This document shows positions 1-64,000 of a stretch of DNA of 64,000 bases, piece after piece. The translations under genes and the position numbers were made by a program. The notes beneath the pieces were generated by a model. That model worked only from the letters and a program-made list of their open reading frames with translations. It was not told the origin of the DNA and ran no database searches. How positions within the stretch are numbered: the stretch's first letter is position 1; every line of letters begins with the position of its first letter. Source of the stretch: a candidate division WWE3 bacterium UBA1379 (GTDB taxonomy: Bacteria > Patescibacteriota > WWE3 > UBA101185 > UBA10185); NCBI GenBank assembly GCA_002305475.1, contig DBRB01000003.1, forward strand, positions 13,360 through 77,359. Direction: 5' to 3'.

Positions 1-1
1 T

Positions 2-1222
2 AAAGTTGTTGAGTTTCTAAAACCCTGTCATTTTTACAAACAATCCCACAGTAAAATCTATGAAGCAGTAATGAATTTGTATGAAAAAAGAGAACCAGCC
101 GATATGATCACGGTTCCTGGTGAATTGAAGAAGATGGGCGTACTTGATGAATGCGGAGGTGTGGCATATCTTACCGATTTGATAAATATTGTTCCTACAG
201 CAGCAAATATTGAATTTTATGCCCGCTTAATCAAAGACGATTCAACAAAACGGGAGTTAATGGGTGTGGCAAACCAGATTGGTGAGATGGTTTATGAGGA
301 ATCCGATGTCACAAATCTATTGGATCGTTCCGAACAATTATTATTTTCCATATCACAAGACAGGGTAAAACAGGATTTTGTTCCCGTAAAAGATACGCTG
401 GAAGTTACTTTTGAGCGTCTTGATGAACTGTCAAAGAAAAGGGGAGCATTGCGCGGGGTACCTTCTGGACTTAAAAGTTTAGATAAAATGCTTTCCGGAC
501 TGCAGAAAGAAAACCTGATCATACTTGCCGCAAGACCGTCCGTAGGTAAATCTTCTTTGGCTATTAATATGGGTCAGTATGCTGCAGTCAATTTTAAAAT
601 TGGTGTAGCAGTCTTTTCGTTGGAAATGGGTAGGGAATCCTTAGTGGATAGAATGATATCCGCACAAGGAAATATTGATAACTGGAGAATTGCTACAGGT
701 AATTTGGAAACAGAAGATTTTGAAAAATATAGTATAGCAGCAGGAGAGCTAGCAGAAGCCCCGATTTATATTGACGATACACCCGGTGTCAGTGTGATGG
801 AAATGCGTACGAAAGCAAGAAGACTGCAGGCGGAGCACGATATTGGACTTGTGATTGTTGACTATTTACAGCTTGTACGGGGAAGAAATTTGGAAAGCCG
901 AGTACAGGAAGTATCCGAAATATCCCAAGCTTTGAAGAATCTTGCCCGAGAACTCAAGGTGCCTGTTTTGGCGTTGTCGCAGTTGTCCCGTGCAGTAGAG
1001 CAAAGAGGGGGGGATAAGAAACCTCAATTGTCAGACCTCAGAGATTCTGGTTCTATTGAACAGGATGCGGATGTGGTGATGTTTTTGTACCGACCAAACG
1101 AAGATGACCGAGAAAACTACATGTTATTAGTAGCAAAACATCGTAATGGGGCTACCGGTGAAATTCCGTTATTCTTCAGAGGTGATAGAACCAAGTTTTA
1201 TGAAGTTGAAAACCGTAGCTAG
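2..1222 (+). CDS. dnaB: Replicative DNA helicase DnaB. The 5' end is truncated by the window edge; the frame is open from position 2 and the first ATG is at 71.
   Basis: A Walker A motif (AARPSVGKSSLAINM), then the DnaB C-terminal RecA-like motifs LVIVDYLQL and SQLSRAVEQR. The N-terminal HSKIYEAV helical region is also present. Length and motif order match DnaB. Confidence 0.9.
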   Translation, partial: KVVEFLKPCHFYKQSHSKIYEAVMNLYEKREPADMITVPGELKKMGVLDECGGVAYLTDLINIVPTAANIEFYARLIKDDSTKRELMGVANQIGEMVYEESDVTNLLDRSEQLLFSISQDRVKQDFVPVKDTLEVTFERLDELSKKRGALRGVPSGLKSLDKMLSGLQKENLIILAARPSVGKSSLAINMGQYAAVNFKIGVAVFSLEMGRESLVDRMISAQGNIDNWRIATGNLETEDFEKYSIAAGELAEAPIYIDDTPGVSVMEMRTKARRLQAEHDIGLVIVDYLQLVRGRNLESRVQEVSEISQALKNLARELKVPVLALSQLSRAVEQRGGDKKPQLSDLRDSGSIEQDADVVMFLYRPNEDDRENYMLLVAKHRNGATGEIPLFFRGDRTKFYEVENRS

Positions 1223-1439
1223 GGTCTACCCTAGATCATCCCTGTATTTGTTGTCATATTAACTAACCACCTGTGATTTATTATAACCGATTGGTACTTT
1301 CTTGTAACAACTCTATAAAGTAGGGATAAACCCGGGTTTATCCTTGGAAATCTTCTTATATTCACATTCAATAAATAATGAAAATTGTTCAATATGTAAT
1401 TACAAGGAAAAAGAGGGTCGAACTAGGTTGATCCCTAAA

Positions 1440-1527
1440 TGGTGCCGTGGGAGAGAGTCGAACTCTCACGGGAGTTGAATCCCAGTGGTTTTTGAGACCA
1501 CCGCGTATACCATTCCGCCACCACGGC
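1440..1527 (-). tRNA. tRNA-Leu, anticodon CAA. It is 88 nt with a long variable arm and an encoded CCA end.
   Basis: The reverse complement folds as a cloverleaf. The acceptor stem is GCCGTGG/CCACGGC, the D arm GCG...CGC, and the anticodon stem GTGGT/ACCAC with loop CTCAAAA. The T arm is GAGAG-TTCGACT-CTCTC, with a 17-nt variable arm, discriminator A and CCA. Confidence 0.85.
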
Positions 1528-1582
1528 ATGAAGCGTCAATGCATATTATACCCAATCTTTGAGGTGATCAACAGTAAATAAG

Positions 1583-1612
1583 AAAGCGGCCAATTATTAT
1601 TTGACCGCTTTA
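1583..1612 (-). terminator. Rho-independent terminator hairpin downstream of the minus-strand gene 1645..2061.
   Basis: An imperfect stem AAAGCGGcC/GaCCGCTTT with an 11-nt loop. On the minus strand it is followed by a T-rich run (TTTCTTATTT). Confidence 0.5.
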
Positions 1613-1644
1613 ATAGGTTAATACATAAGAGGTGAGATTACCGC

Positions 1645-2061
1645 TTATCTGATTATGCTTGTAATAGCATCTGAAATCTGTAGTTTCAAGTCTTCTTGCT
1701 TTAATCTTGCATCCACTACCCGAAGTTTTCGCATTCTTTTCGTCAGACTTTTAACTGTTTCAAACCGATTAGTAACAATTACGATAGGTTTTTTAGTCTT
1801 TGCCAGTTGGGTGATTACACTATCCGGTAAAGTTAATGATAATGCTGCATCTTCACTAGCTTTTTCGCATACAATCACCAATAGTTTGTCTTTACTGTTA
1901 AATACCGAAGGATTGTAATTGGCCTTATTACTTATGGTGAAGTATGTGAAGAATCTGATTCCTAACTTTCGCAGAACCGCTTCGATAAAATTAAAGTCTG
2001 TACCTAATGGCCTGATAATAACCCCAAGGTGTTCGTTCAGATTGTTACCACTTTGGTTCAT
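1645..2061 (-). CDS. Hypothetical 138-aa protein, possibly an alpha/beta-fold regulator.
   Basis: An ORF in the track with no motif I can assign. The segment LLVIVCEKASEDAALSLTLPDSVITQLAKTKKPIVIV suggests a Rossmann-like or L7Ae-like fold, but only weakly. Confidence 0.4.
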   Translation of the reverse strand: MNQSGNNLNEHLGVIIRPLGTDFNFIEAVLRKLGIRFFTYFTISNKANYNPSVFNSKDKLLVIVCEKASEDAALSLTLPDSVITQLAKTKKPIVIVTNRFETVKSLTKRMRKLRVVDARLKQEDLKLQISDAITSIIR

Positions 2062-2180
2062 ATCTGCTCTCCTTATTGTTAATATGTAATGGTGCTGACT
2101 TTTCTGCTACGAAGCATATCACATCAGGTTATGAAAGGTATAGATGTAAAAAGTAGCAAAAATCTGTATAATGCTTCGGT

Positions 2181-2735
2181 ATGTTAATTGCTACAGACTT
2201 AAAAACAGGAACTATATTCAAGGAGGACGGATATCCGTATCAGGTAGTTAAATATGAACACACAAAAACAGCCAGAGCAGGTGCAACGGTTAAAGTAAAA
2301 GCACGAAACCTGGTTACTGGTGCAGTTTTAGAAAAGGGGTATCTGGGATCAGCTAAAGTGGAAGAAGCTGATATTTCAAGAAGAAATGCCCAATACCTAT
2401 ATAAAGATAACGGATATGTATTCATGGATCCTCAATCTTATGAACAAATTACAATTTCGGCTGATGTATTGGGCGATCAGGTGAAGTTTTTGATGGAAGG
2501 TGAAAATGTAATTGTGATGTATTTTGAAGGACGTCCGGTTTCCGTCGATTTACCTATATCAATGGTATTCGAAGTTACCTACACAGAGCCGGGATTTAAA
2601 GGTAACACAGTATCCAATGTCTTAAAGGATGCAACTTTAAATAACGGAGCAACTGCAAAAGTGCCGACATTTATTAAAATCGGGGATAAAATAAAAGTAG
2701 ATACTCGTACCGGCGAGTATGTATCCCGGGCTTAA
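2181..2735 (+). CDS. efp: Elongation factor P.
   Basis: A 184-aa protein with a KOW-like N-terminus (GTIFKEDGYPYQVVKYEHTKTARAGATVKVKARNLVTG) followed by two OB domains. It is collinear with bacterial EF-P. Confidence 0.9.
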   Translation: MLIATDLKTGTIFKEDGYPYQVVKYEHTKTARAGATVKVKARNLVTGAVLEKGYLGSAKVEEADISRRNAQYLYKDNGYVFMDPQSYEQITISADVLGDQVKFLMEGENVIVMYFEGRPVSVDLPISMVFEVTYTEPGFKGNTVSNVLKDATLNNGATAKVPTFIKIGDKIKVDTRTGEYVSRA

Positions 2736-2754
2736 TTTCCGGTAGAACATCATA

Positions 2755-3684
2755 ATGGATATTCAACAAGTAATTGATATCAAAGGTTTTTCTGTTCCGA
2801 CCATTCTCCTTTTTATGCTGGTAGGGTTCTTTACTTTGAGTTTTGTTTTCTGGCGGCTAGGGAAGAAAGAAGGGTTTGATGAGGAAAAGCTCTTTGATCT
2901 TTTATTGATCAGCCTGGTTTTATCTTCAGGTGTATTAAAGGTAGATCCACTGATAGTTATTACGATTATAATATTTGCAGTTTATCTTAGGTCATATTTT
3001 TGGAAATGGTCCACTTTTAGAATTCTGGACGTCTATTCCTTAGCATTGATGTTAGGTGTTGTTCCTCCGGTAATCGGTTATTCAATAATCTATAATCAAC
3101 CGTTATACATTATGTTTGTTCCTGCATTAGCTATTATGTATATGTTTTTCTCACGTATCCGTAACATAAAAATAAAGTCGGGTTATTCATTTTCACTTAT
3201 TCTGTTATTCGCGATAGCGTTTGGGTTGATATTAAGCAGAGATACTAAGCATTTGCTTTTTTATTCCGTGTTATTTATCATAAGCCTAGCAAACATTTAT
3301 TTAAGAGAAAGAAAAGAAATGGCCACACCTAATTTACCATTAAATCTGATCAACAAATTAAGAAACGATTTACTAACTAAAAGAAAAAGATTAAAAATTG
3401 AACAGAAAGTATTGATAAAAGAAGACCCATATATGGAAGCTGATAGGACAGGGGATAACGCGGAATTGATGGATGAAGCTATACTTGAAGATCACTCAAA
3501 AGAGGTTCATGACGTGGTAAAAAGTTCAGTAGATAGCATGTTGATGCAGGTCAGGAAAGCTTTAGGTAGAATGCGTATAGGTAAATACGGTATGTGTGAA
3601 GTTTGCGGAAAATCTATCGATCCGGCACGACTGAAAGCTTATCCTGAGGCGACAACCTGCGTAGAACATGCGCCTAAGAATTAA
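2755..3684 (+). CDS. Fusion protein: an N-terminal polytopic membrane domain (weakly Lgt-like) joined to a C-terminal DksA/TraR-family C4 zinc-finger domain.
   Basis: The first ~190 aa contain at least five hydrophobic helices. The C-terminal ~110 aa carry a coiled-coil region plus CEVCGKSIDPARLKAYPEATTCVEHA, matching the DksA/TraR CxxC-(x17)-CxxC finger. The frame is continuous, with no stop between the two parts. Confidence 0.55.
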   Translation: MDIQQVIDIKGFSVPTILLFMLVGFFTLSFVFWRLGKKEGFDEEKLFDLLLISLVLSSGVLKVDPLIVITIIIFAVYLRSYFWKWSTFRILDVYSLALMLGVVPPVIGYSIIYNQPLYIMFVPALAIMYMFFSRIRNIKIKSGYSFSLILLFAIAFGLILSRDTKHLLFYSVLFIISLANIYLRERKEMATPNLPLNLINKLRNDLLTKRKRLKIEQKVLIKEDPYMEADRTGDNAELMDEAILEDHSKEVHDVVKSSVDSMLMQVRKALGRMRIGKYGMCEVCGKSIDPARLKAYPEATTCVEHAPKN

Positions 3685-3696
3685 TATATAAGTTAA

Positions 3697-4017
3697 ATGG
3701 TACAAAACTGCCAGTATTTTCTATTTGACTATATTCCATCAGCATACTTTTTAATCATCGCGTCTCTAATTTTGTTTAATATATGGTTTTTCAGACAAAA
3801 AAGTATATCATGGATAGCTTATTTTCTGGTAGTTGGCGGTTCCTTGTGGAATTTATCCGAAAGAATAATGAATAAAGGCTGTGTTAGAGATTACTGGGAT
3901 TTCTTTGGTTTATTCATATTTAATGCTGCGGATCTGATGATCATATTCGGACTAGTGATTGTTTTTTGCTTGCACAATAAAAAAAGTGTACTATTTACAA
4001 AGGAGGACTTATCATGA
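3697..4017 (+). CDS. lspA: Minimal (106-aa), divergent lipoprotein signal peptidase II (LspA-like).
   Basis: IAYFLVVGGSLWNLSERIMNKGCVRDYWDFFGLFIFNAADLMIIFG is collinear with E. coli LspA [29 protein letters not shown]...FNLADTAICVG. In this sequence the GNxxDR Asp is Glu (WNLSER), while the FNxAD Asp is kept. Four TM segments are present. Confidence 0.6.
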   Translation: MVQNCQYFLFDYIPSAYFLIIASLILFNIWFFRQKSISWIAYFLVVGGSLWNLSERIMNKGCVRDYWDFFGLFIFNAADLMIIFGLVIVFCLHNKKSVLFTKEDLS

Positions 4018-4448
4018 GCAAAACAGTATTAATAGTTGAAGATGAAGCCGATATCAGGGCACTATATTCTGAAGTCTTACGAGACGCAGGTTTCAACGTC
4101 ATAGAAGCTCCGGACGGTACAACGGGACTGGATAGGGCAGCGGAAGGTAATTGGGATATTCTTTTATTGGATATTATTCTTCCCGGAAGTGACGGCGTAA
4201 ACGTCCTGAAAAAGATTAAGGCTAATCCGGCAATAAACAACAAGCCGATCATTTTATTAACAAATTTAGGTGTAGAACACGTCATTAATGAGTGTTTCGA
4301 GATAGGGGCGGACGGATATTTAATTAAATCTGAAATCACACCCGATAAGATAGTTGAGGAAGTTGTCAATTATTTGGGTATACAGCCTAAATCCGGTGAA
4401 AATACTCAGCAAACCGAAAACACAGATACACAGCCATCCGATAACTAA
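4014..4448 (+). CDS. Stand-alone response-regulator receiver (CheY-like) with an acidic Q/T-rich C-terminal tail.
   Basis: The receiver motifs are present: VLIVEDE, the phospho-acceptor region ILLLDIILPGSDG, and the conserved Thr/Lys region PIILLTNLG. There is no output domain. An AAGGAGG RBS sits upstream. Confidence 0.8.
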   Translation: MSKTVLIVEDEADIRALYSEVLRDAGFNVIEAPDGTTGLDRAAEGNWDILLLDIILPGSDGVNVLKKIKANPAINNKPIILLTNLGVEHVINECFEIGADGYLIKSEITPDKIVEEVVNYLGIQPKSGENTQQTENTDTQPSDN

Positions 4449-4456
4449 AAAGCTAT

Positions 4457-5179
4457 ATGGAAATAATTTTTGAAGATAATGACTTGCTGGTTGTAAATAA
4501 GCCTGCAGGTTTAATTGTTAATAATTCTCATACATCCGGTAGCGATACACTGCAGAATATAGTCAGTGAAAACATAACTTTTGAAGAAATGTCTGGTGAA
4601 ATTGATACAGAAGAAATCTATGAAAGTGAATTTAAACAGCGTGGGGGAATTATCCATCGGCTTGATAAGGACACCTCAGGCATAATATTGATTGGAAAAA
4701 ACGAGCCAGCGTTTAATAGAATGCAAAAACAGTTCAAGGAAAGAAGTGTTGAAAAAGAATATTTAGCTATAGTGCTGGGCTTAGTGGAAGAAGAAAAATT
4801 TGAAATCAACGCTCCTATTAAGAGAAATCCTAATAACCGGACGAAGTACGCAATAGTGCGAGACGGTAAGGAGGCTATGACCTCATTTGAGAAAATCAGG
4901 TATTTTACTGACAATAATCAAAATAAGTACACTGTATTAAAAGCATACCCCAAAACAGGCAGAACACATCAGATCAGAGTTCACTTATCTGCTCTGGGCT
5001 TTCCTATAGCAGGGGACAAAATGTACTCAACAAGGCATCAGTTGGAAAATACAAATCATTTTGGAAGATTAATGCTTCATGCAAGAAGTATCAGGTTTAA
5101 TCACCCATCTAGCAATACTGAAATGTATCTAAAAGCAGATATTCCAAGAGAATTTCTGCCGTATTTAGAAAATTTGTAA
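4457..5179 (+). CDS. RluA-family pseudouridine synthase. It has no S4 domain.
   Basis: Catalytic motif HRLDKDTSGIILIGKN with the conserved Asp; also the downstream K(E/D)YLA motif and a basic RTHQIRVHL region, as in RluA/RluD. Confidence 0.8.
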   Translation: MEIIFEDNDLLVVNKPAGLIVNNSHTSGSDTLQNIVSENITFEEMSGEIDTEEIYESEFKQRGGIIHRLDKDTSGIILIGKNEPAFNRMQKQFKERSVEKEYLAIVLGLVEEEKFEINAPIKRNPNNRTKYAIVRDGKEAMTSFEKIRYFTDNNQNKYTVLKAYPKTGRTHQIRVHLSALGFPIAGDKMYSTRHQLENTNHFGRLMLHARSIRFNHPSSNTEMYLKADIPREFLPYLENL

Positions 5180-5276
5180 ATATCAGGTATTAAATAGGTA
5201 ATTGATGTAGGAATTTACTCGGGGACATGGAATAGTACTCGTCATTGTAAGATGTAAGTGATATATTATTCATAAT

Positions 5277-6422
5277 ATGTCTAGTACTGCTCGACGGACA
5301 TCCGCTGCATCAAGAAGATCAAAAACGTACTCAAAAGTTTACAAAAGAACTTCCGTATCAAAAGCGTCAAAAAAAACCATAAGAAAAAGCAGAATATCGT
5401 CCCGTCCTAATCTAGGAAAATCAAAAATAGGTAAAACAGTAAAAAAGATTGCTGCAGTACTGGGTCTTTTTATAATATCGGCTTTATTTGTACTGGCAGT
5501 AGGTTTTTATAAGAATCTGACAAAGAATTTTGCTTCAGCCGATTCGGTAAATTCGTATTCTGTACAGACCCAGGATATCTATTCAGTACTATATATATCG
5601 GTCAGTGACCTAGATCAGGCAGACAGTCCCGACGGCATCCTGGATGTACATTCCATGAGTTTTGTGATTGTAGATAAAAACAATAAAAAACTGGTGAAAT
5701 ATGATATTGATCCGAATATAACTATTGATGTACCGGGGAAGTTCGGAGATGAACAGGTAACAAAAGTCCTACATCTGGGATCATTAAACGCCAAGGATCC
5801 ATTAGAGGGAGGAGTCAGACTGGCTTCCAGAAGTGTTGCTAGGATATTTGGGTATCCGGTAGATAAATACATTATTACGGATGAAAATGTGAAAAATACT
5901 TATGATAGATTATTCAATCATGGCGTAGTGACTCTGGAGCTGGGTAAACCGGGCGGAAAGAAAACGGATTTCACTCTGGAAGAATTTTATAGCCTAGTTT
6001 CTTTTATAAGAACACTACCGTCTGATCGCTTTATTTTTAAATCATTTAATTATGATTACCTACAAAATCCGGATAAGATAAATACGGAAATCAGGGATGT
6101 AACTTTTGACAGCCAGATATCCCTGGAAAAAAAGAGTATATCGGTGTTGAATGGATCGGGACTATCGGGAGTAGCAGGCTATACTTCCAGACAGATTGAA
6201 AATATGGGGGGCAGGGTTGTAACGGTGGGAAATGCTGATAAATCATATGATAAAAGTATTCTTGTTGTGGATGACAAAGAATCAGAGACTGCCAGAAAAC
6301 TTGCCCATAGCTTTGATTTCAAACAGGTAATGACAAGGGAGGAATTCGGTCTGCAGGAAAATGAGGTAGGACGTTCCGATATTGTATTGATTATCGGACT
6401 TGACATTCAGGATATGTTGTAA
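5277..6422 (+). CDS. LytR-CpsA-Psr (LCP) family cell-envelope phosphotransferase with a LytR_C-type C-terminal domain.
   Basis: A basic N-terminus plus a single TM anchor. The LCP core block is VLYISVSD...DVHSMSFVIVDKNNKKLVKYDIDPNITIDVPG...DKYIITDENV. The C-terminus is ISVLNGSGLSGVAGYTSRQIENMGGRVV. Confidence 0.6.
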   Translation: MSSTARRTSAASRRSKTYSKVYKRTSVSKASKKTIRKSRISSRPNLGKSKIGKTVKKIAAVLGLFIISALFVLAVGFYKNLTKNFASADSVNSYSVQTQDIYSVLYISVSDLDQADSPDGILDVHSMSFVIVDKNNKKLVKYDIDPNITIDVPGKFGDEQVTKVLHLGSLNAKDPLEGGVRLASRSVARIFGYPVDKYIITDENVKNTYDRLFNHGVVTLELGKPGGKKTDFTLEEFYSLVSFIRTLPSDRFIFKSFNYDYLQNPDKINTEIRDVTFDSQISLEKKSISVLNGSGLSGVAGYTSRQIENMGGRVVTVGNADKSYDKSILVVDDKESETARKLAHSFDFKQVMTREEFGLQENEVGRSDIVLIIGLDIQDML

Positions 6423-6453
6423 TAACATAATGACATTGTCTCTCTCCTTTCTT

Positions 6454-6489
6454 CACCCCGGTCCCAAATTAGGGCCGGGGTTGTGTTTT
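6454..6489 (+). terminator. Rho-independent terminator after the LCP gene.
   Basis: A GC-rich hairpin CCCCGGTCCC-AAATTA-GGGCCGGGG directly followed by TTGTGTTTTTC. Confidence 0.7.
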
Positions 6490-6495
6490 TCTTAT

Positions 6496-9060
6496 ATGTC
6501 TATATACATCGGTATACCTTTATTACTGATCGGAATTCTAATAGCAATTATTTACAGGCGGATAAAAACCCAGCCACTGGATTTAGGTGCGGTCAGCAAT
6601 ACCCCTTTTGAAGTCCTTGAAATAAAAATGCCAAAGACACTGGAAGCTGAAAGGGAATCCCAGATGTCAGCTTTGTCGGCAGAAAATATGTTTGCCTCAC
6701 TGCACGGACTGTTAAAAGAGGATGCTACTGAACAGGAGCATTTTTCCTTTGAAATGGTGGCGGACGGAGCAAACGGTATCAAGTTTTATGTGGCAGTACC
6801 TCAAAATGTTTTAAAGTTTGTGGAAAGTCAGATCTATGCCCAGTACCCGTCCTGTCAGATCAGGGTAGTTGAGGATTACACTACTAGTGCTGATTTCAAA
6901 CAGGGGGAGTATGAAATATCCTCCGTAACATTAACAAAAGACTATTTCTTTCCTATAAAAACATTCAGAGATTTTGAAATAGACCCTCTATCGGCAATCA
7001 CTTCCGCTTTTTCCGGAGTATCGTTTGATGAACAGGTTTGGTTGCAGTTTCTAATAAAACCTATTCCTGACGGATGGCAGAAACCCGGATACAATTATGT
7101 GGATTTTGTGAGAACCGGAGTGGATAAAACAAATAAACCCGGTATTCTGGGAGAAGTTGGTAAAATATTCTTTAAGGAATTTGTTGATATCGGACTAGGA
7201 ATTCTTACCGGATTGTTTACACCGCATCCTCCTGAACCAAGACCCGGTGCAAAAGATGCTCCAAAGCCTGCTCTTGCACCAAGGCTCACTTCTGCCCAGG
7301 ATATGGAAGTAAAAGCGATAGAGAATAAGCTGTCTAAAATGGGATTTGAGGTGGAGATCAGGATACTATCATACAGCAAGGATAGAGCGAGACTGGAGAG
7401 TAATCTTAGATCTCTTACCGCGTCCCTAAAACAATATTCCACCAGCACTTTAAACGGATTTGTAACAAGTCGTGAAACGCACCGTACTGGAAGTCTGGAA
7501 AACTTTATAAAACGTACTTTCTGTGGAGATAAATCCTTCATTTTAAACGTGGAAGAAGTAGCTTCCGTCTACCATTTACCTACCGGACAGGTAGAAACTC
7601 CGAATATTCAATGGATTTATTCCAAAAAGTCCGAACCCCCCGCAGGGCTTCCCACACAGGATTGTTGCTATATCGGGGAAACCATATACAGAAGCCAGAG
7701 AGTAAAATTCGGTATCGCCAATAATGACGACAGACTCAGACATATGTATCTGATTGGTAAGTCAGGTACAGGAAAATCAACACTATTTGAAACCATGATC
7801 AGTCAGGATATTCAGAACGGTTTTGGAGTCGGTGTATTGGACCCCCACGGAGAAACAATAGATAAAGTAATGGAATATATACCGGATAATCGGCTTGATG
7901 ATGTGATATATTTTGACCCTTCAGATACGGAAAGACCTGTCGGTCTTAATCTTCTGGAAATGACCGATCCTTCACAGAAAAACCTCATGGCATCTGGATT
8001 GGTAGCAGCAATCAAACACCACTTTGATTACTCGTGGGGTCCTCGACTGGAATATCTTTTAAACTATAGTATCTTAACCTTGCTTGAAGTTCCCGGAACA
8101 ACTATGCTTAGCATTACCAGGCTCCTGGAGGATGATAATTATCGAAAATTCATTCTTCATTTTGTAAAAGATCCGGTAACCATCCGCTTCTGGGAAACGG
8201 AATTTAAGAATATGAAGAGTAATCAAAAAATGATCACGGAAGCGGTAGCTCCTATTCAGAACAAAGTTAACAGATTTTTGGCTTCAACTACCATCAGAAA
8301 TATTCTGGGACAGGCTAGGTCCACAATTGATATCTGGGATGCCATGAATAATGGGAAAATCCTGATGATGAATCTATCCAAAGGTAAAATAGGGGAGGAT
8401 AATGCAAATCTTTTGGGGGCACTCCTGGTATCCAGAATTCAGTTTATGGCATTACAAAGAGCAAAAATACCTCCTCAGGAAAGAAAACCGTTTTATCTTT
8501 ATGTAGATGAGTTCCAGAATTTTGCTACTGGTAGCTTTGAAAGTATTCTGTCTGAGTCCAGAAAATACGGCCTTGGTTTATACCTGACTCATCAATACAC
8601 TGCACAGCTGCCGGAGGATCTGATGAGGGCGGTATTCGGGAATGTGGGTACTATTGCCACCTACGCTTTAGGAGCTCCAGATGCAAAGCTTCTGGAAAAT
8701 GAGTTTTCTCCTTATTTCAACCAGGAGGATATTATTTCCCTGGAAAGGTTTAATATCTATATCAAACTAATGATGAATGGAATGACGTCATTACCTTTCT
8801 CTGCTAGAATACTCTTACCTTGGGTTGAGGGTGAAGCGGTGGTTCAAAAGACTCCCTACCATCAGAAAGTTATTGAAATGAGCAGGCATAAATTCGGTGC
8901 AGATCGTGAAATGGTTGAAAGTAAAATCAATAAGTGGGTAGAAACACCGTTTGATAAAGGAATAGCTATAGCTATAGAAAACCGGGAAAAGGCAGCAAAA
9001 GCGGCACAGGAAAAAAGCCTACCTCAGGTAGCCCAATCGGTTGAAGAAATTAAAAATTAG
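6496..9060 (+). CDS. Membrane-anchored FtsK/HerA/VirB4/VirD4-superfamily P-loop ATPase (AAA_10/DUF87-like). It has no neighbouring secretion genes.
   Basis: The track ORF begins with TTG at 6400 and overlaps the upstream terminator. The first ATG after the terminator (6496, MSIYIGIPLLLIGILIAIIY) opens with a TM helix. The Walker A motif YLIGKSGTGKST is followed by DPHGE, then the Walker B motif FYLYVDEFQNF. The downstream RKYGLGLYLTHQYTAQL block is typical of HerA and T4SS coupling-protein ATPases. Confidence 0.65.
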   Translation: MSIYIGIPLLLIGILIAIIYRRIKTQPLDLGAVSNTPFEVLEIKMPKTLEAERESQMSALSAENMFASLHGLLKEDATEQEHFSFEMVADGANGIKFYVAVPQNVLKFVESQIYAQYPSCQIRVVEDYTTSADFKQGEYEISSVTLTKDYFFPIKTFRDFEIDPLSAITSAFSGVSFDEQVWLQFLIKPIPDGWQKPGYNYVDFVRTGVDKTNKPGILGEVGKIFFKEFVDIGLGILTGLFTPHPPEPRPGAKDAPKPALAPRLTSAQDMEVKAIENKLSKMGFEVEIRILSYSKDRARLESNLRSLTASLKQYSTSTLNGFVTSRETHRTGSLENFIKRTFCGDKSFILNVEEVASVYHLPTGQVETPNIQWIYSKKSEPPAGLPTQDCCYIGETIYRSQRVKFGIANNDDRLRHMYLIGKSGTGKSTLFETMISQDIQNGFGVGVLDPHGETIDKVMEYIPDNRLDDVIYFDPSDTERPVGLNLLEMTDPSQKNLMASGLVAAIKHHFDYSWGPRLEYLLNYSILTLLEVPGTTMLSITRLLEDDNYRKFILHFVKDPVTIRFWETEFKNMKSNQKMITEAVAPIQNKVNRFLASTTIRNILGQARSTIDIWDAMNNGKILMMNLSKGKIGEDNANLLGALLVSRIQFMALQRAKIPPQERKPFYLYVDEFQNFATGSFESILSESRKYGLGLYLTHQYTAQLPEDLMRAVFGNVGTIATYALGAPDAKLLENEFSPYFNQEDIISLERFNIYIKLMMNGMTSLPFSARILLPWVEGEAVVQKTPYHQKVIEMSRHKFGADREMVESKINKWVETPFDKGIAIAIENREKAAKAAQEKSLPQVAQSVEEIKN

Positions 9061-9112
9061 CTGATGCGAAAGGAGACACCTTTTTATCGGCAAGAAAAAG
9101 GAGGAACATTTA

Positions 9113-9865
9113 ATGTCCGAAAATGTTAAAAAACTATACAAAATTTTAGACAACCTTGAGCGTGACGTTCGCTATGCAAAAAAGCTGTTGATAGAGGTGC
9201 AGCAGGAGACAAGGAAAGATTACTCCCAGGTACCCGGTGACGAAGGTGTTTATGACGGATTTCATCTTGTAAAGACAGATGGGACAAAGATTGAAGTTCC
9301 GGCTAACTATGCTGCAAAATCGCGTCTGGTATGGGGTGACACTTTGAAAATGATTGAAGAAGAAGGAAAGAAACTTTTTAAACAGATAGCAAAATCTCCC
9401 AGGAAAAGGGTTGAAGGTGTACTTAATAAAAAAGAAGGCAAGTGGTACGTATTGGCGGAAACAGGATCATACAGGGTCAGTGATGTTGCAGTAGATTTCA
9501 ATAATCTTCAGATAGGGGATAAAGTCACCATATTAATCCCAGAAAACAATTTAAATGCTCCATTTGCCACTCTGGATGTCAAACCGGCAGTCATTAAGAA
9601 AGTGGCACCTGAAATAACTACGGATAGTAAACCAATCGTCAAAAAGGTAGAAGTACCTGTTGGAGCAAAAACACCCGCAAAAGAACCGGTGAAAAAGGTT
9701 GTTCCGGCTAAGAGCCGCAGCACATCGGCTTCAAGCTCAGATAAACCCGTATTAAAAGGTTCAAGAAAGCCGGCAGTTAAAAAAGCTGATACCCAAACTG
9801 AGTCTGCGGAATCCAAGGAATATGTCAATCAGATAGGTGTATTAGGGGATGACGATTTAAGATAA
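9113..9865 (+). CDS. Hypothetical protein with a Lys/Pro/Ala-rich, histone-H1-like low-complexity C-terminal tail.
   Basis: A strong RBS (AAAAAGGAGG) sits upstream. The C-terminal 80 aa are KKV/PAK/KPAVKK repeats. Confidence 0.55.
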   Translation: MSENVKKLYKILDNLERDVRYAKKLLIEVQQETRKDYSQVPGDEGVYDGFHLVKTDGTKIEVPANYAAKSRLVWGDTLKMIEEEGKKLFKQIAKSPRKRVEGVLNKKEGKWYVLAETGSYRVSDVAVDFNNLQIGDKVTILIPENNLNAPFATLDVKPAVIKKVAPEITTDSKPIVKKVEVPVGAKTPAKEPVKKVVPAKSRSTSASSSDKPVLKGSRKPAVKKADTQTESAESKEYVNQIGVLGDDDLR

Positions 9866-9888
9866 GGGTCTTTTTTTGTTTATAATAT

Positions 9889-10569
9889 TTATTCTTCAAA
9901 TTCAGTAGGAATTTCAAGTTCCGGTTCATCAATTGAACCTGGTTTAATGTAAGGTTTAACTTCCTGGCGTTCTCCCTTGAATACAGGAATTGATGATCTG
10001 AGAAGTATATTAATGGATTTATCCTTTCCGTTAACAAAATTAGCTGATAAGGTTCCTTCTTGTTCTTTTACTTTATTCATTTTGTTTACAATATCTCCCT
10101 TTAATGAGGAAACCAAAAGATAATCTCCATGTGAGTCTTTCTTATAAAAGTCGGTTTTATTCTTGTATACTTTTACTTCCAGGGCTTCTGCAGGGGCAAA
10201 GCTATCAGCGGAGATCCTTTTAGCAGTAATTTCCATATTTACACTGGCTGTTGTACCTGGTTCTTTAATCAGGCTTTTTGGATCAACTGCTGTATTACCG
10301 TTTCTGTCATGTCTTTCTTCTTTTGCCAGCTTGAGATTTTTTAAAGCCACCGCATTAATTGGGTCTACTTCCAGGACCTCTTTAAAGATCTTTTTAGCCT
10401 TATTGAACTCTTTGGTCTGAAGATATGCGCGTCCTAAACGATTTTTTGCATCTATGTTATTGGGGAGTTTTTCTAATATTGCAAGATTGAGATGTATAGC
10501 TTCTTTCCAGCATCCTTTTAACGATGCCTCTATTGCCTTTTTGGTGAGGGCAGACGTACTGTCTTGCAT
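9889..10569 (-). CDS. TPR-repeat protein with an N-terminal TPR region and a C-terminal domain of unknown function.
   Basis: TPR-like helices AIHLNLAILEKLPNNIDAKNRLGRAYLQTKEFNKAKKIFKEVLEVDPINAVALKNL. Confidence 0.6.
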   Translation of the reverse strand: MQDSTSALTKKAIEASLKGCWKEAIHLNLAILEKLPNNIDAKNRLGRAYLQTKEFNKAKKIFKEVLEVDPINAVALKNLKLAKEERHDRNGNTAVDPKSLIKEPGTTASVNMEITAKRISADSFAPAEALEVKVYKNKTDFYKKDSHGDYLLVSSLKGDIVNKMNKVKEQEGTLSANFVNGKDKSINILLRSSIPVFKGERQEVKPYIKPGSIDEPELEIPTEFEE

Positions 10570-10955
10570 GAGTAGGAAGATATCAAATTTAATGAGGATG
10601 TCAAGAGTTTATATAATTATGAAATTAAATAGTTTATATGCCCTCAGGAAAAGTCAATTCCGGAGGGCATATATTTTTTGGATTAGGTAGTCCACTAAAC
10701 TCTGATTGTAACTCTATAAACAGTACGACAATGGGTAATAGTCATGGAATCACCGAAAAAGCTAATTTATTCAACCGTTCAAATAACTTATCCTCCCTTG
10801 CATCAGCTGTGATGTTATTATTTGGTGTATAGCCTTGAGTGTTGATTATTTTTAGAACTACTATATAAATTGTTGGATTTTTCAATATACCTATGGCCAT
10901 TACAACAAGAAACGTCAATTGGATTGTTGGAAGTCAAAGTGTTATCATTCAGTCT

Positions 10956-11498
10956 ATGAGTGGACATTCACACTGGGCAACAACAAAACGAGATAAGTTC
11001 GCTGCTGATGCAAAAAGAAGCAAAATATTTTCTTCGGTGAGTAGAAAGATTACTGTGGCTGCAAAAGAGGGTGGGGGAGACCCCTCAGCCAATCCGACTC
11101 TCAGACTAGCTATTGAAAAGGCTAAAGAAGCAAATATGCCTAAGGACAGAATTCAAAGGGCTATTGATAAGGGAACCGGACGAGGATCTTTGGGTCAGAC
11201 GTTTGAAGAAGTAGTATATGAAGGATATGGTCCTATGGGTGCTGCTTTCTATGTAAGAGCTATTACAGATAACAAGAACAGAACCGTAGCAGAGATAAGA
11301 AATATTTTCAGCAGAGCTGGCGGTTCAATGGGTGGTGCTGGAAGCACAGCATATATATTTGGGGATCCGGAAAACCCTTCCTTTTTGGTAGATGTTGAAG
11401 ATAGGAGTATGGCAGAAAAACTGGATGCATTGTATGATGAACTGGATGAACACGATGATATTCAGGCAGTATACTCTAACTACAAAGCTATTTCTTAA
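10956..11498 (+). CDS. yebC: YebC/PmpR-family transcriptional regulator. The likely start is MSGHSHW at 10956; the track ORF begins at 10893.
   Basis: [24 protein letters not shown]...[39 protein letters not shown] is collinear with the YebC N-terminus. Confidence 0.8.
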
Positions 11499-11518
11499 TG
11501 ATTCTGCAATAGATTATT

Positions 11519-12001
11519 ATGATTGTTTTAGGCATTGATCCTGGTACCGCACGTACCGGATACGCTATCGTACAACTTAAAAGCAAACCGATATTAATAG
11601 AGTCAGACACCATCATAACTCCTGCAGGGATTGATATGCCAAAGAGGTTGAAAATGCTGTATCGTGAGATGACTGATCTGGTAAAAAAGCACTCTCCGGA
11701 TGTAATGGTAATTGAAAGATTGTTTTTTAATACAAATGCAAAAACAGCTATTGCAGTAGGGCAGTCAAGAGGTGTAACCATGCTTGTTGCAGCAAATAAG
11801 AATTTGATGGTGGCGGAATATACCGCACTGGAAGCAAAGCTGGCATTAACCGGTTACGGACGTTCAGATAAAAAACAAGTGCAGGAAGCCGTAAAAAAGT
11901 ATCTGGGTCTGGATAAAATAGTTAAGTCTGATGATGCCAATGATGCAGTTGCCATAGCTCTGTGTTATCTTAAAAAGGAGTTCGCAGAGATATTTGTATG
12001 A
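11519..12001 (+). CDS. ruvC: Holliday-junction resolvase RuvC.
   Basis: MIVLGIDPGTARTGYAIV at the N-terminus, the conserved catalytic acidic residues, and the DANDAVAIALCY motif at the C-terminus. Confidence 0.9.
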   Translation: MIVLGIDPGTARTGYAIVQLKSKPILIESDTIITPAGIDMPKRLKMLYREMTDLVKKHSPDVMVIERLFFNTNAKTAIAVGQSRGVTMLVAANKNLMVAEYTALEAKLALTGYGRSDKKQVQEAVKKYLGLDKIVKSDDANDAVAIALCYLKKEFAEIFV

Positions 12002-12780
12002 TCTTACTAGATAAGAAATTCAGATATTTTATTCATTCTGTTGTCGTACTGCTATCGATATATCTGTTTTCTAAGGATTATGATTTTAAATATGCAATCC
12101 TAGCGATGGTGATTGCAGTTATGGGTACGGTCTTTGTTCATTATCCTAATGTAAATTGGAAGAATTTTTTTCTGAGTAATATTCTGCCTGCTCATCTGGT
12201 ATCTGGCACACTTCTTTCTCTTTATTATTTTCCAAACTTAGCATTGCCGGTAGAAATATTATTTATGTTATGTGCTGGAGCAGGATTCTATCTAGTATCT
12301 CTGGTTAATAATGTTTTTCTGGTGGTAGAGGATAAAAAAGAAATCATTCCTTTATATAGAGTAGCAGTAACTTGGAGTCAGATAATATTTGTTACGGTAT
12401 CTATTCCATTTTTTGCAGGAGTATTTAAATTACCGACAAATTCAATATTCCAGAATCTGATATCAACATTTTCAGCGATATCTTTCTCAACATATCTTAT
12501 TTGGATTTTGCATTTTGATCCCGATGTTAAGAAGGCTAGGGGATTGGAAATTGTAATATTGAATCTATTGAACGGTTTTTTTGTCTTTACCTCCGGCATA
12601 AGCTCTTCTTTTATCCCTGTTGAATCATTCCTAAGAGCTCTTTTTGTTTCATCAGTACTGATGTTTGGGATTAGCTACATCAGCTCACACTTAAAAAATA
12701 GTGTAACAAAACGCTCTCTTACGGAATCCATTATAATTACATTCGTATTTTTTGCGTTATTGTTGATATTTCAGGTATAA
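11998..12780 (+). CDS. Polytopic integral membrane protein, hypothetical.
   Basis: 260 aa with about 8 hydrophobic segments. Its start overlaps the ruvC stop (ATGA). Confidence 0.5.
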   Translation: MILLDKKFRYFIHSVVVLLSIYLFSKDYDFKYAILAMVIAVMGTVFVHYPNVNWKNFFLSNILPAHLVSGTLLSLYYFPNLALPVEILFMLCAGAGFYLVSLVNNVFLVVEDKKEIIPLYRVAVTWSQIIFVTVSIPFFAGVFKLPTNSIFQNLISTFSAISFSTYLIWILHFDPDVKKARGLEIVILNLLNGFFVFTSGISSSFIPVESFLRALFVSSVLMFGISYISSHLKNSVTKRSLTESIIITFVFFALLLIFQV

Positions 12781-12862
12781 AACGACATCAAATAGGCTAG
12801 GGAAGAGGGGAGTAGGGGCTCCGGACCGTGGGGTTGGGGATAAAACCTTAAATTTATTATCA

Positions 12863-13021
12863 TACTATAGGATAGACTGCTAACCTATAGTATAATTGTC
12901 ATATATTTTTTGTAGGATTGTCATAGTATTTAAATTAATTAATACGATGTCGCTCTAACAATTCTTTAACATTATACCCTGTAGTATTGTCATACTTTTC
13001 TCTGTAGGGTTGTCATACTTT
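12863..13021. repeat. Iteron-like repeat cluster inside an 870-bp AT-rich non-coding island. It holds a 10-bp inverted repeat and three or four direct copies of TGTAG-N3-TTGTCATA.
   Basis: The inverted repeat is ATACTATAGG (12863-12872) / CCTATAGTAT (12884-12893). There is a TTGTCATA core at 12896. Direct repeats TGTAGgATTGTCATAgTAT (12911-12929), TGTAGtATTGTCATAcTTT (12979-12997) and TGTAGgGTTGTCATAcTTT (13003-13021) follow. Confidence 0.6.
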
Positions 13022-13652
13022 CCCGAGATAGAGGAATGTGGATATCTTTTTACGCATCAGAAGCCTTCTACGGTTAAAAACGATACTGTGACAGCCTGAG
13101 AGAATTATTCAATTATAAGAAATATATTCCGCAATAAAATAAAAAATATATAAATAAATAATCTATTAATAGGAAATGATCGTGTAATATTTCTATTTAT
13201 TCTCCCCTCATAAATGATATATCTCTTTTTATATCCGGTAAACATGCCTTTGGCGGTCCTATTAGGATTCCCGGGATACAATGTCGTTAAACCGACATTA
13301 TACGAAGTCTCAGATCTCGGACTGTATCGATCCCCTCCGCTGTTTTGTATTCAAAAAAATAACTACCTATTTAAAAAATAAAATAAGAAAAAAACAATCG
13401 AAAATATTTTATTGATTTTATTTACCTATTATTAATTACCTTTTAATTTTTTATTTACTGAAAAATTATTGCTCATTTCCCTAACAATTTTCCCGCAAAT
13501 ATTTATCCTGCCATTTACACAAACTTCTCTCCCCTACTATTCCTTACTGCTACAAGGATTACCTATTATTACTAATGATTAATTTAATTATTAATTTATA
13601 ATTAAATAGAAACTAGTAGACAGCCATAATATATAAAGAAAAAGGAGAGGTT

Positions 13653-13958
13653 ATGGAAGATGAGATGCTGACTCGGCTGGCTCTAAAGACAGGTCTATGT
13701 GTCAGGATAAGAGGACTGGGCAAGAAAGGCGTTGTAATTCTTCCTGTGGAGCGTGTAGTTATAGAGGAGGGTGTAGATGGAGGTAAAGCTGTATATCTGG
13801 TATTAACACCTCATCTCTTACTGGAAAATCCCGTTATTGTTAATTATAGAGATGTAATTAACTGGGTGAACAAACATTGTGAAGCAAATATGAATTGGGC
13901 GGTTTTAGGTGAAGATGGAAGAGTGCATGTGGATTGTTTTAAAACAATTTCGAAATAA
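13653..13958 (+). CDS. Hypothetical 101-aa protein.
   Basis: An RBS AAAAAGGAGAGG 4 nt upstream of the ATG. No recognisable motif. Confidence 0.5.
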   Translation: MEDEMLTRLALKTGLCVRIRGLGKKGVVILPVERVVIEEGVDGGKAVYLVLTPHLLLENPVIVNYRDVINWVNKHCEANMNWAVLGEDGRVHVDCFKTISK

Positions 13959-14143
13959 AAAATGGCTGAAATATTTTTTTACCAAGCCGGTTAGAACATC
14001 CGATGTTTCTGACCGGCAGTTTTTTTATGGTAATATTAATTTAGTGAGTATTTACTGTAGGTATGAATCGGTTTTTCGGCGTGGTTGAGCCAATATCCCG
14101 AATCAGGCCCCAGAATGCCCCAGAATCAATTTTTATTTTTAAG

Positions 14144-15109
14144 ATGAGTAAAGTATCGTCTAAAACAAGTATAAGTGATCTGATTATCCGTTATCTTGAG
14201 CATTGTGAGGTAGAAAAGAACCTCTCACAGAATACCATCAAGATGTATCATTTTTATCTGAATGATTTTGCCGACTGGAGTTCAAAATTTTTAGACAAGG
14301 AATATATTATTTCATCTGACATTGATAGCGAGTTGATTAAAAAATACCGATTAGATTTAAATCGTAGAATCAGTTCAAAGTCCAATGAGGAGTTTAAACG
14401 TTCAACGCAAAAAACATTTCTGGTGGCCCTCAGAGCCTTTCTGAAGTATCTGATTGTAGAAGAAGGTTTGCAGGTACTACCTCCCGATCAGATTATTCTG
14501 GGAAAGTCTGAGGATAGGATACCTAAGGTATTGGAAGAAGATCAATTAAAGAAGTTGTTGGAAGTACAGGACCTAAATAAAAAATCTGGTCTTAGAGATA
14601 AGGCTATCCTTGTTACCTTATTTAGTACCGGTCTTAGGGTCAGTGAGCTGGTGAAACTGAATATTGAGGATATCAACCTGGAAACCGGAGAATTTCCGGT
14701 GATCGGAAAGGGACGTAAGGTCAGAACCGTCTATTTAAGTCCTGCAGCCATAGATTGTATACGTCGTTATTTAAATACGCGTCACGACCCGTTTAAACCG
14801 CTCTTTCTTAGGTATAGTGGCAAACATATGGCTCCCCAGGACTTTGAAGGAGAGTCATTAAGATTAACAGTTAGAAGTGTACAAAGACTGGTAAAAAAGT
14901 ATGTACTGCGTGCCGGTATAGCTGTTGATGCCACACCACATACTCTCCGACATACATATGCAACAGACCTTTTAAGAAACGGTGCCGATCTCAGATCCGT
15001 TCAGGAGCTTTTGGGTCATTCCAATGTCTCCACTACTCAGATATATACTCATGTTACCAATAAACAGCTCAAAGAAATCCATAAGAAATTCCACAAGGAT
15101 ATTGAATAA
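14144..15109 (+). CDS. XerC/XerD-type tyrosine site-specific recombinase. The track ORF starts at 14063; the start is probably the Met at 14144.
   Basis: A core-binding N-domain, then the catalytic block GLRVSELVKLNIEDIN...HTLRHTYATDLLRNGADLRSVQELLGHSNVSTTQIYTHV. This carries the R..HxxR...Y signature. Confidence 0.85.
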   Translation: MSKVSSKTSISDLIIRYLEHCEVEKNLSQNTIKMYHFYLNDFADWSSKFLDKEYIISSDIDSELIKKYRLDLNRRISSKSNEEFKRSTQKTFLVALRAFLKYLIVEEGLQVLPPDQIILGKSEDRIPKVLEEDQLKKLLEVQDLNKKSGLRDKAILVTLFSTGLRVSELVKLNIEDINLETGEFPVIGKGRKVRTVYLSPAAIDCIRRYLNTRHDPFKPLFLRYSGKHMAPQDFEGESLRLTVRSVQRLVKKYVLRAGIAVDATPHTLRHTYATDLLRNGADLRSVQELLGHSNVSTTQIYTHVTNKQLKEIHKKFHKDIE

Positions 15110-15237
15110 AAAGTTGCATTGACATATTAATAAGTGATAACCTACACAGGGTTTAAATATAAGGCCCGGTAATAGTACTATAGGTTACAGACAGCGTTCT
15201 CTTTTCTACATAACAATATATTGTAAGGAGGTATCCC

Positions 15238-15543
15238 ATGACTTACAGACTTGCTTCAGATAGTAAGCAGTCTCCTGGTAATGGATCGAATGCTTTTCTC
15301 TGTTGGCGTGCCAGAATGTCTATGGAGGAGCTACAAAGGGTTTTGGAGGAGATTGGTATAGATCTCAGTGAAATTTCTTACTTAAAAGAGATAAGAACAG
15401 GAGATTATATTCTGTTTTTCAAAGATTCTGTTGAAGGTTTGAAACTTATTGAATATAACAGAAAAATGGGATCAAAATCATCTTTTATTCCTCTAAGAAG
15501 TAAAAGTGGAATGAAAATGATCAAAGGGACGAATAAAAGATAG
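15238..15543 (+). CDS. Hypothetical 101-aa protein.
   Basis: An RBS TAAGGAGG upstream. No recognisable motif. Confidence 0.45.
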   Translation: MTYRLASDSKQSPGNGSNAFLCWRARMSMEELQRVLEEIGIDLSEISYLKEIRTGDYILFFKDSVEGLKLIEYNRKMGSKSSFIPLRSKSGMKMIKGTNKR

Positions 15544-15614
15544 TTAAGAGAGACCAATAAAAGGGGTTCTTAAGTTGTTATATTACGATTTGAGAACCTT
15601 TAATTATTAATACA

Positions 15615-16694
15615 CTATATATTAAGTACCGCCACTACATCGTGAGCTCCGTTTTCTTTTAGACCTCCCGCTGTAACTCTCACAAATTTTGCTTTAGTCC
15701 ATGCTTCTTCAATAGTTCTTGCCCCGATATAGCTCAAGCCAGATCTGACACCGGCTAGAATCCCCTCCACATAAGGAGCTAAAGGACCTTTGTATTCAAT
15801 TAAAGAACTAATACCTTCAATCTGTATTGTGTAGTTTTTATTCTTATCTGAAGCATCTTTTTCCACATGTATTTTCTTTTCGGTCAAGGATGCTGATCCG
15901 TTATATGTCTTTAAAATCTTTCCGTCTACTTCCACCTTTTTTCCTGGTGCTTCATCTGTTCCGGCGAAAAGAAACCCACAAACGACAGCTGATGCTCCCG
16001 CCGCTAATGCTTTAACTATATCCCCCGATCCTCTAATACCGGCATCCGGCATGAATGTTTTTCCATGTTTTCTTGCTGCTTTTGATACTTCTATTAAAGA
16101 TGCAAATCCCGGTAAACCGCATCCCGTTACCAATCTGGTTGAACAAATCGGGCTGGCACCTATTCCCACCAGTATTGCATCTGCTCCGGCATTATATAAA
16201 TCTACAGCACATTCAGCTGTGGCGGCAATACCGGATAGTATGGTAATGTGATCCCCGAATCGGTTTTTGATTGCTTTGGTAACTTCAATAGTCTTTTTCA
16301 TATGTCCGTGGGCCACATCAATGTCCAGTACAGTAGCTCCGGCATTTACTAATGCTTCCGCTCTTTCCATATATCCTTCTTTAACCCCGATAGCCGCAGC
16401 AGTAATCTGTTCTGCTTTAGCAACCTGATTGGCCTTATCTGCCTGTTTTTCAATGGAGTCAAACCTGGGAAGAATACCCATACCACCCAATTTTCCTAAA
16501 GCTATAGCCATCTCAACACCCGTAACACTGTCCATTTTCGTGCTGATTAAAGGTATTTTTAAAGTTAAGTTAGGAGAGATTTTTGTAGTGAGATTTACCT
16601 CACTTCGGGAGTCAATATCCGAATATTGAGGTACAAGTAACACGTCATCATATGATAATGCCAGGGGGAATTCATTGTCCACGTGAATTATCAT
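15615..16694 (-). CDS. IMP dehydrogenase / GMP reductase family TIM-barrel enzyme. It lacks the CBS domain, so the GuaB versus GuaC assignment is uncertain.
   Basis: YDDVLLVPQYSD at the N-terminus, the catalytic Cys loop GIGASPICSTR, and phosphate-binding GGMGIL and AGIRGSGDIVKALAAGASAV. At 359 aa it is too short for a CBS pair. Confidence 0.8.
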   Translation of the reverse strand: MIIHVDNEFPLALSYDDVLLVPQYSDIDSRSEVNLTTKISPNLTLKIPLISTKMDSVTGVEMAIALGKLGGMGILPRFDSIEKQADKANQVAKAEQITAAAIGVKEGYMERAEALVNAGATVLDIDVAHGHMKKTIEVTKAIKNRFGDHITILSGIAATAECAVDLYNAGADAILVGIGASPICSTRLVTGCGLPGFASLIEVSKAARKHGKTFMPDAGIRGSGDIVKALAAGASAVVCGFLFAGTDEAPGKKVEVDGKILKTYNGSASLTEKKIHVEKDASDKNKNYTIQIEGISSLIEYKGPLAPYVEGILAGVRSGLSYIGARTIEEAWTKAKFVRVTAGGLKENGAHDVVAVLNI

Positions 16695-17482
16695 ATCATA
16701 GATTTGATAGGTTCAAAAGATTTTCTGTGCAGATCGCATATTCCATAATCGTGTATTACTTTCAAGTGGTTTTTTGTGCCGTATCCCTTGTGCTCATCAA
16801 ATCGGTATATACGGTAGATTTCCCGTGTATTATGCAATTCAGTCATCAGCTCATCCCGAAAGACTTTGGCGATGATTGATGCTGCAGCAATTGTAATACT
16901 TTGTGCGTCACCCGAAATAATATTAGTCTGATACACCTCGGGTAAAGCATTAATTTTAAAGGCATCTGTTAATACATGATCAGGTTTTTGTTTTAAGTTT
17001 TTTATTGCATTAAAAAATCCTATCTGAGTACTTTTTGTGATCCCCCATTCATCAAGCTGATGGTTCTGTATGATTTCAAAAGAATAGGATAAGGCATGAA
17101 TTTTAATAAAATCAGAAAGTTCTTTCCGTTTTTTCGCTGTGAGTTTTTTTGAATCTTTGATGTCTGAATAAAGTTTTAATGTTTCTACCAGGTCATTAAC
17201 TGATTCAACGTCGTTATTTATCATCCTTAAGTGTTTGGGGTTTAATATTACGGCTCCGATAACCATCGGCCCTGCCAGGCATCCCCTGCCCACTTCATCC
17301 ACGCCTGCAATTAAGTTCACACCATTATTGAATAGTGATAATTCATGATTAAGCATCATTTGTATTTTAACAGATACCGTGGAAGAAGATTTATACTCCT
17401 TTCCACGGTATAGTCTAGTGTCTGTTACGTTATTAGAGGTGGCAGAAGTTCTGAAGGGTTGCCGTCTTTTGATATCAGCCAT
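16691..17482 (-). CDS. rnhB: Ribonuclease HII with a ~40-aa N-terminal extension (or a later real start).
   Basis: LIAGVDEVGRGCLAGPMVIGAVIL matches the RNase HII DEAGRG catalytic motif. The ORF overlaps the downstream guaB-like start by 4 bp. Confidence 0.85.
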   Translation of the reverse strand: MADIKRRQPFRTSATSNNVTDTRLYRGKEYKSSSTVSVKIQMMLNHELSLFNNGVNLIAGVDEVGRGCLAGPMVIGAVILNPKHLRMINNDVESVNDLVETLKLYSDIKDSKKLTAKKRKELSDFIKIHALSYSFEIIQNHQLDEWGITKSTQIGFFNAIKNLKQKPDHVLTDAFKINALPEVYQTNIISGDAQSITIAAASIIAKVFRDELMTELHNTREIYRIYRFDEHKGYGTKNHLKVIHDYGICDLHRKSFEPIKSMI

Positions 17483-17811
17483 GCCCTTTTTGCAAGAGAA
17501 ATTGCACTATCTTTTGAGCTTTCTACTAGATACAGATACGGCGGTTTACCTTCCAGTTGTACTTTTTCCACATCATTAGGGATGACGAAAGACACATTGC
17601 TGACAATTCTTTTGTTGTCTGACTGTACTATATATCCCTGAATATATATACTCTCCTGATGTTTTTACTGTCGGATTAAATTCATATCCCGGTACCGAAC
17701 ATGTAATTGTGACCATAATCACTCTCCCAGATTAGATTTACGATTTATGATGGGATAACAATATCTTATAAATGAAAGTATTTATTAAAGTTTGAGTTAA
17801 GGAATAGAGGT

Positions 17812-20400
17812 TTATTCTTCGCCGTTTCCGTTACCTTCCGGTTCATCTTCTAGCAAAGCTACAGAGGTTACTCGATCACCCTCATCAATTCTGATCAGAC
17901 GTACACCCACAGTTGCTCTTCCCAGTTTTGGAACCTGAGAGCTTGATAATCTGATCACTTTTCCACTGGTAGTGGCAATCAGAAGATCACTCTTTGTATC
18001 GTGAGCCTGCCCTCTTGCGGTAACCAGTTGTCCGGTTTTTTCCGTTACCTTATAAGTAAGAATACCCGATCCTCCCCTATTTTGTACTTTATATTCACTC
18101 AAAGAAGTTCTCTTGCCAAATCCCCGGGAAGTTACGACCAATAGATCCATTTTTGTACTGCTTTTGGGAATTATTACGGTACCTACAACACAATCACCCT
18201 CTTTAGCCAATCTGATCCCTGTCACACCGGCAGCGGCTCTTCCCATCGGTCTGACATCATCCTCACTGAATCTGATCGACTGTCCCTGAGATGTAGTTAA
18301 GAGAATATCATCCGTACCGCTGGAAAATCCTACACTGGTAAGATAATCATCTGATGCCAGTTTTATTGCTAGAATACCGTTGCTTCGAATATTGGCGAAC
18401 TCTTCTAGTGAAGTCTTTTTTACCTGCCCCTTTTGAGTAACAAATACCACGTATCCTTCTCCACTATCCAGAGTATCTGCAGATATGGTCAAAAATTCTT
18501 CGACTTTTTCACGTTGTGAAATATTTAAAAAGTTTACAAGAGCAGTTCCTTTAGCCGTTCTTGAGCTTTCAGGTATTTCCCATATTCTTAATTTATAAAC
18601 CTTTCCTGTATTGGTAAAGAAGAATGCATAGTCATGTGTGGAACAGGTCTTTATTGTTGCAACCTCATCTTCTTCTCGTAGAGTCTGACCACTGATACCT
18701 TTACCTCCCCTGCTCTGTTTTCGGTAGGTATCTTCCTTAAGTCTTTTGATATATCCGTTTTCACTGATAGTGATGATACATGTTTCATCTACTACCAAAT
18801 CTTCTTCAGTTAATTCTCCGACCTTACCTTTTACAACTTTGGTTCTTCTGGTATCACCGTATTGTTCTTTCAATTCGATCATCCCATTTTTTACGATTTC
18901 AATTACTCTTTGTGGGGAAACTAAGATATCTTCGTAATCCTTGATGGTAAGCTGAATCTGCTTTAATTCATCCTCAATTTTCTGTCTTTCCAGTGCTGCC
19001 AGTCTTCTTAATTGCATGTCCAGGATTGCCTGAGCCTGTATCTCGGATAGTCCGAATTTTTCCATTAAACCAGTCTTTGCAGTATCTACATCCTTACTGC
19101 TTCTGATTAGCTTAATAACGGCATCCAGGTTATCAAGGGCTATTTTTAACCCAAGTAGGATATGTTCTCTTTCTTTTGCTTTTTTGAGTAAATATATTGT
19201 TCTTCTGACAACAATTTGCTGTCTATGCTTTATAAATTCTTCAAGAATTGTTTTTAATGGCATTAGCTTCGGTTCATTGTCCAGTAATGCCACCATATTT
19301 GCGTTAAAAGTATTTTGCAAAGAGGTATATTTATATAATTGGTTTTCGATTTTTTTCGGAACCGCCTCTTTTTTGAGTTCAATTACTACTCTAATACCCA
19401 ATCTGTTTGATTCGTCCCGCAAATCTGAGATGCCGTCTATCTTTTTATCTTTCACCAGGTCTGCAATTTTGGATACCAAAGTGGCTTTGTTAATCTGATA
19501 TGGGATTTCCGATACGATAATTCTGGTTTTCCCCTTTTTATCTTCTTCAATGTTCACTTTAGCACGAGTAACAACTTTACCCTTTCCGGTAGCATACATC
19601 TGTATTATCTCTTTTTGATCATAAATGATCCCTCCGGTTGGAAAATCCGGTCCTTTTATATACTGAATCAGATCTTCCACGGTGGCATCCGAGGAAAAGT
19701 CAGTTTTTACTATCTGCTCCGGATCATCTTTTTTGGGAGCTGTGCCAATATTATCAGCTTTATCAATCATAAAGATCATCCCATCCACAACTTCACCCAG
19801 GTTATGAGGTGGGATATTTGTTGCCATACCAACGGCAATACCTTGTGATCCGTTTAAAAGAATATTGGGAAGTAATGCAGGAAGATAAGTAGGTTCGTCA
19901 TTCTGGAGGTCATTCATCACAAAATCAACAGTGTCTTTATCTATATCGCCATACAATTCCTCAGCAATCTTTGCCAGCTTTGATTCTGTGTATCTCATGG
20001 CTGCCGGAGGATCTCCGTCGATTGAACCGAAATTACCCTGAGGAACAATTAACGGATATCTCAAGCTGAAATCTTGTCCCATACGAACCAGTGCATCATA
20101 AACAGACATATCACCGTGAGGATGATACTTTTTCAGCACTTCTCCTACCACAGCAGCACATTTATGGAATTTGCTGCTAAAGGTCATTCCCTGATCCTGC
20201 ATAGCGTAAATAATACGTCTGTGAACAGGTTTTAACCCGTCCCGTACATCAGGCAATGCCCTGGATACAATGACGCTCATAGCGTAATCCATATAGGCTT
20301 TTTCCATTTCTTCCGTGATATCTACGGGAAAAATGTTGCTTGGTGCTGGTGTCTTTTCATCTCCGTTTATTAAACTGGTTATACCATTCTTATCAGCCAT
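17812..20400 (-). CDS. gyrA: DNA gyrase subunit A.
   Basis: [29 protein letters not shown] with the active-site Tyr region. An 862-aa protein with C-terminal beta-pinwheel repeats. Confidence 0.95.
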
Positions 20401-20534
20401 AGAACTTCATAATATTACCATATTTTAAGGGTTAATGTGTAGGTTTTTATCTAATATTAAAGGAAAAACCACTCCCCTATCCCCTGCTCTATCCATTGTG
20501 TCCCGTTTTTCATTTACAGTCTTGACAATAAAAG

Positions 20535-20562
20535 AACAGGCTTCCGAATCCGAAAGCCTGTT
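20535..20562 (-). terminator. Rho-independent terminator for hppA.
   Basis: A perfect 9-bp stem AACAGGCTT/AAGCCTGTT with a 10-nt loop, lying 25 bp past the hppA stop. The minus strand has a T-run after it (plus-strand CAATAAAAGAAC). Confidence 0.7.
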
Positions 20563-20587
20563 ACCCCGTTTACGTTACGTTTATTGC

Positions 20588-22612
20588 TTAGGCACCGATC
20601 AAAGCCATGACCAGAGGGGCTACCAAAAGAGCCACAATCTGGACAATCTTCATCATCGGGTTAAGAGCCGGACCTGAGGTATCTTTTAATGGATCTCCCA
20701 CAGTGTCACCTACAACTGCTGCTTTGTGCGATACTCCGCCTTTTCCGCCGAAGTTACCGTCTTCAACATACTTTTTAGCGTTATCCCATGCACCGCCGGT
20801 ATTACACATGAAAAATGCCAGCATTAATCCGACTACCACCGTACCGCCCAAAAATCCTCCCAGGGATTCTGCGCCTAAAAGACCTGCAACTACAGGAGCA
20901 AGTACTACTATAAGTGCTGGTATTACCAGCTCTTTCTGAGCAGCAGAAGTGACAATATCCACTGCTTTTGAGTAATCAGGTTTGTTAGTTCCTTCCATGA
21001 TTCCGGGTATTTCTCTGAATTGTCTTCTTACTTCTTCAACCACGCTAAATGCTGCACGGCCTACTGAACCGACTAATCTGGAGCTGAACAGGAAGGGTAA
21101 TGCGCCACCCAAAAGCACTCCTACAAATACTTTCGGTTCGGCAATATCAATGGTTGATAATCCGGTGGTTTCAAAGTATGTAGCAAACAAAGAGCTTGCT
21201 GCAACTGCAGCGGATCCGACTGCAAATCCCTTTGTTAAGGCTTTTGTAGTATTACCTACAGCATCAAGACCGCTGGTAACTTCAGCTGCTTTACCTGATA
21301 AACCTCCCATTTCTACCAGTCCCTGAGCATTATCGGAGATTGGTCCGAATGTATCCAATGCCATGATAATTCCGGTGGTAGCAAGCATACCCATACCAAC
21401 TAATGAAATTCCGTAAAAACCAAGTAGTGAATATCCGACCATGATTGAAATGGCAACAACCACCACGGATACAAAGGTGGATTCCATTCCGTATCCCAGA
21501 CCTGAAATCAGGTTAGTTCCCGCACCGGTCTGAGAGGATGATGCAATAGCCACAACTGGCTTTTCCCCGGGTCCGGTGTAGTACTTAGTGATATACAAAA
21601 GAGCCATCATGGCCACAATACCTGCAATTGCCGCATATCCTGCCCTTGGTTCTTGTAATAAGTACACTGCCAGTCCTATGAATATTACGATGGCAGAAGC
21701 TGCGGAAATAATAAATCCTCTGATTAAAGGTTTAATAGGATCTTCCTGGTCATTTTTTGCCTTAACGAAAAATGTTCCAAGAATAGAGGTAATGATGGCA
21801 CCTGATCGTGCTAGAAGCGGGAAAACCACTCCGGGAAGACCGAACAAAGCACCTCCTAAAATCATAGCGGCAACAATCGTTAATGCATAAGATTCAAAGA
21901 CATCTGCTGCCATACCGGCACAGTCTCCGACATTATCTCCTACATTATCGGCAATCACGGCAGGATTTCTGGGATCATCTTCAGGAATCCCCTGCTCTAC
22001 TTTACCAACTAGATCAGCACCTACATCAGCGGCTTTAGTGAAAATCCCACCTCCGACTCTCATAAAAAGTGCTAACAGTGCAGCACCAAAACCGTATCCG
22101 ACTAAAACATCGGTAGCATGTTCAGCTACAGCTTCAGCACCTTCTGATATAAAGGAAAAATAAGACCAAACGTAGATTAAGGAAACACCTAAAAGTCCCA
22201 GACCTACCACCAGCATTCCATTGACCGTACCAGCCCCGAATGCCACTTTAAGTGCAGGATTTAATCCTTGTAATGCGCTATTTGCAGTTCTGACGTTTGC
22301 TTTAACAGCAACCCACATCCCTGCGTAACCGATAATTCCGCTGAATACAGCACCTAATAAAAAGGTAGCAGCAGTACCAATATTGATTCCTATGGCAATT
22401 AGAACTGTCAAAACTGCCATGATAGGTATAACTATTTTAAACTGGCGTCTTAAATACGCCATTGCACCGTCACTGATTGCTGTTGCAATATTTTGTAACT
22501 CCTGGCTTCCGGCATCCTGTTTAACAATTTGTTTAACAAGGTAATAGCCGTAAGCTAAAGCAATCAAGGCGGTCAAAGGAGCAGTGAAGAGTGCGATTAG
22601 TTGTATGTCCAT
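20588..22612 (-). CDS. hppA: Membrane-bound proton-translocating pyrophosphatase, probably the K+-independent type. The start is refined to MDIQL; the track ORF extends to 22696.
   Basis: Diagnostic motifs GDNVGDCAGMAADVFESY and VGDTVGDPLKDTSGPALN. GNTTKA carries Lys at the K+-dependence position. An AAGGAGG RBS lies 6 nt before the ATG at 22610-22612. Confidence 0.9.
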   Translation of the reverse strand: MDIQLIALFTAPLTALIALAYGYYLVKQIVKQDAGSQELQNIATAISDGAMAYLRRQFKIVIPIMAVLTVLIAIGINIGTAATFLLGAVFSGIIGYAGMWVAVKANVRTANSALQGLNPALKVAFGAGTVNGMLVVGLGLLGVSLIYVWSYFSFISEGAEAVAEHATDVLVGYGFGAALLALFMRVGGGIFTKAADVGADLVGKVEQGIPEDDPRNPAVIADNVGDNVGDCAGMAADVFESYALTIVAAMILGGALFGLPGVVFPLLARSGAIITSILGTFFVKAKNDQEDPIKPLIRGFIISAASAIVIFIGLAVYLLQEPRAGYAAIAGIVAMMALLYITKYYTGPGEKPVVAIASSSQTGAGTNLISGLGYGMESTFVSVVVVAISIMVGYSLLGFYGISLVGMGMLATTGIIMALDTFGPISDNAQGLVEMGGLSGKAAEVTSGLDAVGNTTKALTKGFAVGSAAVAASSLFATYFETTGLSTIDIAEPKVFVGVLLGGALPFLFSSRLVGSVGRAAFSVVEEVRRQFREIPGIMEGTNKPDYSKAVDIVTSAAQKELVIPALIVVLAPVVAGLLGAESLGGFLGGTVVVGLMLAFFMCNTGGAWDNAKKYVEDGNFGGKGGVSHKAAVVGDTVGDPLKDTSGPALNPMMKIVQIVALLVAPLVMALIGA

Positions 22613-22770
22613 GTCATACCTCCTTTTTTCCTTACGGAAATACTCTAAATAAAATAAATAAAATTCTCGGACTTTATGCCCGAGGTAATTTCCCAAAACT
22701 GGAAAATATTAGCAGTGTCATTATACATTAGGATGGCTGAATATCAACATAAAACAAGATGGAAAGAAAA

Positions 22771-22795
22771 AACCCGGCTTTAAAACCGGGTTTTT
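22771..22795. terminator. Bidirectional terminator-like hairpin.
   Basis: AACCCGG-CTTTAAAA-CCGGGTT flanked by an A-run on one side and a T-run on the other. It lies downstream of the minus gene 22834..23088. Confidence 0.6.
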
Positions 22796-22833
22796 CTCAT
22801 ATATGCAATATATCTATTATTTCATTTTGCTTT

Positions 22834-23088
22834 TTAGAAAGCTCTGGACAGTGCTCTACCAATCAGTATAAGCACTACTGCTCCGATCAGGGCTACTATA
22901 ATGCTGTATATATTAAAACCAGTAACCCCCGGCTGACCAAAAAAATCCATCAGCAGTCCTCCGGTTAAAGCTCCCAGCGTACCTAGGATGATATCTCCTA
23001 AGAGTCCCTGCTGCGAATTAGTTTTCATCAGTACGGAGGCCAGCCAGCCCACTAAGGCTCCGAAAATTAAGAATACTATGATGTTCAT
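22834..23088 (-). CDS. GlsB/YeaQ/YmgE-family small membrane protein.
   Basis: An 84-aa protein with two to three glycine-rich TM helices: MNIIVFLIFGALVGWLASVLM...GDIILGTLGALTGGLLMDFFG. Confidence 0.6.
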   Translation of the reverse strand: MNIIVFLIFGALVGWLASVLMKTNSQQGLLGDIILGTLGALTGGLLMDFFGQPGVTGFNIYSIIVALIGAVVLILIGRALSRAF

Positions 23089-23240
23089 TCACATCACCTC
23101 CTTCGCCTTATATCCATCCTATGAAAACCTATTTAAATACCAATTAGAGGATTGTAATTGAACTGTAAGGTCAGCGGATTTAATAAACTACATATAGATA
23201 ACTATTGAAATATTAATCATGATTAAGTATATTCAATCGT

Positions 23241-23450
23241 ATGGATATAGAATTGGTGTTGAAGGTTCGAAAAATAATTCATGATATTAATTCCCCCCTT
23301 ACTTCCGTAATTGGGTATTCTCAGTTGCTTGAACGAAAACTTCCTGAAGGAAAAGAAAAAGAGTGGTCGCGGAAACTTCATGAAGATTCACTAAGATTAA
23401 AAGATTTAATGCTTGAGTTATCTGATACTGTACCCAAACCCTCTGATTGA
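23241..23450 (+). CDS. Orphan 69-aa HisKA (dimerisation/phospho-acceptor) domain protein with no ATPase domain.
   Basis: The H-box HDINSPLTSVIGYSQLL has the conserved His, and a second helix follows. It overlaps the 3' end of the convergent OmpR regulator by 33 bp. Confidence 0.4.
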   Translation: MDIELVLKVRKIIHDINSPLTSVIGYSQLLERKLPEGKEKEWSRKLHEDSLRLKDLMLELSDTVPKPSD

Positions 23451-24086
23451 ATGGATTAGTTTCTTTTTGAATCCCTTATCCACTTTTTTTCTCAGATAGC
23501 TTATATATACATCCACTACTCTTGTTTCAATATCAAATGAATTCGGCCAGATTCTGTTTAACAGTGTTTCTCTGGATAATACCTTTTCCCTGTTGTTCAT
23601 TAAATGTTCCAGAAGTTTGTATTCCTGCGGTGTAAGCTCAATTTTTCTTGATCCCCGTTTGACCTCCATAGTATCCGTATTGATCTGAAGGTCTTCCACT
23701 TTAAGTATATTATTTTCCGGTTGGTTCTCTTTTAGGCGTGCCTTTACCCTCAGCAAAAGTTCTTCTGAGATAAACGGTTTAGTAACGTAATCATCTGCTC
23801 CGGTTTCAAAAGCATTAATTTTATCCATAGGAGTATTCTTACCGGTTAGAATAATAATAGGTAAAGTCGGCCATTCCTTTTTAATCTGCATCAGAACAGA
23901 CTCACCTTTTACCAGAGGAAGTCCCAGATCCAAAATTACTAGATCAGGTCTGATTCGTTCAATTACTTCCACGGCTTTGGTTCCATCATCCAGAGTTTTA
24001 ACGGAATAACTTTCTTCGACGAATAATTCTTTCAGGTATTCCTGGAGATTCTTATCGTCTTCGATTACTAGAAGTGTTTTGTTCAT
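23418..24086 (-). CDS. OmpR/PhoB-family response regulator (receiver plus winged-helix DNA-binding domain).
   Basis: Receiver LLVIEDD...LVILDLGLP...IIILTGK. The trans_reg_C domain is LTPQEYKLLEHLMNNREKVLSRETLLNRIW...VDVYISYLRKKV...IRGFGY. Confidence 0.9.
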   Translation of the reverse strand: MNKTLLVIEDDKNLQEYLKELFVEESYSVKTLDDGTKAVEVIERIRPDLVILDLGLPLVKGESVLMQIKKEWPTLPIIILTGKNTPMDKINAFETGADDYVTKPFISEELLLRVKARLKENQPENNILKVEDLQINTDTMEVKRGSRKIELTPQEYKLLEHLMNNREKVLSRETLLNRIWPNSFDIETRVVDVYISYLRKKVDKGFKKKLIHSIRGFGYSIR

Positions 24087-24152
24087 AGGCGCATAATATT
24101 ACAATAAATAGTTAATTTCAATTTTATACAGACTTTAATCTTTCAATATATT

Positions 24153-24183
24153 CATATAAAAACACATCCCCAATAACGGGGAT
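24153..24183 (-). terminator. Terminator hairpin between the histidine-kinase and response-regulator genes.
   Basis: ATCCCC-AATAAC-GGGGAT (24166-24183). On the minus strand a T-run follows (plus-strand AAAAACA at 24154-24160). Confidence 0.55.
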
Positions 24184-24440
24184 ATGTTTCTGGTCGCTCT
24201 ATATTTTTTATAGGTAATATTAATTACCATGGTATCTCTCGACACCTTTTATATGCTCTCACTTCCTTGCTGAGAACACATCATCGTAAAGTTGATGTAT
24301 CTCAACCGTACATTTGAAAAATGCGGTTAAGCAGATTTCATCTGTATAGTGAAGATTATCTATATGTTAAAAGCACTGAATTAAGGTGGTGTGATACAAA
24401 TGTTAAAAATATGTTATAAAGGAAACGTTGTTATAGCGCA

Positions 24441-26087
24441 TTATTTCAGGCATGGTAGAAAAACATAGAAGGTACTGCCTTCGCCCAGATCACTTTCCAC
24501 CCAGATATTTCCTTTATGAGCGGAAGCTATTGCTTTTGAAATAAACAACCCCAAACCCAATCCGAAAGTTTTTTGAGTATTTCCTCCGTTTGCCCGGTAG
24601 AAAAGATCAAAAATATGGTTGAGATGCTTTTTCTCTATTCCGATTCCGAAATCTCTGATGGAAATTGTTATGCCACTTTTATCTAGTGATGTGTTAATGA
24701 CCACTTTATCCGCATTCTCAGAATATTTAATTGCATTGTTTAGCAGATTCGATAAAAGATGCGAGATTCTTTTTTCGTCAACATCAACTATACAATCCTC
24801 TTTATTTTCATATATTATTTGGTGGGTGGGATTAATAGGTTGAATGGTGCTGATTACTTTTTTCACCACATCTTTAATATTGATTTTCTGGGTATTAATT
24901 TCCAGACCTCCCGATTTAATTTTTGTAACGTCCAGAAGATCATTTACCAGATCGGACATATCATCAGTTAAGGTATTAATTTTATCGAGATATTCCACAA
25001 ATTCCTCAAGCTCAAGTTTTTTTGCTTTCTGGGTCATGATCTGTGTAAATGCTTTTACTCCGGTCAATGGTGTTTTTAATTCATGGGTTGCGATACCCAT
25101 CCATAAGTCTTTTTGTTTTTCCATGTAGTATCGTTCTGTGACATCCCTTACTATTCCGATTCGTTCTATTGTGCCATCCTGATGCTGAATGGTTTTTTCC
25201 ATTACTTCCCCTACCAGATCTTCATCTCCCTGTTTTTCAATATTAGCTTCCAGAAATACTTCACCTCCGGAGTTTCTTTGTTCATCCAGTAGGTGTTTAA
25301 CATGCGTCCTATCATCCGGACAAATAATACTGATAAAAGGTTTTCCGATCAGATGCTCCCTTTTCACACCTGTAAGAACTTCCGCAGTAGGATTAAGAGA
25401 AGTAATGATGTTTTTTTCATTTAATGTATAGACCATTGCCGGTGCGACTTCAGCTAAGGTCTTTGATCTTTCTTCACTATGCAGAAGCTTAATATCCGTT
25501 TTTACTTTTTTAATATAGTGGCTGATGTGGGTTTCTAGGATTTTGGTTATTTCCATCAGTTCTTTATCTGATTTTGATCGTTTATTGCCGAGGAATTCAA
25601 TTGCTCCTTGTACTTCTTTACCTACATATAAAGGTACAACAAATGCGGTATTTAAATTCAGACTTCTTGCGGGAATAGCCCGGGCTTTACTGGCAGTGTG
25701 GGTAAAGTTTCCAGTCCATTTCGGTTTTCTGGTAAGTACCGCTTTTCCGATACTGCCTTCGCCGGGAGTAAACACGCGTTGTTTAGTGGCTCTTATAAAC
25801 TCAGTATTCTCAAATTCAGGTAAATACCAACCGGTTGTATAAACAATGTTGCTATCATCTCCGCACATCCATAAAAAGACGCTCTTCCATCGATAACTTT
25901 TGCCCAGGATTTTAATAATCCTGTTAAGAGTATCCTCCATGTTGCTGCCATAAGCGAAAGCTTTGGTAATCTGACTGAGAATTCGGAGTTTCTTTTTGGC
26001 ATTTTTCAGCTCGACAATACTAGAGTGTTCGTCTTTCTTTTTTGTCCCCTCAATATTTTGACGAGCTTTCAGATCTGTTAAGCTCAT
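24441..26087 (-). CDS. Cytoplasmic sensor histidine kinase (GAF plus PAS plus HisKA plus HATPase_c), with no TM segment.
   Basis: H-box IATHELKTPLTGVKAFTQIM, N-box NLLNNAIKYS, G1 IRDFGIGI and G2 GLGLGLFISK. The N-terminal 180 aa are GAF-like, followed by a PAS region (VLTGVKREHLIGKPFISIICPDD). Confidence 0.85.
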   Translation of the reverse strand: MSLTDLKARQNIEGTKKKDEHSSIVELKNAKKKLRILSQITKAFAYGSNMEDTLNRIIKILGKSYRWKSVFLWMCGDDSNIVYTTGWYLPEFENTEFIRATKQRVFTPGEGSIGKAVLTRKPKWTGNFTHTASKARAIPARSLNLNTAFVVPLYVGKEVQGAIEFLGNKRSKSDKELMEITKILETHISHYIKKVKTDIKLLHSEERSKTLAEVAPAMVYTLNEKNIITSLNPTAEVLTGVKREHLIGKPFISIICPDDRTHVKHLLDEQRNSGGEVFLEANIEKQGDEDLVGEVMEKTIQHQDGTIERIGIVRDVTERYYMEKQKDLWMGIATHELKTPLTGVKAFTQIMTQKAKKLELEEFVEYLDKINTLTDDMSDLVNDLLDVTKIKSGGLEINTQKINIKDVVKKVISTIQPINPTHQIIYENKEDCIVDVDEKRISHLLSNLLNNAIKYSENADKVVINTSLDKSGITISIRDFGIGIEKKHLNHIFDLFYRANGGNTQKTFGLGLGLFISKAIASAHKGNIWVESDLGEGSTFYVFLPCLK

Positions 26088-26138
26088 AATTGGAGTTTAC
26101 CACATGATTTTTTATGAATATAGAAATGCGGCATATAA

Positions 26139-26660
26139 CTATATGTTTAATTTCATTTGATCTATATGTTTTGCTCCATGCTTTTCCAAAACATTTTTCA
26201 CTTCTGTTTCATTTCCTGGACTGGGAACCACCATCAATAAAATATCTCCTTGTTTAATTCTTTCTTCCATCACTCTGGCCTGTACATCATCAACACCGAT
26301 ACCTTTTAATGCACCCAGTAGTCCTCCAGCCAAAGCTCCGGTAATTGCTCCTGATGCTGTAGATGCAGCCGCACCAGTGATACCAAAAGCTGCAGCTAGT
26401 GGGCCGGCAATAAACAAAGCACCTATTCCGGGAATCGCTAAAGCACCGATCCCCACCAACAGACCCACAATCCCGCCGACAATTCCTCCTGTTTTTGCTC
26501 CTGTTTTAATATCTTCTCCCGTCTGGCTGTTCATCTTTACATTATCTTCCTTAGTAATCACTGAAACATCTGCTTCCGTGTATCCTGCATTTGCAAGTTC
26601 CTGAAGTGCCATATTTGCAAGTTCCGCACTTCCAAATAGTCCGACAATTGTATCCTTCAT
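26139..26660 (-). CDS. Glycine-zipper membrane/stress protein (YflT/DUF1269-like).
   Basis: An N-terminal soluble domain MKDTIVGLFGSAELANMALQELANAGYTEADVSVI, then a long Gly/Ala-rich segment GGIVGGIVGLLVGIGALAIPGIGALFIAGPLAAAFGITGAAAS. Confidence 0.4.
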   Translation of the reverse strand: MKDTIVGLFGSAELANMALQELANAGYTEADVSVITKEDNVKMNSQTGEDIKTGAKTGGIVGGIVGLLVGIGALAIPGIGALFIAGPLAAAFGITGAAASTASGAITGALAGGLLGALKGIGVDDVQARVMEERIKQGDILLMVVPSPGNETEVKNVLEKHGAKHIDQMKLNI

Positions 26661-26681
26661 ATTAGTCCTCCTTAAATTAAT

Positions 26682-27098
26682 TTAATTTTCATCTGATTGG
26701 ATTTCTTTTCGAAGTGCCGCCAATATATTTTCGATAGTGGCCAGCGCCTCGGCTGAACCATTTCTTAACTGTTGTTCCAGCTGATTTAATTGAAATTCCA
26801 CACTGGGATCAATATTTAATTCTCTTGCTTCCTGTCTGATTTCACTTAATAGATTTCGTGTTTCATCAGTGACGTCATTATTCTGAATATCCGATTCGAT
26901 TTGGATTAATTTTCTTTGTATATCAAGTGTATTAATGGTTTCCTCTATATTCTGTTGCGCCTCTCCGAAAATACTTCCCGCTTCATTTGTTATATTCCGT
27001 CCGGTGCGATTATATGCTTCTACTGCTACCAATATCGCAATGACACTGACGATCAGTGCACCTATGGATAATAACGTATGGGTTGATTTTTGATTCAT
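26682..27098 (-). CDS. Membrane-anchored coiled-coil protein, hypothetical.
   Basis: An N-terminal TM helix (LLSIGALIVSVIAILVAV) and Gln/Glu-rich heptad-like repeats. Confidence 0.45.
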   Translation of the reverse strand: MNQKSTHTLLSIGALIVSVIAILVAVEAYNRTGRNITNEAGSIFGEAQQNIEETINTLDIQRKLIQIESDIQNNDVTDETRNLLSEIRQEARELNIDPSVEFQLNQLEQQLRNGSAEALATIENILAALRKEIQSDEN

Positions 27099-27207
27099 AA
27101 CAACTCACCTCCTCATGGGTTAGGATGGGTTAATAATATAAAGGGATAATTAAAAGGCAGTTTATCAGTTGTTATAACTAAGTTAATGATGAAATGTTGG
27201 ATTAGCG

Positions 27208-27609
27208 TTACTGCTGAGCCTTTGTAAATGAACTGACGGTTTCCACTAGCTCGGTTAGCTCAAATGGTTTTCTGATGTAATCATCGGCTTTACTCTCTTT
27301 TATTTCATCTGTAGAGCAATTGTTTGCAGACATCAAAACGATATTCAGATCTCTGTTTTCGGATTTAAGTATTCTGGCAATTTCTCTGCCATCTTCATTA
27401 CCCAATACAATATCTAAAAGAATTAAATGCGGAGAATAGTTTTTAAGACAGGTCAAAAGAGTCTGTGAATCTTCAAATACCGTTGTCTGATAACCTTCTT
27501 CCTCAAGAATGATTTTTATAGCTTCTTTTATAGATGGATCGTCATCAACAATCCAAACAGTCTTCTTATAGTTAAGATTATTAGAATCCGATTTCATGTC
27601 TGAGCACAT
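27208..27609 (-). CDS. Stand-alone response-regulator receiver domain (Spo0F/CheY-like).
   Basis: VWIVDDD, the phospho-acceptor region LILLDIVLGNEDG, and NIVLMSAN; 133 aa with no output domain. Confidence 0.8.
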   Translation of the reverse strand: MCSDMKSDSNNLNYKKTVWIVDDDPSIKEAIKIILEEEGYQTTVFEDSQTLLTCLKNYSPHLILLDIVLGNEDGREIARILKSENRDLNIVLMSANNCSTDEIKESKADDYIRKPFELTELVETVSSFTKAQQ

Positions 27610-27716
27610 ACTAATAATTTTATTACTCTTTACTTTTTTTCACAGTTAAGAATCTGTTAGAAATATATTAAAGGAGTTTTATCCATTGTAAAAGGTATAG
27701 GTGCAGGAAATAACCT

Positions 27717-29777
<2,061 letters not shown>

Positions 29778-29804
29778 TTATATTATTGTCTAACATTTTA
29801 GTAT

Positions 29805-30476
29805 ATGAATAAAGTACGCCCTGTCCTATTTTTTGTAATTATTCTTGGTTTAATCTCAATATTAGGTATCCTATATATAGTATATTTCAGAGTGGCAGAA
29901 ATTGATCCTAATGCTGCAAATCCATTTGCACAAAAGGTAGACTATGAGAAAATCTTTAAGGATATAAAAGATGAAGATATGATAATAACCTATGTGACTC
30001 CATCTCTCTATCGTGCAGATTCTATTGAGACTAAAGGGATAGTGGTAATTACTACCGGTGAGTTATATGATCTTGATATTCAGGAAGCAAGCAGTGGTAC
30101 AACAATTGCTAAGGCACGGGTGGCGAAAACCGTCACCAAAGATCCGTCAGGAAATATAATTCCGATCGAATGGATCGTTTCATTATATCCAATTGATAAT
30201 AATACAGAAAATTACCTGGACGGAGTATTGAGCAGTTTTCTTACGATAAATAAAAAATCTTCATTGGAAGAGAATTTTATCAATGGAAACTTATGGATAT
30301 TTAGGCCCTACATTCCTTTTGAGAATCTTGAAGTTGATGAAAGACTAAAGAATCTAGCCGTTGCATATTATGGTGATGAGACATTTCTCAGGGATATTTT
30401 TTATGATAAATATTTAAAAGAAATTAAAAAACCGATTATTTTGTCAGGTGTTGATCAATTTCAATCTTATGAATAG
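29805..30476 (+). CDS. Membrane-anchored hypothetical protein.
   Basis: An N-terminal signal-anchor (VLFFVIILGLISILGILYIVYF). The rest has no recognisable motif. Confidence 0.45.
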   Translation: MNKVRPVLFFVIILGLISILGILYIVYFRVAEIDPNAANPFAQKVDYEKIFKDIKDEDMIITYVTPSLYRADSIETKGIVVITTGELYDLDIQEASSGTTIAKARVAKTVTKDPSGNIIPIEWIVSLYPIDNNTENYLDGVLSSFLTINKKSSLEENFINGNLWIFRPYIPFENLEVDERLKNLAVAYYGDETFLRDIFYDKYLKEIKKPIILSGVDQFQSYE

Positions 30477-33111
30477 ATTAAACAATACAAATAAAATATT
30501 CTTCTTTTTTATTATTCTTGTATTTACATTTTTGCTCCAAAACGCCACAAAACAGTTTTATGCTGTTTCTTATGAACTATGTAGACCTGACTGGGAAGAA
30601 TGCAGATGCTGTACTACCGGAGATATTGATGATTTCTTGTGTAGAAATGTTAATTGCTGTGAAGCTTACGATGGAACACCCTGTGATTGTTCCAGGCAAG
30701 TCAGTATACCTGATGGTTGTACAACCTGGGGTACTTCAGCACCAGGATGGACTATACCCACACAAAGATTTCGAACGGAATATATTACTTGTAGGAATGA
30801 TAACGATAGAATGTGTAGAGATAATAATTCGCGAACAGCACGTTATTGTAACATCAACGGGAATGTCATTACTGCTACTGCCAACTATAATTGTACGTTA
30901 AATCCTCATTTAGAAGAACTCAATAGAACAGACGGATATAGAAATATGGACGAAAGACTTTATGAGCCGGATGATACAAGAACTTTTTCCTGTCCAGCAA
31001 ATATAAACGGTTATCTTAAAGTCAGAAGATGGTGGAATAATGCTTCTGCTCCCGCAGGTATGTATGATGCCCAGTATTATACGCCAGCACCTTTTGATAG
31101 ACCTGAGCATATTGCAACAGATCAATGGTGGACAGCACATTATTCAGGATATATTTATATTCCAGCCGGCTGGCGAAGAATACAAGCATGGGGTGCTGAA
31201 GATTGGATTGCAGAATGCCGCCAATTCTGTCAGGGACGCCCTTTTGTAAATTGTGGAACTAATTATAGTGCGTGTGGCTTACCAACTGAAAGATTTACGA
31301 TATATTTGGGTTATAGTAATGTGGATTCGAATACCATAGCCCCATCCGGCCAGATCCTTCCTAACGGAAATATGAGTGGTATGACAAGTATCGAGGTAAC
31401 CGGGGGAAGGAATTATTTTCAGAAATACTTTCAGGAAGGCTGGTATCCTTTACTTATTGATTATCGTCATACTGGTACATATACAAATAGTATTCAGGAA
31501 GTTGATGATGAATCCAGAATGCGAACCAGCACGTCATCTGATGGAAGTACATGGTCTGGATGGGGAGATTTTTCGGCATATCAGTTTAATTCCTGCCAGC
31601 CCGGACCTACCCTGGGACCTGTATGCACAGGTATTACCGGTCCGGCGTCCGTAAACAGAAGCACACCAGCAACATTTACAGCGAATGCCACAGATAGTGA
31701 TACTCCTGCGACTAATCTCCGATACACTTGGTCTGCTACCTGCGGTACAATTACATCTGCAAATCCGCGAACTGGCAATGCAACAATGTCTTGGGGATCA
31801 TCAACCACACCAGGTACCTGTACTATAGGTGCAACCGTCAGCGATGGCACACGCACTGGAGTCTGTCCTTCATTAAATGTGTCGGTTGGAAACAGACCGC
31901 CTGCCACCTGTAATATTTCTGATACTTTTACAGAAATTTATGTGGGTTCATCACGTACTCTGACTATAAATGGTACCGATCCGGATGCTGATCAATTATC
32001 TTATGTCACTTCATTTAATGTTTCACCTCAATGTGGAACTTTAGCTCCGGTTTCTTATTCAACGGTTCCGTCAGGTGCAAATAGGACATTTACGTATACT
32101 GCACCTAATACCAGCAGAAACGGTTGTACTTTGACTGCAACTATTCGTGATCCTTATAACGCTACAAGGACATGTTCATTCAATTTTGATGTGAAAAACA
32201 GAGAGTTTAACTGGTTCATCGGTGTAGACGGTGATATCTTTTCTGGAGATCGTACGGATATGCGTATCGGATTAACTAGCTCAGATAGTTTTTCTACTTC
32301 GTCACGATTTATCGGAAGGGATTATGCCAGTGTCTTTGGGAGGGGTGCATTTGATGTTGTTCGATATCTTTCTAACAATGCTACTCAGAATGCGGAAGTT
32401 GATACGAACAAATCAAATTTTATTGTCAGATATTCGACTGACAATTCCAATAATTATTGGAAAGATTTTCCGGATACGTTTACAGATTCTTCAAGTATTC
32501 CATCATGTAGTGTAAGCGGAGGTATATATATACTTGATGCTGGAGCTGTTTGTAAAATTGGTGTTGGCAATAATGGTTTAGCAGCAAATGTATATCGGGT
32601 TACCGTTCCTGGGTCTGATACTACTGCAAGCAATGATGTTGCATATATTATTGACGTGGGAACATCGGGGGATCTTGTTTTTTCAACCGACTTCAAACCT
32701 GCCGGAAATGGTTATGGACGCGCGGTATTGATTACACAAAGGAATGTGATAATTAGAAAGGATGTAGGTTATGCCAATTGGAATGCGCTGGACTTTAGGT
32801 TTAATATTCCTACCCTTGCACCAGATCTGAATAAGGATATGAAACCTAATATTGCCGCATCGATAATTACTACCGGTAATATTGTAGTTGAATCATCCGG
32901 AGATCCTTCAACAGAAAAGGTATTGTATGTTGATGGGCCATTGGTTGCAAAAGGTAGAATTCAAATGAATCGTTTCCCATACAACAATGCACCGGGTATG
33001 ATTGTCCGTTATCTGCCATGGTACTTAACCAGGATGGCCAATCAGGGCAGTAGTATTATGCTGGATTATGGAATATTAGATTCGGAAATTAAATGGGTTG
33101 GAGAAAATTAA
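30469..33111 (+). CDS. Large secreted Cys-rich protein with a PA14-like region and tandem Ig/PKD-like repeats. It is a candidate adhesin, possibly pilus-associated.
   Basis: A signal peptide (MNRLNNTNKIFFFFIILVFTFLLQNA) and an N-terminal Cys-dense module (CRPDWEECRCCTTGD...CRNVNCCEAYDGTPCDC). A PA14-like stretch is GWYPLLIDYRHTG. Two ~95-aa repeats (...TFTANATDSD... / ...TLTINGTDPDADQ...) are each rich in Thr/Ser/Cys. The track ORF starts at 30448. Confidence 0.55.
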   Translation: MNRLNNTNKIFFFFIILVFTFLLQNATKQFYAVSYELCRPDWEECRCCTTGDIDDFLCRNVNCCEAYDGTPCDCSRQVSIPDGCTTWGTSAPGWTIPTQRFRTEYITCRNDNDRMCRDNNSRTARYCNINGNVITATANYNCTLNPHLEELNRTDGYRNMDERLYEPDDTRTFSCPANINGYLKVRRWWNNASAPAGMYDAQYYTPAPFDRPEHIATDQWWTAHYSGYIYIPAGWRRIQAWGAEDWIAECRQFCQGRPFVNCGTNYSACGLPTERFTIYLGYSNVDSNTIAPSGQILPNGNMSGMTSIEVTGGRNYFQKYFQEGWYPLLIDYRHTGTYTNSIQEVDDESRMRTSTSSDGSTWSGWGDFSAYQFNSCQPGPTLGPVCTGITGPASVNRSTPATFTANATDSDTPATNLRYTWSATCGTITSANPRTGNATMSWGSSTTPGTCTIGATVSDGTRTGVCPSLNVSVGNRPPATCNISDTFTEIYVGSSRTLTINGTDPDADQLSYVTSFNVSPQCGTLAPVSYSTVPSGANRTFTYTAPNTSRNGCTLTATIRDPYNATRTCSFNFDVKNREFNWFIGVDGDIFSGDRTDMRIGLTSSDSFSTSSRFIGRDYASVFGRGAFDVVRYLSNNATQNAEVDTNKSNFIVRYSTDNSNNYWKDFPDTFTDSSSIPSCSVSGGIYILDAGAVCKIGVGNNGLAANVYRVTVPGSDTTASNDVAYIIDVGTSGDLVFSTDFKPAGNGYGRAVLITQRNVIIRKDVGYANWNALDFRFNIPTLAPDLNKDMKPNIAASIITTGNIVVESSGDPSTEKVLYVDGPLVAKGRIQMNRFPYNNAPGMIVRYLPWYLTRMANQGSSIMLDYGILDSEIKWVGEN

Positions 33112-34166
33112 CTAATATGAGTAAATATATTTATAAAAATGATAATAGATTTAAGAAGGGTCAGGCTCTTTTATTGGTGGTAGTAGCCATGACTGTAGCT
33201 TTAGCATTAGGCGTAAACGTATCCGTCAGAACTATATCCAACCTGTCACGTACAACAAGAAGCGATACCGCTTCAAGAGTTCTATCTGCTGCGGAAGCAG
33301 GCGCTGAGCGTTTTCTTTCTCTTGCAGCAGCAGATTTAGAAACTGCCGCCGGCGGAGATATCACATCAGCTTGTAATAAAGTCAATGGGACATCGTCACC
33401 AGACAAAAGTAAATGTACACTTCAGTTCGTAGGTGCAGATGATGTCAATGTAGTTGTAGATGTAAGTGTAGGTAGAGGAGGGCAGGATGAATATACATTT
33501 ATTCTTGAACAGGATACCACCACGGAGGTTCGTGTTAATCAGAACCCAGGTGATGGCGGATACAGATTTGCGAAAGTGTGCTGGAAAAGTATTAACCCTT
33601 CTTATAGAACAGATTTGTACTTAGTAACTTTGGGTACTACTAATACTGATGGAACTCATAGGGTATTAGGTAAACGCGTGCTAAGGCAATCATCAACTAA
33701 TCCATACAAGCCAGGAATGAGTAGTTATTCCTTAGTATCATCTGGGGGTACCGGTCAAATAATTAGTGCAGATTACTCGTCTTCTGATAGTGCTTACTGT
33801 AAAACTTTAGTTACACTTAAAGATGTTGCTGCAGATACAATACGAGCAGTGCGGTTTAGGGCTATTGGAGGAGATGCGGAAGTAACAATAACGGATGTCG
33901 GACGTTTGCCTGCTCAGGGATATACAATTACCGCATTAGGAACTTTATCTCAACCAGGCGGTAATATCATCAGAGAAGTTGAAGTATTCAAATCATATCC
34001 ATATCCCTCAGGTATCTTTGATTTTTCGATATTTTCGGGATCTGGTGGTTGGATAAATCACACCGGACAAACTCCCCCTCCTCCGGTTACACCATTTCCT
34101 ACACCTAGAAATGCCATTCCATTACCGTCGGTACCAACAGTCACTCCTACCCATTCAACTAGTTAA
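33093..34166 (+). CDS. PilX-N/GspK-like pilus-associated protein (paralog 1).
   Basis: The N-terminus KKGQALLLVVVAMTVALALGVNVSVRTISNL...AEAGAERFLSL matches the PilX_N pattern. It is paralogous to 44291..45094, which carries AEAGAERLLIR. Confidence 0.55.
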   Translation: MGWRKLTNMSKYIYKNDNRFKKGQALLLVVVAMTVALALGVNVSVRTISNLSRTTRSDTASRVLSAAEAGAERFLSLAAADLETAAGGDITSACNKVNGTSSPDKSKCTLQFVGADDVNVVVDVSVGRGGQDEYTFILEQDTTTEVRVNQNPGDGGYRFAKVCWKSINPSYRTDLYLVTLGTTNTDGTHRVLGKRVLRQSSTNPYKPGMSSYSLVSSGGTGQIISADYSSSDSAYCKTLVTLKDVAADTIRAVRFRAIGGDAEVTITDVGRLPAQGYTITALGTLSQPGGNIIREVEVFKSYPYPSGIFDFSIFSGSGGWINHTGQTPPPPVTPFPTPRNAIPLPSVPTVTPTHSTS

Positions 34167-34200
34167 AGTAAAATAAATGGAAATATAAATATTACTTTAG

Positions 34201-34845
34201 TTAATGTAAGTTTATTATCAATGTTTCCAAGGCGAGTCTTGTATTGATATTAGTTTTTGATAAGTCGTCTGAAATCCTTGTGATTAACGCTATGTTATTT
34301 ACAGCCCTATCATTGATAAGTAAATGTGATCTTTCTATGCTGATCCATTGATCCAGCATATCCAGAATAACCTCTTTTTCTTCCTTGGCTGTCTCCTGTG
34401 CCCAGCTGAATTTCTCCTCAAAACTCATATATTTGACCTTCTCATATAATTTACTGTCTTCTGAGGTAAATGTGCTATCTGTCATCTTTATATCTTTCAG
34501 TATGCATCTGGACTGTATGGTTTCAAGCAGTGCATTTAATGTGGGAGTGCAAATTATAAAAGAGACATAAGAAGGGAGTTCTTCCAGAGTTTTTAATAAG
34601 GCATTCTGAGCATCTTTTGTCATTTTCTCTCCGTTTGTGATTATTATCCCCTTTTTCTTACCGATTATGGGCTTGTTTGCTGTGAATTTTATTGCTTCCC
34701 TTATTTGTTCAATTCCTATACTATTTTTATCTTTGGGAACATTGATTTGAAGATACTCTTCATCCTCTACTTCATCCGTGTATTCTTTAACCTTTGCTTT
34801 TCGTTCTTTTAATGTACCTCCGTACAGGATAACTGGACCGTTCAT
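34201..34845 (-). CDS. holB: DNA polymerase III delta-prime subunit-like (HolB-like, short form).
   Basis: QNALLKTLEELPSYVSFIICTPTLNALLETIQSRC corresponds to the clamp-loader QNALLKTLEEPP...SRC motif. The protein is 214 aa. Confidence 0.6.
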   Translation of the reverse strand: MNGPVILYGGTLKERKAKVKEYTDEVEDEEYLQINVPKDKNSIGIEQIREAIKFTANKPIIGKKKGIIITNGEKMTKDAQNALLKTLEELPSYVSFIICTPTLNALLETIQSRCILKDIKMTDSTFTSEDSKLYEKVKYMSFEEKFSWAQETAKEEKEVILDMLDQWISIERSHLLINDRAVNNIALITRISDDLSKTNINTRLALETLIINLH

Positions 34846-34934
34846 AATCTAGAAACTATCTTCAACCATGTTTCTTGTCAATACTTTGTATGATATTATT
34901 TTCATAGCATGTGAAGTAAAAACATGCTGATGAT

Positions 34935-34950
34935 TCTCACAATTGTGAGA
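34935..34950. promoter_or_regulatory. Perfect 16-bp palindrome TCTCACAATTGTGAGA, 8 bp upstream of the pilB start codon. It is a candidate operator.
   Basis: Perfect dyad symmetry. The half-site AATTGTGAG resembles the lac-type operator half-site AATTGTGAGC. It overlaps the RBS region of the first pilus gene. Confidence 0.5.
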
Positions 34951-34957
34951 CCTGCCT

Positions 34958-36721
34958 ATGTTTAAAGTAGATACAAATACAAGAGGAATTGAAGAGGTAC
35001 TTTATGATAAGAAACTTATTACCTCCGATCAGTTATCCGCAATAAAATTTGAGCATGTAAATACCGGAAAAAGCATTGAATCTATTATTAAAGAGAGGGC
35101 TTATGTCAGTAATGATGATTTTGTAAAAGCATTGGGAGAGGCTTATGGTTTTGATTATGCTCCCCTTTCAGAAGAACAGGTCGATTCGAATCTTTTGGAC
35201 CTCATTCCATTAAGCTCAGCTAAAAAATACAATGTAGTGCCATTTAATTTAAATGGTAATAATCTGGCTGTGGCGATGGTTGATCCGCTTGATTTGCAGA
35301 CCATTGAATTTATTGAAAGAAAAACCGGGTATAAAGTAGTCCCCTTTATTACTACAGAAAAAAATATCGAACGAATTCTTGAAGAGCAGAAAGGTAAAGC
35401 AATCGGCGAAGAAATCAGTGCTGCAATGGAAGAAATCAGTCAGACCACTTTAAAACTTGATGAAACCTCAGGTGAACTTACTGATGCCACTATCCGTGAT
35501 GCTCCTATTGCCAGAATTGTGGGAATGATTCTGGAGACAGCGGTAAAAACTGGAGCATCTGATGTGCATTTGGAGCCGGGTGAAGATGTATCCAGACTCA
35601 GATATAGAGTAGACGGTATTCTGGAAGAAAAAAGAAAACTTCCTAAGGAGATGCATGATTCCATAGTTGCCCGTATTAAAATTCTGGGTAAGATGAAGAT
35701 TGATGAAAAGCGTTTACCTTTGGACGGTCGATTTAAAGTACAGGTTGGAAATACTTCAACCGATCTTAGAATTTCAACTCTTCCTACCATATATGGGGAA
35801 AAAGTTGTGATCAGATTATTAAAAGAAGAAGGAGCGGCCTTCTCATTTAAAGATCTAGGATTAAGGGGTCTATCTTTAAAACGTCTGGAGGAAGCAATTC
35901 TAAAACCAAACGGTATGGTGCTGGTAACCGGACCTACCGGATCTGGTAAGACTGTTACACTGGCTTCCGCATTAAGTAAATTAAATACCATCAGAGTGAA
36001 TATTGTTACTCTTGAAGATCCGGTGGAAATTCGTGTTCCGGGTGTAAATCAGGTGCAAATCAATCCTCAGGCAGGTTTAACATTTGCCACAGGGCTTAGA
36101 GCTTTTCTTAGACAAGATCCTAACATCATCATGGTTGGTGAGGTCAGAGACGGTGAAACTGCTGAGCTGGCTATTCATGCGGCTTTAACAGGTCACCTGG
36201 TTTTGTCCACTTTGCATACCAACTCTGCATCAGGTGCTTTACCTCGACTTTTAGATATGGGTGCGGAAAACTTTTTGCTGGCTTCCACGGTTAATGTGGT
36301 GGTTGCCCAAAGACTTGTGCGTAAAGTATGCAGCAACTGTGCTGAAGAATACGATCCTCCGGAGGAAGTTGTACAGGATATCAAAAGAGTGGTATCAGGT
36401 ATATCCAATGCCATGCTGGCACAGAATAAAGATCCGGATATTATGAAAGCCGTGAAGAAATCCCAGGAAAACAAAATCACTTTGAAAAAAGGCACGGGTT
36501 GTGACAAGTGTGCCAATACCGGATACAAAGGACGACTTGGAATATTTGAAGTATTAAATATATCCAATGAGATTTCACATATGACGCTAGAAAATGCACC
36601 CGCAGCAAAAATAGAAGCTATTGCTGTTGAGCAGGGCATGATAACATTAATGCAGGATGGTTATCTGAGAGTGTTGGAAGGCGCAACAACACTTGAAGAA
36701 GTACTTAGAGTCGCCAAATAA
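34958..36721 (+). CDS. pilB: Type IV pilus assembly ATPase PilB (GspE family).
   Basis: An N-terminal T2SSE_N domain, Walker A VTGPTGSGKTVT, Asp/His boxes, Walker B IIMVGEVRD, and the tetracysteine motif CSNCAEEY...CDKCANTGYKGR. Confidence 0.9.
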   Translation: MFKVDTNTRGIEEVLYDKKLITSDQLSAIKFEHVNTGKSIESIIKERAYVSNDDFVKALGEAYGFDYAPLSEEQVDSNLLDLIPLSSAKKYNVVPFNLNGNNLAVAMVDPLDLQTIEFIERKTGYKVVPFITTEKNIERILEEQKGKAIGEEISAAMEEISQTTLKLDETSGELTDATIRDAPIARIVGMILETAVKTGASDVHLEPGEDVSRLRYRVDGILEEKRKLPKEMHDSIVARIKILGKMKIDEKRLPLDGRFKVQVGNTSTDLRISTLPTIYGEKVVIRLLKEEGAAFSFKDLGLRGLSLKRLEEAILKPNGMVLVTGPTGSGKTVTLASALSKLNTIRVNIVTLEDPVEIRVPGVNQVQINPQAGLTFATGLRAFLRQDPNIIMVGEVRDGETAELAIHAALTGHLVLSTLHTNSASGALPRLLDMGAENFLLASTVNVVVAQRLVRKVCSNCAEEYDPPEEVVQDIKRVVSGISNAMLAQNKDPDIMKAVKKSQENKITLKKGTGCDKCANTGYKGRLGIFEVLNISNEISHMTLENAPAAKIEAIAVEQGMITLMQDGYLRVLEGATTLEEVLRVAK

Positions 36722-36732
36722 TTACTGCCTAT

Positions 36733-37821
36733 ATGAGATTAGATGCAACACAAATATTGGAGCAAGTTGTAAGTAATAATGCATCAGATTTGCATTTATG
36801 CGTTGGAGTTTCTCCGCATATCAGGGTGAATACAGTACTCAGCCCTCTTGCTGATTATCCCCCATCGACAACGGAAGATATTGAATATTTCCTCAGTCAG
36901 GTTCTTGATGAAGATCAAAAATCCTTGTATGAAATTAATCGTGAGTTGGATTTTTCCATTGCCTTAGGTAATAAAGCACGTTTCAGAGTAAATGCCTTTT
37001 ATCAAAGAGGATACCCCTCGGTTGCCCTGCGTTCCATTCCCATGACAATACCTACTTTGGAGGACCTTAATTTACCGGAGATACTCGGAAAACTTTGTGA
37101 TCTTAAGCAGGGGTTGATATTGGTTGTCGGACCTACCGGGCATGGTAAATCCACAACCATTGCATCTATGATAGATAAAATCAACAACAGCAGGGCGGAA
37201 CATATCATAACAGTGGAAGATCCTATAGAATATGTGTATACAAATAAATCATCATTTATTGAACAAAGAGAAATGTATATTGATACTCATGATTGGGATA
37301 TTGCATTAAAATCAGTTCTTAGACAGGATCCTAACATCGTGATGATCGGAGAAATGCGGGATATTGAAACAATGACAGCCGCACTTCAGGTTTCTGAAAC
37401 CGGTCACCTGGTTTTTGCAACACTTCATACAAACTCAGCTGCCCAAACCGTAGAAAGAATTATTAACTCATTTCCGGAAGGATCAAAAGCCCAGGTACGA
37501 CTTCAGCTTGCCCAGGTATTAGAAGTGATCATTTCACAAAGACTACTCCCCTCCTCTACCAAAGGTATGGTTCCTGCGGTAGAAATAATGCTGGCAACCG
37601 ATGCAATCCGTAATCTGATTCGGGAAAACAAGACGCACATGATTGATAATACAATCCGAACCAGCATGTCGGTGGGTATGCAGCCGATTGAACGAGGTCT
37701 GGCACTTCTGGTGGAAAAAGGCTGGGTGGATGTATCTGATGCAATGAAATATGCCATTCTTCCGGATGAATTGGCAAGACTTTTAAAAAATTCAAAGTAT
37801 GTGAAACCTGAAAAACGCTAA
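36733..37821 (+). CDS. pilT: Type IV pilus retraction ATPase PilT.
   Basis: Walker A VVGPTGHGKSTT and the block IVMIGEMRDIETMTAALQVSETGHLVFATLHTNSAAQTVERII; a 362-aa protein typical of PilT. Confidence 0.9.
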   Translation: MRLDATQILEQVVSNNASDLHLCVGVSPHIRVNTVLSPLADYPPSTTEDIEYFLSQVLDEDQKSLYEINRELDFSIALGNKARFRVNAFYQRGYPSVALRSIPMTIPTLEDLNLPEILGKLCDLKQGLILVVGPTGHGKSTTIASMIDKINNSRAEHIITVEDPIEYVYTNKSSFIEQREMYIDTHDWDIALKSVLRQDPNIVMIGEMRDIETMTAALQVSETGHLVFATLHTNSAAQTVERIINSFPEGSKAQVRLQLAQVLEVIISQRLLPSSTKGMVPAVEIMLATDAIRNLIRENKTHMIDNTIRTSMSVGMQPIERGLALLVEKGWVDVSDAMKYAILPDELARLLKNSKYVKPEKR

Positions 37822-37825
37822 GCCT

Positions 37826-39028
37826 ATGCCTTTGTTTAAGTATACAGCAACAGATACCAACGGGAATAGAAAAGAAGGAACCGTAGACGCGCGTTCTGAA
37901 GAACTAGCTGTATCTCTTCTAAAATCTCAGGGCTTTTTTGTCATAAATGTAGCAGAACAGAAAAGCGGTATTTTAGGATCAATTTCGGCAGTCAGAGGAA
38001 TTTCCGAAAGTGAAATAGTGGCTTTTACCAGACAGTTTTCCACCATGATTTCAGCTGGTCTTCCGATATCAAGAGCATTAGATGTTTTGGCGGAACAGTC
38101 TCCAAATAAAAATTTCAGGATTATGATGGGAAGTATATTGCGAGATGTTGAGGGTGGTTCTCCTTTATCCGCATCAATGGGACGTTATCCTAAGTATTTC
38201 AACCCTACCTACCAGGCATTAGTCAGAGCCGGAGAATCCTCAGGTAAACTTGATGAAATTCTTAAACGATTAGCTGCTACTATGGAAGCAAATCGGGAGC
38301 TTAAAGCTAAGTTCAAAACCGCCATGATCTATCCCACTATCGTCATGATTGCGATGGTAGGTGTGTTTTTCCTTTTGATGTTTACCGTTGTTCCAAAGTT
38401 GGCGGAAATGTATGAAAGCTTAAACATTGATCTTCCTCTGCCTACAAAAATAATGATCGCAATTTCCGATTTCATGGTTCACCGTTTTTATATTATGGCT
38501 TTGGTAATTGCAGGAGTAGTGTATTTAGTCAAAAGTTTTTTGAAGACGGAAACTGGCCGTGGATATATATCACGTTTAATGTTTTCCCTACCGGTTTTCG
38601 GACGTTTAAACAGATTAAGAGATATCACTCAGTTTTCCAGAACCTTAGGTCTTTTAATAGGTTCTGCGATTCCTATAGTTGAAGCATTAAAGATTGTATC
38701 TAATGTGGTAGCCAATGATTATTACAAAGATGCTGCTTTGTCCGCAGCAACAGTTGTGGAAAAAGGAGGAGCTTTATCCGAATATTTTAAACGTAATAAA
38801 GAATTCCCTCCTCTTCTGGGACAGATGGTAGGTGTGGGAGAAGAAACCGGTCAGCTGGATGAAGTATTGGAAAAAGTTGCAAATTATTTCAACAGTGAAG
38901 TAGACCATGCAATTGAAGGTTTATCAGCTTCACTTGAACCATTTATCCTTATCTTTTTGGGGAGTATGGTAGGTCTTCTTATTGTTTCGATTATTACGCC
39001 TATTTATAAGATTACAACATCTATTTGA
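37826..39028 (+). CDS. pilC: Type IV pilus inner-membrane platform protein PilC (GspF family).
   Basis: Two GspF repeats (FTRQFSTMISAGLPISRALDVL... and FSRTLGLLIGSAIPIVEALKIV...) and three TM segments. Confidence 0.9.
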   Translation: MPLFKYTATDTNGNRKEGTVDARSEELAVSLLKSQGFFVINVAEQKSGILGSISAVRGISESEIVAFTRQFSTMISAGLPISRALDVLAEQSPNKNFRIMMGSILRDVEGGSPLSASMGRYPKYFNPTYQALVRAGESSGKLDEILKRLAATMEANRELKAKFKTAMIYPTIVMIAMVGVFFLLMFTVVPKLAEMYESLNIDLPLPTKIMIAISDFMVHRFYIMALVIAGVVYLVKSFLKTETGRGYISRLMFSLPVFGRLNRLRDITQFSRTLGLLIGSAIPIVEALKIVSNVVANDYYKDAALSAATVVEKGGALSEYFKRNKEFPPLLGQMVGVGEETGQLDEVLEKVANYFNSEVDHAIEGLSASLEPFILIFLGSMVGLLIVSIITPIYKITTSI

Positions 39029-39074
39029 TGTCATCGGTGTGCAAAAGTATATTAAAGCACCTATAATATTTAAT

Positions 39075-39599
39075 ATGAACTCGAAAAACTTCCTCAGAAG
39101 AAGAAATAAATATACAGTCGGATTCACACTTCTTGAATTAATATTAGTTATGGCAGTTATTTCTATATTATCCGGATTGTTGATTGCGGTTATCAATCCC
39201 AGGGAAATAATGGCGAAAGGCCGTGACGCTCGCAGAATGACCAATTTGGATGTTATTCATAAAGCAATATCACTGGGACTTACGGAAGAAGAAATCAATT
39301 TGGTGGCAACCGGATCGTGCTCAGACTGTTCAAGTGCTACAGGTTCTCAGGCAGTGGACGGTACAGGATGGGTAAAATTTACTATCCCGACAGGTAAAAC
39401 AGGACTATCAAGATACATTCCGGCACTACCTCTTGATCCCAAAAACTCGGAGGGTAATATTTATACCTTTGGTTCTACTGCAACATCTTATGAGTTGAAT
39501 GCCATTCTGGAGGCAGAGGATAATGCAAGTATTATGAGTACGGACGGCGGAGATGATGTAAATGTGTACGAGGTAGGCACTTCTTTGAGTATCTTATGA
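39075..39599 (+). CDS. Type IV pilin/prepilin with a class III signal. The start is refined to MNSKNF; the track ORF begins at 38982.
   Basis: MNSKNFLRRRNKYTVG|FTLLELILVMAVISILSGLLIAVI has Gly at -1, Phe at +1 and Glu at +5. There is a C-terminal Cys pair (CSDCSSA). Confidence 0.8.
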   Translation: MNSKNFLRRRNKYTVGFTLLELILVMAVISILSGLLIAVINPREIMAKGRDARRMTNLDVIHKAISLGLTEEEINLVATGSCSDCSSATGSQAVDGTGWVKFTIPTGKTGLSRYIPALPLDPKNSEGNIYTFGSTATSYELNAILEAEDNASIMSTDGGDDVNVYEVGTSLSIL

Positions 39600-40477
39600 T
39601 CTTCATTTTTTACTATATTCTTTTGTTTATTCTGGGGTTATTTGTCGGATCTTTTTTAAATGTTATAGCAGACCGTTCCATCGTTGATGAAACTTTTATT
39701 AAAGGACGTTCCAGATGCGATAACTGTAAAAAAACATTATCGGCAAAGGATCTTATCCCGGTATTCTCATATCTGTTTTTGCAAGGAAAGTGCAGATATT
39801 GCAAGATAAAGTTATCAATCTGGTATCCGCTGGCGGAAATAATGACAGGAATTTTATTTACAGGATCGGCTTATATTTCACAGGTATTTACGGATTTTTC
39901 AATTCATTCTCTTTTTCTGTTCATATTTCTGATTACGGTATCAAGTTTTTATATGATACTGTTTCTCAGTGATGCCAAATACAAACTGATTCCTTCCAAT
40001 GTAATATATACATCAATCATTGCGGTATTTATATTTTTAATAATCATCCAGGGGTATACCCTATTTTCCACATACAGAAGTTTGAAAATTGATGAGTTTG
40101 GACAATACTTAATAAAAGCAGGGTATTTTAATGCTCAACTGATTGAAAGTGCAAAGTATTTTGGAATATTGCTGGCTAGTTCTTTAGGCTTGGGTGCTTT
40201 TTTTTGGTTTCTGGTATGGATAACCAGAGGAAAAGGTATGGGAGATGGAGATATAACACTTGCTGTACTTATCGGGCTTGTGAATGGTTTTCCTAATAAT
40301 ATTTTGGCAATATTTTTAGGATTTTTATTCGGAGCAGTGTTTTCCCTTCCCCTGGTTTTATTTAAAACAAAAGGTTTAAAAGATACCATTGCATTCGGCC
40401 CGTTTTTGTTAATCGGCAGTGCTGTAGCGTTTATCTGGGGATCGAGAATTCTTGATTGGTATCTACAGTATCTTTAG
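39596..40477 (+). CDS. pilD: Prepilin peptidase / N-methyltransferase PilD (A24 family).
   Basis: An N-terminal Zn-binding motif CDNCKKTL...CRYCKIK, catalytic Asp motifs including GMGDGDITL, and multiple TM helices. Confidence 0.9.
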   Translation: MIFIFYYILLFILGLFVGSFLNVIADRSIVDETFIKGRSRCDNCKKTLSAKDLIPVFSYLFLQGKCRYCKIKLSIWYPLAEIMTGILFTGSAYISQVFTDFSIHSLFLFIFLITVSSFYMILFLSDAKYKLIPSNVIYTSIIAVFIFLIIIQGYTLFSTYRSLKIDEFGQYLIKAGYFNAQLIESAKYFGILLASSLGLGAFFWFLVWITRGKGMGDGDITLAVLIGLVNGFPNNILAIFLGFLFGAVFSLPLVLFKTKGLKDTIAFGPFLLIGSAVAFIWGSRILDWYLQYL

Positions 40478-40600
40478 TAACGTCCTTGACAGTGTATCTG
40501 AACTGAATCATACTTAATGTATAAAAGTTATTACCTGCCCATGGAAAATATAAATCAAATAGGAAAATTGAATATAAAGAAGAAAGGGGGTGTAGAGAAT

Positions 40601-41047
40601 ATGAGAAATCGAAAAGGTTTTACACTTATTGAACTTTTAATCGTTATCGTTATTATCGGTATCTTAGCAGGAGTAGTACTTGCGGTTATGAACCCTGCTG
40701 AGCAAAGAAGAAAAGCAGCAGTTAGCGTTATGCGAGCAAATTTAGACAAGATGTGTTTAGCGATGAGCGCATGTGCATCAACTGTTACTAGTGCAGCAAG
40801 TTGTGATACAGCAGCTGAAATTGGTATCACTGTTGATGGTTCAGGTAATCCTACTATGAATGGTGTCCCTGTAGGGGCAGCTTACACAATAGGCGCAAGC
40901 GGTCAGGAGCTTACTGCAACAGCAACAGGAACGAATTTGGGAACAGGAGGTACGGTTGATTGTATATATACATGTACACACGACGTTGATACTGGTGAAT
41001 CCACACCTATTACGGCAGACAATCCCGCAAACTGCTTTAACCTTTAA
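40601..41047 (+). CDS. Type IV pilin, a candidate major pilin. The start is refined to MRNRKG.
   Basis: MRNRKG|[20 protein letters not shown] with a GGG-rich RBS upstream. The C-terminus is Cys-containing ([13 protein letters not shown]...CFNL). Confidence 0.75.
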
Positions 41048-41150
41048 TCATTGGCTTGATAATACTAAAGTATCCCCGGTTAACCGGGGATATTTTCTTT
41101 TCTTGACAAATCACCTACTTAGTCTTCATACTATTCATAACATACTGTCC

Positions 41151-41813
41151 ATGAAAAATACTTATAAATCTATTTTTAAAACACATCAACAATCCGCGGT
41201 CACATTAGTTGAATTATTAATTGTTATTACTATTTTGGGGATTTTGGGGAGTGTTATAGTGGCTATTATAAACCCCAGAATTCATAAAGATAAGGTAAGT
41301 GAAGCCGTAAGACTTTCCAATATGAGAAGAGTAATTGAAGTAATTGAGACGGTCAGGACTATAGAAGGTGTGTATCCTGATGATATCGATGATATTCAGA
41401 GCTATATACAGGGAGATGTACTGGAGTCTATAGGTGATTTCACTTATAATTCAACCGGCGGTTCTGATTTTTGTTTATATAGTAATGATCAAGCTGCAAT
41501 TTTGGATGGGTATATGGCATATTCTACTCAATGGACAGATACTGAGATTATGACTTGTAGGAATAAGAGTTCTTTATGTAATAGTATTACTGAGTGCTCG
41601 CCGGTCACTATTCCTTCAGCTTCACCGACTCCTTCTCCAACTCCGTCGATAACTCCCACACCAACTCCAAGACCGAGTACAACACCAACACCAGTACCTA
41701 CACCAACGCCGGTTCCTACACCAACTCCTACACCAACACCAGTACCTACGCCAAGACCAAGTCAGACACCGATACCTATACCGACGGTTACACCTACCAG
41801 CTCAAAAAGTTAA
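41151..41813 (+). CDS. Pilin-like protein with a C-terminal Pro/Thr-rich low-complexity tail.
   Basis: The prepilin-like N-terminus [25 protein letters not shown] has Glu at +5. The last ~63 aa are a (PTP/TPTP) repeat [41 protein letters not shown]. Confidence 0.65.
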
Positions 41814-41866
41814 GTATAGGTGAATTTTGTAACGAATTACTTAATTGAAAATTTGGTTGATAAATT

Positions 41867-42397
41867 ATGTTAAAAAAACGATATCAGACAAGCAATATAA
41901 AATCATTTACTTTAATAGAATTAATGATAGTTGTTGTAATTCTTTCTATCTTAAGTGGTGCCACTATTGCTGTAATTAACAGCGCCGGATTTCAGGGAAG
42001 AGCTAGAGACTCACAACGTGCCGCAGATATAAAAAAGATACAAACCGCTTTAGAACTTTATTTTGCAGACAATCGAAAATATCCACCAAATACTAGTTTT
42101 CAACGAGTTACAGCTACTGCATTAACTAATACATTGGTAAATGGTGGCTATATTAGTTCTATACCTCAGGATCCAAAATTTCCTAACACTGGTGCTACAA
42201 ATACTGCATGTTCGAATGACCGCGATTACCTATACAGAAGTGATAGTAATGGAAGTATTTATGTATTATCAGCTAGTATGGAGTTAGAAGCTTCTGCTGC
42301 CAGCAGCAGGTGTCTTACAACTGTTGTACCAAACTGCAGCACTTTTTCATGTAACTGTACTGGATATACCAGAGCGTATTGTGTTCAAAACCCCTAA
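41867..42397 (+). CDS. Pilin/pseudopilin (GspG/PilE-like).
   Basis: KSFTLIELMIVVVILSILSGATIAVI then RAADIKKIQTALELYFADNRKYP, the classic pseudopilin helix. Confidence 0.8.
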   Translation: MLKKRYQTSNIKSFTLIELMIVVVILSILSGATIAVINSAGFQGRARDSQRAADIKKIQTALELYFADNRKYPPNTSFQRVTATALTNTLVNGGYISSIPQDPKFPNTGATNTACSNDRDYLYRSDSNGSIYVLSASMELEASAASSRCLTTVVPNCSTFSCNCTGYTRAYCVQNP

Positions 42398-42409
42398 GGA
42401 TTATTACAG

Positions 42410-42757
42410 ATGAAACATAAGTCTTTTACTCTCATCGAACTCATGATATGTGTAGGTATCATCACACTATTGCTCGGTGTGGTAATGGTATTAATTAATC
42501 CCAGAGAACTATTAGCCAAAGCACGTGATGAAAAACTTCTGTCTAAAGTAACGGAATTTGATGCTTACATACTTGAGCACAAAATAGATAATGGTGTGTA
42601 TCCCGATCTTACTCCTCCACCCGGAATAATTTATATGCATACCCCTTCTTCCTATGAAATAAATGTGGTATTGGAATTTCTTGTTGAACAGGCACAGAAT
42701 GACGGCGGAAATGATCCCGGAGTGTACGAAACAGGTAATGATTTAACCCTTATTTAA
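42410..42757 (+). CDS. Minor pilin/pseudopilin.
   Basis: MKHKSFTLIELMICVGIITLLLGVVMVLINP with an AAGGA RBS upstream. Confidence 0.75.
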   Translation: MKHKSFTLIELMICVGIITLLLGVVMVLINPRELLAKARDEKLLSKVTEFDAYILEHKIDNGVYPDLTPPPGIIYMHTPSSYEINVVLEFLVEQAQNDGGNDPGVYETGNDLTLI

Positions 42758-42772
42758 TGATATTATTTATAT

Positions 42773-43270
42773 ATGAACTTATCTGTCCAAAGTTCAAAAG
42801 CATTTACACTCATTGAACTTCTTGTTGTCGTCTCATTAATTCTTATTTTAACTGCTGCAACGATTCCTAACTACAATAATTACTTAGATAATCAGATGTT
42901 AAAACAGGCACAGGAAGCAGTGAAGAATGATCTCAGATCTGTACAAAACCGGGCATTAACCGGTACTAATGCGGACACTGTAGATTATTGGGGTATAAAA
43001 TTTTTTAGTAATACAAACACTTATCGAATTATTAGTGGTTCAGGTAATCCAAACTGTTCGACCTTTACCAATACCAGTGGTGCTCCCAGTCAGAGATTGC
43101 CGGCGAATACAACTATTGGAACAAACGGTTGCGTTTTCTTTAGTACTAATAATGGAGATCGTATAGCTGGTGTTGACAATATTAGTGTTGTTTCAGATGC
43201 CGGATCCAAAGTGGTATGTATAAACCCTGCTGGACTGATTTACTCCAGGGATTCTTCAGGTGGTTGTTAA
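42773..43270 (+). CDS. Minor pilin/pseudopilin (GspH/FimT-like).
   Basis: KAFTLIELLVVVSLILILTAATIPNYNNYLDNQMLKQAQEAVKNDL. Confidence 0.75.
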   Translation: MNLSVQSSKAFTLIELLVVVSLILILTAATIPNYNNYLDNQMLKQAQEAVKNDLRSVQNRALTGTNADTVDYWGIKFFSNTNTYRIISGSGNPNCSTFTNTSGAPSQRLPANTTIGTNGCVFFSTNNGDRIAGVDNISVVSDAGSKVVCINPAGLIYSRDSSGGC

Positions 43271-43760
43271 TATTACTGGCATGATAATAAAATCTTTTAA
43301 AAACAAAAGAATTAAACATAAAAATGGCTTTGGACTGATTGAAACTGTGGCAGCATTAGGTGTGACTATGATAGTTGTAACCTCAATGGTGTCCATGTCT
43401 TTGTATGCTCTTAGATCTACGCAACAGAGTCAGCTGATGCTTGCAGCTACTAAACTGGCTAATGAAGAGCTAGAACGTGTTAGAGCAAAGAGAGATACAA
43501 CTACCTGGTCCGCTTTTCTTACTGCAGTAAACGGCTGCACACAATTATCACCATGTTCAATGAATGAATTAAATGTTGTTGGTTCTCAAAATACTTTTAC
43601 ATATAACAATGTAGATTTTAGAAGAAGTTTTGTAGCGTCTTATCCGATTCCTAGTGATACGAATGTAGTGAGAATCGGAGTAACTGTGTCATGGAAGTTC
43701 GGGTCTTCTACTTATAACAAGTCCGTATACAATTATACAGATTTGTCTAATTGGAGATAA
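43260..43760 (+). CDS. Minor pilin (PilV/GspI-like).
   Basis: KNGFGLIETVAALGVTMIVVTSMVSM has Gly-Phe at the cleavage site and Glu at +5. Confidence 0.65.
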   Translation: MVVNITGMIIKSFKNKRIKHKNGFGLIETVAALGVTMIVVTSMVSMSLYALRSTQQSQLMLAATKLANEELERVRAKRDTTTWSAFLTAVNGCTQLSPCSMNELNVVGSQNTFTYNNVDFRRSFVASYPIPSDTNVVRIGVTVSWKFGSSTYNKSVYNYTDLSNWR

Positions 43761-43764
43761 TATT

Positions 43765-44304
43765 ATGGTAACTAACCTGATAAAGGTAAAAGGATACAAT
43801 CAGAAATATCTGAAAAAAAGTTTTACCTTGATTGAACTTATGGTTGTGATTGCAATATTAACAATCACCGCTGGGTTAACTACCAGTGTTATCGTATCCA
43901 TTACCAGAAGCTATAGTAAAACTCAGATTACAAATGAATTAGAGCAAGCTGCAGGTTTTGCATCACAGAAACTCACTAAAGAATTACGAAATGCTGTTGC
44001 TATTACCAATATTTCTTCAACTAGTATCTCTTTTAGTGATCATACAAATGATGTGATCACATATAGAGTAAATGCAAATCAATTGCAGAGGAGATCACAA
44101 TTAGCAGGTACAGCTTTTCGTGCTTTAACCGACACAAATACAACTAGTGTTTCTTGTCCTTCCGGTTGTTTTAGTGAACTAAATAGTAATCCTAAGGTTA
44201 TAAGTATTAAAATGAAGTTCACCTCTGCAGGAACTGAGGGTGGAACTGCGTTCACTGGTAGCGTAGATATTAATGATACTGTCGTAGTGCGTGGCACCTA
44301 TTAA
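43765..44304 (+). CDS. Minor pilin (PilW/GspJ-like).
   Basis: KKSFTLIELMVVIAILTITAGLTTSVIVSI then ELEQAAGFASQKLTKELRNA. Confidence 0.7.
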   Translation: MVTNLIKVKGYNQKYLKKSFTLIELMVVIAILTITAGLTTSVIVSITRSYSKTQITNELEQAAGFASQKLTKELRNAVAITNISSTSISFSDHTNDVITYRVNANQLQRRSQLAGTAFRALTDTNTTSVSCPSGCFSELNSNPKVISIKMKFTSAGTEGGTAFTGSVDINDTVVVRGTY

Positions 44305-45094
44305 TATGTTTCTCGACCCTGTAACAAAAAAACAATATAGAAGTGATCAAACTAAAAAGGCACAGACTTTAATAATAATTATTGCCGTGATGGTTATAGC
44401 CATGTCTGTTGGGGCTGCCTTATCTACCCGGTTTATTAAAACTCTGAAGGATACAGCTTATATTGATATGTCTAGCAGAGCCTTAGCTGTGGCAGAAGCA
44501 GGAGCGGAAAGACTTTTGATACGTCCTTTATCCGAACTTGAACAGTTTATCGCAAATGATAGTTGTGGTTCAAATTGTCTGATAGAAATAATCGGAACGG
44601 ATGGAGTTACAGCTACAGCTTCAGTAGTTTTAAGTTATGATGGTAATACATCGGGTCCCTACCCCCTATCTCTGGAAACTAATAAAACCAAGGAAGTGTA
44701 TATGAATTCATACCCCTCGAATACTTCATTCAATATCTGTATCGACAGTAAATCGGTGTCAAACCCGATTGCCGTATCTGTTTTGTTTGCTTATGGCAGC
44801 ACCGGTAATTATCAAATTGAAAACTATCTATTGGAGAGTTTCGGATGTCATACCATACCCGGTAAATCAAATCCTGCTTTGCTCCGGATTACCTCTATTT
44901 ATGATGATTTTACAGGTCAGTTAGTTCCGGTGGTGGGAGCCTCTATTCCATCACAGGGAGTATTAATTGAGTCAACAGGTAGACTTAACGATGTTGTAAA
45001 GATAGTCAGAGTTTTAAAAACATATTCATATGTACCAAGTGATTTTGATTATATTTTGTATTCAAAATCCGAAGATGAACCATTGTCCAACTAG
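44291..45094 (+). CDS. PilX-N/GspK-like pilus-associated protein (paralog 2).
   Basis: KAQTLIIIIAVMVIAMSVGAALSTRFIKTL...ALAVAEAGAERLLIR. It shares the AEAGAER motif and overall architecture with 33093..34166. Confidence 0.55.
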   Translation: MAPINMFLDPVTKKQYRSDQTKKAQTLIIIIAVMVIAMSVGAALSTRFIKTLKDTAYIDMSSRALAVAEAGAERLLIRPLSELEQFIANDSCGSNCLIEIIGTDGVTATASVVLSYDGNTSGPYPLSLETNKTKEVYMNSYPSNTSFNICIDSKSVSNPIAVSVLFAYGSTGNYQIENYLLESFGCHTIPGKSNPALLRITSIYDDFTGQLVPVVGASIPSQGVLIESTGRLNDVVKIVRVLKTYSYVPSDFDYILYSKSEDEPLSN

Positions 45095-45117
45095 CAAACT
45101 TCTTGTAAAATTTAAAC

Positions 45118-46149
45118 ATGCCCATCATCGGTTTAGATTTAGGAAGACATAATTTCAGAGCCGTTGAATTAGATTCTCAGAAGAACAAATTCGTTCTTCT
45201 CAGATATGGAACCTATGAGAACCCCAAACTAAATCTTGAATCAGAATCCAAAGATGACATGAATATATATTCCCAGGCTATCCGGGATTTTTTTGATGAA
45301 ACAGGGTTTAAAACGGCTAATACCGTTGTATCTCTGCCTGAGCAACAGGTGTATATGAGAATAATAAAGATACCGGCTCTCAGTGATAAGGATCTGAAAA
45401 ATTCCATTCAGTTTGAAGCAGAACAGTATATTCCCCTACCCTTAAAGGAAGTAAGTATTTCCTATCAGAAGATTGATGTGGATGCCTTTGATAAAAACAA
45501 GATAAATGTTCAGCTGGTTGCCGCCAAAAAAACCACTTTGGAAAAATATGTTCAGATACTAAGGCAAGCTAAACTCATACCTAAAGGTATAGAACCTGAA
45601 ACTTTAGCGGTAGGACGTATTCTAGGAGATACAGAAGACCATCCTTCTGCTAGCATAATTTTGAATATCGGTTTTTCACAGACTTTGATATGTATAACTT
45701 ACAGGGGATTCGTCCGGTTTACCCGTAGCATATCAATAGGTGGAGATACAATTACTCGTGCCATATCTCAGTCTTTAGGTTTTGATTATTCCCAGTCTGA
45801 AGAATACAAAAAAACTTACGGTTTGGATTCCTCCCAGGTAGAAGGAAAGATATTTGAAGTAATAAAGCCGTTGTTTGATTCGGTTATCCAGGAAGTCAAG
45901 AGGTCAAAAATGTTCTTTACAACACACAATCCAAACATTACTATTAACAGAGTAATACTATCTGGAGGTACTGCCCTGATGCCTGGCTTATTTATATACA
46001 TGGCAAATAATTTAGATTTAGAAGTTGAACTGGCTAATCCCTGGAAGAATATTGAATTCTCTGACAGACTCGCATCCAAAAAAGATTCCCTTTTACAGGA
46101 AGGACCGTTATTTGCAACCAGCGCAGGTCTTGCGCTTAAGGAGGTCTAA
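45118..46149 (+). CDS. pilM: Type IV pilus assembly protein PilM (actin-like ATPase fold).
   Basis: MPIIGLDLGRHNFRAVEL at the N-terminus and 343 aa length. It lies immediately upstream of the pilN-like and pilO-like genes. Confidence 0.8.
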   Translation: MPIIGLDLGRHNFRAVELDSQKNKFVLLRYGTYENPKLNLESESKDDMNIYSQAIRDFFDETGFKTANTVVSLPEQQVYMRIIKIPALSDKDLKNSIQFEAEQYIPLPLKEVSISYQKIDVDAFDKNKINVQLVAAKKTTLEKYVQILRQAKLIPKGIEPETLAVGRILGDTEDHPSASIILNIGFSQTLICITYRGFVRFTRSISIGGDTITRAISQSLGFDYSQSEEYKKTYGLDSSQVEGKIFEVIKPLFDSVIQEVKRSKMFFTTHNPNITINRVILSGGTALMPGLFIYMANNLDLEVELANPWKNIEFSDRLASKKDSLLQEGPLFATSAGLALKEV

Positions 46150-46160
46150 AGGAGGATTAT

Positions 46161-46715
46161 ATGTATTCACAAAGCGTTAACCTCATACCACAGGAAGAAG
46201 TACACGAACAGGTAAAAGAACAAGTAGTAAAAATGAGTACGGTATTTTCTGTTCTACTCTTTTTGATTGTAGGGGGGATTTCTTTCTATTTTTATAACAC
46301 TGTCAATTCATTAAAAAGCGATATTAAAAAAACCGACTCCGAAATTGAATCATTCAGAAAAGAAATCAGTAGCATGGCGAATGTAGAAATTAGTGCCCGA
46401 AATTTATCCACAAAATACAATATATTAAAGGATCTTATGAAATCAAGAGAAAAATACTCAATTCTTCTGGCAAATCTGAAAGAAAAAACACCTTCAACAA
46501 TCGTGGTAGCTAATATGACCGATTCTGCAAACAATAGTCTGGCAATTTCTGGAACCGGCGAAACATACACATCGATTGCCGATTTTGCAAATTCTCTTAC
46601 TGATGGCGAGACTGTTTTCAGTAATGTTTCTCTTAATTCAGTTTCCTATGAGAATAAATCCAGCCGGGTGTCATATTCCATAGTAGTTACTTATATTCCG
46701 GAGAAGTTGAGGTAA
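46161..46715 (+). CDS. pilN: Type IV pilus assembly protein PilN.
   Basis: An N-terminal VNLIPQEE motif (the INLLP-like motif), a single TM helix, then coiled-coil; 184 aa. Confidence 0.65.
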   Translation: MYSQSVNLIPQEEVHEQVKEQVVKMSTVFSVLLFLIVGGISFYFYNTVNSLKSDIKKTDSEIESFRKEISSMANVEISARNLSTKYNILKDLMKSREKYSILLANLKEKTPSTIVVANMTDSANNSLAISGTGETYTSIADFANSLTDGETVFSNVSLNSVSYENKSSRVSYSIVVTYIPEKLR

Positions 46716-46719
46716 TACT

Positions 46720-47523
46720 ATGCAGATAAACAGTTCTACATTTAAAGAATTTCTCTTAAATTTTATCATTCCGCTTATTGCTATAGCTGCTACCGGAGCT
46801 TTGGGTTTTTTTATATTGTATCCTTCGTATACTGCATTGGAACCTACACGCGCGGAATTAAGTACCAAAAAAGCACTTCATAATCAACTAAATTCCAAGC
46901 TTACCACACTGCATGATCTGGTGGAGTTCAAAGCAGTAGTCGATGAAAATGCATCCTTAGTACATCGTGTTATCCCTGATGAAGCTGCAGTCCCCTTCCT
47001 CTTAACCCAGATAGACTTGATTGCTAAAGAAGCAGGGCTGGAAGTGACGAAAATGAGCTATACATATTCCACGCCTACTAAAACAACTGCTCCTCAACCC
47101 ACATCTGCTGAGATTAGTGAGTCCGACGAGACTGCAGAAAAAAGTCCAAAGTATCTGATTGTTGATGTATTACTTGGTGCAACAGGAAATCTGGATCAGC
47201 TTCAGGAATTTTTCAATAAAATTGAGACATCCGCTCGATATGTTGATATTGATACTTTCCGGTTTGAAGCTGAAAATGAACAGGATGGAGAAGCTGTCAG
47301 CGGTAGCTCCCGTCTGGCTATCACATTTGGTCTGCGTGCTCCGCACATCAGAGTTCAGTCAAATGCGGTGACCGATGATCCCATTGATCTGAACATTTCT
47401 GATGATGAATTTCTGGGGGTAATTAATACTATTAAAGGGATGAAGTACTATGATATTACTGAGGAAAGTATAAATCAGGCACTGCTGGAAGAAACCAGGG
47501 AAACAACTGAATCAACCAGTTAA
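46720..47523 (+). CDS. pilO: Type IV pilus assembly protein PilO-like.
   Basis: A single N-terminal TM helix (IIPLIAIAATGALGFFILY), coiled-coil, then a ferredoxin-like C-terminal domain. Its position after pilM and pilN supports the call. Confidence 0.55.
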   Translation: MQINSSTFKEFLLNFIIPLIAIAATGALGFFILYPSYTALEPTRAELSTKKALHNQLNSKLTTLHDLVEFKAVVDENASLVHRVIPDEAAVPFLLTQIDLIAKEAGLEVTKMSYTYSTPTKTTAPQPTSAEISESDETAEKSPKYLIVDVLLGATGNLDQLQEFFNKIETSARYVDIDTFRFEAENEQDGEAVSGSSRLAITFGLRAPHIRVQSNAVTDDPIDLNISDDEFLGVINTIKGMKYYDITEESINQALLEETRETTESTS

Positions 47524-48170
47524 TTATCTGTATCACTTATTTTTTTGGAGTTTTCTTCTTTCCATTTTTCTATTTCTTTATGATTTCCTGATAATAGTAC
47601 TTCCGGTACTATCCATCCTTTAAAGTCTTCCGGTCTTGTATACTGTGGATGTTCCAATGTATCGTTTTCAAATGACTCCTTGGATGATGCATCCTCTTTT
47701 TCCAATATTCCAGGAAGCAGGCGGGTTATGCTTTCCATGATGACCAGAGCTGGTAGCTCTCCGCCGGATAATACATAGTTTCCGATAGATAAAGATTCAT
47801 CACAAAGATATTTCTCTACTCTGGCATCCACACCTTCATAACGCCCGCAGATCAGAGTAATCTGATTTAAATTCTTTAATTCTTTTACCTTGTTCTGATC
47901 GAACTTTTTTCCGGAAGGTGACATTAGGATGGTATGTTGTTTATTTTCAATATTTTCCAATGCTTTATATATCGGTTCGATCATTAATACCATACCTGTA
48001 CCTCCTCCGTACGGTTTATCATCAACCATTCCGTAGGAGTTTAATGCATAATCTCTCAAGTTATGCAGGTTTACCTTAATCAGACCCTTCTGAATAGCTT
48101 TTTTGAAAGGGAGATTATTTAAATGTTCATTAAATAGGTTGGGAAATAGAGTTATGATGTCAAACGTTAT
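47520..48170 (-). CDS. trmD: tRNA (guanine37-N1)-methyltransferase TrmD. The start is refined to MITFDII; the track ORF extends to 48254.
   Basis: MITFDIITLFPNLF at the N-terminus, the SPOUT knot motifs ILMSPSGKKF and LICGRYEGVDARV, and YVLSGGELPALVIMESITRLLPG. Confidence 0.9.
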   Translation of the reverse strand: MTFDIITLFPNLFNEHLNNLPFKKAIQKGLIKVNLHNLRDYALNSYGMVDDKPYGGGTGMVLMIEPIYKALENIENKQHTILMSPSGKKFDQNKVKELKNLNQITLICGRYEGVDARVEKYLCDESLSIGNYVLSGGELPALVIMESITRLLPGILEKEDASSKESFENDTLEHPQYTRPEDFKGWIVPEVLLSGNHKEIEKWKEENSKKISDTDN

Positions 48171-48474
48171 CATTTTCTTGAGGCTCCTGTGTTTCCGGCT
48201 GTGTATCCTCTTCGATATTTCCCCGTGCACCTTCCGTAGCTTCATTGAGTTCAATATTAATCCTTATTCCGTCTTTAATAGCTTTTGCCCGGGCGAGATT
48301 ACGCAAACTCTTGATGGTTCTTCCCTCTTTACCGATGATCATTCCCATATCGTCCTGGGCTACATTTATTCGATAAATATGTGTATTAGTTTCAGGATCT
48401 TGTTCCTCGTCGATTCTGAGTGATTCGGGTTTGGATACTATTTGTCTGATTAGGTAGTCAATAAATTCTTTCAT
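48160..48474 (-). CDS. KH-domain RNA-binding protein (YlqC/UPF0109 family).
   Basis: The KH GXXG loop is GMIIGKEGRTIKSLRNLA. It sits in the conserved slot between rpsP and trmD. Confidence 0.8.
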   Translation of the reverse strand: MKEFIDYLIRQIVSKPESLRIDEEQDPETNTHIYRINVAQDDMGMIIGKEGRTIKSLRNLARAKAIKDGIRINIELNEATEGARGNIEEDTQPETQEPQENDNV

Positions 48475-48503
48475 TGTTTATTTAGCTTTGATTTATTACG
48501 TTT

Positions 48504-48809
48504 TTATGCTTCGGGTGTAGATTCAGCCTGCTGGGCTTCTTTCTTGTCACCCTTTGGATTGTACTTTACGTATTTGTATTCACCTGCTGCAATTTTTACC
48601 ACTGCTTCCGTAGTTAATGCACCTTTGGCTTTCCAATCAGCATACTTTTTCTGGTCAATCTTTGACTCCGCAGGAGTTGTCTGCGGGTTGTAGTATCCCA
48701 GAATATCCAGAAACTTTCCGTTTCTTTTATCTCTGGTATTTGCCACTACCACTTTATAAGTGGGTGCATTCTTTTTACCTGTTCTTGCTAATCTTATTGT
48801 TACGCTCAT
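48504..48809 (-). CDS. rpsP: 30S ribosomal protein S16.
   Basis: MSVTIRLARTGKKNAPTYKVVVANTRDKRNGKFLDILGYYNP is collinear with S16. Confidence 0.9.
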   Translation of the reverse strand: MSVTIRLARTGKKNAPTYKVVVANTRDKRNGKFLDILGYYNPQTTPAESKIDQKKYADWKAKGALTTEAVVKIAAGEYKYVKYNPKGDKKEAQQAESTPEA

Positions 48810-48882
48810 ATGTTGTTTTTCTGTTAATTATCTGTATTTTTTTTGCGAACATGCTTTGAGCCGTTCTGACTTTGAGATTGTA

Positions 48883-49584
48883 TCAGACCAATTTTACTTT
48901 GTCTATCGCATTTAAGGCTGCAGCCTGTTCGGCTTTTTGCTTGCTTCTTCCCTCACCCTCACCAACTAGTTTCTTTCCCAGATAAACCCCTACTTTAAAT
49001 GTCTTTTCATGATCTGCCCCCCAGGACTCCAATACTTCATAAACGGGTGTAATACCGTACTTTTCCTGGGAAAACTCCTGAAAGGTTGATTTGGCGTCCT
49101 TATAGGCATTATTCTGGACGATGTCATCCATCTTATATAGCAGTTCCCTAACTACAAATTCTCTGCAGACATCCAGTCCTTTTTCTTTATATAGTGCCCC
49201 CAAAACTGCTTCAAACGTGTTTGCCAGTATATATTCCCTGTTTCTTCCCCCTGTGGCTTCCTCACCATGGGATAAAAGCAGAAATTCCCCATATCCCAGC
49301 CGTCTGGATTCTGCTGCCAAGGACTGGGTATTCACAATTGCTGCCCGATAATTAGTGAGATCTCCTTCGGGTTTTTCAGGATATTTGTGATAAAGATACT
49401 CAGAGGATAATAGCTGCAATACAGCATCTCCGAGAAACTCCAGTCGTTCATTGGAAGGATTAGGGTATCCCGGATGTTCATTTAAAAAAGAGCGATGAGT
49501 AAATGCGGTTATGAACAGTTCTTTATTTTTGGTGTCCACTTTTAGTATTTGAGATAGTTTTTCAAGATCAATCTCCGAATGCAT
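48883..49584 (-). CDS. rnc: Ribonuclease III.
   Basis: The RNase III signature ERLEFLGDAVLQL plus a C-terminal dsRBD (KDAKSTFQEF...). Confidence 0.9.
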   Translation of the reverse strand: MHSEIDLEKLSQILKVDTKNKELFITAFTHRSFLNEHPGYPNPSNERLEFLGDAVLQLLSSEYLYHKYPEKPEGDLTNYRAAIVNTQSLAAESRRLGYGEFLLLSHGEEATGGRNREYILANTFEAVLGALYKEKGLDVCREFVVRELLYKMDDIVQNNAYKDAKSTFQEFSQEKYGITPVYEVLESWGADHEKTFKVGVYLGKKLVGEGEGRSKQKAEQAAALNAIDKVKLV

Positions 49585-49612
49585 AGTAACTCCTAAGATA
49601 TAAAAATTGATT

Positions 49613-49849
49613 TTAATCCAGCTTCTCTGACAGAATATCCAGCAAATCAGCTATTGATTCAATATTTTCCCTTTCATCCAAAAGTTCAATGTGAAAAGAT
49701 TCTTCGAGTTCCTGAAGAATCTCAATTAATTCCATTTCACTGACATTTAAGTCATCTTCGAAAAAAGCTTCAGGAGTAACCTCTTCAGGCTCAATTCCCA
49801 ATTTATCTTCAATTATTTCTTTTACTTTATTAAAATAATTATTACTCAT
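49613..49849 (-). CDS. Acyl carrier protein-like, with a divergent phosphopantetheine site.
   Basis: A 78-aa acidic protein. [18 protein letters not shown] aligns with ACP DLGADSLDTVELVMALEE and retains the Ser. Confidence 0.5.
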
Positions 49850-50270
49850 TTTCTTTTTCCAGGTAACTTACTACTGTACCTAAAACCCCGTTCACAAATT
49901 TCGGAGAAGTGTCGTTTCCGAATTCCTTTGCCAGTTCGACTGCTTCATCAATTGCTACTTTCTGTGGGGTCTGTTTATGGTATTTAAGTTCATAGATGGC
50001 GATTCTTAATATAACAAGATCAACTTTTGATATTTTATCCAAGGGCCACTCCGGTGCGCAGGTTTCAATTATTCGGTTAATATCGTCATTATTTGTTTTT
50101 ACCCCTTCAATTATTGTGTTTGTCAGGTCAGTATCTACTTCACTCTCTTCCAGTAAATCTCTGGATAGAAGTTTGCATGCTTCTTCATCCGTTTCCGAAA
50201 ACAACCAGCAGAATATACTGGCCATAGATAGTTTTCTTGCAGCATGTCGTGGGTCAGATTTATTTCTCAT
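49842..50270 (-). CDS. nusB: Transcription antitermination factor NusB.
   Basis: A 142-aa all-helical protein. [13 protein letters not shown] and [13 protein letters not shown]...[17 protein letters not shown]...FVNGVLG match NusB. Confidence 0.75.
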
Positions 50271-50294
50271 CTAAATAACCTCAAACGCAATAAT

Positions 50295-50441
50295 TTAGAG
50301 TTCGATGCGTTCCTCAACGTGAGGTCTTTTATAAGCCTTACCGTCTTTGGTTTTTACCGCAACTACTCTTTTTCTTCTTTCATGGGCATTTCTGTTTTGT
50401 CTGGTTGCACTTTTACTTTTTCTTCTTTTTGGTACTGCCAT
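50295..50441 (-). CDS. rpmF: 50S ribosomal protein L32. It is 48 aa and absent from the ORF track.
   Basis: The minus strand translates to MAVPKRRKSKSATRQNRNAHERRKRVVAVKTKDGKAYKRPHVEERIEL, opening with the canonical L32 MAVPKRR(T/K)SKS motif. Confidence 0.8.
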   Translation of the reverse strand: MAVPKRRKSKSATRQNRNAHERRKRVVAVKTKDGKAYKRPHVEERIEL

Positions 50442-50620
50442 ATATTTATCTTCGGGATAATCGGTATTTTTACCGGTTATGCCTTAAATTAGTACGACTT
50501 TTTATCCGATTATTTAAGTTTATGAAACTTAGATTGATTGGTCAATAAGCGATTATTAGGCAAAAATCCTTTACTGACTGGGTTAATATAGTGTGGATTG
50601 GGGGGTTTGTCAAATAGTTT

Positions 50621-50664
50621 GCGAAAAATAAAGGCGTCTGCATTTTTGATGATACAGACGCCTT
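50621..50664 (-). terminator. Rho-independent terminator for the minus gene 50681..51031.
   Basis: A 10-bp stem AAGGCGTCTG/CAGACGCCTT. The minus strand has a T-run after it (plus-strand GCGAAAAATAA). Confidence 0.7.
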
Positions 50665-50680
50665 TGGCTCTCAAAAAAGA

Positions 50681-51031
50681 TTAGTACATTCTATATGGCT
50701 TAACTTTACTTCTTGGAGGAGGTTTATGGCATGGAGTTTGAGGTTTAATTTTTTCAATCTCCCGTTTGACCTCCTTATTGAAACGATGGATCATTGCTTG
50801 AAATTCCATCTCTTCCACTTCACGATAGACTGTTTTACCATTTTCCTTAACCATCAGAGACTTATTCTCTCTTAGGAATATCCTCATCGCTTCGAGATCA
50901 TCATCACCCAGGGTTTTGTGACCTGTCATTTTTTGTCCGTTAGGAGCAATTAATGACCAGCCGTTTCGTTCGTTCACCTGAAGAACATACGTTGCCTTAA
51001 GTTCACCTATTTTTGCCGAATTGGTTGTCAT
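50681..51031 (-). CDS. Hypothetical small protein, tandem paralog A.
   Basis: NGWSLIAPNGQKMTGHKTLGDDDLEAMRIFLRENKSLMVKENGKTVYREVEEMEFQAMIHRFNKEV aligns with the neighbouring ORF 51052..51354. Confidence 0.55.
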   Translation of the reverse strand: MTTNSAKIGELKATYVLQVNERNGWSLIAPNGQKMTGHKTLGDDDLEAMRIFLRENKSLMVKENGKTVYREVEEMEFQAMIHRFNKEVKREIEKIKPQTPCHKPPPRSKVKPYRMY

Positions 51032-51051
51032 GTTCGAATCCCTTCTTTGTA

Positions 51052-51354
51052 TTAGAAATTGGGGCGTTTCGGATTGTTTGCCGTACGGGAGAGTTCAATA
51101 AATTTCTTCCTGAATTGAGAGATGAGGTATTCCATTTTCTCAGAGTCCACCTCCAAATATTGGATTGTATCACCGTCCCTTACAGCCTTGATTCTGTTTT
51201 CCCATAGCATCTGCTGAATTCTTTGTAGATCGGATGGGTCTGGTTTGACACTAGACGTATACTTTTCACCATTGGGAAAAACAACAGTATAACCCACCCC
51301 ATCCTGTCTCGGGATCAACTTAATCACCGGATTTGGCATTTTAACAGTGTCCAT
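51052..51354 (-). CDS. Hypothetical small protein, tandem paralog B.
   Basis: GYTVVFPNGEKYTSSVKPDPSDLQRIQQMLWENRIKAVRDGDTIQYLEVDSEKMEYLISQFRKKF aligns with ORF 50681..51031. Confidence 0.55.
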   Translation of the reverse strand: MDTVKMPNPVIKLIPRQDGVGYTVVFPNGEKYTSSVKPDPSDLQRIQQMLWENRIKAVRDGDTIQYLEVDSEKMEYLISQFRKKFIELSRTANNPKRPNF

Positions 51355-51465
51355 GGCTTTCTCCTTTGTGACACTAATTCTTCTCCTTCTTTATAATGAC
51401 CGTGAACATAATATCAAAAACTATAAGTTTTACCAAATTTAGAACCTGGGATCGGATTGTATTAA

Positions 51466-51500
51466 GATAAAAAAGCGCTGAATATTGATCTTCAGCGCTT
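51466..51500 (-). terminator. Rho-independent terminator for the minus gene 51519..51722.
   Basis: Stem AAGCGCTGAA/TTCAGCGCTT with loop TATTGATC. The minus strand has a T-run after it (plus-strand GATAAAAA). Confidence 0.65.
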
Positions 51501-51518
51501 TATGGTAGAAATATTTTA

Positions 51519-51722
51519 TTAACCATCCTTCATATGATCTTGGCATTTTGCCAGTGAACCACAATATGCAGTTGGTAACTTGCATGTTTCTCGAATGGTA
51601 CATTTTAGAGGGCGGATAGATGTATACCCTGATCCTTGGCTAGATGTAAGTGACCACAAATTAATACCCGATGGAACAAAAAGTTGTACCGCACATTTAG
51701 ATTTATTTTTTTTCTTGGCCAT
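51519..51722 (-). CDS. Small basic Cys-rich protein, hypothetical.
   Basis: A 67-aa protein with six Cys (C..., LKCTIRETCKLPTAYCGSLAKC), a Lys-rich N-terminus, and its own terminator. Confidence 0.4.
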   Translation of the reverse strand: MAKKKNKSKCAVQLFVPSGINLWSLTSSQGSGYTSIRPLKCTIRETCKLPTAYCGSLAKCQDHMKDG

Positions 51723-51829
51723 GATTGTCTCCTTCCACTTAGGATTTTAATTATTGAATAGGATAACTGAAAAATTACTCAGTGGAAAATAATACCATGT
51801 ATTGTATGCTCCATTCAAGGAATAAGGTG

Positions 51830-52384
51830 TTATGAGGATATAAAGTTAAGGATGCTTTTTCCGTATTTTCTTTCATCTATGATTTTTAGATTAGTTCCTT
51901 CAGTTAGTTTTTCTATTTTGAGTTTGTCTCCATGCAAAAAGATGATTGTACCACCCGGATTTAAGATTTCTTCCAGATTTTTCATCAGGAATTTATGGGA
52001 TAGGTCATCATAAAACGGATCAGCAAAGATTATAGTGTATTTTTTATCGGTATTTGCAACATACTTTACTGCGTCACTGAAAAATACTTCCGATTTATCT
52101 TCAAACCCACAACTTTTGATATTTTTTGTTATTGCCTGGCGTGCATTGTAGTTATCATCAACAAAATCGCACCACTGTGCTCCCCTGCTTAATGCTTCCA
52201 GCCCTAAATTTCCGCTTCCGGCAAATAAATCCAGGACCATAGCGTCATCTACTTTTTCACCAAGAATAGAAAAAATTGCCAGTTTAACCACTTCCTGCAC
52301 TGCCCGAATACCGGGTACATCCGGAACTATAAGTTTTTTATTTTTTGCTGTACCACTGGTTATTCTGATCATACTACTACGCAT
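51830..52384 (-). CDS. rsmD: 16S rRNA (guanine966-N2)-methyltransferase RsmD.
   Basis: The SAM motif VLDLFAGSGNLGLEALSRGA and the substrate motif FADPFY (a DPPF/Y variant); 184 aa and collinear with E. coli RsmD. Confidence 0.85.
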   Translation of the reverse strand: MRSSMIRITSGTAKNKKLIVPDVPGIRAVQEVVKLAIFSILGEKVDDAMVLDLFAGSGNLGLEALSRGAQWCDFVDDNYNARQAITKNIKSCGFEDKSEVFFSDAVKYVANTDKKYTIIFADPFYDDLSHKFLMKNLEEILNPGGTIIFLHGDKLKIEKLTEGTNLKIIDERKYGKSILNFISS

Positions 52385-52425
52385 TATAGCAAGTAATCTT
52401 CATAAATAGAGATATATAAGGATAA

Positions 52426-54453
52426 TTAATTGTTACCAACTGTTTCTTGCAGATTATCGTTGAGTTTCTTTTTCAGATTAGTATAACTATCCAATTCACT
52501 AAATAACTGCTGGGCTTCCAACTTTACGGTTTCCAGCATTTCCAGATCATTGATATCTGCACATTTAAATTTTTTAAATCCATGCTGCATAGTCCCATAT
52601 AGGTCACCCTGACCTCTGGTCCGAAGGTCAAATTCCGCAAGCTGCAGACCGTCACTTATATCTTCCAGATTCTTTAATCTCTGATAAGATGTAGTTGAAT
52701 TATTGGACATAAAGACCAGACAAATCCCCGGTTTATCTCCTCTTCCTACCCTTCCTCTAAGTTGATGTAAGGATGCCAATCCATATCTTTCTGCGCTTTC
52801 AATTACCATGACGGTAGCTTCCGGAATATCAATTCCTACTTCAATTACAGGAGTAGATACCAAAACTTTTATTTCACCGCTTTTGAATTTATCAACAACT
52901 TCCTGTTTTTCTTTGGATTTCATTCTACCGTGCAAAAGACCAATATTAATATCCTTAAATACGCCGTTTTTTAATCGGATATATTCAGCTTCCGCTGCTT
53001 TCACATTTTCCAGAATCAGACTCTCGGATTCTTCGATCAAAGGACAGACAATAAACGTAGGTTCTCCCTTATTCCTTATGGCTTCATAAGCTTCATCTCT
53101 TTTCGATTCCGGGATTACTTTGGTGGTGATTTTCTTATTCTTATTAGGTGGTGTTTTTAAAATAGAGATATTCAAATCTCCAAATAAAGTCAGAGCAAGA
53201 GTTCTGGGGATTGGGGTTGCTGTCATGGTTAATAAATGGGGTATGAAATCATTTTTACCCATTTGCATGATTCGCGTTCTTTGCTCTACTCCAAATCTGT
53301 GTTGTTCATCAACTACCACCAAACCGATATTTTCGAATTTCTCTTTAGAATAAAGCAGAGCATGGGTGCCAACGATAATATCTGTAGTATGTCTATCGGA
53401 CTTTTTTGTGCTTCCTGTCATGAGACTGACGGAAATGCCAAGAGGTTTTAGAAGATTTAAATAAGTATTGTAGTGTTGATTTGCCAGAATTTCTGTTGGA
53501 GCCATGTATAACACCTGATGTTTATTGAGTACCGTAAAATATGAAGCAATAATTGCCACTATTGTCTTTCCTGTTCCCACATCACCTTCCAGAAGCCTGT
53601 TCATCGGATGTTCCATTGTCAGATCCGACATAATTTCTTCTACTGCAGTTTCCTGTGAATTGGTAAGTTTAAACGGCAGAGAATCAACAAAATCATCAAG
53701 TTTCTCCCTATGCAATATTTTTTCAAAAGCTTTGCCTTTAAGGGAATTCTTCCATTCATACTTTCTTTGTTCTACTTTAAGTAGTTCCAATAGAAGCTCT
53801 TCGAAAGCAAATCTTCGTCTAGCCATATTTGACTCATTTCGATTATTTGGGAAATGAATACTTCTTAATGCATGGTCCAGATCCATCAATTTATGTTTTT
53901 TTAAAGTATTTTCCGGAAGAAATTCCTCAAAGGATTTTACATCGGATAAGATGTCGTTAATCCTGTTACGTAGATATTTTGAACTAAGGCCTGCCGTTTC
54001 AGGATAAACCGGTACCAGTCTGCCCGTGTGAAGCAATCCGTTATTTTTTGATAATTCCTCGTAATCAGGGGATATCAGACAAAGTTTGTTATTAAACCTA
54101 CCTACTTTACCACTAAACCGGTATCTCTTCCCTACTCTGAATGTCTGTTTCAGATAGTGCTGGTTAAACCAGACAATATTAACCTTTCCGGTCTGATCTG
54201 AGATTTGTACATTAGTAAGTTTTTTCCCGTATTTTGTATAAATGTTTCGAATATCATCAAGATCACCCTCTATAGTCACAACCTCACCATCAAGCAGATC
54301 AGCTATCTGTTTTGTCATTGAGTAATCCTCGTAACGGAAAGGAAAATGATAGAGAAGGTCCTCTATTGTTTCTATACCTAGATTTTTCAGACGTCCTTTA
54401 AACTTAGGTCCGACTTTGGGTAAAGTTGCAATTTTATCGGAAAGTTCTATCAT
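52426..54453 (-). CDS. recG: ATP-dependent DNA helicase RecG.
   Basis: An N-terminal wedge/OB domain, Walker A GDVGTGKTIVA, DEQHRFGV, and the helicase motif VI QLRGRVGRG. Confidence 0.9.
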   Translation of the reverse strand: MIELSDKIATLPKVGPKFKGRLKNLGIETIEDLLYHFPFRYEDYSMTKQIADLLDGEVVTIEGDLDDIRNIYTKYGKKLTNVQISDQTGKVNIVWFNQHYLKQTFRVGKRYRFSGKVGRFNNKLCLISPDYEELSKNNGLLHTGRLVPVYPETAGLSSKYLRNRINDILSDVKSFEEFLPENTLKKHKLMDLDHALRSIHFPNNRNESNMARRRFAFEELLLELLKVEQRKYEWKNSLKGKAFEKILHREKLDDFVDSLPFKLTNSQETAVEEIMSDLTMEHPMNRLLEGDVGTGKTIVAIIASYFTVLNKHQVLYMAPTEILANQHYNTYLNLLKPLGISVSLMTGSTKKSDRHTTDIIVGTHALLYSKEKFENIGLVVVDEQHRFGVEQRTRIMQMGKNDFIPHLLTMTATPIPRTLALTLFGDLNISILKTPPNKNKKITTKVIPESKRDEAYEAIRNKGEPTFIVCPLIEESESLILENVKAAEAEYIRLKNGVFKDINIGLLHGRMKSKEKQEVVDKFKSGEIKVLVSTPVIEVGIDIPEATVMVIESAERYGLASLHQLRGRVGRGDKPGICLVFMSNNSTTSYQRLKNLEDISDGLQLAEFDLRTRGQGDLYGTMQHGFKKFKCADINDLEMLETVKLEAQQLFSELDSYTNLKKKLNDNLQETVGNN

Positions 54454-54879
54454 AGGGGTATTCTATCAGGTCTAATCTACTGAGAAAGGAGATTATCATG
54501 CCCCCCTGTGATGATGTTGAAGCATGTCATTGTGGCGTAATAGTTCTCTGCCAACCGAAAAGTCGTCTATTAAATGTTCATTGAGTGAGTATTTACCAGA
54601 GTGATGGAAAGCTGACCGTTCACGTTGATTGTAACCCTATTGAAAACGGAACCGGCTTAATTCATGAATCTGATGTACAGGAATTTCTTTTGGATATTAA
54701 AATCAGGTGCTTGTATTTGGGTGTTTTCAATGTATCAGAACCTGGAACAGTACCGAGTAACGAGGTCATAAAAAACCATATTCTAGCATTAAGACATTTA
54801 CACTTTGTAGGTTGAGGACAGTAATATCTTAAATCTTGAAGGAACCCCTAGTCTTATACCTGGCAAGGTGTTATTACAT

Positions 54880-55002
54880 TCAAAGGATAAAAGGCAATAC
54901 GCTGGTTGCCAGTAAAGCTAAAGTGGCTAATACAACAACCGCTTTGCTTAACACACCGTTTTTACGCCATATTCTGAGTGTTTTTTTAATCTTCTTTATC
55001 AT
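54880..55002 (-). CDS. Candidate 40-aa small membrane protein 11 bp downstream of tyrS. It is not in the ORF track.
   Basis: The minus strand translates to MIKKIKKTLRIWRKNGVLSKAVVVLATLALLATSVLPFIL: a basic N-terminus then one TM helix. A GGAGA RBS lies 5 nt before the ATG. Confidence 0.35.
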   Translation of the reverse strand: MIKKIKKTLRIWRKNGVLSKAVVVLATLALLATSVLPFIL

Positions 55003-55013
55003 ATTTTCTCCAA

Positions 55014-56222
55014 TTATATAACTTTAATAAAATCTCTTTTCCCGAATTTTATTACATCCCCACTTTTAACCTGTTGGAATCTATCTGTAACCTTTATACC
55101 ATTTACTTCCACTCCGTTTTGTTCCATTACTCTTCTTATTTCACTGTTTGAGTATTTACTTCCCAGTGATCCTGTTAAAATGTCGAATAATGTGGATGTA
55201 TTCTGACTATTAGTATCCCATTCAGTTATATTTTCATCAGGAATTTCTTTCTGTTGGACGGTTTTTTCAAAATACTCCTGCGCTTTAACGGCTTCTGATT
55301 CCCCCCGCAGTATTTTTACAATCTCATAAGCCATGAGCTTTTTAAATTGCATGGGATTTGCTCCTTGCTTCATTTCTTTATCTATTTCTTCTATCTGTTC
55401 CATGGGGAAATCTGTCAGAAGCTCCAGGCCTTTAGTTATAAGATTATCTGAGTACGACATAGCTTTACCGTATATGTCAAAAGAAGAATCAATCAGATTG
55501 ATTCCGTTGCCTTTTGTCTTACTCATCGTTCTTCCGTCAGGCGCATCCATCATTTTGTTTGTTCTGACAAATTTTTCCTTGTTTAAATATATTCTGCTAA
55601 GAGTTCTTCCCATCAGCATATTAAATGTCTGATCAGTTCCGCCAATTTCCATATCTACTTCCATTGCTACACCGTCAAAACCCTGCATGAGTGGATAGAT
55701 AAATTCCTGCAGACCGATCGGATCTTTTTCTGCCCATCTTTTAGCAAACATATCACGTTCTAACATTTGGGAGACAGTAGCATTAGACATCAGTTGAATA
55801 AGATCCGCCAGATTGAGTTTTGATAGCCATTCATAATTTCTTTTGAAGATGACAGGATTTTCCCCTTCGAATTCAATTAGTTGTGCTGCCTGTTCTTTCC
55901 ACCCCTGCATATTCTTTTCAATTTCCTCATCGCTTAGCATTTTTCTTGCTTTATCCTTGTCGGGATCACCCACTTTAGAGGTGAAATCACCTACTAAAAA
56001 AATTACTTCATGCCCCAGCTGTTGAAGAATTCTTAAAGCCCTAATACCCATTGCATGACCAATATGTAGATAAGGACCGGTGGGGTCAAATCCCTGATAC
56101 ACTCGGATACGATCACCTGATAGTAGTTTCTTTTTTAATTCCTCCTTTGAAGGATAGATTTGTTCTACTCCCCTATTAAGGAATTTATCAATAAGTTTTT
56201 CATCTTTATAAACTTTAACCAT
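55014..56222 (-). CDS. tyrS: Tyrosine--tRNA ligase.
   Basis: The HIGH motif (LHIGHAMGI), the KMSKS-type motif TMSKTKGN, and a C-terminal S4-like domain (GVEVNGIKVTD). Confidence 0.9.
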   Translation of the reverse strand: MVKVYKDEKLIDKFLNRGVEQIYPSKEELKKKLLSGDRIRVYQGFDPTGPYLHIGHAMGIRALRILQQLGHEVIFLVGDFTSKVGDPDKDKARKMLSDEEIEKNMQGWKEQAAQLIEFEGENPVIFKRNYEWLSKLNLADLIQLMSNATVSQMLERDMFAKRWAEKDPIGLQEFIYPLMQGFDGVAMEVDMEIGGTDQTFNMLMGRTLSRIYLNKEKFVRTNKMMDAPDGRTMSKTKGNGINLIDSSFDIYGKAMSYSDNLITKGLELLTDFPMEQIEEIDKEMKQGANPMQFKKLMAYEIVKILRGESEAVKAQEYFEKTVQQKEIPDENITEWDTNSQNTSTLFDILTGSLGSKYSNSEIRRVMEQNGVEVNGIKVTDRFQQVKSGDVIKFGKRDFIKVI

Positions 56223-56315
56223 ACTAAGCCTAATTATATAGTTTTTTGTAATAAAAAAATACAGAGCAGGTGTTATTGATGTGTATTTAACAATTTGCCG
56301 GGAAAAAGGTAAAAT

Positions 56316-56525
56316 ATGTTAAAGGAGGGAGATATCATGAGAACAGCTGAGAAAGTTTTGATAAAAGTGTTTTTGTATTTTTCCACGCTGGTATTGATCC
56401 TAGTTTTAAATGTTGTGTCCGGGGAAAAGTCATTCTTATATACCGTTCTGATGTTTATGTTGGTTTTAACATTATTTACAAGTTTTCGTAGGATAAAAGT
56501 CCGGAAAATTCTTCATCGGAGATAA
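56316..56525 (+). CDS. Small membrane protein, hypothetical.
   Basis: A 69-aa protein with two hydrophobic helices and an AAGGAGG RBS upstream. Confidence 0.4.
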   Translation: MLKEGDIMRTAEKVLIKVFLYFSTLVLILVLNVVSGEKSFLYTVLMFMLVLTLFTSFRRIKVRKILHRR

Positions 56526-56637
56526 GAGCAGGAATTTTTAAATTAGATATCCGGTTTTTTACAATCTCAAACAAATAGTGAAAAACCGGATAAAATCAAG
56601 TAAAAAGTTTACCTCACTTTAATGATATAATTTCACC

Positions 56638-59271
56638 ATGCGCCTTTTGCCTTTAAATAAACCTAAGGTAAATTACCGGCCCCGAAAGTATAGTGCCAGG
56701 AAATTTCCTAAGGTTTCAAATTCAAAAAAGTTGATAATACTTACCTATCTGGCTTCATTTACTCTTATATCTCTTGTTTTAGGTATTTTTAGTACTTTAA
56801 TAGTGGCAGCTGCCTTCTCCAGAGAACTCCCAAACCCGAACACTCTTCTTGAAAGAAGTACGGAACTATCCACAAAGCTTTATGACAGAAACGGCACCCC
56901 AATATTTGAAGTATATGGTGATAAGAATCGACAGCTGATCACTCTGGATAAAGTATCTCCCAACATCATTCATGCTACGCTGGCAACTGAAGATGCGGAG
57001 TTTTATCTTCACAGAGGGTATTCGCTCAGAGGTATGGCAAGAGCGGTCAAAAATATGATCAAAGGCGGCGAAACTCAAAGCGGATCTACTATCACCCAGC
57101 AGGTGGTAAAAAATGCAGTTTTATCTCAGGAGCAGACCTTAAGCCGTAAAATAAAGGAATTAATTCTATCCCTTCAGATTGAAAATAAATATGATAAAGA
57201 CCAGATTTTACAGATGTATTTGAATGAAACTCCTTACGGAGGACAGAATTACGGTATTGTTACGGCAGCAAAAACCTATTTCAATAAAGATCCGATGGAT
57301 TTAACAATAGCGGAAGCCGCTTATCTAGCCGGACTTCCACAAAGACCCAGTTATTACTCACATTTCGGAGCTCATCCTGAAGCTGGAATTGAAAGAAAGA
57401 ATTATGTTTTGTATCTGATGAAAGAACGTGGGTGGACTCAGGGAGATGGAAAGCGTTATTTCTTAAGCGAGGAAGATTACGAAGCAGCTAAGAATGAAGA
57501 ATTAAAATTCCAGGCTGCTATGACTCCTTTTAAAGCTCCGCATTTTGTTTTCTATGTGAAACAGCTTTTGGCTGAAAAATTTGGTGAGGAGGCTGTAGAA
57601 CAAGGAGGTTTACAGGTTACTACTACGATTGATCTTAATCTCCAGGATAAAGCACAGGAAATTGTCTATCAGGAAGTGGAAAATACGAAAAATCTCAATA
57701 TGAATGTAGGAAACGGAGCTCTGATTGCCATTGATCCTAAAACCGGACAAATTATTGCTATGGTTGGATCAAAAGGTTACTTTTTACCGATGGAGCCGGA
57801 AGACTGTATCTCTGGTACTACGGGAGAAAACAGCTGTACTTTTGAGCCAAATCTGAATGTGACGCTTGCCAGTCGACAACCAGGTTCAACAATTAAACCG
57901 ATTACATATGCCAATATGCTGATGCAAGGATACACAGCTGCATTTCCATTTCTGGATGTACCTACTACTTTTGAAGGTGCATCCCCCGATAAACCATATG
58001 TTCCGGTAAATTATGATGGTAAATTCCGCGGTCCGATGTCTCTAAGAAAATCACTGGGTAATTCATTGAATATTCCTGCCGTAAAAGCCTTAAAAATTGG
58101 TGGTATAGATTCGATGATAGACCTGGCTGAGAAAATGGGTATCTCTACACTTAAAGAACGGGAAAGATACGGTCTGGCGTTAACTCTGGGAGGTGGAGAA
58201 ACAAAACTTCTGGAGATGACAAATGCTTTTGGAGTATTTGCCAATAAAGGTATCTATCATGAACCGGTAGCAATTCTTGAAGTAAAAGATGGCAAGGGAA
58301 ATACATTATATAAATGGAGAGATAACGGTGGATCAAAAGCTTTAACTGAAGAAGTGGCGTTTTTAATTTCGGATATTTTATCGGATGATGGAGCGCGTTC
58401 CGAAGCATTCGGATTTGGGAGTCTTTTGCATATCTCTGGATATCAGGTGGCGGTTAAAACCGGTACAACGGATGATAAGAGAGATAACTATGCTATCGGA
58501 TTTACTCCGTCGATATCTGTTGGTGTATGGGTAGGAAACAATAACAATGATCAGATGAATCCTTCCGTTGCATCAGGTATTACTGGTGCTACACCGATCT
58601 GGAATAAGTTCATGAAGGAGTTTTTAAAAGAAAAGGAAAGTGAAAAATTCGAACCGCCTAAAAATGTTAAAAAAGTAGAAGTGGATCAGCTAACAGGCAT
58701 GCTTCCTTTTGAAGATTTTCCTACCAGAACAGAGTGGTTTATTGAAAGAACCGAACCCACTGCCAGAAGTGCGTGGTATTCAAAATTGGAAGTTTGTGAA
58801 GATGACGGTAAACTGGCTAATGATTCCTGCAAGGATGCTGATAAGTCGGATGTTAAAACATACGTGAAAATTACAGCGGAACTGCCAGAATGGCAAGATG
58901 ATGTAGATAAATGGGTTTATGAACACTATAAAGATGACAATAAGTACTTTCCTCCGTCTTCCGTGTCTCATTTGAAATATGATGATGATGGAGATGTGGA
59001 AAATGACGATGAGATATATGTTGATATCGTAGGATTAGAGGATGGAGATAAGGTATCAAAGAGTTTCAGACTGCAGGCTGAGGTTTCGGCTGCTTCCGAT
59101 ATCCGGGAAGTCAGGATATATGATAATGATGAGTTGGTAACCCGGGATTCCTCAGAGCCATACGGTTACAATTTCTCTTTCGATAAATCTGGTGATCACA
59201 GTTTCAAGATTGTAGCGGAAGATAAAAATGGCAACAAAGGAGATAAGACTATTAAACTAAGGGTTCAGTAA
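56638..59271 (+). CDS. Class A penicillin-binding protein (PBP1A-type bifunctional transglycosylase/transpeptidase) with a C-terminal extension.
   Basis: A TM anchor; the GT51 motifs EDAEFYLHRG and GSTITQQVVKN; the transpeptidase motifs SRQPGSTIKP (SxxK), SLGNSLN (SxN) and KTGTT (KTG). About 200 aa of acidic C-terminal domain follow. Confidence 0.9.
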   Translation: MRLLPLNKPKVNYRPRKYSARKFPKVSNSKKLIILTYLASFTLISLVLGIFSTLIVAAAFSRELPNPNTLLERSTELSTKLYDRNGTPIFEVYGDKNRQLITLDKVSPNIIHATLATEDAEFYLHRGYSLRGMARAVKNMIKGGETQSGSTITQQVVKNAVLSQEQTLSRKIKELILSLQIENKYDKDQILQMYLNETPYGGQNYGIVTAAKTYFNKDPMDLTIAEAAYLAGLPQRPSYYSHFGAHPEAGIERKNYVLYLMKERGWTQGDGKRYFLSEEDYEAAKNEELKFQAAMTPFKAPHFVFYVKQLLAEKFGEEAVEQGGLQVTTTIDLNLQDKAQEIVYQEVENTKNLNMNVGNGALIAIDPKTGQIIAMVGSKGYFLPMEPEDCISGTTGENSCTFEPNLNVTLASRQPGSTIKPITYANMLMQGYTAAFPFLDVPTTFEGASPDKPYVPVNYDGKFRGPMSLRKSLGNSLNIPAVKALKIGGIDSMIDLAEKMGISTLKERERYGLALTLGGGETKLLEMTNAFGVFANKGIYHEPVAILEVKDGKGNTLYKWRDNGGSKALTEEVAFLISDILSDDGARSEAFGFGSLLHISGYQVAVKTGTTDDKRDNYAIGFTPSISVGVWVGNNNNDQMNPSVASGITGATPIWNKFMKEFLKEKESEKFEPPKNVKKVEVDQLTGMLPFEDFPTRTEWFIERTEPTARSAWYSKLEVCEDDGKLANDSCKDADKSDVKTYVKITAELPEWQDDVDKWVYEHYKDDNKYFPPSSVSHLKYDDDGDVENDDEIYVDIVGLEDGDKVSKSFRLQAEVSAASDIREVRIYDNDELVTRDSSEPYGYNFSFDKSGDHSFKIVAEDKNGNKGDKTIKLRVQ

Positions 59272-59279
59272 ATTAAGTG

Positions 59280-59314
59280 AGTACGAAGCTAATATTAATA
59301 ATCAACTTCGTACT
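59280..59314. terminator. Bidirectional terminator between the PBP gene and the convergent minus-strand gene.
   Basis: A 9-bp stem AGTACGAAG/CTTCGTACT with a 17-nt AT loop and T-rich flanks. Confidence 0.6.
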
Positions 59315-59326
59315 CTATTTCACTGA

Positions 59327-59692
59327 TTAATTATTTGATGCCCCGCAGTTAACGTGATGATTGATCTGGAGAAAAATTACTGATTTACTGACAACAATGC
59401 TTTCATCATCCCATTCTGTACTATCTAAAAGCAGATAAGATCCCCCGAAATTTAAACATAGAATTTTGAGAGTACCTAGACGTTTTTCCTGTTCCTCACT
59501 GAATATTCCTTCCCTGATAATTAGATATACAGGGGAAGATCTCTGAAGTAGATCAAATATCTCGGTTTCATTAATCAATAAATTTATGTCGATATACTCG
59601 TTTGAAACACCTTTTTCTTCACAAGACTGTTCAACAAGGCTTATGATGGGAGTTGTGTCGTAATCAACAGCAATAACTGACCAGCGGATCAT
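59327..59692 (-). CDS. Hypothetical 121-aa protein.
   Basis: An ORF with no recognisable motifs. It is convergent with the PBP gene. Confidence 0.4.
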   Translation of the reverse strand: MIRWSVIAVDYDTTPIISLVEQSCEEKGVSNEYIDINLLINETEIFDLLQRSSPVYLIIREGIFSEEQEKRLGTLKILCLNFGGSYLLLDSTEWDDESIVVSKSVIFLQINHHVNCGASNN

Positions 59693-59815
59693 GATATGAC
59701 CTCCTCTTCCTTTCTTATTAAATTAACATAAGCAAATATTTAGCTACTTCAAGGAAAAGTGGGGCATATAACTGAGTTATAGATATGTAACAACAATAAG
59801 TGTTAAATTGTTGCC

Positions 59816-61669
59816 TTATTTTAAGCTTTCCAGAAGTTTTTCTTTTATTTCAGCAGCTTCTTCCTTAGTAGTTTCTTTTTCCAGGAATTCAAGTTTTACG
59901 GATACTGATCTGGTATTTTGTTTTTTGTTGATATATTCTCCGACAACATAAGCATTATTGATTTTACTGTTGAAATTTAGAATTTTATCAAATATCGGAC
60001 CAAACGGTATGTTCAGTGGTACGGGAATTGTTGCTTCCTCTATTACCAGGTTTTGATAGCTATCCAACACTTTCATATTAGTTTTTTCTGTATTCATTAA
60101 TTCTTCGGTATCAAGTGTGAATGAATTCCATTGAATATTTATATTTTTTAAGACTGAAGAAGATCTGATGCCAAGATCTAAAAGCAAACCTGAAAGAATT
60201 TCCCTTAGTCTGATTGAATTATCATAAGGAGAAAGTTCTGATTCGTATATTACGGTGACTCTGCGGGGCTCCGAATAACTGTTTATATTCTCAGGATTAC
60301 CTTTGAGTTTGTACACTTTGCCAATTTCAAATATTCCTACCTCAGGTATTCTGTGTTTTCTATATTCCTCAACAATCGAATGCAGCGTATCGAATATACT
60401 TGTTCGCAGAGCATTCTTATCGGAACTAAGTGCATTTTCCAATACTACCTGATTGCTATTTTTCGCGTTACGGGAAACGATCGGATCGCTGATATGTTCA
60501 TGCAATCCCAGTCTGGTTAACGAATCCCTGATTTTATCCTCGAATTTATATAATTCAGGTGTAATATCTTTTGGCGGTGCTGTTTGGATTAATTGTGCGG
60601 GTATTTTGTGATAACCGTTTATACGTAAAATATCGGCTGCAATATCATCCTCAACTTCGATATCCGTTCTAAAAAATGGGATTTTTAATCTCAGACTGTC
60701 ATTCTCCTCTTCAATAATTTCATAATCCAGAGCTGTAAGAATTCGTTTTATAACGTTCATATTAAAATCCAATCCGCTTAGTTTTTTAATACGGGACAAT
60801 CGTAAGGTCATATCTTTTTTTGGATAGGGTTTAGGATAATAATCCTCATTTTCATAGTATTCCCCGCCTGCTAGTTCCAGAATTAACTGAGTTGCCCGGG
60901 CAATTGCCCATTCCGTCAGTTTAGGATGCAGATATTTATCATATCTAAGTACTGTTTCGTTCTGTATTTTTAATTTTCTTGCGGTTTTTCTGACACTAGC
61001 CTGGCTGTAATTACCGGCATCCAGCACAATATCTGTAGTATTGAAATCAACGGCAGTAGAAAGACCACCTACTATCCCTCCAATCACAATAGGCTTATCA
61101 TTCTGGGTGAGGACAAAAGTGTTCTTATCCAGCTTAACAACCGTCCCGTCCAGGGTAGTGATTTCTTCACCGTCCTTGGCAATTCTGATAATAATTTCCT
61201 GTTTTTGGAATTTGGAGAGATCCTGGGCATGAAGCGGGTTGCCAATTTCAATCATTACGTAGTTTGTGATATCTACAATATTGTTAATTGGTGTCATTCC
61301 ATATTCCATCAGTCTATTCTTTAGCCACTTCGGAGATTCCTTTACCTTTACACCTCTGAATACTCTAGTATTAAATCTATGAACTAACTGTGGACATTCC
61401 ACCCTAACTTTCACTCCTCCGTTATCTTTACCTTTTTTGTTATACATTTCAGGAAGTTTAAATCGTGCATTTTCATAAGCCGCAAGATCCCGAGCGCACC
61501 CAATAATGGACAGCCAGTCCGAACGATCCATTCTGTGTTCCAGTTCCAAAATATCATCAGAGATCTGTTTTTCAAGCATTAGTCCCAGTGAAGTAAACGA
61601 TTCAGCCATATCCTTGGCACTTTTATCTATTTCAATATACTGTTTTAGCCATTCAAGAGGTATTCTCAT
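59816..61669 (-). CDS. pheT: Phenylalanine--tRNA ligase beta subunit, a short form lacking the N-terminal tRNA-binding domain.
   Basis: It is translationally coupled to pheS (4-bp overlap). B3/B4 and B5-like regions and the C-terminal catalytic-like fold are present. At 617 aa it is far shorter than the ~800 aa of typical bacteria. Confidence 0.8.
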   Translation of the reverse strand: MRIPLEWLKQYIEIDKSAKDMAESFTSLGLMLEKQISDDILELEHRMDRSDWLSIIGCARDLAAYENARFKLPEMYNKKGKDNGGVKVRVECPQLVHRFNTRVFRGVKVKESPKWLKNRLMEYGMTPINNIVDITNYVMIEIGNPLHAQDLSKFQKQEIIIRIAKDGEEITTLDGTVVKLDKNTFVLTQNDKPIVIGGIVGGLSTAVDFNTTDIVLDAGNYSQASVRKTARKLKIQNETVLRYDKYLHPKLTEWAIARATQLILELAGGEYYENEDYYPKPYPKKDMTLRLSRIKKLSGLDFNMNVIKRILTALDYEIIEEENDSLRLKIPFFRTDIEVEDDIAADILRINGYHKIPAQLIQTAPPKDITPELYKFEDKIRDSLTRLGLHEHISDPIVSRNAKNSNQVVLENALSSDKNALRTSIFDTLHSIVEEYRKHRIPEVGIFEIGKVYKLKGNPENINSYSEPRRVTVIYESELSPYDNSIRLREILSGLLLDLGIRSSSVLKNINIQWNSFTLDTEELMNTEKTNMKVLDSYQNLVIEEATIPVPLNIPFGPIFDKILNFNSKINNAYVVGEYINKKQNTRSVSVKLEFLEKETTKEEAAEIKEKLLESLK

Positions 61670-62673
61670 AGGTAGATCATTCCCCCTCCGTATAATTTTC
61701 TAATGTCCCCTATTCCGTATTTTGCCATCACCAAACGATCCAGACCCATTCCGAATGCAAAACCGGTATATTCCTCAGGATCAATTCCGCACATTTTCAA
61801 AGTATTGTAGTGGATCATTCCTGAGCCTAACACTTCAATCCATCCTCTGTATTTACATACCTCGCACCCCTTTCCTTTACAGAACTGGCATTTTACGTCA
61901 GTTCCCATACCCGGTGATACTTCCGGATAGTATTTATATCTGAATCTAAGTTCAATGTTTTCATCATTAAACAGATACTGATGGAAAAGAGTAAGGGTTG
62001 CCTTAAGATTCTGGATAGTGATTCCCTTGTCCACTACTACACCCTGATACTGATGAAAAAAGGAGGAGTTTGTTTTACTAGCGGTTTCATTTCTAAAGAC
62101 TTTACCCGGTACAACTACCCTTATTGGTGGTTTGTTATCAGTTAGGATGCGGGATTCCACGGATGAAGTGTGAGTTCTTAATAAGATATCCGGTTCATTA
62201 ACAAATAATGTGTCCTGAAGGTCTGTTGCAGGGTGATCTTCCGGTAAGTTCAGCTTTCTGAAATTATTTTCCACGGTCTCAATTTCCGGTCCTTCCGCGA
62301 TGGAAAATGAGTAGTACCTGAAAAATTCATTCATTTCCCTAATAATCTGAGTTGTTGGGTGCAGCATACCGGAGCTTTTTGCTTTCATTGGTATGCTTAA
62401 GTCTATGGAAGGATCATTGGTTTGTCTGATTAAATATTCTTTCTGTGTCTGTTCTATTCTACTTTTTATTTCATTCTGCAGGTTATTTATGACCGGACCA
62501 TATATTTTTTTCTCTTCTGGAGAAAATTTAGGGACTTCTTTCATAAGAAGGGTGATGATTCCCTGGGTTTTTGAAAAATATTTCAGATAAAGGTCATCAA
62601 AAGATCCGTTTTGAGAGGTTTTCTCTATGTCATGTTCAAACATCTCTTTAATTTCATTAATACGTTTATCCAT
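61666..62673 (-). CDS. pheS: Phenylalanine--tRNA ligase alpha subunit.
   Basis: The class II motifs (motif 2 FRYKYYPEVSPGMG..., motif 3 GFAFGMGLDRLVM) and a C-terminus typical of PheS. Confidence 0.9.
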   Translation of the reverse strand: MDKRINEIKEMFEHDIEKTSQNGSFDDLYLKYFSKTQGIITLLMKEVPKFSPEEKKIYGPVINNLQNEIKSRIEQTQKEYLIRQTNDPSIDLSIPMKAKSSGMLHPTTQIIREMNEFFRYYSFSIAEGPEIETVENNFRKLNLPEDHPATDLQDTLFVNEPDILLRTHTSSVESRILTDNKPPIRVVVPGKVFRNETASKTNSSFFHQYQGVVVDKGITIQNLKATLTLFHQYLFNDENIELRFRYKYYPEVSPGMGTDVKCQFCKGKGCEVCKYRGWIEVLGSGMIHYNTLKMCGIDPEEYTGFAFGMGLDRLVMAKYGIGDIRKLYGGGMIYL

Positions 62674-62780
62674 TATGTACGCAATTATAACTCAAATCAG
62701 CTTTGGGATGAACAGTATAATGGGTAATTAAGAGGGAGGTAAATGAAAAGAGGTGCAGACAATCTATGTGTGCACCTCGC

Positions 62781-63068
62781 TTATGTTCTTAATAGAAAAA
62801 AGTATTTTCTTACTTCCGGTTTATTGATTGGGTTGACTAATACAATGTCATCCACTTCTCTGTTTGCAAAAACTGCAAAATCTTTGGGAATCCTTTTCTT
62901 TCGAATTATCATCATTCTATGAGTGTTTATACCATCCGAAAAATCCAGATAATTGGGAACTTTATATGTATCGGAGATATAACAGAAACTTGGAAAATAC
63001 CCAAGTTCATCTCCATACAAAACTTTTACAGCATCTCTGATTGCACTGACTATGTGATCTGTTGTCAT
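62781..63068 (-). CDS. Hypothetical 95-aa protein.
   Basis: An ORF with no recognisable motifs. Confidence 0.4.
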   Translation of the reverse strand: MTTDHIVSAIRDAVKVLYGDELGYFPSFCYISDTYKVPNYLDFSDGINTHRMMIIRKKRIPKDFAVFANREVDDIVLVNPINKPEVRKYFFLLRT

Positions 63069-63123
63069 AACCTCTCCTTTTACCTGATTTGTTCTTTTAA
63101 TATATCATTATTTGAGAAACTAT

Positions 63124-63145
63124 AAAACCTCCGTTTGGAGGTTTT
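63124..63145 (-). terminator. Rho-independent terminator after rplT.
   Basis: AAAACCTCC-GTTT-GGAGGTTTT. The minus strand has a T-run after it. Confidence 0.7.
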
Positions 63146-63176
63146 AGCATTCATACTAAGGTAATTCCCGAGCTAT

Positions 63177-63533
63177 TTATTTAATAGCACTTTTTACTTT
63201 TTCGACCACTGTCTTAAATCCGTTTGCATCGTTGACTGCCATCTCAGAGAGGGCTTTTCTGTCCAGTTCAATATTTGCCTTTTTTAAACCATTAATAAAT
63301 GTACTGTATCTTATATTGTGATCGGTTAATGCACCGTTAATTCTGGTAATCCAGAGTCTTCGTAGGTCTCTGCGTCTCTGTCTGCGTCCGGCAAATGCAT
63401 GTTCACCCGCTCTAATTACAGCCTCCGCAGCTCTTTTATAGAGTCTGTTTCTAGTTCCCCGATAACCTTTAGCCAGGGATAATATTTTTATATGTCTTCG
63501 GTGTCCTCTAGGACCTCCTTTTACGCGTGTCAT
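63177..63533 (-). CDS. rplT: 50S ribosomal protein L20.
   Basis: [35 protein letters not shown]... is collinear with L20. Confidence 0.95.
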
Positions 63534-63534
63534 A

Positions 63535-63756
63535 TTATTTTATATACCTTCCGTGTTTACCAAGTAATTTTTTGAATTTTTTTGTATGTCCGGTATCAGC
63601 TTGTTCGATCAGACTGCTTTTTCTGGTTCTTCTGCTGGCGTCCATTTTTATTTTCAAATGTCCGGTTCTATTTTGTTTTTTCAAAACCTTACCTGTTTTG
63701 GTAATTTTGATTCTTTTCATTAAGGTTTTTTTCGTTTTCATGTTTATATCTTTCAA
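63535..63756 (-). CDS. rpmI: 50S ribosomal protein L35.
   Basis: [30 protein letters not shown]... is L35-like. It is coupled to rplT with a 1-bp gap. Confidence 0.85.
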
Positions 63757-63765
63757 ATTGCTGTA

Positions 63766-64000
63766 TTACAGCTTAACAAATGTTACATTAATCATGTTTC
63801 CGTGTCTTTTAGGTTCCGCTTCAGTTCTGGCGATGTCTTTTAATTCCTGAGTAAATTTGTTAATTCTTTCCAAGGCAACTTCAGGGTGTTCACCTTCCCT
63901 GCCTTTCATTTTTACCGTGACTTTTACTCTATTTCCGTCTTCCAGAAATCCTCTTGCTCTTTGAATTCTATTATTCAGATCCCCAGCATCAATGGTGGGT
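63766..64000 (-). CDS. infC: Translation initiation factor IF-3, C-terminal portion. The gene continues beyond the window end.
   Basis: The minus strand translates to ...TIDAGDLNNRIQRARGFLEDGNRVKVTVKMKGREGEHPEVALERINKFTQELKDIARTEAEPKRHGNMINVTFVKL, the IF-3 C-domain. It follows the canonical infC-rpmI-rplT order. Confidence 0.85.
   Translation of the reverse strand, partial: PTIDAGDLNNRIQRARGFLEDGNRVKVTVKMKGREGEHPEVALERINKFTQELKDIARTEAEPKRHGNMINVTFVKL

What the first reader, a model, noticed from the sequence alone, without database searches (positions are those of the whole stretch)
23241..27609. A possible multi-step phosphorelay from a cytoplasmic kinase through a stand-alone receiver and a HisKA-only mini-protein to an OmpR regulator
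The locus holds a soluble GAF-PAS histidine kinase (24441..26087) and an OmpR-type regulator (23418..24086) separated by a terminator-bearing 354-bp gap. A single-domain receiver lies at 27208..27609 and a 69-aa ORF carrying only a HisKA H-box (HDINSPLTSVIGYSQLL) at 23241..23450. That is the component set of a Spo0F/Spo0B-like His-Asp-His-Asp relay. A second orphan receiver lies at 4014..4448. The mini-HisKA ORF could instead be a kinase remnant.
Basis: inference. Interest (0 to 1): 0.55.

Follow-up and report, generated by a model that had tools for sequence, protein, structure and literature searches.

The report
Conserved kinase-less mini phosphotransfer protein
The 69-codon reading frame is a real, conserved gene for a tiny protein made only of the phosphate-carrying helical hairpin of a histidine kinase; it always sits beside the same regulator gene in a group of tiny-genome bacteria and most likely passes phosphate between two receiver proteins in a stress-response relay.

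Summary
All the coordinates and domain calls in the finding are correct. The 69-aa ORF (23241..23450, +) passes Pfam's HisKA threshold. AlphaFold models it confidently as the two-helix hairpin of a kinase dimerisation/His-phosphotransfer (DHp) domain.

It is not a kinase remnant. Its closest relatives among 1.84 billion representative proteins are 60-92-aa HisKA-only proteins. In 9 of the 10 genomic contexts examined, the gene abuts the 3' end of, or lies beside, an orthologous OmpR-type regulator gene. These contexts come from WWE3-like candidate-phyla bacteria. The His is invariant (17/17) and the frame stays open although synonymous sites are saturated.

An orthologous single-domain receiver is co-located in 7 contexts, once in the same operon as the mini gene. 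A full kinase is linked in 6, twice overlapping the start of a single-domain receiver gene.

The best reading is a minimal Spo0B/ChpT/PhyT-like phosphotransferase in a kinase → receiver → mini-DHp → OmpR relay. That relay autoregulates a small stress regulon through 11-bp-phased TCTWACA repeats. The transfer itself is inferred. A regulator phosphatase or sequestering role remains a serious rival.

Verdict: new variant of a known kind, moderately interesting.

The parts
23241..23450 (+). Mini-HisKA gene: 69-aa DHp-only protein with phospho-acceptor His14 (HDINSPLTSVIGYSQLL). It converges on the regulator gene and overlaps it by 33 bp.
   Evidence: Pfam HisKA 30.6 bits. AF2 pLDDT 95.2 with helices 3-33 and 38-63. 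Foldseek matches DHp domains. Family of 60-92-aa relatives. Syntenic orthologues.
23205..23233 (+). Promoter-like site for the mini gene (TTGAAA-17-TATATT). The -10 hexamer ends 7 nt before the ATG, so the mRNA may be leaderless.
   Evidence: Consensus scan only. Similar -10-like hexamers lie 5-7 nt before the ATG in L015 and L017, as read from alignment A5.
23418..24086 (-). OmpR/PhoB-type response regulator (receiver + winged helix), the invariant neighbour of the mini gene.
   Evidence: Pfam. NCBIfam PhoB-like but below the equivalog cut-offs. Orthologues are 68-72% identical in L014-L017.
24093..24121 (-). Promoter-like site for the regulator gene (TTGAAA-17-TATTAT). The -10 hexamer ends 6 nt before the ATG.
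   Evidence: The TTGAAAT...TATTAT block is conserved in alignment A6.
24156..24350 (-). Candidate small non-coding transcript between kinase and regulator, ending in a conserved terminator hairpin (24166..24183).
   Evidence: Conserved repeat box, then a -10-like element, about 150-200 nt, a GGAGCGGCAG-like block and a covarying terminator in window and L014-L017. No conserved ORF. Only a sub-threshold Rfam GcvB match, 28.2 bits against a gathering score of 42.
24379..24418 (-). Site A: four 11-bp-phased TCTWACA-like direct repeats, a candidate binding site of the OmpR-type regulator.
   Evidence: Enrichment of the repeat pair in related loci: 51 observed against 20.4+-4.6 in shuffles.
24441..26087 (-). 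Cytoplasmic GAF-PAS-HisKA-HATPase_c histidine kinase with a canonical HELKTP H-box.
   Evidence: Present in L014, L015, L019, L020 and L102. Absent from the locus in L017/L018, L003 and L104.
26139..26660 (-). YflT-like stress protein gene, probably in one operon with the receiver and the kinase.
   Evidence: Pfam YflT 28.5 bits. Conserved in L014, L015, L017, L019 and L002.
26682..27098 (-). 138-aa protein with an N-terminal hydrophobic segment and a coiled-coil-like remainder. Function unknown.
   Evidence: Only weak Pfam hints. Its position between the receiver and YflT genes is seen.
27208..27609 (-). Single-domain receiver (candidate Spo0F-like intermediate) with the complete Asp/Asp/Ser/Lys active-site set.
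   Evidence: Pfam Response_reg 80 bits. Orthologues are 38-43% identical in L014, L015, L017, L102 and L020, and 33% in L104.
27645..27672 (-). Site C: three phased TCTWACA-like repeats upstream of the receiver-...-kinase operon.
   Evidence: It overlaps a promoter-like site at 27692..27665.
23144..23170 (-). Site B: phased repeats CTTACA-N5-ATTACA-N5-TCTAA between the divergent GlsB-like and mini genes.
   Evidence: Read. The block is conserved in alignment A5. Stronger copies are in L014-L017.
22834..23088 (-). 84-aa GlsB/YeaQ/YmgE-type ('Transgly_assoc') membrane stress protein, a recurrent neighbour of the mini gene.
   Evidence: Pfam 42.8 bits. Adjacent to the mini gene in L003, L014-L019 and the P0006 locus.

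Best explanation
The 69-aa ORF encodes a genuine stand-alone DHp (HisKA) domain. It is a helical hairpin that should dimerise into a four-helix bundle carrying His14, and it has no ATP-binding domain, so it cannot phosphorylate itself.

The most likely role is a minimal dimeric histidine phosphotransferase, working like Spo0B, ChpT or PhyT. The proposed path is: the GAF-PAS kinase phosphorylates the single-domain receiver encoded in its own operon; the receiver passes the phosphoryl group to His14 of the mini-DHp dimer; the mini-DHp passes it to the adjacent OmpR-type regulator.

The phosphorylated regulator would then bind 11-bp-phased TCTWACA repeats. These lie in front of the GlsB-like gene, the receiver/YflT/kinase operon and a small transcript upstream of its own gene, which would give an autoregulated stress regulon.

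Shown:
- gene reality, fold and conservation;
- linkage to the regulator and the receiver;
- enrichment of the repeat motif.

Inferred:
- dimerisation;
- every phosphotransfer step and its direction;
- regulator binding to the repeats.
For: 1. Domain and fold. Pfam HisKA is above threshold with no other domain. The AF2 hairpin has pLDDT 95.2. The best structural matches are DHp domains, with TM 0.7-0.87 normalised to the query and rmsd 1.2-1.7 A. The best PDB sequence matches are HK853, ThkA and KinB.

2. Real family.
- Six of the seven best hits in 1.84 billion representatives are 67-92-aa proteins, 39-61% identical.
- A profile search gives a tight group of 64-85-aa proteins at 71-97 bits, then a gap to 53 bits or less.
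- One member is deposited as a hypothetical protein of candidate division WWE3.

3. Selection.
- His is invariant in 17/17; Pro at H+5 and Gly at H+11 are each 16/17.
- Synonymous sites are saturated (pS 0.69-0.95) while pN is 0.33-0.41.
- A random 69-codon frame stays open with P=0.0097 at this base composition, yet the frame is intact in all lineages seen.

4. Linkage to the regulator. The gene converges on and abuts the orthologous OmpR regulator gene in L014, L015, L016, L017/18, L019, L020, L102 and the P0006 locus, and converges on it across about 550 bp in L003. It lies beside the regulator gene in L104.

5. Relay components.
- An orthologous receiver-only gene is in the window, L014, L015, L017, L020, L102 and L104.
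- In L104/L105 the receiver and mini genes lie head to tail 28 nt apart, behind a repeat box.
- In L102 the kinase gene overlaps the start of a receiver-only gene, and in L020 it abuts one.
- In the window no minus-strand terminator-like site was listed between the receiver gene and the start of the kinase gene.

6. Loss of the kinase-specific residue. The acidic H+1 residue, which Willett & Kirby showed to be needed only for kinase activity (PMC3510030), is kept in only 9/17 members. It is K or N in 4 of the 5 closest relatives. The H+4 residue stays S/T/N in 16/17.

7. Evolutionary intermediates. Proteins of about 200 aa have the same DHp (hhalign probability 99%) but no detectable HATPase_c. 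One of them, P0006, sits in the same convergent position.

8. Precedents for kinase-derived dimeric phosphotransferases: ChpT (PMC3433190) and the Pak-SdrG-PhyT-PhyR stress relay (PMC5898713).
Against: - No biochemical or expression data exist.
- L019 and L003 have the mini and regulator genes but no receiver-only gene within 6-10 kb. The invariant pair is therefore mini + regulator, not mini + receiver.
- The local kinase has a canonical H-box and could phosphorylate the OmpR regulator directly, which would make a relay unnecessary.
- Spo0B, ChpT and PhyT all keep a pseudo-catalytic domain. No DHp-only phosphotransferase has been demonstrated. The nearest case, Caulobacter HmrB, is supported by genetics only (PMC11481889).
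- The receiver lacks the FATGUY motif seen in several intermediate receivers (PMC9981736).
- H+4 is Ser rather than the canonical Thr/Asn in the window's clade, with unknown consequence.
Confidence: 0.5

Rival explanations
1. The mini-DHp is a dedicated negative regulator of the adjacent OmpR regulator. It would act as a phosphatase or reverse-transfer sink for the phosphorylated regulator, or by sequestering the unphosphorylated form. No relay through the single-domain receiver would be needed.
For: - The only near-invariant partner is the regulator gene. L019 and L003 have no receiver-only gene nearby.
- The H+4 position, which is required for phosphatase activity in HisKA kinases (PMC3510030), stays S/T/N in 16/17. 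The kinase-specific H+1 residue is relaxed.
- PhyT also restrains PhyR by complex formation (PMC5898713).
- From my own knowledge, not checked here: the isolated EnvZ DHp domain dephosphorylates OmpR-P in vitro (Zhu et al., PNAS 2000).
- In L019 and L003 the mini gene follows the stress gene on the same strand, which would fit negative feedback.
Against: - The His is invariant in 17/17. From my own knowledge, it is often dispensable for pure phosphatase activity.
- The orthologous receiver-only gene is co-conserved in 7 of 10 contexts and is co-operonic with the mini gene in L104. This model does not explain either fact.
- H+4 is Ser, not Thr/Asn, in the window's clade.
Confidence: 0.25
2. The mini-DHp works on or with the kinase rather than between receivers. 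Either it forms a heteromeric DHp complex with the GAF-PAS kinase and damps it, as a micro-protein or RetS-GacS-type inhibitor would. Or it is a split-kinase substrate phosphorylated in trans by that kinase's ATP-binding domain, as in M. tuberculosis HK1/HK2-TcrA.
For: - The top structural match is the RetS-GacS DHp hetero-complex 7n0e.
- A kinase is linked in 6 of the 10 contexts.
- A split kinase, HK1/HK2-TcrA, is on record (PMC9321153, Table 1).
Against: - The mini protein resembles its neighbouring kinase only over the 20-aa H-box, at 35% identity (no hit). It is not a recent copy likely to co-dimerise.
- The kinase gene is absent from the locus in L017/L018, L003, L104 and the P0006 locus, while the mini gene persists.
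- The local kinase has its own complete DHp.
- An inhibitor would not need an invariant His.
Confidence: 0.13
3. The ORF is a decaying fragment of a former histidine kinase gene and has no function.
For: - It is short, has no Shine-Dalgarno sequence and overlaps the regulator gene.
- The word-indexed protein search found only one near-identical hit.
Against: - The frame is intact with an invariant His in at least nine divergent lineages whose synonymous sites are saturated.
- Position and orientation are conserved.
- The family scores well above other HisKA fragments.
- The AF2 model is confident.
Confidence: 0.02

Closest known systems
Spo0B (Bacillus subtilis) and ChpT (Caulobacter crescentus), dimeric histidine phosphotransferases
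   Same: Both are kinase-derived. A helical hairpin carries the phosphorylatable His and dimerises into a four-helix bundle that shuttles phosphate from one receiver to another (PMC3433190; PMC11481889 summarises both). The component set is also the same: kinase, single-domain receiver, His protein, DNA-binding regulator.
   Different: - Spo0B and ChpT keep a C-terminal pseudo-catalytic alpha/beta domain. The mini protein is the hairpin alone (69 aa).
- By sequence it is a canonical HisKA. It gave no Pfam hit other than HisKA at E<=1, and neither Spo0B nor ChpT appeared in the PDB sequence search.
- No transfer has been demonstrated.
PhyT (PhyP) of the alphaproteobacterial general stress response: the Pak-SdrG-PhyT-PhyR relay
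   Same: It is a degenerate kinase that moves phosphate from a single-domain receiver (SdrG) to the output regulator. It also restrains that regulator, is encoded next to the regulator gene, and controls a general stress regulon (PMC5898713). Here the locus is likewise packed with stress-type genes: GlsB/YeaQ-like, YflT-like and, in relatives, DUF2795.
   Different: PhyT is membrane-anchored, carries the HRxxN H-box motif rather than the HisKA one (PMC5898713), and keeps a degenerate ATPase domain. Its target is the anti-anti-sigma factor PhyR, not an OmpR-type DNA binder. The lineages are unrelated, so any resemblance is convergent.
HmrB of Caulobacter crescentus (108-aa helical hairpin, proposed atypical HPt)
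   Same: It is a small stand-alone hairpin predicted to dimerise into a four-helix bundle, encoded beside a (hybrid) kinase, and its His residues are needed for function in vivo (PMC11481889).
   Different: HmrB has no recognisable HisKA signature and no structural match. It is restricted to Caulobacteraceae and is supported by genetics only. The mini protein here is an unmistakable HisKA domain with an invariant H-box His.
Split histidine kinase HK1/HK2-TcrA of Mycobacterium tuberculosis
   Same: The His-bearing domain is encoded as a separate polypeptide beside an OmpR-type regulator gene (PMC9321153 lists the system; details are from my own knowledge of Shrivastava et al. 2006-2007).
   Different: There a separate ATP-binding protein (HK1) is encoded alongside. 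Here no stand-alone HATPase_c gene is present, and the only linked kinase is complete in itself.

Membership tests
HisKA (PF00512) DHp domain | Profile match above Pfam's gathering score | tested here: met
   30.6 bits against a cut-off of 26.9, E=3.6e-7. Relatives score 31.1 bits (L003 ORF) and carry precomputed PF00512 hits.
HisKA (PF00512) DHp domain | Conserved phospho-acceptor His in an H-box (H-x-x-x-x-P) | tested here: met
   His14 is invariant in 17/17 and Pro at H+5 is 16/17.
HisKA (PF00512) DHp domain | Two-helix hairpin fold | tested here: met
   AF2 pLDDT 95.2 with helices 3-33 and 38-63. Foldseek matches RetS, GacS, ZraS, CpxA and ERS1 DHp domains.
HisKA (PF00512) DHp domain | Homodimeric four-helix bundle | not testable with these tools
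   Only single-chain prediction is available.
Functional sensor histidine kinase | ATP-binding catalytic domain (HATPase_c with N, G1, G2 boxes) | tested here: not met
   The protein ends 6 residues after helix 2, and there is no HATPase_c hit at E<=1.
Functional sensor histidine kinase | Conserved acidic residue at H+1, needed for autophosphorylation (PMC3510030) | tested here: not met
   It is Asp in the window protein but acidic in only 9/17 family members (K, N, S, R or G elsewhere).
Spo0B/ChpT/PhyT-type dimeric phosphotransferase | His-bearing hairpin derived from a kinase DHp | tested here: met
Spo0B/ChpT/PhyT-type dimeric phosphotransferase | C-terminal pseudo-catalytic (CA-like) domain | tested here: not met
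   Absent in the 60-92-aa family. Present in degenerate form only in the roughly 200-aa relatives P0006, P0019 and P0029, which have no HATPase_c hit. P0006 aligns to a PhoR model through the start of the CA region.
Spo0B/ChpT/PhyT-type dimeric phosphotransferase | Sequence homology to the Spo0B or ChpT families | tested here: not met
   Only HisKA was reported by Pfam at E<=1. Spo0B and ChpT are not among the PDB sequence hits at E<=0.01.
Spo0B/ChpT/PhyT-type dimeric phosphotransferase | Encoded together with a single-domain receiver and an output regulator | tested here: met
   Regulator in 9/10 contexts and receiver-only gene in 7/10. Receiver and mini genes are co-operonic in L104.
Spo0B/ChpT/PhyT-type dimeric phosphotransferase | Transfers phosphoryl groups between two receiver domains | not testable with these tools
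   Needs in vitro phosphotransfer assays.
Monomeric HPt domain (PF01627) | Single-chain four-helix bundle with an HxxKG-type motif | tested here: not met
   No Hpt hit. The model has only two helices. The motif is HDINS.
Pseudogene / kinase remnant | Frame disrupted or not conserved in relatives | tested here: not met
   The frame is intact and positionally conserved in all syntenic relatives. pN is below pS, with pS saturated.
OmpR/PhoB-family response regulator (23418..24086) | Receiver domain plus winged-helix Trans_reg_C | tested here: met
   96.3 and 92.4 bits.

The most novel reading that the evidence does not exclude
The 60-92-aa HisKA-only proteins would be the smallest natural histidine phosphotransferases: a bare DHp dimer, the end-point of a series running from kinase to pseudo-kinase (about 200 aa) to hairpin. 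Together with a Spo0F-like receiver and an OmpR regulator, they would form the core of a general-stress phosphorelay in ultra-small candidate-phyla (WWE3-like) bacteria. Expression would be coupled to the regulator through convergent, overlapping transcription and through a regulator-dependent small RNA.
Probability: 0.4. Interest if true: 0.65.

Novelty: new variant of a known kind. Interest (0 to 1): 0.55.

Why it matters
If the bare DHp hairpin does shuttle phosphate between receivers, three things follow.

- The pseudo-catalytic domain kept by Spo0B, ChpT and PhyT would not be needed for phosphotransferase function. This gives a minimal, easily purified model for DHp-receiver recognition.
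- It would document a clear evolutionary route from kinase to phosphotransferase.
- Bacteria with extremely reduced genomes would be shown to invest in a four-step relay rather than a plain two-component pair. This implies a need for extra control points in their stress response.

It would also rescue many short 'HisKA domain-containing' ORFs from being dismissed as fragments.

Tried and rejected
- **Word-indexed protein search with the single 69-aa query.** It found only the same gene from the same organism (L001), and the exact look-up found nothing. The family appeared only in the exhaustive HMMER search.
- **Metagenome contig scan with family alignments.** The third, using pattern L[TS][TS]VIGY[SA]Q, returned 80 loci. 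None was a mini-family member: 75 matches lay in kinase ORFs of 396-1150 aa and 5 in ORFs cut off by a contig end. It gave no information on the mini family.
- **AF2 model of the roughly 200-aa relative P0006, built from a 3-sequence alignment.** pLDDT was 49. That is too poor to test whether its C-terminal half is a CA-like fold, so no fold search was run.
- **FATGUY motif of intermediate receivers (PMC9981736).** It is absent from the receiver-only orthologues, which have LMSA at the end of beta4. This does not discriminate, because Spo0F also lacks it.
- **Literature searches for 'HisKA-only' and 'DHp-only' proteins.** They found no paper on such proteins.
- **NCBIfam.** It has no model for this family.
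- **L103 (P0044).** This family-like 83-aa protein lies in a LarB/LarC-type operon with no regulator gene. I treated it as an outlier.
- **Repeat-motif match at 12954..12970.** It lies in a different repeat-rich region near an integrase gene and was judged a chance match.
- **Residue covariation between the mini protein and the receivers.** Not attempted, because about 10 loci are too few.


Full report

Yes. One search lists every ORF at the stated coordinates. Pfam gives these assignments:
- 23241..23450 (+), 69 aa: HisKA only, 30.6 bits against a gathering score of 26.9, E=3.6e-7.
- 23418..24086 (-): Response_reg + Trans_reg_C, an OmpR type.
- 24441..26087 (-): GAF_2-PAS-HisKA-HATPase_c, with no hydrophobic segment by inspection.
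- 27208..27609 (-): receiver only.
- 4014..4448 (+): receiver only.

The 354-bp gap between kinase and regulator contains the hairpin ATCCCC-N6-GGGGAT at 24166..24183. On the minus strand it is followed by GTGTTTTTAT, so the kinase and regulator genes are separate transcription units.

A phmmer scan of all window ORFs found no other kinase or receiver in the 64 kb.

The mini gene is on the opposite strand to the regulator gene, and the two converge with a 33-bp overlap.

**2. Remnant or gene?**

The word-indexed search found only the same gene from essentially the same organism (L001 matches the window). The exhaustive HMMER search of 1.84 billion cluster representatives was decisive:
- The best hits are not kinases. 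They are short proteins of 72, 92, 83, 76, 70 and 67 aa, 39-61% identical.
- About ten further hits are 60-83-aa proteins. All start with Met and end a few residues after helix 2.
- A profile search gives a tight group of 64-85-aa proteins at 71-97 bits, then a gap to 53 bits or less.

In a 17-sequence alignment the His is invariant. Pro at H+5 and Gly at H+11 are each 16/17, and a family-specific Trp at the start of helix 2 is 13/17.

One member (P0005) is deposited as a hypothetical protein of candidate division WWE3 (KKS16890.1 and others) and occurs on 43 contigs. The window therefore most likely comes from a WWE3-like member of the candidate phyla radiation.

**3. Genomic context**

In the syntenic loci, the segment between gyrA and gyrB holds these genes in order:
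- a GlsB-like gene (-)
- the mini gene (+)
- the OmpR regulator gene (-)
- the GAF-PAS kinase gene (-), not always present
- a YflT-like gene (-)
- the receiver-only gene (-)

This order is seen in L014 (455-kb contig), L015, L016 (short contig) and L017/L018. In L017/L018 the kinase gene is missing, but the mini, regulator and receiver genes remain.

More distant loci look like this:
- L019: YflT, GlsB-like (+), mini (+), regulator (-), and a divergent PAS-GAF kinase that is not a hybrid kinase.
- L020: mini (+) converging on a receiver-only → regulator operon (-), next to a divergent kinase → receiver-only operon.
- L102 (NCBI GCA_964385105.1): mini (+) converging on the regulator gene (-). 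Upstream, the kinase gene overlaps the start of a receiver-only gene.
- L104/L105: the regulator gene (-) is divergent from an operon with the receiver-only gene followed 28 nt later by the mini gene. No kinase lies within 7 kb.
- L003 (regulator 56% identical): regulator (+), an 82-aa HisKA ORF (-) at 31.1 bits, and a GlsB-like gene (-). No kinase or receiver-only gene was recognised among the ORFs within 10 kb.
- The roughly 200-aa relative P0006 occupies the same convergent position beside an OmpR regulator gene, with GlsB-like genes and a receiver-only gene nearby.
- Only L103 (P0044) lacks a regulator gene.

Counting the window, regulator linkage is 9/10, receiver-only 7/10 and kinase 6/10.

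**4. Selection**

Between the window and L014-L017, synonymous sites are saturated (pS 0.69-0.95). Non-synonymous differences are 0.33-0.41 for the mini gene, giving pN/pS of 0.38-0.58, which is an upper bound on dN/dS. For the regulator gene pN is 0.11-0.20. The mini gene therefore evolves faster than the regulator but is constrained.

At the window's base composition, a random 69-codon frame stays open with P=0.0097. It is nevertheless open, in register and with the His, in every lineage.

**5. Structure**

AF2 with the 16-sequence family alignment gives pLDDT 95.2, with helix 3-33, a four-residue turn and helix 38-63. Foldseek's best PDB matches are DHp domains of RetS/GacS (7n0e), ZraS, CpxA and ERS1. 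TM scores normalised to the query are 0.7-0.87 and rmsd is 1.2-1.7 A. Foldseek E-values are weak (0.1 or above), so the match rests on TM-score and rmsd.

A profile search of PDB sequences hits HK853, ThkA and KinB but not Spo0B or ChpT. The protein is thus a complete DHp protomer and nothing else. It cannot bind ATP.

**6. How it most likely works**

Four lines of evidence point to a phosphoryl shuttle between receivers.

(a) The His is invariant. The acidic H+1 residue, which Willett & Kirby showed to be required only for kinase activity (PMC3510030), is kept in just 9/17 members and is K or N in four of the five closest relatives. H+4 stays S/T/N in 16/17. This is the pattern expected if autophosphorylation has been abandoned but chemistry at the His toward receivers has been kept.

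(b) The receiver-only gene is orthologous across loci (38-43% identity in most, complete active site). It is co-operonic with the mini gene in L104.

(c) Where gene order is informative, the kinase gene is coupled to a receiver-only gene and not to the OmpR regulator gene. It overlaps the start of one in L102 and abuts one in L020. In the window, the receiver, 138-aa, YflT-like and kinase genes follow one another on the minus strand. No minus-strand terminator-like site was listed between the receiver gene and the start of the kinase gene; the only one lies inside the kinase gene's 3' end.

(d) The nearest longer relatives are roughly 200-aa proteins with the same DHp (hhalign probability 99%, E=3e-18). 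Their C-terminal half gives no HATPase_c hit even at E<=5. It aligns to PhoR only through the start of the catalytic domain. This is the Spo0B/ChpT/PhyT kind of degenerate kinase, and one of these proteins sits in the same genomic slot.

The proposed path is kinase → single-domain receiver → His14 of the mini-DHp dimer → OmpR regulator. It is directly analogous to Pak-SdrG-PhyT-PhyR (PMC5898713) and KinA-Spo0F-Spo0B-Spo0A. All transfer steps are inferred.

**7. Output of the pathway (found on the way)**

Alignments of the intergenic regions showed conserved 11-bp-phased direct repeats of TCTWACA. Repeats with this spacing are typical of OmpR/PhoB-family sites (my own knowledge).

In the window they lie at three places, all on the minus strand:
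- Site A, 24379..24418, just after the kinase stop codon.
- Site B, 23144..23170, between the GlsB-like and mini genes.
- Site C, 27645..27672, upstream of the receiver operon.

In relatives they lie in front of the GlsB-like, YflT-like, DUF2795, receiver, kinase and regulator genes, and in front of the receiver → mini operon of L104.

Across nine loci the two-repeat pattern occurs 51 times, against 20.4+-4.6 (maximum 33) in 200 dinucleotide-preserving shuffles. Within the window alone the count is not above chance: 12 against 9.0+-2.9. The argument therefore rests on position and cross-species conservation.

The locus looks like a compact, autoregulated stress regulon.

**8. Rivals**

A regulator-specific phosphatase or sequestering role is the main alternative (0.25). 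The only near-universal partner is the regulator, the H+4 residue is conserved, and PhyT shows that such proteins can be bifunctional. It does not explain the invariant His or the co-conserved receiver.

Action on the kinase, either by hetero-oligomerisation as in RetS-GacS or as a split-kinase substrate as in HK1/HK2-TcrA, is less likely (0.13). The mini protein resembles its neighbouring kinase only across the 20-residue H-box, and it persists in loci without a kinase.

The remnant hypothesis is effectively excluded (0.02).

**9. Comparison with known systems and novelty**

By sequence and fold the protein is a member of the HisKA domain family. It is not a histidine kinase, because it has no catalytic domain. 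It is not a member of the Spo0B, ChpT or HPt families by sequence.

In function it most resembles the kinase-derived dimeric phosphotransferases, but without the pseudo-catalytic domain that all characterised examples keep. The nearest precedent for a hairpin-only phosphotransferase is Caulobacter HmrB. That protein has no HisKA signature and is supported by genetics only (PMC11481889).

My literature searches found no paper on HisKA-only or DHp-only proteins. NCBIfam has no model for the family, and database names are generic or 'hypothetical'.

I rate it a new variant of a known kind, with interest about 0.55. The gene family and its linkage are solid and previously undescribed. The mechanism is plausible and readily testable, but unproven.

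Noticed in passing
window 24156..24440 (-); L014 6898..7203, L015 7020..7441, L016 1410..1676, L017 6922..7216: A conserved unit lies between the kinase (or YflT) stop codon and the regulator promoter. It runs: TCTWACA repeat box, a -10-like element, about 150-200 nt (purine/GGA-rich in relatives, with a conserved GGAGCGGCAG block), then a terminator hairpin with covarying stems. It is present even where the kinase gene is missing. It has no conserved ORF, and its only Rfam match is a sub-threshold GcvB hit (28.2 against 42 bits). It may be a regulator-dependent small RNA.
   Followed up: partly
window 23144..23170, 24379..24418, 27645..27672 (all -); many sites in L014-L020, L102, L104, L003: Direct repeats of TCTWACA phased at 11 bp lie in the promoter regions of the stress, receiver, kinase and regulator genes. 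They are enriched 2.5-fold over shuffles across nine related loci (51 against 20.4+-4.6). They are the likely operator of the OmpR-type regulator.
   Followed up: partly
window 23418..23450; L014 6219/6223, L016 721/726, L017 6231/6232, L019 6213/6214, L020 6204/6206: The mini and regulator genes converge with a 33-bp overlap in the window and with gaps of 0-4 nt in relatives. This leaves no room for terminators, so their mRNAs must overlap at the 3' ends. The hairpin at 24166..24183 could terminate a mini transcript running antisense across the whole regulator gene.
   Followed up: no
window 23205..23233 (+) and 24121..24093 (-): The -10-like hexamers end 7 nt (mini gene) and 6 nt (regulator gene) before the ATG. 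Neither gene has a Shine-Dalgarno sequence, although the neighbouring GlsB-like gene has GGAGG. Both may be translated from leaderless mRNAs. This also favours ATG 23241 over the GTG 23256 start used by the public gene call (P0001).
   Followed up: partly
window 4014..4448 (+): The second single-domain receiver (144 aa) lies between a signal-peptidase-II-like gene (3697..4017) and a pseudouridine synthase gene (4457..5179). No repeat box lies nearby, and nothing links it to the relay locus.
   Followed up: partly
window ~12911..13021 (+): Three direct repeats of about 20 nt (TGTAGnnTTGTCATAnT) lie in an 870-bp AT-rich gap upstream of a 101-aa ORF and a phage-type integrase gene (14063..15109). 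This may be the border of a mobile element or an attachment-site region.
   Followed up: no
L017 9069..12231: The gyrB gene of this WWE3 relative carries an intein (Intein_splicing Pfam hit; product of about 1094 aa). The window's gyrB (27717..29717, 666 aa) does not.
   Followed up: no
L002 3291..3895 (-): In a more distant Patescibacteria relative (regulator 52% identical), the slot downstream of the regulator gene holds an 89-aa ORF without an H-box and a DUF5674 gene, not a mini-HisKA gene. The mini gene is therefore not universal among orthologous regulator loci.
   Followed up: partly

What the first reader, a model, noticed from the sequence alone, without database searches (positions are those of the whole stretch)
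30469..34166. A large Cys-rich PA14/Ig-repeat protein plus a PilX-like gene directly upstream of the pilus operon: a candidate tip adhesin
An ~880-aa secreted protein has an unusually Cys-dense N-terminal module, a PA14-like segment (GWYPLLIDYRHTG) and two internal ~95-aa Thr/Ser/Cys-rich repeats. A protein with a PilX-N-like N-terminus immediately follows it. A second PilX-like paralog (44291..45094) sits inside the pilin block. This arrangement resembles PilY1/PilC-type tip adhesins, which are delivered by minor pilins. The protein itself has no obvious characterised homolog by eye.
Basis: partly seen in the sequence, partly recalled or inferred. Interest (0 to 1): 0.7.

Follow-up and report, generated by a model that had tools for sequence, protein, structure and literature searches.

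The report
Candidate pilus-tip adhesin gene pair
A large, cysteine-rich secreted protein and a small pilin-like protein encoded right after it form a gene pair that recurs beside type IV pilus genes in ultra-small (CPR) bacteria; it is most likely a swappable sticky tip for the pilus, though the proposed PA14 domain was not found and tip location is not shown.

Summary
The genes are real: an 880-aa signal-peptide protein ("BIG", 30469-33111) and a 357-aa PilX-like protein (33093/33117-34166). Confirmed: the Cys-dense N-terminus (14 Cys in aa 38-142; 30 in all), two Ig-like repeats (Pfam Big_9 above threshold) and a PilX-like paralog at 44291-45094. Not confirmed: PA14 gave no Pfam hit even at E<=10. 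"Directly upstream" is loose, because holB on the opposite strand separates the pair from pilB.

In 9 related CPR loci (Saccharibacteria, WWE3, other Patescibacteria) a 750-1270-aa signal-peptide protein sits immediately upstream of a PilX-like gene (11 pairs), usually inside or beside a pilin/pilMNO block. These large proteins share only a ~300-aa C-terminal domain with no significant Pfam, NCBIfam or PDB match, ending in a conserved strand-like tail. Their N-terminal parts are mutually unalignable, Cys-rich (always an even count) and carry different Ig-type domains. Residues 35-370 of the window protein match nothing among 1.84 billion representatives.

Best reading (confidence 0.55): a non-homologous functional analogue of PilY1/PilC. 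A hypervariable adhesin is docked by its conserved C-terminal domain to a dedicated PilX/PilK-type minor pilin. Linkage is shown; tip location, docking and binding are inferred.

The parts
29805..30476 (+). A 223-aa protein with a single N-terminal TM helix. Its stop overlaps the BIG start by 8 nt. It may be an accessory gene of the cassette.
   Evidence: The ORF is listed, and it has no Pfam or NCBIfam family. Small N-terminal-TM proteins also precede BIG genes in L006, L007 (twice), L009 and L014, but they share no detectable sequence homology.
30469..33111 (+). BIG, an 880-aa secreted modular protein and the candidate pilus-associated adhesin.
30469..30570 (+). Sec-type signal peptide (aa 1-34). 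The inferred cleavage site is AVS|YE.
   Evidence: Read directly from the sequence. There is no G-F-T-L-x-E prepilin motif and no signal-peptide predictor was available.
30571..30903 (+). Cys-dense module (aa 35-145) with 14 Cys.
   Evidence: Cys counts are. The region has no Pfam hit at E<=10 and no homolog in the representative library.
30904..31593 (+). Orphan Trp/Tyr-rich region (aa 146-375).
   Evidence: No Pfam family matches at E<=10 and no PDB chain matches at E<=10. In the representative library only a few marginal alignments extend back to aa 324-357.
31594..32202 (+). Two Ig-like (Big_9/PKD-like) repeats, aa 376-478 and 479-578.
   Evidence: Big_9 scores 27.8 bits against a cut-off of 23.6. 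The repeats are 33% identical to each other, E 1e-4. Hits in the representative library concentrate here.
32203..33108 (+). Conserved C-terminal domain (aa 579-880), which defines the family. Motifs are W-F-x3-DGD-I-F-S, GRxxLI..NVxI, I.A.II..G.I..ES, V.GPLVAKG.I...R and P...V.Y.P.YLT. It is the proposed dock for the PilX-like partner.
   Evidence: The 12-sequence alignment is A4. P0059 matches aa 552-857 at E 7.5e-8. BLASTP gives E<1e-3 for 48 of 66 C-region pairs. There is no significant PDB, Pfam or NCBIfam match, apart from sub-threshold DUF7305 hits.
33073..33108 (+). Extreme C-terminal tail ILDSEIKWVGEN. It has a conserved alternating-hydrophobic, strand-like pattern (family consensus GLSxxDVxWExxx) and is the candidate donor beta-strand.
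   Evidence: The tails of all 12 family members are listed. The beta-strand-addition mechanism is documented for PilC/PilY1 in PMC13533445. Its application here is inference.
33093..34166 (+). PilX-like1, a PilX/PilK-type minor-pilin-like protein. It is 357 aa from ATG 33093 or 349 aa from ATG 33117, which lies 5 nt after the BIG stop and follows a GGAG. It has a conserved G|Q site, no Glu5, a long N-terminal helix, a beta-sandwich head and the conserved YPYxxGxFDFxIFS motif.
34958..47523 (+). T4P operon: pilB, pilT, pilC, a prepilin, pilD, 7 prepilins, PilX-like2, pilM, pilN, pilO. This is the machine the pair is proposed to serve.
   Evidence: Pfam hits and NCBIfam prepilin hits for 38982-39599
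44291..45094 (+). PilX-like2, a paralog 28% identical to PilX-like1. It is the last gene of the minor-pilin block, just before pilM (the 'K position'). It has orthologs in L006, L007 and L012 at 39-42% identity.

Best explanation
BIG and PilX-like1 form a two-gene, probably translationally coupled, module of the type IV pilus (T4P) of a CPR/Patescibacteria bacterium. The closest relative found is a WWE3 genome. BIG is exported by Sec and folds as a disulfide-rich extracellular protein. Its variable N-terminal two-thirds comprise a Cys-knot-like module, an orphan region and two Ig-like spacers, and form the binding 'head'. Its conserved ~300-aa C-terminal domain, probably including the conserved strand-like last ~12 residues, attaches it to PilX-like1. 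PilX-like1 is a Glu5-less PilX/PilK/GspK-type minor pilin that sits at the apex of the priming complex. BIG would therefore be carried out on the pilus tip as the filament polymerises. The module would work like PilY1-PilX, PilC-PilK or MshQ-MshP, but BIG is not homologous to them. PilX-like2 in the pilin block would provide the default tip without BIG. SHOWN: the gene structure, the domain layout, the family and its conserved C-terminal domain, and the conserved adjacency to PilX-like genes and pilus genes. INFERRED: export, disulfides, physical docking, tip location, the adhesin role and beta-strand donation.
For: (1) Conserved pairing. In L001 (twice), L004, L005, L006, L007, L008, L009, L010 and L014 a 750-1270-aa ORF ends within -29 to +19 nt of the start of a PilX-like gene. 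Every PilX-like1-type gene whose upstream DNA is available has such a neighbour.
(2) Pilus context. The pair lies between pilD and the pilin block (L001, L007). Elsewhere it lies directly before 5-7 prepilin genes and, where the contig extends that far, pilMNO (L004, L005, L006, L008, L014).
(3) An independent route gives the same picture. P0059 is the only protein among 1.84 billion representatives that matches the BIG C-terminal region (E 7.5e-8). It was found by sequence alone. It also sits immediately upstream of a PilX-like gene (33% identical to the window's, E 3e-37) and five or more pilins.
(4) Conserved dock and variable head. BLASTP gives E<1e-3 for 48 of 66 C-region pairs. Only 6 N-region pairs match, and none involves the window protein. 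The middle domains differ between members: Big_9, DUF11, GBS_Bsp-like or FN3-like. This is the PilY1/PilC pattern.
(5) Extracellular hallmarks. All members have signal-peptide-like N-termini. All 11 full-length members have an even Cys count of 10-46.
(6) The partner is pilin-like. It has a conserved G|Q site before a hydrophobic helix and no Glu5. The AF2 model gives a helix at aa 17-75 and a beta head with core pLDDT 75-92. Relatives hit PilX_N. Its paralog occupies the K position after a weakly ComGF-like pilin.
(7) There is a mechanistic precedent. The last ~10-12 residues of PilC/PilY1 complete the PilK beta-sheet in trans, and MshQ is predicted to do likewise (PMC13533445). The BIG family has a conserved strand-like tail.
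(8) In TM7x, a Saccharibacterium, a non-canonical 'PilX2' minor pilin carrying a bulky domain mediates host binding (PMC11623550).
Confidence: 0.55

Rival explanations
1. BIG is a cell-envelope-anchored or freely secreted surface protein, such as an adhesin or S-layer-associated protein. It is merely co-regulated with pili. Its conserved C-terminal domain would be a cell-wall or membrane anchoring module, not a pilus dock.
For: BIG has a Sec-type signal rather than a prepilin signal. The C-domain has no known pilus-related homolog. In the window and in L009 the pair lies outside the pilus operon.
Against: This reading does not explain why the immediately following, start/stop-coupled gene is a PilX-like minor pilin in 11 of 12 cases across divergent lineages. 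It also does not explain why the pair is embedded between pilD and the pilins in L001 and L007. No known anchoring motif (LPXTG, SLH, LysM or a C-terminal TM segment) was detected.
Confidence: 0.17
2. The T4P-like machine acts as a type II-secretion-like piston. BIG would be its cargo, loaded on a PilX-like/GspK-like pseudopilus tip and released, rather than a retained tip adhesin.
For: The partner is a GspK/PilX-type protein without Glu5. T2SS substrates dock on the GspK-containing tip without strand addition (PMC13533445 discussion). CPR bacteria lack an outer-membrane secretin, so released cargo is conceivable.
Against: The operon has a PilT retraction ATPase and a full pilM/N/O set with many pilins, as expected for a true T4aP. 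Cargo proteins are not normally encoded as a fixed pair with their own dedicated K-type pilin. The conserved strand-like C-terminal tail argues for stable retention.
Confidence: 0.1
3. BIG is primarily a pilus-assembly or priming factor, for example a plug, a cell-wall channel or a licensing factor. Its conserved C-domain would be the functional part and the variable N-terminus would be incidental or immune-evasive decoration.
For: Only the C-domain is conserved. In L005, L008 and L011 the PilX-like1-type gene is the only K-type pilin in the locus, so the pair may be needed to start assembly. PilC/PilY1 are also assembly-licensing factors.
Against: This does not exclude the adhesin role, since PilY1 does both. 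The window genome also has PilX-like2 in the canonical position, so pili could be primed without BIG. The very large, modular, Ig-containing heads and the multiple copies per locus (L001, L007) look like binding-specificity cassettes.
Confidence: 0.12

Closest known systems
PilY1 (Pseudomonas, Myxococcus) and PilC1/2 (Neisseria): non-pilin T4aP tip adhesins that dock on PilX/PilK
   Same: Both are large proteins with a Sec signal rather than a prepilin signal. Both have a variable N-terminal part and a conserved C-terminal part. Both are encoded next to the PilX/PilK-type minor pilin gene, and several copies can occur per genome. Both have a conserved extreme C-terminal peptide. The proposed mechanism (a C-terminal beta-strand donated to PilK; PMC13533445) fits the conserved strand-like tail.
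   Different: There is no sequence homology, and no Neisseria_PilC beta-propeller or vWA domain was detected. The C-domain is ~300 aa rather than ~500 aa. The gene order is BIG then PilX-like, the reverse of pilX then pilY1. The host is a CPR bacterium without a pilQ secretin in the locus. BIG has a very high, always even, Cys content.
MshQ of the Vibrio cholerae MSHA pilus
   Same: MshQ is a ~1200-aa protein without PilY1 homology. It is encoded adjacent to the PilK homolog (MshP) and is predicted to donate its C-terminal strand to it (PMC13533445). It is therefore a precedent for non-homologous PilY1 analogues recognised by synteny.
   Different: No similarity to MshQ was tested or seen, and the lineage and gene order differ.
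PilX1 and PilX2 of Nanosynbacter lyticus TM7x (Saccharibacteria)
   Same: These are CPR T4P minor pilins without a predicted PilD signal. They have a 'lollipop' architecture plus a beta-jelly-roll-like (PilX1) or beta-propeller (PilX2) head. PilX2 is needed for efficient host binding (PMC11623550). The window's PilX-like1 model is likewise a helix plus a jelly-roll-like head.
   Different: In TM7x the bulky binding domain is fused to the pilin itself. Here the bulky protein is a separate Sec-secreted gene product with its own conserved C-domain. That paper describes no BIG-type partner. Direct sequence comparison with the TM7x proteins was not possible.
Modular pilins of Streptococcus sanguinis (PilB, PilC) and CpaL/TadG of Tad pili
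   Same: In these systems binding modules are displayed on T4P through a minor-pilin(-like) carrier at the tip (search results; PMC13533445).
   Different: Those proteins carry the pilin or pilin-like module in the same polypeptide. BIG has no class III signal peptide or pilin module.

Membership tests
PilY1/PilC tip adhesins (Pfam PF05567 Neisseria_PilC) | Conserved C-terminal beta-propeller domain detectable by the Neisseria_PilC HMM | tested here: not met
   No Pfam hit for aa 568-880, even at E<=10. None of the 12 family C-domains hits it. The A4 profile finds nothing relevant in the PDB.
PilY1/PilC tip adhesins (Pfam PF05567 Neisseria_PilC) | Non-pilin protein with a Sec signal, encoded adjacent to the PilX/PilK-type minor pilin in a T4P locus | tested here: met
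   The signal-like N-terminus lacks a prepilin motif. Adjacency is seen in 11 of 12 BIG genes, usually in pilus loci.
PilY1/PilC tip adhesins (Pfam PF05567 Neisseria_PilC) | The last ~10-12 residues form a beta-strand that completes the PilK/PilX sheet (PMC13533445) | not testable with these tools
   A conserved alternating tail is seen.
PA14 domain (PF07691) | Match to the PA14 HMM | tested here: not met
   Sub-sequences covering aa 35-174, 158-374 and 178-384 gave zero Pfam families at E<=10, and the PDB search gave none.
PA14 domain (PF07691) | PA14 beta-barrel fold | tested here: inconclusive
   The single-sequence AF2 model has mean pLDDT 32.6. No homologs exist to build an alignment.
Bacterial Ig-like repeats (Big_9 / PKD-like) | HMM match above the curated cut-off, in tandem copies | tested here: met
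   Big_9 scores 27.8 bits against 23.6, in two stretches, with weaker Cadherin_4 and K319L-like_PKD hits. The repeats are 33% identical to each other.
PilX/PilK/GspK-type minor pilins (Pfam PF14341 PilX_N), for the 357-aa protein | Match to the PilX_N HMM | tested here: inconclusive
   The window protein and its paralog give no hit, even at E<=10 on the N-terminal 92-100 aa. Two of 8 family members hit, the best being P0009 at 25.2 bits against a cut-off of 25.5.
PilX/PilK/GspK-type minor pilins (Pfam PF14341 PilX_N), for the 357-aa protein | Gly/Ala at -1 before a hydrophobic N-terminal helix, absence of Glu5, and a pilin 'lollipop' architecture | tested here: met
   G23 and Q24 are conserved (Ala replaces Gly in the paralog) and +5 is Leu. 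AF2 gives a helix at aa 17-75 followed by a beta domain.
PilX/PilK/GspK-type minor pilins (Pfam PF14341 PilX_N), for the 357-aa protein | Globular domain structurally similar to GspK or PilX | tested here: not met
PilX/PilK/GspK-type minor pilins (Pfam PF14341 PilX_N), for the 357-aa protein | Last gene of the syntenic minor-pilin block (K position) | tested here: met
   This holds for paralog 2 (44291-45094) and its orthologs in L006, L007 and L012, which lie after pilin7 and before pilM. Paralog 1 is instead paired with BIG.
Modular (bulky-domain) type IV pilins (S. sanguinis PilB/PilC; TM7x PilX1/PilX2), considered for BIG | Class III signal peptide and pilin module in the same polypeptide as the bulky domain | tested here: not met
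   BIG has no N_methyl/prepilin motif and no pilin module.
DUF7305 (PF23981) | HMM match above the cut-off (27 bits) | tested here: not met
   Three of 12 C-domains give 14-16 bits (E 0.011-0.048) in the same register, and the window protein gives none. This is a lead only.

The most novel reading that the evidence does not exclude
BIG-type proteins are a previously undescribed, CPR-wide family of type IV pilus tip proteins. They are defined by a new ~300-aa docking domain, possibly a beta-solenoid with a donor C-terminal strand, that pairs with a dedicated PilX-like minor pilin. Their hypervariable, disulfide-rich heads are the host- or prey-recognition determinants of these episymbiotic bacteria. 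The head of the window protein (aa 35-375) has no homolog among 1.84 billion representative proteins. Swapping such cassettes would set host range.
Probability: 0.35. Interest if true: 0.75.

Novelty: new variant of a known kind. Interest (0 to 1): 0.55.

Why it matters
All cultivated CPR/Patescibacteria live attached to other microbes. Their type IV pili are implicated in host binding, but the molecules that recognise the host are largely unknown. This work points to a conserved two-gene cassette: a variable, Cys-rich head with a conserved dock, plus its own PilX-type adaptor. Such a cassette would give a concrete, genome-searchable candidate for host-specificity determinants across Saccharibacteria, WWE3 and other lineages. 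It would also extend the 'large adhesin docks on PilK' principle (PilY1/PilC, MshQ) to a deep-branching lineage whose locus encodes no secretin, using a non-homologous docking domain. That bears on when tip adhesins arose in type IV filament evolution.

Tried and rejected
(1) PA14. I scanned sub-sequences against Pfam at E<=10 and searched the PDB by sequence, and found nothing, so the assignment is rejected as unsupported.
(2) Single-sequence AF2 of the full BIG protein gave mean pLDDT 32.6, which is unusable. I therefore ran no fold search on it.
(4) The word-indexed homolog search with BIG found only itself and one weak Ig hit. The same search with the C-domain alignment A2 found nothing.
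(5) The first genome scan, with alignment A1, failed because the alignment was too divergent. I redid it with A3.
(6) One metagenome scan with A4 failed because no stretch was conserved enough. Two further scans with C-domain patterns (A7, A9) ran and found no relatives.
(7) Profile searches of the PilX-like family (A1) and the C-domain (A4) against PDB sequences found nothing meaningful.
(8) NCBIfam gave no family for BIG, for either PilX-like protein, or for the upstream TM protein.
(9) I tested for homology among the small TM proteins that precede BIG genes and found none.
(10) The promoter and terminator scan of 29600-35100 was not above the shuffled expectation and is uninformative.
(11) I looked for a mobile-element explanation for the cassette. 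There is no GC anomaly (0.398-0.399) and no mobility genes are adjacent.
(12) The afdb50 fold library was unavailable.
(13) Literature searches for DUF7305 and PF23981 returned no papers.

Full report
WHAT IS THERE. The window is chromosomal DNA (GC about 0.38) carrying housekeeping genes: dnaB, gyrA, gyrB, an H+-pyrophosphatase, holB, trmD, recG, a class A PBP and pheT. Three overlapping or abutting plus-strand genes lie between gyrB (minus strand, 27717-29717) and holB (minus strand, 34201-34845). The first encodes a 223-aa protein with one N-terminal TM helix (29805-30476). The second is the 880-aa protein I call BIG (30469-33111). The third is a 357-aa protein, PilX-like1 (33093-34166). 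The likelier start of PilX-like1 is ATG 33117, which lies 5 nt after the BIG stop and is preceded by GGAG inside the end of BIG. After holB comes a complete type IV pilus (T4P) operon: pilB, pilT, pilC, a prepilin, pilD, seven prepilins, a 267-aa protein (PilX-like2, 44291-45094), pilM, pilN and pilO. The pair is therefore about 0.8 kb from pilB but separated from it by an oppositely oriented housekeeping gene.

CHECK OF THE OBSERVATION. BIG begins with a Sec-type signal-like segment and has no prepilin motif. Fourteen of its 30 Cys lie in aa 38-142. Residues 376-478 and 479-578 are tandem repeats, 33% identical with E 1e-4. They match Pfam Big_9 above its cut-off when scanned alone (27.8 against 23.6 bits), with weaker PKD and cadherin-like hits. 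The proposed PA14 segment is present as a string (aa 324-336). However, nothing in Pfam matches aa 35-384 even at E<=10. PDB sequence searches of the full-length protein and of aa 158-374 found nothing significant. A single-sequence AlphaFold2 (AF2) model was unusable, with pLDDT 32.6. An exhaustive phmmer search of 1.84 billion representative proteins gave 144 hits. All but one had their best stretch within or extending from the Ig repeat region, and none had a best stretch starting before residue 324. Only P0059 matched the C-terminal third (aa 552-857, E 7.5e-8). The N-terminal 340 mature residues are therefore an orphan.

RELATED LOCI. A scan of one genome per species with the PilX-like alignment returned ten loci, all from CPR bacteria: Saccharibacteria/Saccharimonadales, WWE3 and other Patescibacteria. 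Look-ups of homologs gave two further informative loci, L001 and L014. The closest relative is a WWE3 genome (L007), with PilB 76%, PilT 67% and PilM 67% identical. Wherever upstream DNA is available, a PilX-like1-type gene is immediately preceded by a 750-1270-aa ORF. This holds in L001 (two pairs), L004, L005, L006, L007, L008, L009, L010 and L014. In L001 and L007 the pair lies between pilD and the pilin block. In L004, L005, L006, L008 and L014 it directly precedes 5-7 prepilin genes and, where the contig continues, pilMNO. In L009, as in the window, it stands apart. In L007 the holB(-)/pilB junction is conserved, so the cassette has changed place relative to a conserved operon core. L014 is an independent test. 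Its large protein is P0059, found through BIG's own sequence. It is followed by a gene 33% identical to PilX-like1 (E 3e-37) and then by pilins.

THE FAMILY-DEFINING DOMAIN. The twelve large proteins align over their last ~300 residues (alignment A4). Mean pairwise identity is 26%, and BLASTP gives E<1e-3 for 48 of 66 pairs. The shared motifs are W-[FI]-x3-[DG]-GD-[IV]-[YF], GRLLIV..GNVxI, IxAGxIxxGxIxFES, VxGPLIxKGxIxFxR and YPxxxVxYxPxYxYxLT. The extreme C-terminus is strand-like, with consensus GLSxxDVxWExxx and the window sequence ILDSEIKWVGEN. The three G-containing motifs look like successive rungs of a beta-solenoid, but that is my inference only. This domain has no significant match in Pfam, NCBIfam or PDB sequences. 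Three members give sub-threshold DUF7305 hits in the same register. In contrast, the regions upstream of the domain match in only six closely related pairs and never match the window protein. These regions carry different Ig-type domains: Big_9, DUF11, GBS_Bsp-like or FN3-like. Most begin with a Cys-dense stretch right after the signal peptide. All eleven full-length proteins have an even number of Cys, from 10 to 46. That is expected if every Cys is disulfide-bonded outside the cell. Under random parity the chance of eleven even counts would be about 1 in 2000.

HOW IT MOST LIKELY WORKS. The anatomy is a conserved C-terminal module, a hypervariable modular head, Sec export and a fixed, start/stop-coupled partnership with a PilX/PilK-type minor pilin in pilus loci. 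Several copies occur in some loci. This is the anatomy of PilY1/PilC-type tip adhesins. In those proteins the last ~10-12 residues insert as a beta-strand into PilK/PilX. The complex then primes the filament and stays at its tip. MshQ is a non-homologous protein predicted to do the same (PMC13533445). I therefore propose that BIG is carried at the pilus tip by PilX-like1, docked through its C-terminal domain and possibly its terminal strand. I also propose that its head binds a surface ligand, plausibly on the host cell given the episymbiotic lifestyle of cultivated CPR bacteria (PMC11623550). PilX-like2 would give a BIG-less tip. The linkage and the domain logic are shown. Export, disulfides, docking, tip location and binding are inferred. 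My confidence in the overall model is 0.55, and in strand donation specifically about 0.3.

RIVALS. There are three. First, BIG could be an envelope-anchored or free surface protein that is only co-regulated with pili (0.17). This does not explain the obligatory PilX-like neighbour. Second, BIG could be cargo of a secretion-type piston (0.10). The presence of PilT, the many pilins and a dedicated K-type pilin argue against this. Third, BIG could be mainly an assembly or licensing factor (0.12). This is compatible with the model and is partly true of PilY1 as well.

COMPARISON AND NOVELTY. BIG works like PilY1/PilC or MshQ but is not a member of those families. The defining beta-propeller HMM is not met. 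It is not a modular pilin, because it has no prepilin module. The PA14 claim fails. The literature searches I ran returned no description of this C-terminal domain or of the BIG/PilX-like cassette. The TM7x study describes bulky domains fused to PilX-type pilins, not separate partners. I rate it a new variant of a known kind: a new, non-homologous family of pilus-associated large proteins in CPR bacteria. Interest is moderate (0.55). The concept is familiar to pilus specialists. The family would nonetheless give a searchable candidate for host-specificity determinants in a large, poorly understood part of bacterial diversity, and it extends the adhesin-on-PilK design to a lineage whose locus encodes no secretin.

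Noticed in passing
BIG-family proteins: window 30469-33111; L001, L004-L010, L014 (P0059): All 11 full-length family members have an even number of cysteines (10, 22, 26, 30 in four members, 32 in two, 36, 46). This suggests fully disulfide-bonded extracellular proteins.
   Followed up: partly
window 29805-30476; L006:1323-1889; L007:7181-7684 and 10970-11737; L009:61-768; L014:2748-3560: A small (167-270 aa) protein usually precedes the BIG gene. Most carry one N-terminal hydrophobic (TM- or signal-like) segment. These proteins show no detectable sequence similarity to each other, and their role is unknown.
   Followed up: partly
window 34060-34166 (aa 323-357 of PilX-like1): PilX-like1 ends in a Pro/Thr-rich tail (TPPPPVTPFPTPRNAIPLPSVPTVTPTHSTS) that is absent from all homologs. 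The family-wide YPYxxGxFDFxIYS motif just before it is unstructured in the AF2 monomer model.
   Followed up: no
L007:11751-14111: A second BIG-family gene (786 aa, 37.5% identical in its N-region to the first) is followed directly by pilins, with no PilX-like gene of its own. It may share the partner of the first copy.
   Followed up: no
L008:9953-11146 and L009:3450-4610: The PilX-like genes here are longer (397 and 386 aa) and Cys-rich (18 and 14 Cys), so the adaptor itself can carry insertions.
   Followed up: no
L005:16437-17465: A 342-aa protein with a prepilin motif and 32 Cys lies just after pilO. It may be a modular, bulky-domain pilin.
   Followed up: no
window 38982-39599 and 40956-41813: An extra prepilin gene lies between pilC and pilD, with its prepilin motif at aa 47-67, so the true start is probably later. 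It is conserved in L007 at 54% identity. The 285-aa ORF at 40956 has its prepilin motif at aa 78-101, so its true start is also probably downstream.
   Followed up: partly
window 6400-9060, 14063-15109, 12001-14000, 1440-1527: A VirD4/TrwB-like coupling ATPase (886 aa) sits alone among housekeeping genes. A tyrosine integrase lies about 5 kb further on, next to the lowest-GC stretch of the window (0.328). A tRNA-Leu gene is at 1440-1527. No clear mobile element could be delimited.
   Followed up: partly
C-terminal domains of L001:6129-7088, L009:2516-3475, L010:2174-3133: Pfam DUF7305 (PF23981) gives sub-threshold hits of 14-16 bits in the same register (domain aa ~132-221 against profile positions 26-112). 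What DUF7305 proteins are could not be looked up.
   Followed up: partly
window 23418-26087 (minus strand): An OmpR-type response regulator and a GAF-PAS histidine kinase lie about 4 kb upstream of the cassette. No link to the pilus genes was examined.
   Followed up: no

Follow-up and report, generated by a model that had tools for sequence, protein, structure and literature searches.

What kind of machine would a bacterium build from type IV pilus (T4P) genes that include many pilins and a retraction ATPase but no secretin? This question is raised by a gene cluster at positions 34958-47523, on the forward strand of a 64-kb window (the whole stretch of DNA analysed, which extends beyond the pilus locus by 35 kb on its upstream and 16.5 kb on its downstream side). 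Searches with Pfam and NCBIfam profiles confirm that the cluster is real and its gene set complete, including PilT, and they support the sequence-only reading, which had proposed a T4P that lacks a secretin but has a retraction ATPase and numerous pilins; PilB, PilT, PilC, a prepilin, PilD, further pilins, a PilX-like protein and PilM/N/O all lie on the forward strand where that reading placed them. What the cluster encodes is very probably the retractile, type IVa-like pilus machinery of an ultra-small candidate division WWE3 (CPR/Patescibacteria) bacterium, in the secretin-less, monoderm-style form that WWE3 and Microgenomates-type lineages have kept by vertical descent. Such a pilus may serve in host or surface attachment, twitching and possibly DNA uptake; for host attachment and DNA uptake, the suggestion draws on analogy with other CPR work (PMC12206443, PMC6744442, PMC3812714).

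Core machinery and conservation of the locus

The extension ATPase PilB (34958-36721) matches the Pfam families T2SSE (4.5e-129) and MshEN (1.5e-18) and scores 579 bits against NCBIfam TIGR02538, under the equivalog cutoff of 675.65; a Walker A motif GPTGSGKT and a CxxC...CxxC (Cys4) motif are readable in its sequence. It is followed by the retraction ATPase PilT (36733-37821; TIGR01420, 432.6 bits, cutoff 319.1), which contains the AIRNLIRE motif, and by the platform protein PilC (37826-39028), with two T2SSF domains (5.5e-64) and matches to GspF/PilC NCBIfam models at 1e-103 to 1e-109. The prepilin peptidase and N-methyltransferase PilD (39596-40477) matches A24_N_bact at 2.1e-28, with a Peptidase_A24 score of 25.4 bits that is slightly under the Pfam cutoff of 26.5 and no NCBIfam matches; its CxxC...CxxC and GxGD motifs are readable. 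At the other end of the cluster are the actin-like cytoplasmic alignment protein PilM (45118-46149; PilM_2, 9.2e-52; TIGR01175, 200 bits, cutoff 133), PilN (46161-46715; Pfam PilN, 5.7e-6, 26.7 bits, cutoff 22.8), whose N-terminal SVNLIP we take to be similar to the PilM-binding INLLP motif, and PilO (46720-47523; Pfam PilO, 1.5e-7, 32.1 bits, cutoff 22), which has an acidic linker, a C-terminal extension and a weak GspM-like NCBIfam match at residues 131-208. Family scores are thus strong for PilB, PilT, PilC, PilM and the N-terminal domain of PilD, while PilN and PilO, like six of the N_methyl matches of the eight pilins, score at gathering level. Among the roughly 60 window ORFs of at least 110 aa there are no Pfam matches to Secretin, PilP, ComEC or DprA, so that the claimed absence of PilQ and PilP holds throughout the window, surroundings of the locus included.

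In the working model, PilB would drive PilC to polymerise the major pilin, PilT would depolymerise the filament, and PilM, PilN and PilO would form a cytoplasmic and membrane alignment scaffold; PilP and PilQ would not be needed because an outer membrane is absent.

The closest relatives are candidate division WWE3 (CPR) MAGs (PilB 79-81% and GyrB 75-81% identical), as the earlier guess of a CPR-type organism had anticipated. The order gyrB(-)-holB(-)-pilB-pilT-pilC-pilin-pilD-pilins-PilX-like-pilM is kept in nearly all of 80 related species-level loci, with roughly 4-9 pilins per locus. Co-localised secretin-less T4P genes, including pilT and several pilins, have already been reported for WWE3 (Kantor 2013, PMC3812714), T4P without a secretin have been reported CPR-wide (Méheust 2019, PMC6744442), and in Saccharibacteria a secretin-less T4P has been shown experimentally (PMC12206443). 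Because nearly all relatives have the same cluster and earlier publications describe it, there is nothing unusual about the WWE3 locus, which exemplifies a system already known.

Pilins, PilX-like proteins and the major subunit

Eight ORFs carry a class III signal of the form (G/A/S)↓F-x-L-x-E; one lies ahead of pilD and the other seven follow it. In a six-frame motif scan of the window, the x↓F-x-L-x-E signals of these eight and the PilX_N-like N-termini of two further ORFs were the only such motifs. Multiple pilins had been predicted and are present, and every pilin call keeps its x↓F...E5 signal on checking; the predicted number, seven, gives way to eight ORFs with both the class III signal and Glu5, plus two PilX-like proteins. 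The mechanical ORF list sets several starts too early, the likely true ATGs being 39075 for pln1, 40601 for pln2 and 41151 for pln3.

The prepilin encoded by pln1 (39075-39599; leader ...KYTVG↓FTLLE), whose stop overlaps the pilD start, has a weak N_methyl match (18.3 bits) and a TIGR02532 score of 22 bits (cutoff 16.3), and is 50-62% identical to the same-slot pilin of WWE3 relatives. With a 6-aa leader (MRNRKG↓FTLIE) and six Cys, pln2 (40601-41047) has the highest N_methyl score of the pilins, 40.9 bits, and its phmmer matches in the PDB are T4a major pilins. For pln3 (41151-41813; ...QQSA↓VTLVE), identified by its signal and an N_methyl score of 24.5 bits, the Pro/Thr-rich C-terminal tail is encoded by a 12-nt periodic repeat at 41628-41795 (repeat family D1). 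GspG/PilA-like pln4 (41867-42397; ...NIKS↓FTLIE; N_methyl 29.9 and T2SSG 27.8 bits; GspG 2.9e-12) finds GspG and geopilin in the PDB, and the short pln5 (42410-42757; MKHKS↓FTLIE; N_methyl 26.6 bits) is a paralog of pln1 (BLASTP 7.6e-13).

Next come three putative minor pilins: pln6 (42773-43270; ...SSKA↓FTLIE; N_methyl 25.2 bits), GspH/FimU/PpdA/ComGD-like, with PRK10506 PpdA (2.5e-8 over residues 4-154) and ComGD (6e-8) as its best NCBIfam matches; pln7 (43260-43760; ...HKNG↓FGLIE), PilV/GspI-like (best NCBIfam match TIGR02523 PilV, 1.9e-6; Tt1218-like and N_methyl matches weak); and pln8 (43765-44304; ...LKKS↓FTLIE; N_methyl 26.8 bits), ComGF/GspJ/PilW-like (best NCBIfam match ComGF, 1.4e-7 over residues 18-115). 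PDB sequence searches with pln7 and pln8 gave no specific match. The ninth pilin-like protein of the cluster is the PilX-like (GspK-like) protein at 44291-45094 (...KKA↓QTLIII), which lacks Glu5, was correctly anticipated, and is given a start at ATG 44306 in the public annotation. Its family counts 154 proteins, of which some carry PF14341 PilX_N or a PilX name (JGI), and its AF2 model (pLDDT 89) is a lollipop of a 55-residue N-terminal helix and a 12-strand beta-sandwich. The model is similar to TM7x PilX1, for which a beta-jelly-roll and the lack of a PilD signal have been described (PMC12206443); Foldseek searches of the PDB with the head gave generic jelly-roll matches only, and no GspK or PilX structure. 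The order pln6-pln7-pln8-PilX-like also occurs in four related loci (L012, L013, L016, L023) and partly in a fifth (L019), and the tentative H-I-J-K assignment of this block draws on weak, sub-threshold matches together with that conserved gene order.

Ten pilin-like proteins, eight with Glu5 and two PilX/GspK-like without it, would enter the membrane, PilD would cleave off the short basic leader directly behind a Gly, Ala or Ser (small residues in each case) and methylate Phe1; the conserved block pln6-pln7-pln8-PilX-like (compare GspH-I-J-K and FimU-PilV-W-X) may prime assembly and finish at the tip. Ser stands at -1 in three pilins (pln4, pln5 and pln8), and the pln8 orthologs of relatives have Gly there. 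Ser at -1 abolished pilin processing in S. sanguinis, as did residues bulkier than Ala in P. aeruginosa (PMC6497953).

Which pilin forms the filament body is uncertain. Upstream of pln2 lies a promoter-like site, TTGACA-17-CATACT (40486-40514; consensus match only, 10/12), an SD-like GGGGGTG precedes its ATG at 40601, and it is followed by an intrinsic terminator-like hairpin (41067-41096; 13-bp stem, -18.3 kcal/mol, T-run); another promoter-like site, TTGACA-18-CATACT (41103-41132; consensus match only), lies upstream of pln3. Since pln2 has its own promoter-like site and, alone among the pil genes of the locus, a strong terminator, local expression signals make it the best candidate for the major pilin; by position, pln1 is the alternative. 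In relatives, a terminator follows the pilin in the pilC-pilD slot in 20 of 57 cases and the first post-pilD pilin in 2 of 43, and for this reason the choice of pln2 stays uncertain.

An upstream cassette and alternative readings of the locus

The pilus system probably reaches upstream to 29805-34166, also on the forward strand. The first gene of this cassette, whose membership is uncertain, encodes a 223-aa protein (29805-30476) with one N-terminal TM helix and no Pfam or NCBIfam matches; the corresponding position in relatives is occupied by genes for TM proteins of roughly 200 aa (L004, 15575-16183 and 19965-20570), to which no similarity was detected at the sequence level. The second encodes a large secreted protein of 880-887 aa (30469-33111) with an N-terminal signal/TM helix, a candidate pilus-tip adhesin. 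Its N-terminal region (about 1-385) is an orphan rich in Cys, two Ig-like domains follow (about 385-580), and the C-terminal domain, some 300 aa long, is conserved. Pfam profile searches gave weak Big_9 and cadherin-like matches only and no PilY1 domain, the AF2 model reaches confidence only in its Ig-like part (about 380-580; N- and C-terminal domains below pLDDT 50), and phmmer against 1.84e9 representatives matched only the Ig repeats, plus one relative of the C-terminal domain (P0177). The third encodes the second PilX-like (GspK-like) protein (33093-34166), with an N-terminal motif KKG↓QALLLVVVAM...AAEAGAE, no Glu5 and a Pro/Thr-rich tail, which BLASTP aligns over its full length with the ORF at 44291-45094 (2e-15); among the members of its family, PF14341 PilX_N or a PilX name given by JGI is likewise found.

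Homologs of the C-terminal domain are encoded inside the pil operons of L002, L004, L007, L011, L014 and L082, with a PilX-like gene directly next in six of seven cases (L004 counts twice, its second copy being truncated where the locus ends). The large-protein and PilX-like genes overlap by 19 nt here (33093-33111), and an identical 19-nt overlap is found in L004 and L007. Because relatives carry the pair within the pil operon, it is probably a tip adhesin module, most likely an alternative one, in which the second PilX-like protein would anchor the large protein, with its variable N-terminal part and conserved C-terminal domain, as an adhesin; the pair is most likely a functional analogue, not a homologue, of PilY1 with PilX.

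The two PilX-like paralogs and the five major-pilin-like genes (pln1-pln5) leave some room for one machine that builds at least two filament types with distinct major pilins (pln1-type, pln2-type, perhaps pln3 and pln4), a tentative reading that we consider appreciably less probable than its negation. Equally speculative is the corresponding assignment of tip modules, the in-operon PilX-like protein alone for one filament and the upstream PilX-like protein with the 887-aa protein for another. The separate promoter and terminator signals of pln2 are in line with such a division, as are the terminators in L012, where one follows the pilin ahead of pilD and another the first pilin behind it. Two T4P types are made by TM7x, and the paper on it cites Thermus for two pili in one bacterium (PMC12206443). 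However, the window holds only one PilB/PilC/PilMNO set, and the extra pilins might just be low-abundance minor subunits. This reading refines the retractile-pilus explanation and does not contradict it.

Several pilins weakly match ComGC, ComGD, ComGE and ComGF, CPR bacteria have natural competence, and ComEC and DprA are encoded in WWE3 genomes (PMC3812714, PMC10187176, PMC6744442). These points could indicate a chiefly competence-related (Com-like) pseudopilus that takes up DNA, and not a pilus for adhesion or motility. This is improbable: Com systems lack PilT and PilM/N/O, all of which are present here with good scores; PilB scores 579 bits against the type IV-A PilB model but 249 against ComGA, and PilC 345-366 bits against PilC/GspF models but 140 against ComGB; comEC, dprA and comEA are absent from the 64-kb window; and so many pilins, with partners that look like adhesins, speak for binding to surfaces. 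A type II secretion-like apparatus, whose short pseudopilus would push proteins through the cell wall, is hardly credible, for although PilC has GspF as its best NCBIfam match (366 bits), PilB scores 538 bits against GspE, GspG/H/I/J-like matches occur and the lack of Glu5 in the PilX-like protein is reminiscent of GspK, every Gsp equivalog score is under its cutoff, GspC, GspD and GspL are absent, the locus has PilM/N/O and a genuine PilT, and CPR bacteria have no outer membrane to cross (PMC6744442).

Comparison with known systems

The retractile WWE3 pilus machine proposed here shares with diderm T4aP and T2SS a run of four consecutive minor pilin genes, the last without Glu5. In diderm T4aP (P. 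aeruginosa, M. xanthus; compare reference 54 in PMC12206443) a FimU-PilV-PilW-PilX priming complex acts together with PilY1, and its T2SS counterpart is GspH-I-J-K. Also shared with diderm T4aP is a large Sec-secreted partner encoded beside a PilX-type gene, with a conserved C-terminal and a variable N-terminal part. However, sequence and structural similarity between the diderm priming complex and the WWE3 block is below significance, the PilY1 beta-propeller domain is absent from the WWE3 large protein, PilP, PilQ, TsaP and FimV are absent at the locus, and the large-protein cassette lies outside the pil operon, unlike the diderm T4aP arrangement.

Like the WWE3 locus, monoderm T4P (Streptococcus sanguinis, Clostridia; PMC6497953) have no secretin; they share with it PilB/C/D/M/N/O, PilT, a multiplicity of pilins and adhesive modules tied to pilin-like proteins, but their gene order is unlike that of the WWE3 locus. 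In S. sanguinis the adhesin domains are fused to pilins (PilB with a vWA and PilC with a lectin domain), unlike here, and Gly is required at -1, Ser being left unprocessed, whereas three WWE3 pilins have Ser (PMC6497953).

The CPR-wide T4P module (PMC6744442) and the WWE3 RAAC2 genome (PMC3812714) have PilB, PilT, PilC, PilD, PilM, PilN, PilO and several co-localised pilins without PilQ, but were described at the level of protein families, without dissection of this locus; as far as we found in the literature, neither reports an H-I-J-K-like block, the PilX-like family, the large-protein cassette or Ser/Ala -1 signals. Locus one (T4P-1) of Nanosynbacter lyticus TM7x (ISME J 2025, PMC12206443) also unites pilB, pilT, pilC, pilD, pilMNO and several pilins in a single secretin-less locus, although TM7x belongs to the phylum Saccharibacteria and has a second machinery set, none being seen in the WWE3 window, and its locus one holds five pilins against eight plus two PilX-like proteins here. 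Its PilX-type minor pilins have no canonical PilD signal and a beta-jelly-roll head and are proposed to be PilY1-like primers or adhesins (PMC12206443), comparable to the PilX-like proteins described here, but TM7x carries its bulky domain as a fusion with PilX, whereas in the WWE3 window the bulky protein has a gene of its own, translationally coupled to a PilX-like gene.

Machinery, gene order and lineage of the pilus locus

ORF listing and profile searches confirm the pilus machinery that a sequence-only reading had placed at 34958-47523, a compact gene cluster lying entirely on one strand. It opens with a PilB-type assembly ATPase (34958-36721, +) that has T2SSE (4.5e-129) and MshEN domains and visible Walker A and Cys4 zinc-site motifs; its match to TIGR02538 (1e-173, 579 bits) lies below the equivalog cutoff of 675.65. 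The retraction ATPase PilT (36733-37821, +) exceeds the TIGR01420 cutoff (432.6 vs 319.1 bits) and carries AIRNLIRE in its sequence, and the platform protein PilC (37826-39028, +) has two T2SSF domains (5.5e-64). PilD (39596-40477, +) is assigned as the prepilin peptidase and N-methyltransferase; it matches A24_N_bact (2e-28, 98.7 bits, cutoff 23), contains the GxGD and CxxC pairs, scores marginally below the Peptidase_A24 cutoff (25.4 vs 26.5 bits) and has no NCBIfam match. The PilM-PilN-PilO alignment subcomplex closes the cluster, with PilM at 45118-46149 (+; PilM_2, 9e-52, 176.5 bits), PilN at 46161-46715 (+; Pfam PilN, 26.7 bits) and PilO at 46720-47523 (+; Pfam PilO, 32.1 bits), each above its Pfam cutoff; all six components of the type IVa core machinery (PilB, PilT, PilC, PilD, pilins and PilMNO) are present. 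A c-di-GMP-sensing role for the MshEN domain of PilB was considered and rejected: the NCBIfam c-di-GMP motif reaches 21.9 bits against a cutoff of 38, and the published motif's key Arg/Gly/Gln residues appear replaced.

Pfam scans of the ~60 window ORFs of at least 110 aa match neither Secretin nor PilP, nor ComEC or DprA, which bears out the earlier statement that PilQ and PilP are missing; the PilP lipoprotein and PilQ secretin of diderm T4aP (Pseudomonas or Myxococcus type) were not found within the window, and PilQ is absent from CPR genomes (PMC6744442). The locus is flanked by housekeeping genes, with gyrB and a holB-like gene upstream and trmD, rnc, nusB, recG, tyrS, a class A PBP gene and pheST downstream. 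Rfam returns a single tRNA for the window and no RNA element in the pilus locus, and a repeat search of the window returns only a Pro/Thr-tail repeat and the paralogy of PilB and PilT.

Using PilB as the query against one genome per species yielded 80 loci. The top matches, 79-81% identical, belong to MAGs that are either assigned to candidate division WWE3 or clearly WWE3-like in synteny, and the next, at ~50%, to Woykebacteria, CPR3 and Microgenomates. When the window proteins were mapped onto ORFs of these loci, the order gyrB(-) holB(-) pilB pilT pilC pilin pilD, several pilins, PilX-like gene, pilM (pilN pilO trmD) recurred, and its gyrB-to-pilM part was seen in nearly every sufficiently long relative locus. 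This very stable gyrB-holB-pilBTC synteny could anchor the finding of pilus loci in fragmented CPR MAGs. Many public MAG records (L021, L025, L026, L028, L031, L034 and others among the related loci) are titled 'uncultured Gammaproteobacteria', 'Pseudomonadales' or 'Candidatus Saccharibacteria' and carry Microgenomates/WWE3-type gyrB-holB-pilBTC synteny, with ~50-80% PilB identity to the window; their record-level taxonomy looks wrong.

Elsewhere in the window, an 886-aa protein (6400-9060, +) with TrwB/VirD4-type coupling-protein and HerA/DUF87 domains is probably part of a monoderm-type type IV secretion or conjugation system, as described in Patescibacteria (PMC12102498). A low-GC stretch of ~1.3 kb (12780-14063, GC 0.33), lacking both Rfam matches and ORFs of at least 110 aa, lies just upstream of a tyrosine recombinase (14063-15109, +; Phage_integrase and SAM-like N domains), which could be a housekeeping XerC/D-type recombinase or mark the edge of a mobile element. 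A membrane H+-pyrophosphatase (20588-22696, -; H_PPase 1.8e-252) lies in the 2-kb bin with the highest GC content of the window (0.44 vs ~0.38). A two-component cluster (23418-27609, -), ~7 kb upstream of the pilus locus, encodes an OmpR-type response regulator, a GAF-PAS histidine kinase, a YflT-like stress protein and a stand-alone receiver; a further stand-alone receiver lies at 4014-4448.

Pilins, signal peptides and minor subunits

In a six-frame motif scan of the 64 kb, the [G/A/S]|[F/V]-x-L-x-E signal turns up exactly eight times, always with a hydrophobic helix behind it, and two PilX_N-like N-termini are also present; all ten motifs lie in or adjoining the pilus locus. The pilin genes described earlier therefore stand, every one of the eight class III signals keeping its Glu5, and the earlier number of seven was one short; the corrected locus has eight pilins and two PilX-like proteins, with revised start codons. 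Combined with the lack of Secretin and PilP matches, these signals support the interpretation of a secretin-less type IV pilus. The eight ORFs, here pln1 to pln8 in gene order, have short basic leaders of 5-23 aa, a small residue at -1 (just before the cleavage site), Phe+1 (Val in pln3), Glu+5 and a hydrophobic alpha1-N; pln1 ends at 39599 (+), overlapping the start of pilD, and the other seven follow at 40517-44304 (+). Eight is typical for the lineage, since the number of Glu5 pilins per locus is roughly four to nine in relatives whose block is complete.

The first five, pln1 to pln5, resemble major or GspG-type pilins: the PDB matches of pln2 are T4a major pilins, pln4 matches T2SSG and GspG, and pln5, a short protein, is paralogous to pln1. 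The Pro/Thr-rich C-terminal tail of pln3 is encoded by a 12-nt periodic DNA repeat, present in 11 overlapping copies at 41628-41795, whose length could vary by slippage. The PilX-like protein encoded upstream of pilB also has a Pro/Thr-rich C-terminal tail (34080-34163), and such tails may be O-glycosylation or spacer regions.

The residue at -1 is Gly in three of the window's signals, Ala in two (codons at 41196 and 42800) and Ser in three (codons at 41903 in pln4, 42422 in pln5 and 43819 in pln8). Because the Ser codons differ (TCA, TCT and AGT), we read them as independent changes. The related loci give Gly 224, Ala 11 and Ser 2 among 237 signals, and the orthologs of pln8 in relatives have Gly at this position. 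Ser at -1 is accepted by archaeal prepilin peptidases. In S. sanguinis, a G-1A pilin is processed and a G-1S pilin is not, and in P. aeruginosa -1 residues bulkier than Ala block processing (PMC6497953). Either PilD has a relaxed specificity here or pln4, pln5 and pln8 stay uncleaved. The unusually frequent Ser -1 signals, a modest novelty, are relevant to what prepilin peptidases accept and to pilin-prediction tools that demand Gly.

We favour pln2 as the major pilin, with pln1 as the alternative. pln2 is the only pil gene that combines a promoter-like site, an SD-like sequence and a strong terminator: a sigma-70-like site with 10/12 matches precedes it (40486-40514, +), the SD-like GGGGGTG stands before an internal ATG at 40601 that gives the classical six-residue leader MRNRKG|F, and an intrinsic terminator of -18.3 kcal/mol follows (41067-41096, +). 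A second, similar promoter-like site precedes pln3; the two sites are suggestive only, because the number of promoter-like sites in the window, 72, is not above the shuffled expectation of 66 +/- 8. Among relatives, terminator-like hairpins are concentrated behind the pilin in the pilC-pilD slot (20/57); for each of the first four pilins past pilD their rate is at most ~5% (0-2 of 21-43), and the later, sparsely sampled post-pilD positions give single matches. In the window the pilC-pilD slot is held by pln1, which overlaps pilD and has no terminator. It is possible that one machine builds two filament types.

The remaining pilins give best matches to PpdA/ComGD (pln6, GspH-like), PilV (pln7, GspI-like) and ComGF (pln8, GspJ-like), all below family cutoffs, and searches of the three against PDB sequences returned no minor-pilin-specific match. 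They are followed by the in-operon PilX-like ORF (44291-45094, +), which has no Pfam match. Its family numbers at least 154 proteins, some with PF14341 (PilX_N) or named PilX by JGI, and is marked by a G-Q-x-L N-terminus that is almost invariant and lacks Glu5, and by an AAEAG motif. The AF2 model of the in-operon protein (112 sequences, pLDDT 89) has a 55-residue N-terminal helix and a 12-strand beta-sandwich, in agreement with the description of TM7x PilX1, which has a beta-jelly-roll head and no predicted PilD signal (PMC12206443). Structural equivalence to GspK or PilX was considered and is unsupported: Foldseek against the PDB returned only generic jelly-roll and cupin folds at low TM, none of them GspK or PilX, and the family profile found nothing among PDB sequences. 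The pln6-pln7-pln8-PilX-like order recurs in four related loci (L012, L013, L016 and L023) and partly in L019. What can be aligned with the H-I-J-K or FimU-PilV-W-X set is thus a run of sub-cutoff matches ending in a K/X-type protein without Glu5, in an order kept by several relatives and with no fold match to GspK or PilX; from this gene order and weak similarity we infer that the four may act as a priming and tip set. A related protein, P0004 (468 aa, JGI), is called as a fusion of PilX-like sequence to a pln2-like pilin (…FTLVELMIVIV…); the fusion is either real or a read-through in gene calling, and both would place PilX-like and pln2-like genes side by side in that genome.

A candidate tip cassette between gyrB and holB

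Three + strand ORFs between gyrB and holB, at 29805-34166, fall outside the span described earlier, and the locus likely extends upstream to include them. None has a significant Pfam match (E <= 0.001). The first (29805-30476) encodes a 223-aa TM protein, a tentative member of the cassette, with no detectable similarity to equivalently placed genes in relatives. The third (33093-34166, 357 aa) is paralogous over its full length to the in-operon PilX-like protein (BLASTP 2e-15). Between them, the second (30469-33111, 880-887 aa) has a signal or TM N-terminus, a Cys-rich region of ~380 residues, two Ig-like domains and a C-terminal domain of ~300 residues. A full HMMER search of 1.84e9 representative proteins with the 887-aa protein retrieved only generic Ig-like repeats and one relative of the C-terminal domain, with no relative of the Cys-rich region detectable; a word-indexed search found only the protein itself. 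Its AF2 model, from a shallow alignment, has pLDDT 48, with only the Ig-like domains confident and the C-terminal part unreliable. The impression of a PA14-like N-terminal part had no Pfam support even at E<=10.

The C-terminal domain recurs in WWE3 relatives, either in large proteins or in proteins of 308-334 aa made of that domain alone. Such genes lie directly after pilD in the related loci L002, L004 (two in tandem, the second cut by the end of the locus), L007, L011 and L014, and upstream of five pilin genes in L082, an independent metagenome contig. A PilX-like gene follows immediately in 6/7 cases, and the two genes overlap by an identical 19 nt in the window, L004 and L007; in L082 the neighbour matches the PilX-like profile at an hhalign probability of 99.9. 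In L004, the closest complete relative, 15575-21744 holds two tandem cassettes, each a ~200-aa TM protein and then a large Cys-rich protein. Over their first 390 aa the two Cys-rich proteins share 54% identity, which suggests duplication and diversification of a putative adhesin.

We propose that the cassette may be a tip-adhesin module working like PilY1, outside that family, and that in this genome it has been relocated across holB from the position after pilD where it normally lies. The PilX/GspK-like pilin would be translationally coupled to the large secreted protein, whose conserved ~300-aa C-terminal domain would dock onto the pilus tip, and the hypervariable orphan N-terminal part, here Cys-rich with two Ig-like domains, would set what the cell binds. 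If so, the cassette is a candidate host-specificity determinant, and the pairing of a large variable protein with a PilX-like protein, linked to pil genes across WWE3, could be a partner-selecting adhesin. The combined reading, a previously undescribed, swappable WWE3 tip cassette as a non-homologous PilY1 analogue plus a PilD accepting Ser at -1, is offered tentatively, as one that may well prove wrong; the novelty of the cassette is modest and testable.

Comparison with known systems

The locus very probably encodes a retractile, secretin-less T4aP-like machine, a judgement that covers both its identity and its general mechanism. The presence of PilT and PilMNO, which a ComG operon (ComGA-GG) lacks, and the low scores for ComGA (248.7 bits, cutoff 300) and ComGB (140.5 bits, cutoff 240) make a pure Com-type competence pseudopilus unlikely. 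A T2SS-like role is unlikely since there is no GspC, GspD or GspL in the window and no outer membrane; PilT is present, and all Gsp equivalog scores fall below their cutoffs. The T4aP-like machine may let the cell attach to a partner cell or a surface, twitch and possibly take up DNA, roles suggested here because other CPR work reports them; Saccharibacteria T4P, for example, mediate twitching and host binding (PMC12206443).

The cassette parallels PilY1 with PilX of diderm T4aP in its conserved C-terminal part, its variable N-terminal modules and its tight coupling to a PilX-type gene. ORF 30469-33111 has no Pfam or NCBIfam match to the PilY1/PilC C-terminal beta-propeller even at E<=10, and membership of the PilY1 family is rejected, the likeness being positional and architectural only.

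Among the closest counterparts of the whole locus is the CPR module of Méheust 2019, in which PilB, PilT, PilC, PilM, PilN, PilO, PilD and pilins co-localise without PilQ in many CPR genomes (PMC6744442). The window has the same genes co-localised without pilQ, and matches that module in gene content, WWE3 affiliation and a gene order shared by nearly all of the 80 loci; a WWE3 genome had already been described with T4P components including pilT and several pilins, along with ComEC and DprA (Kantor 2013, PMC3812714). The locus is an already published kind of system, nearly universal in its lineage, and adds one more well-resolved example of a secretin-less CPR type IV pilus, leaving the existing picture unchanged.
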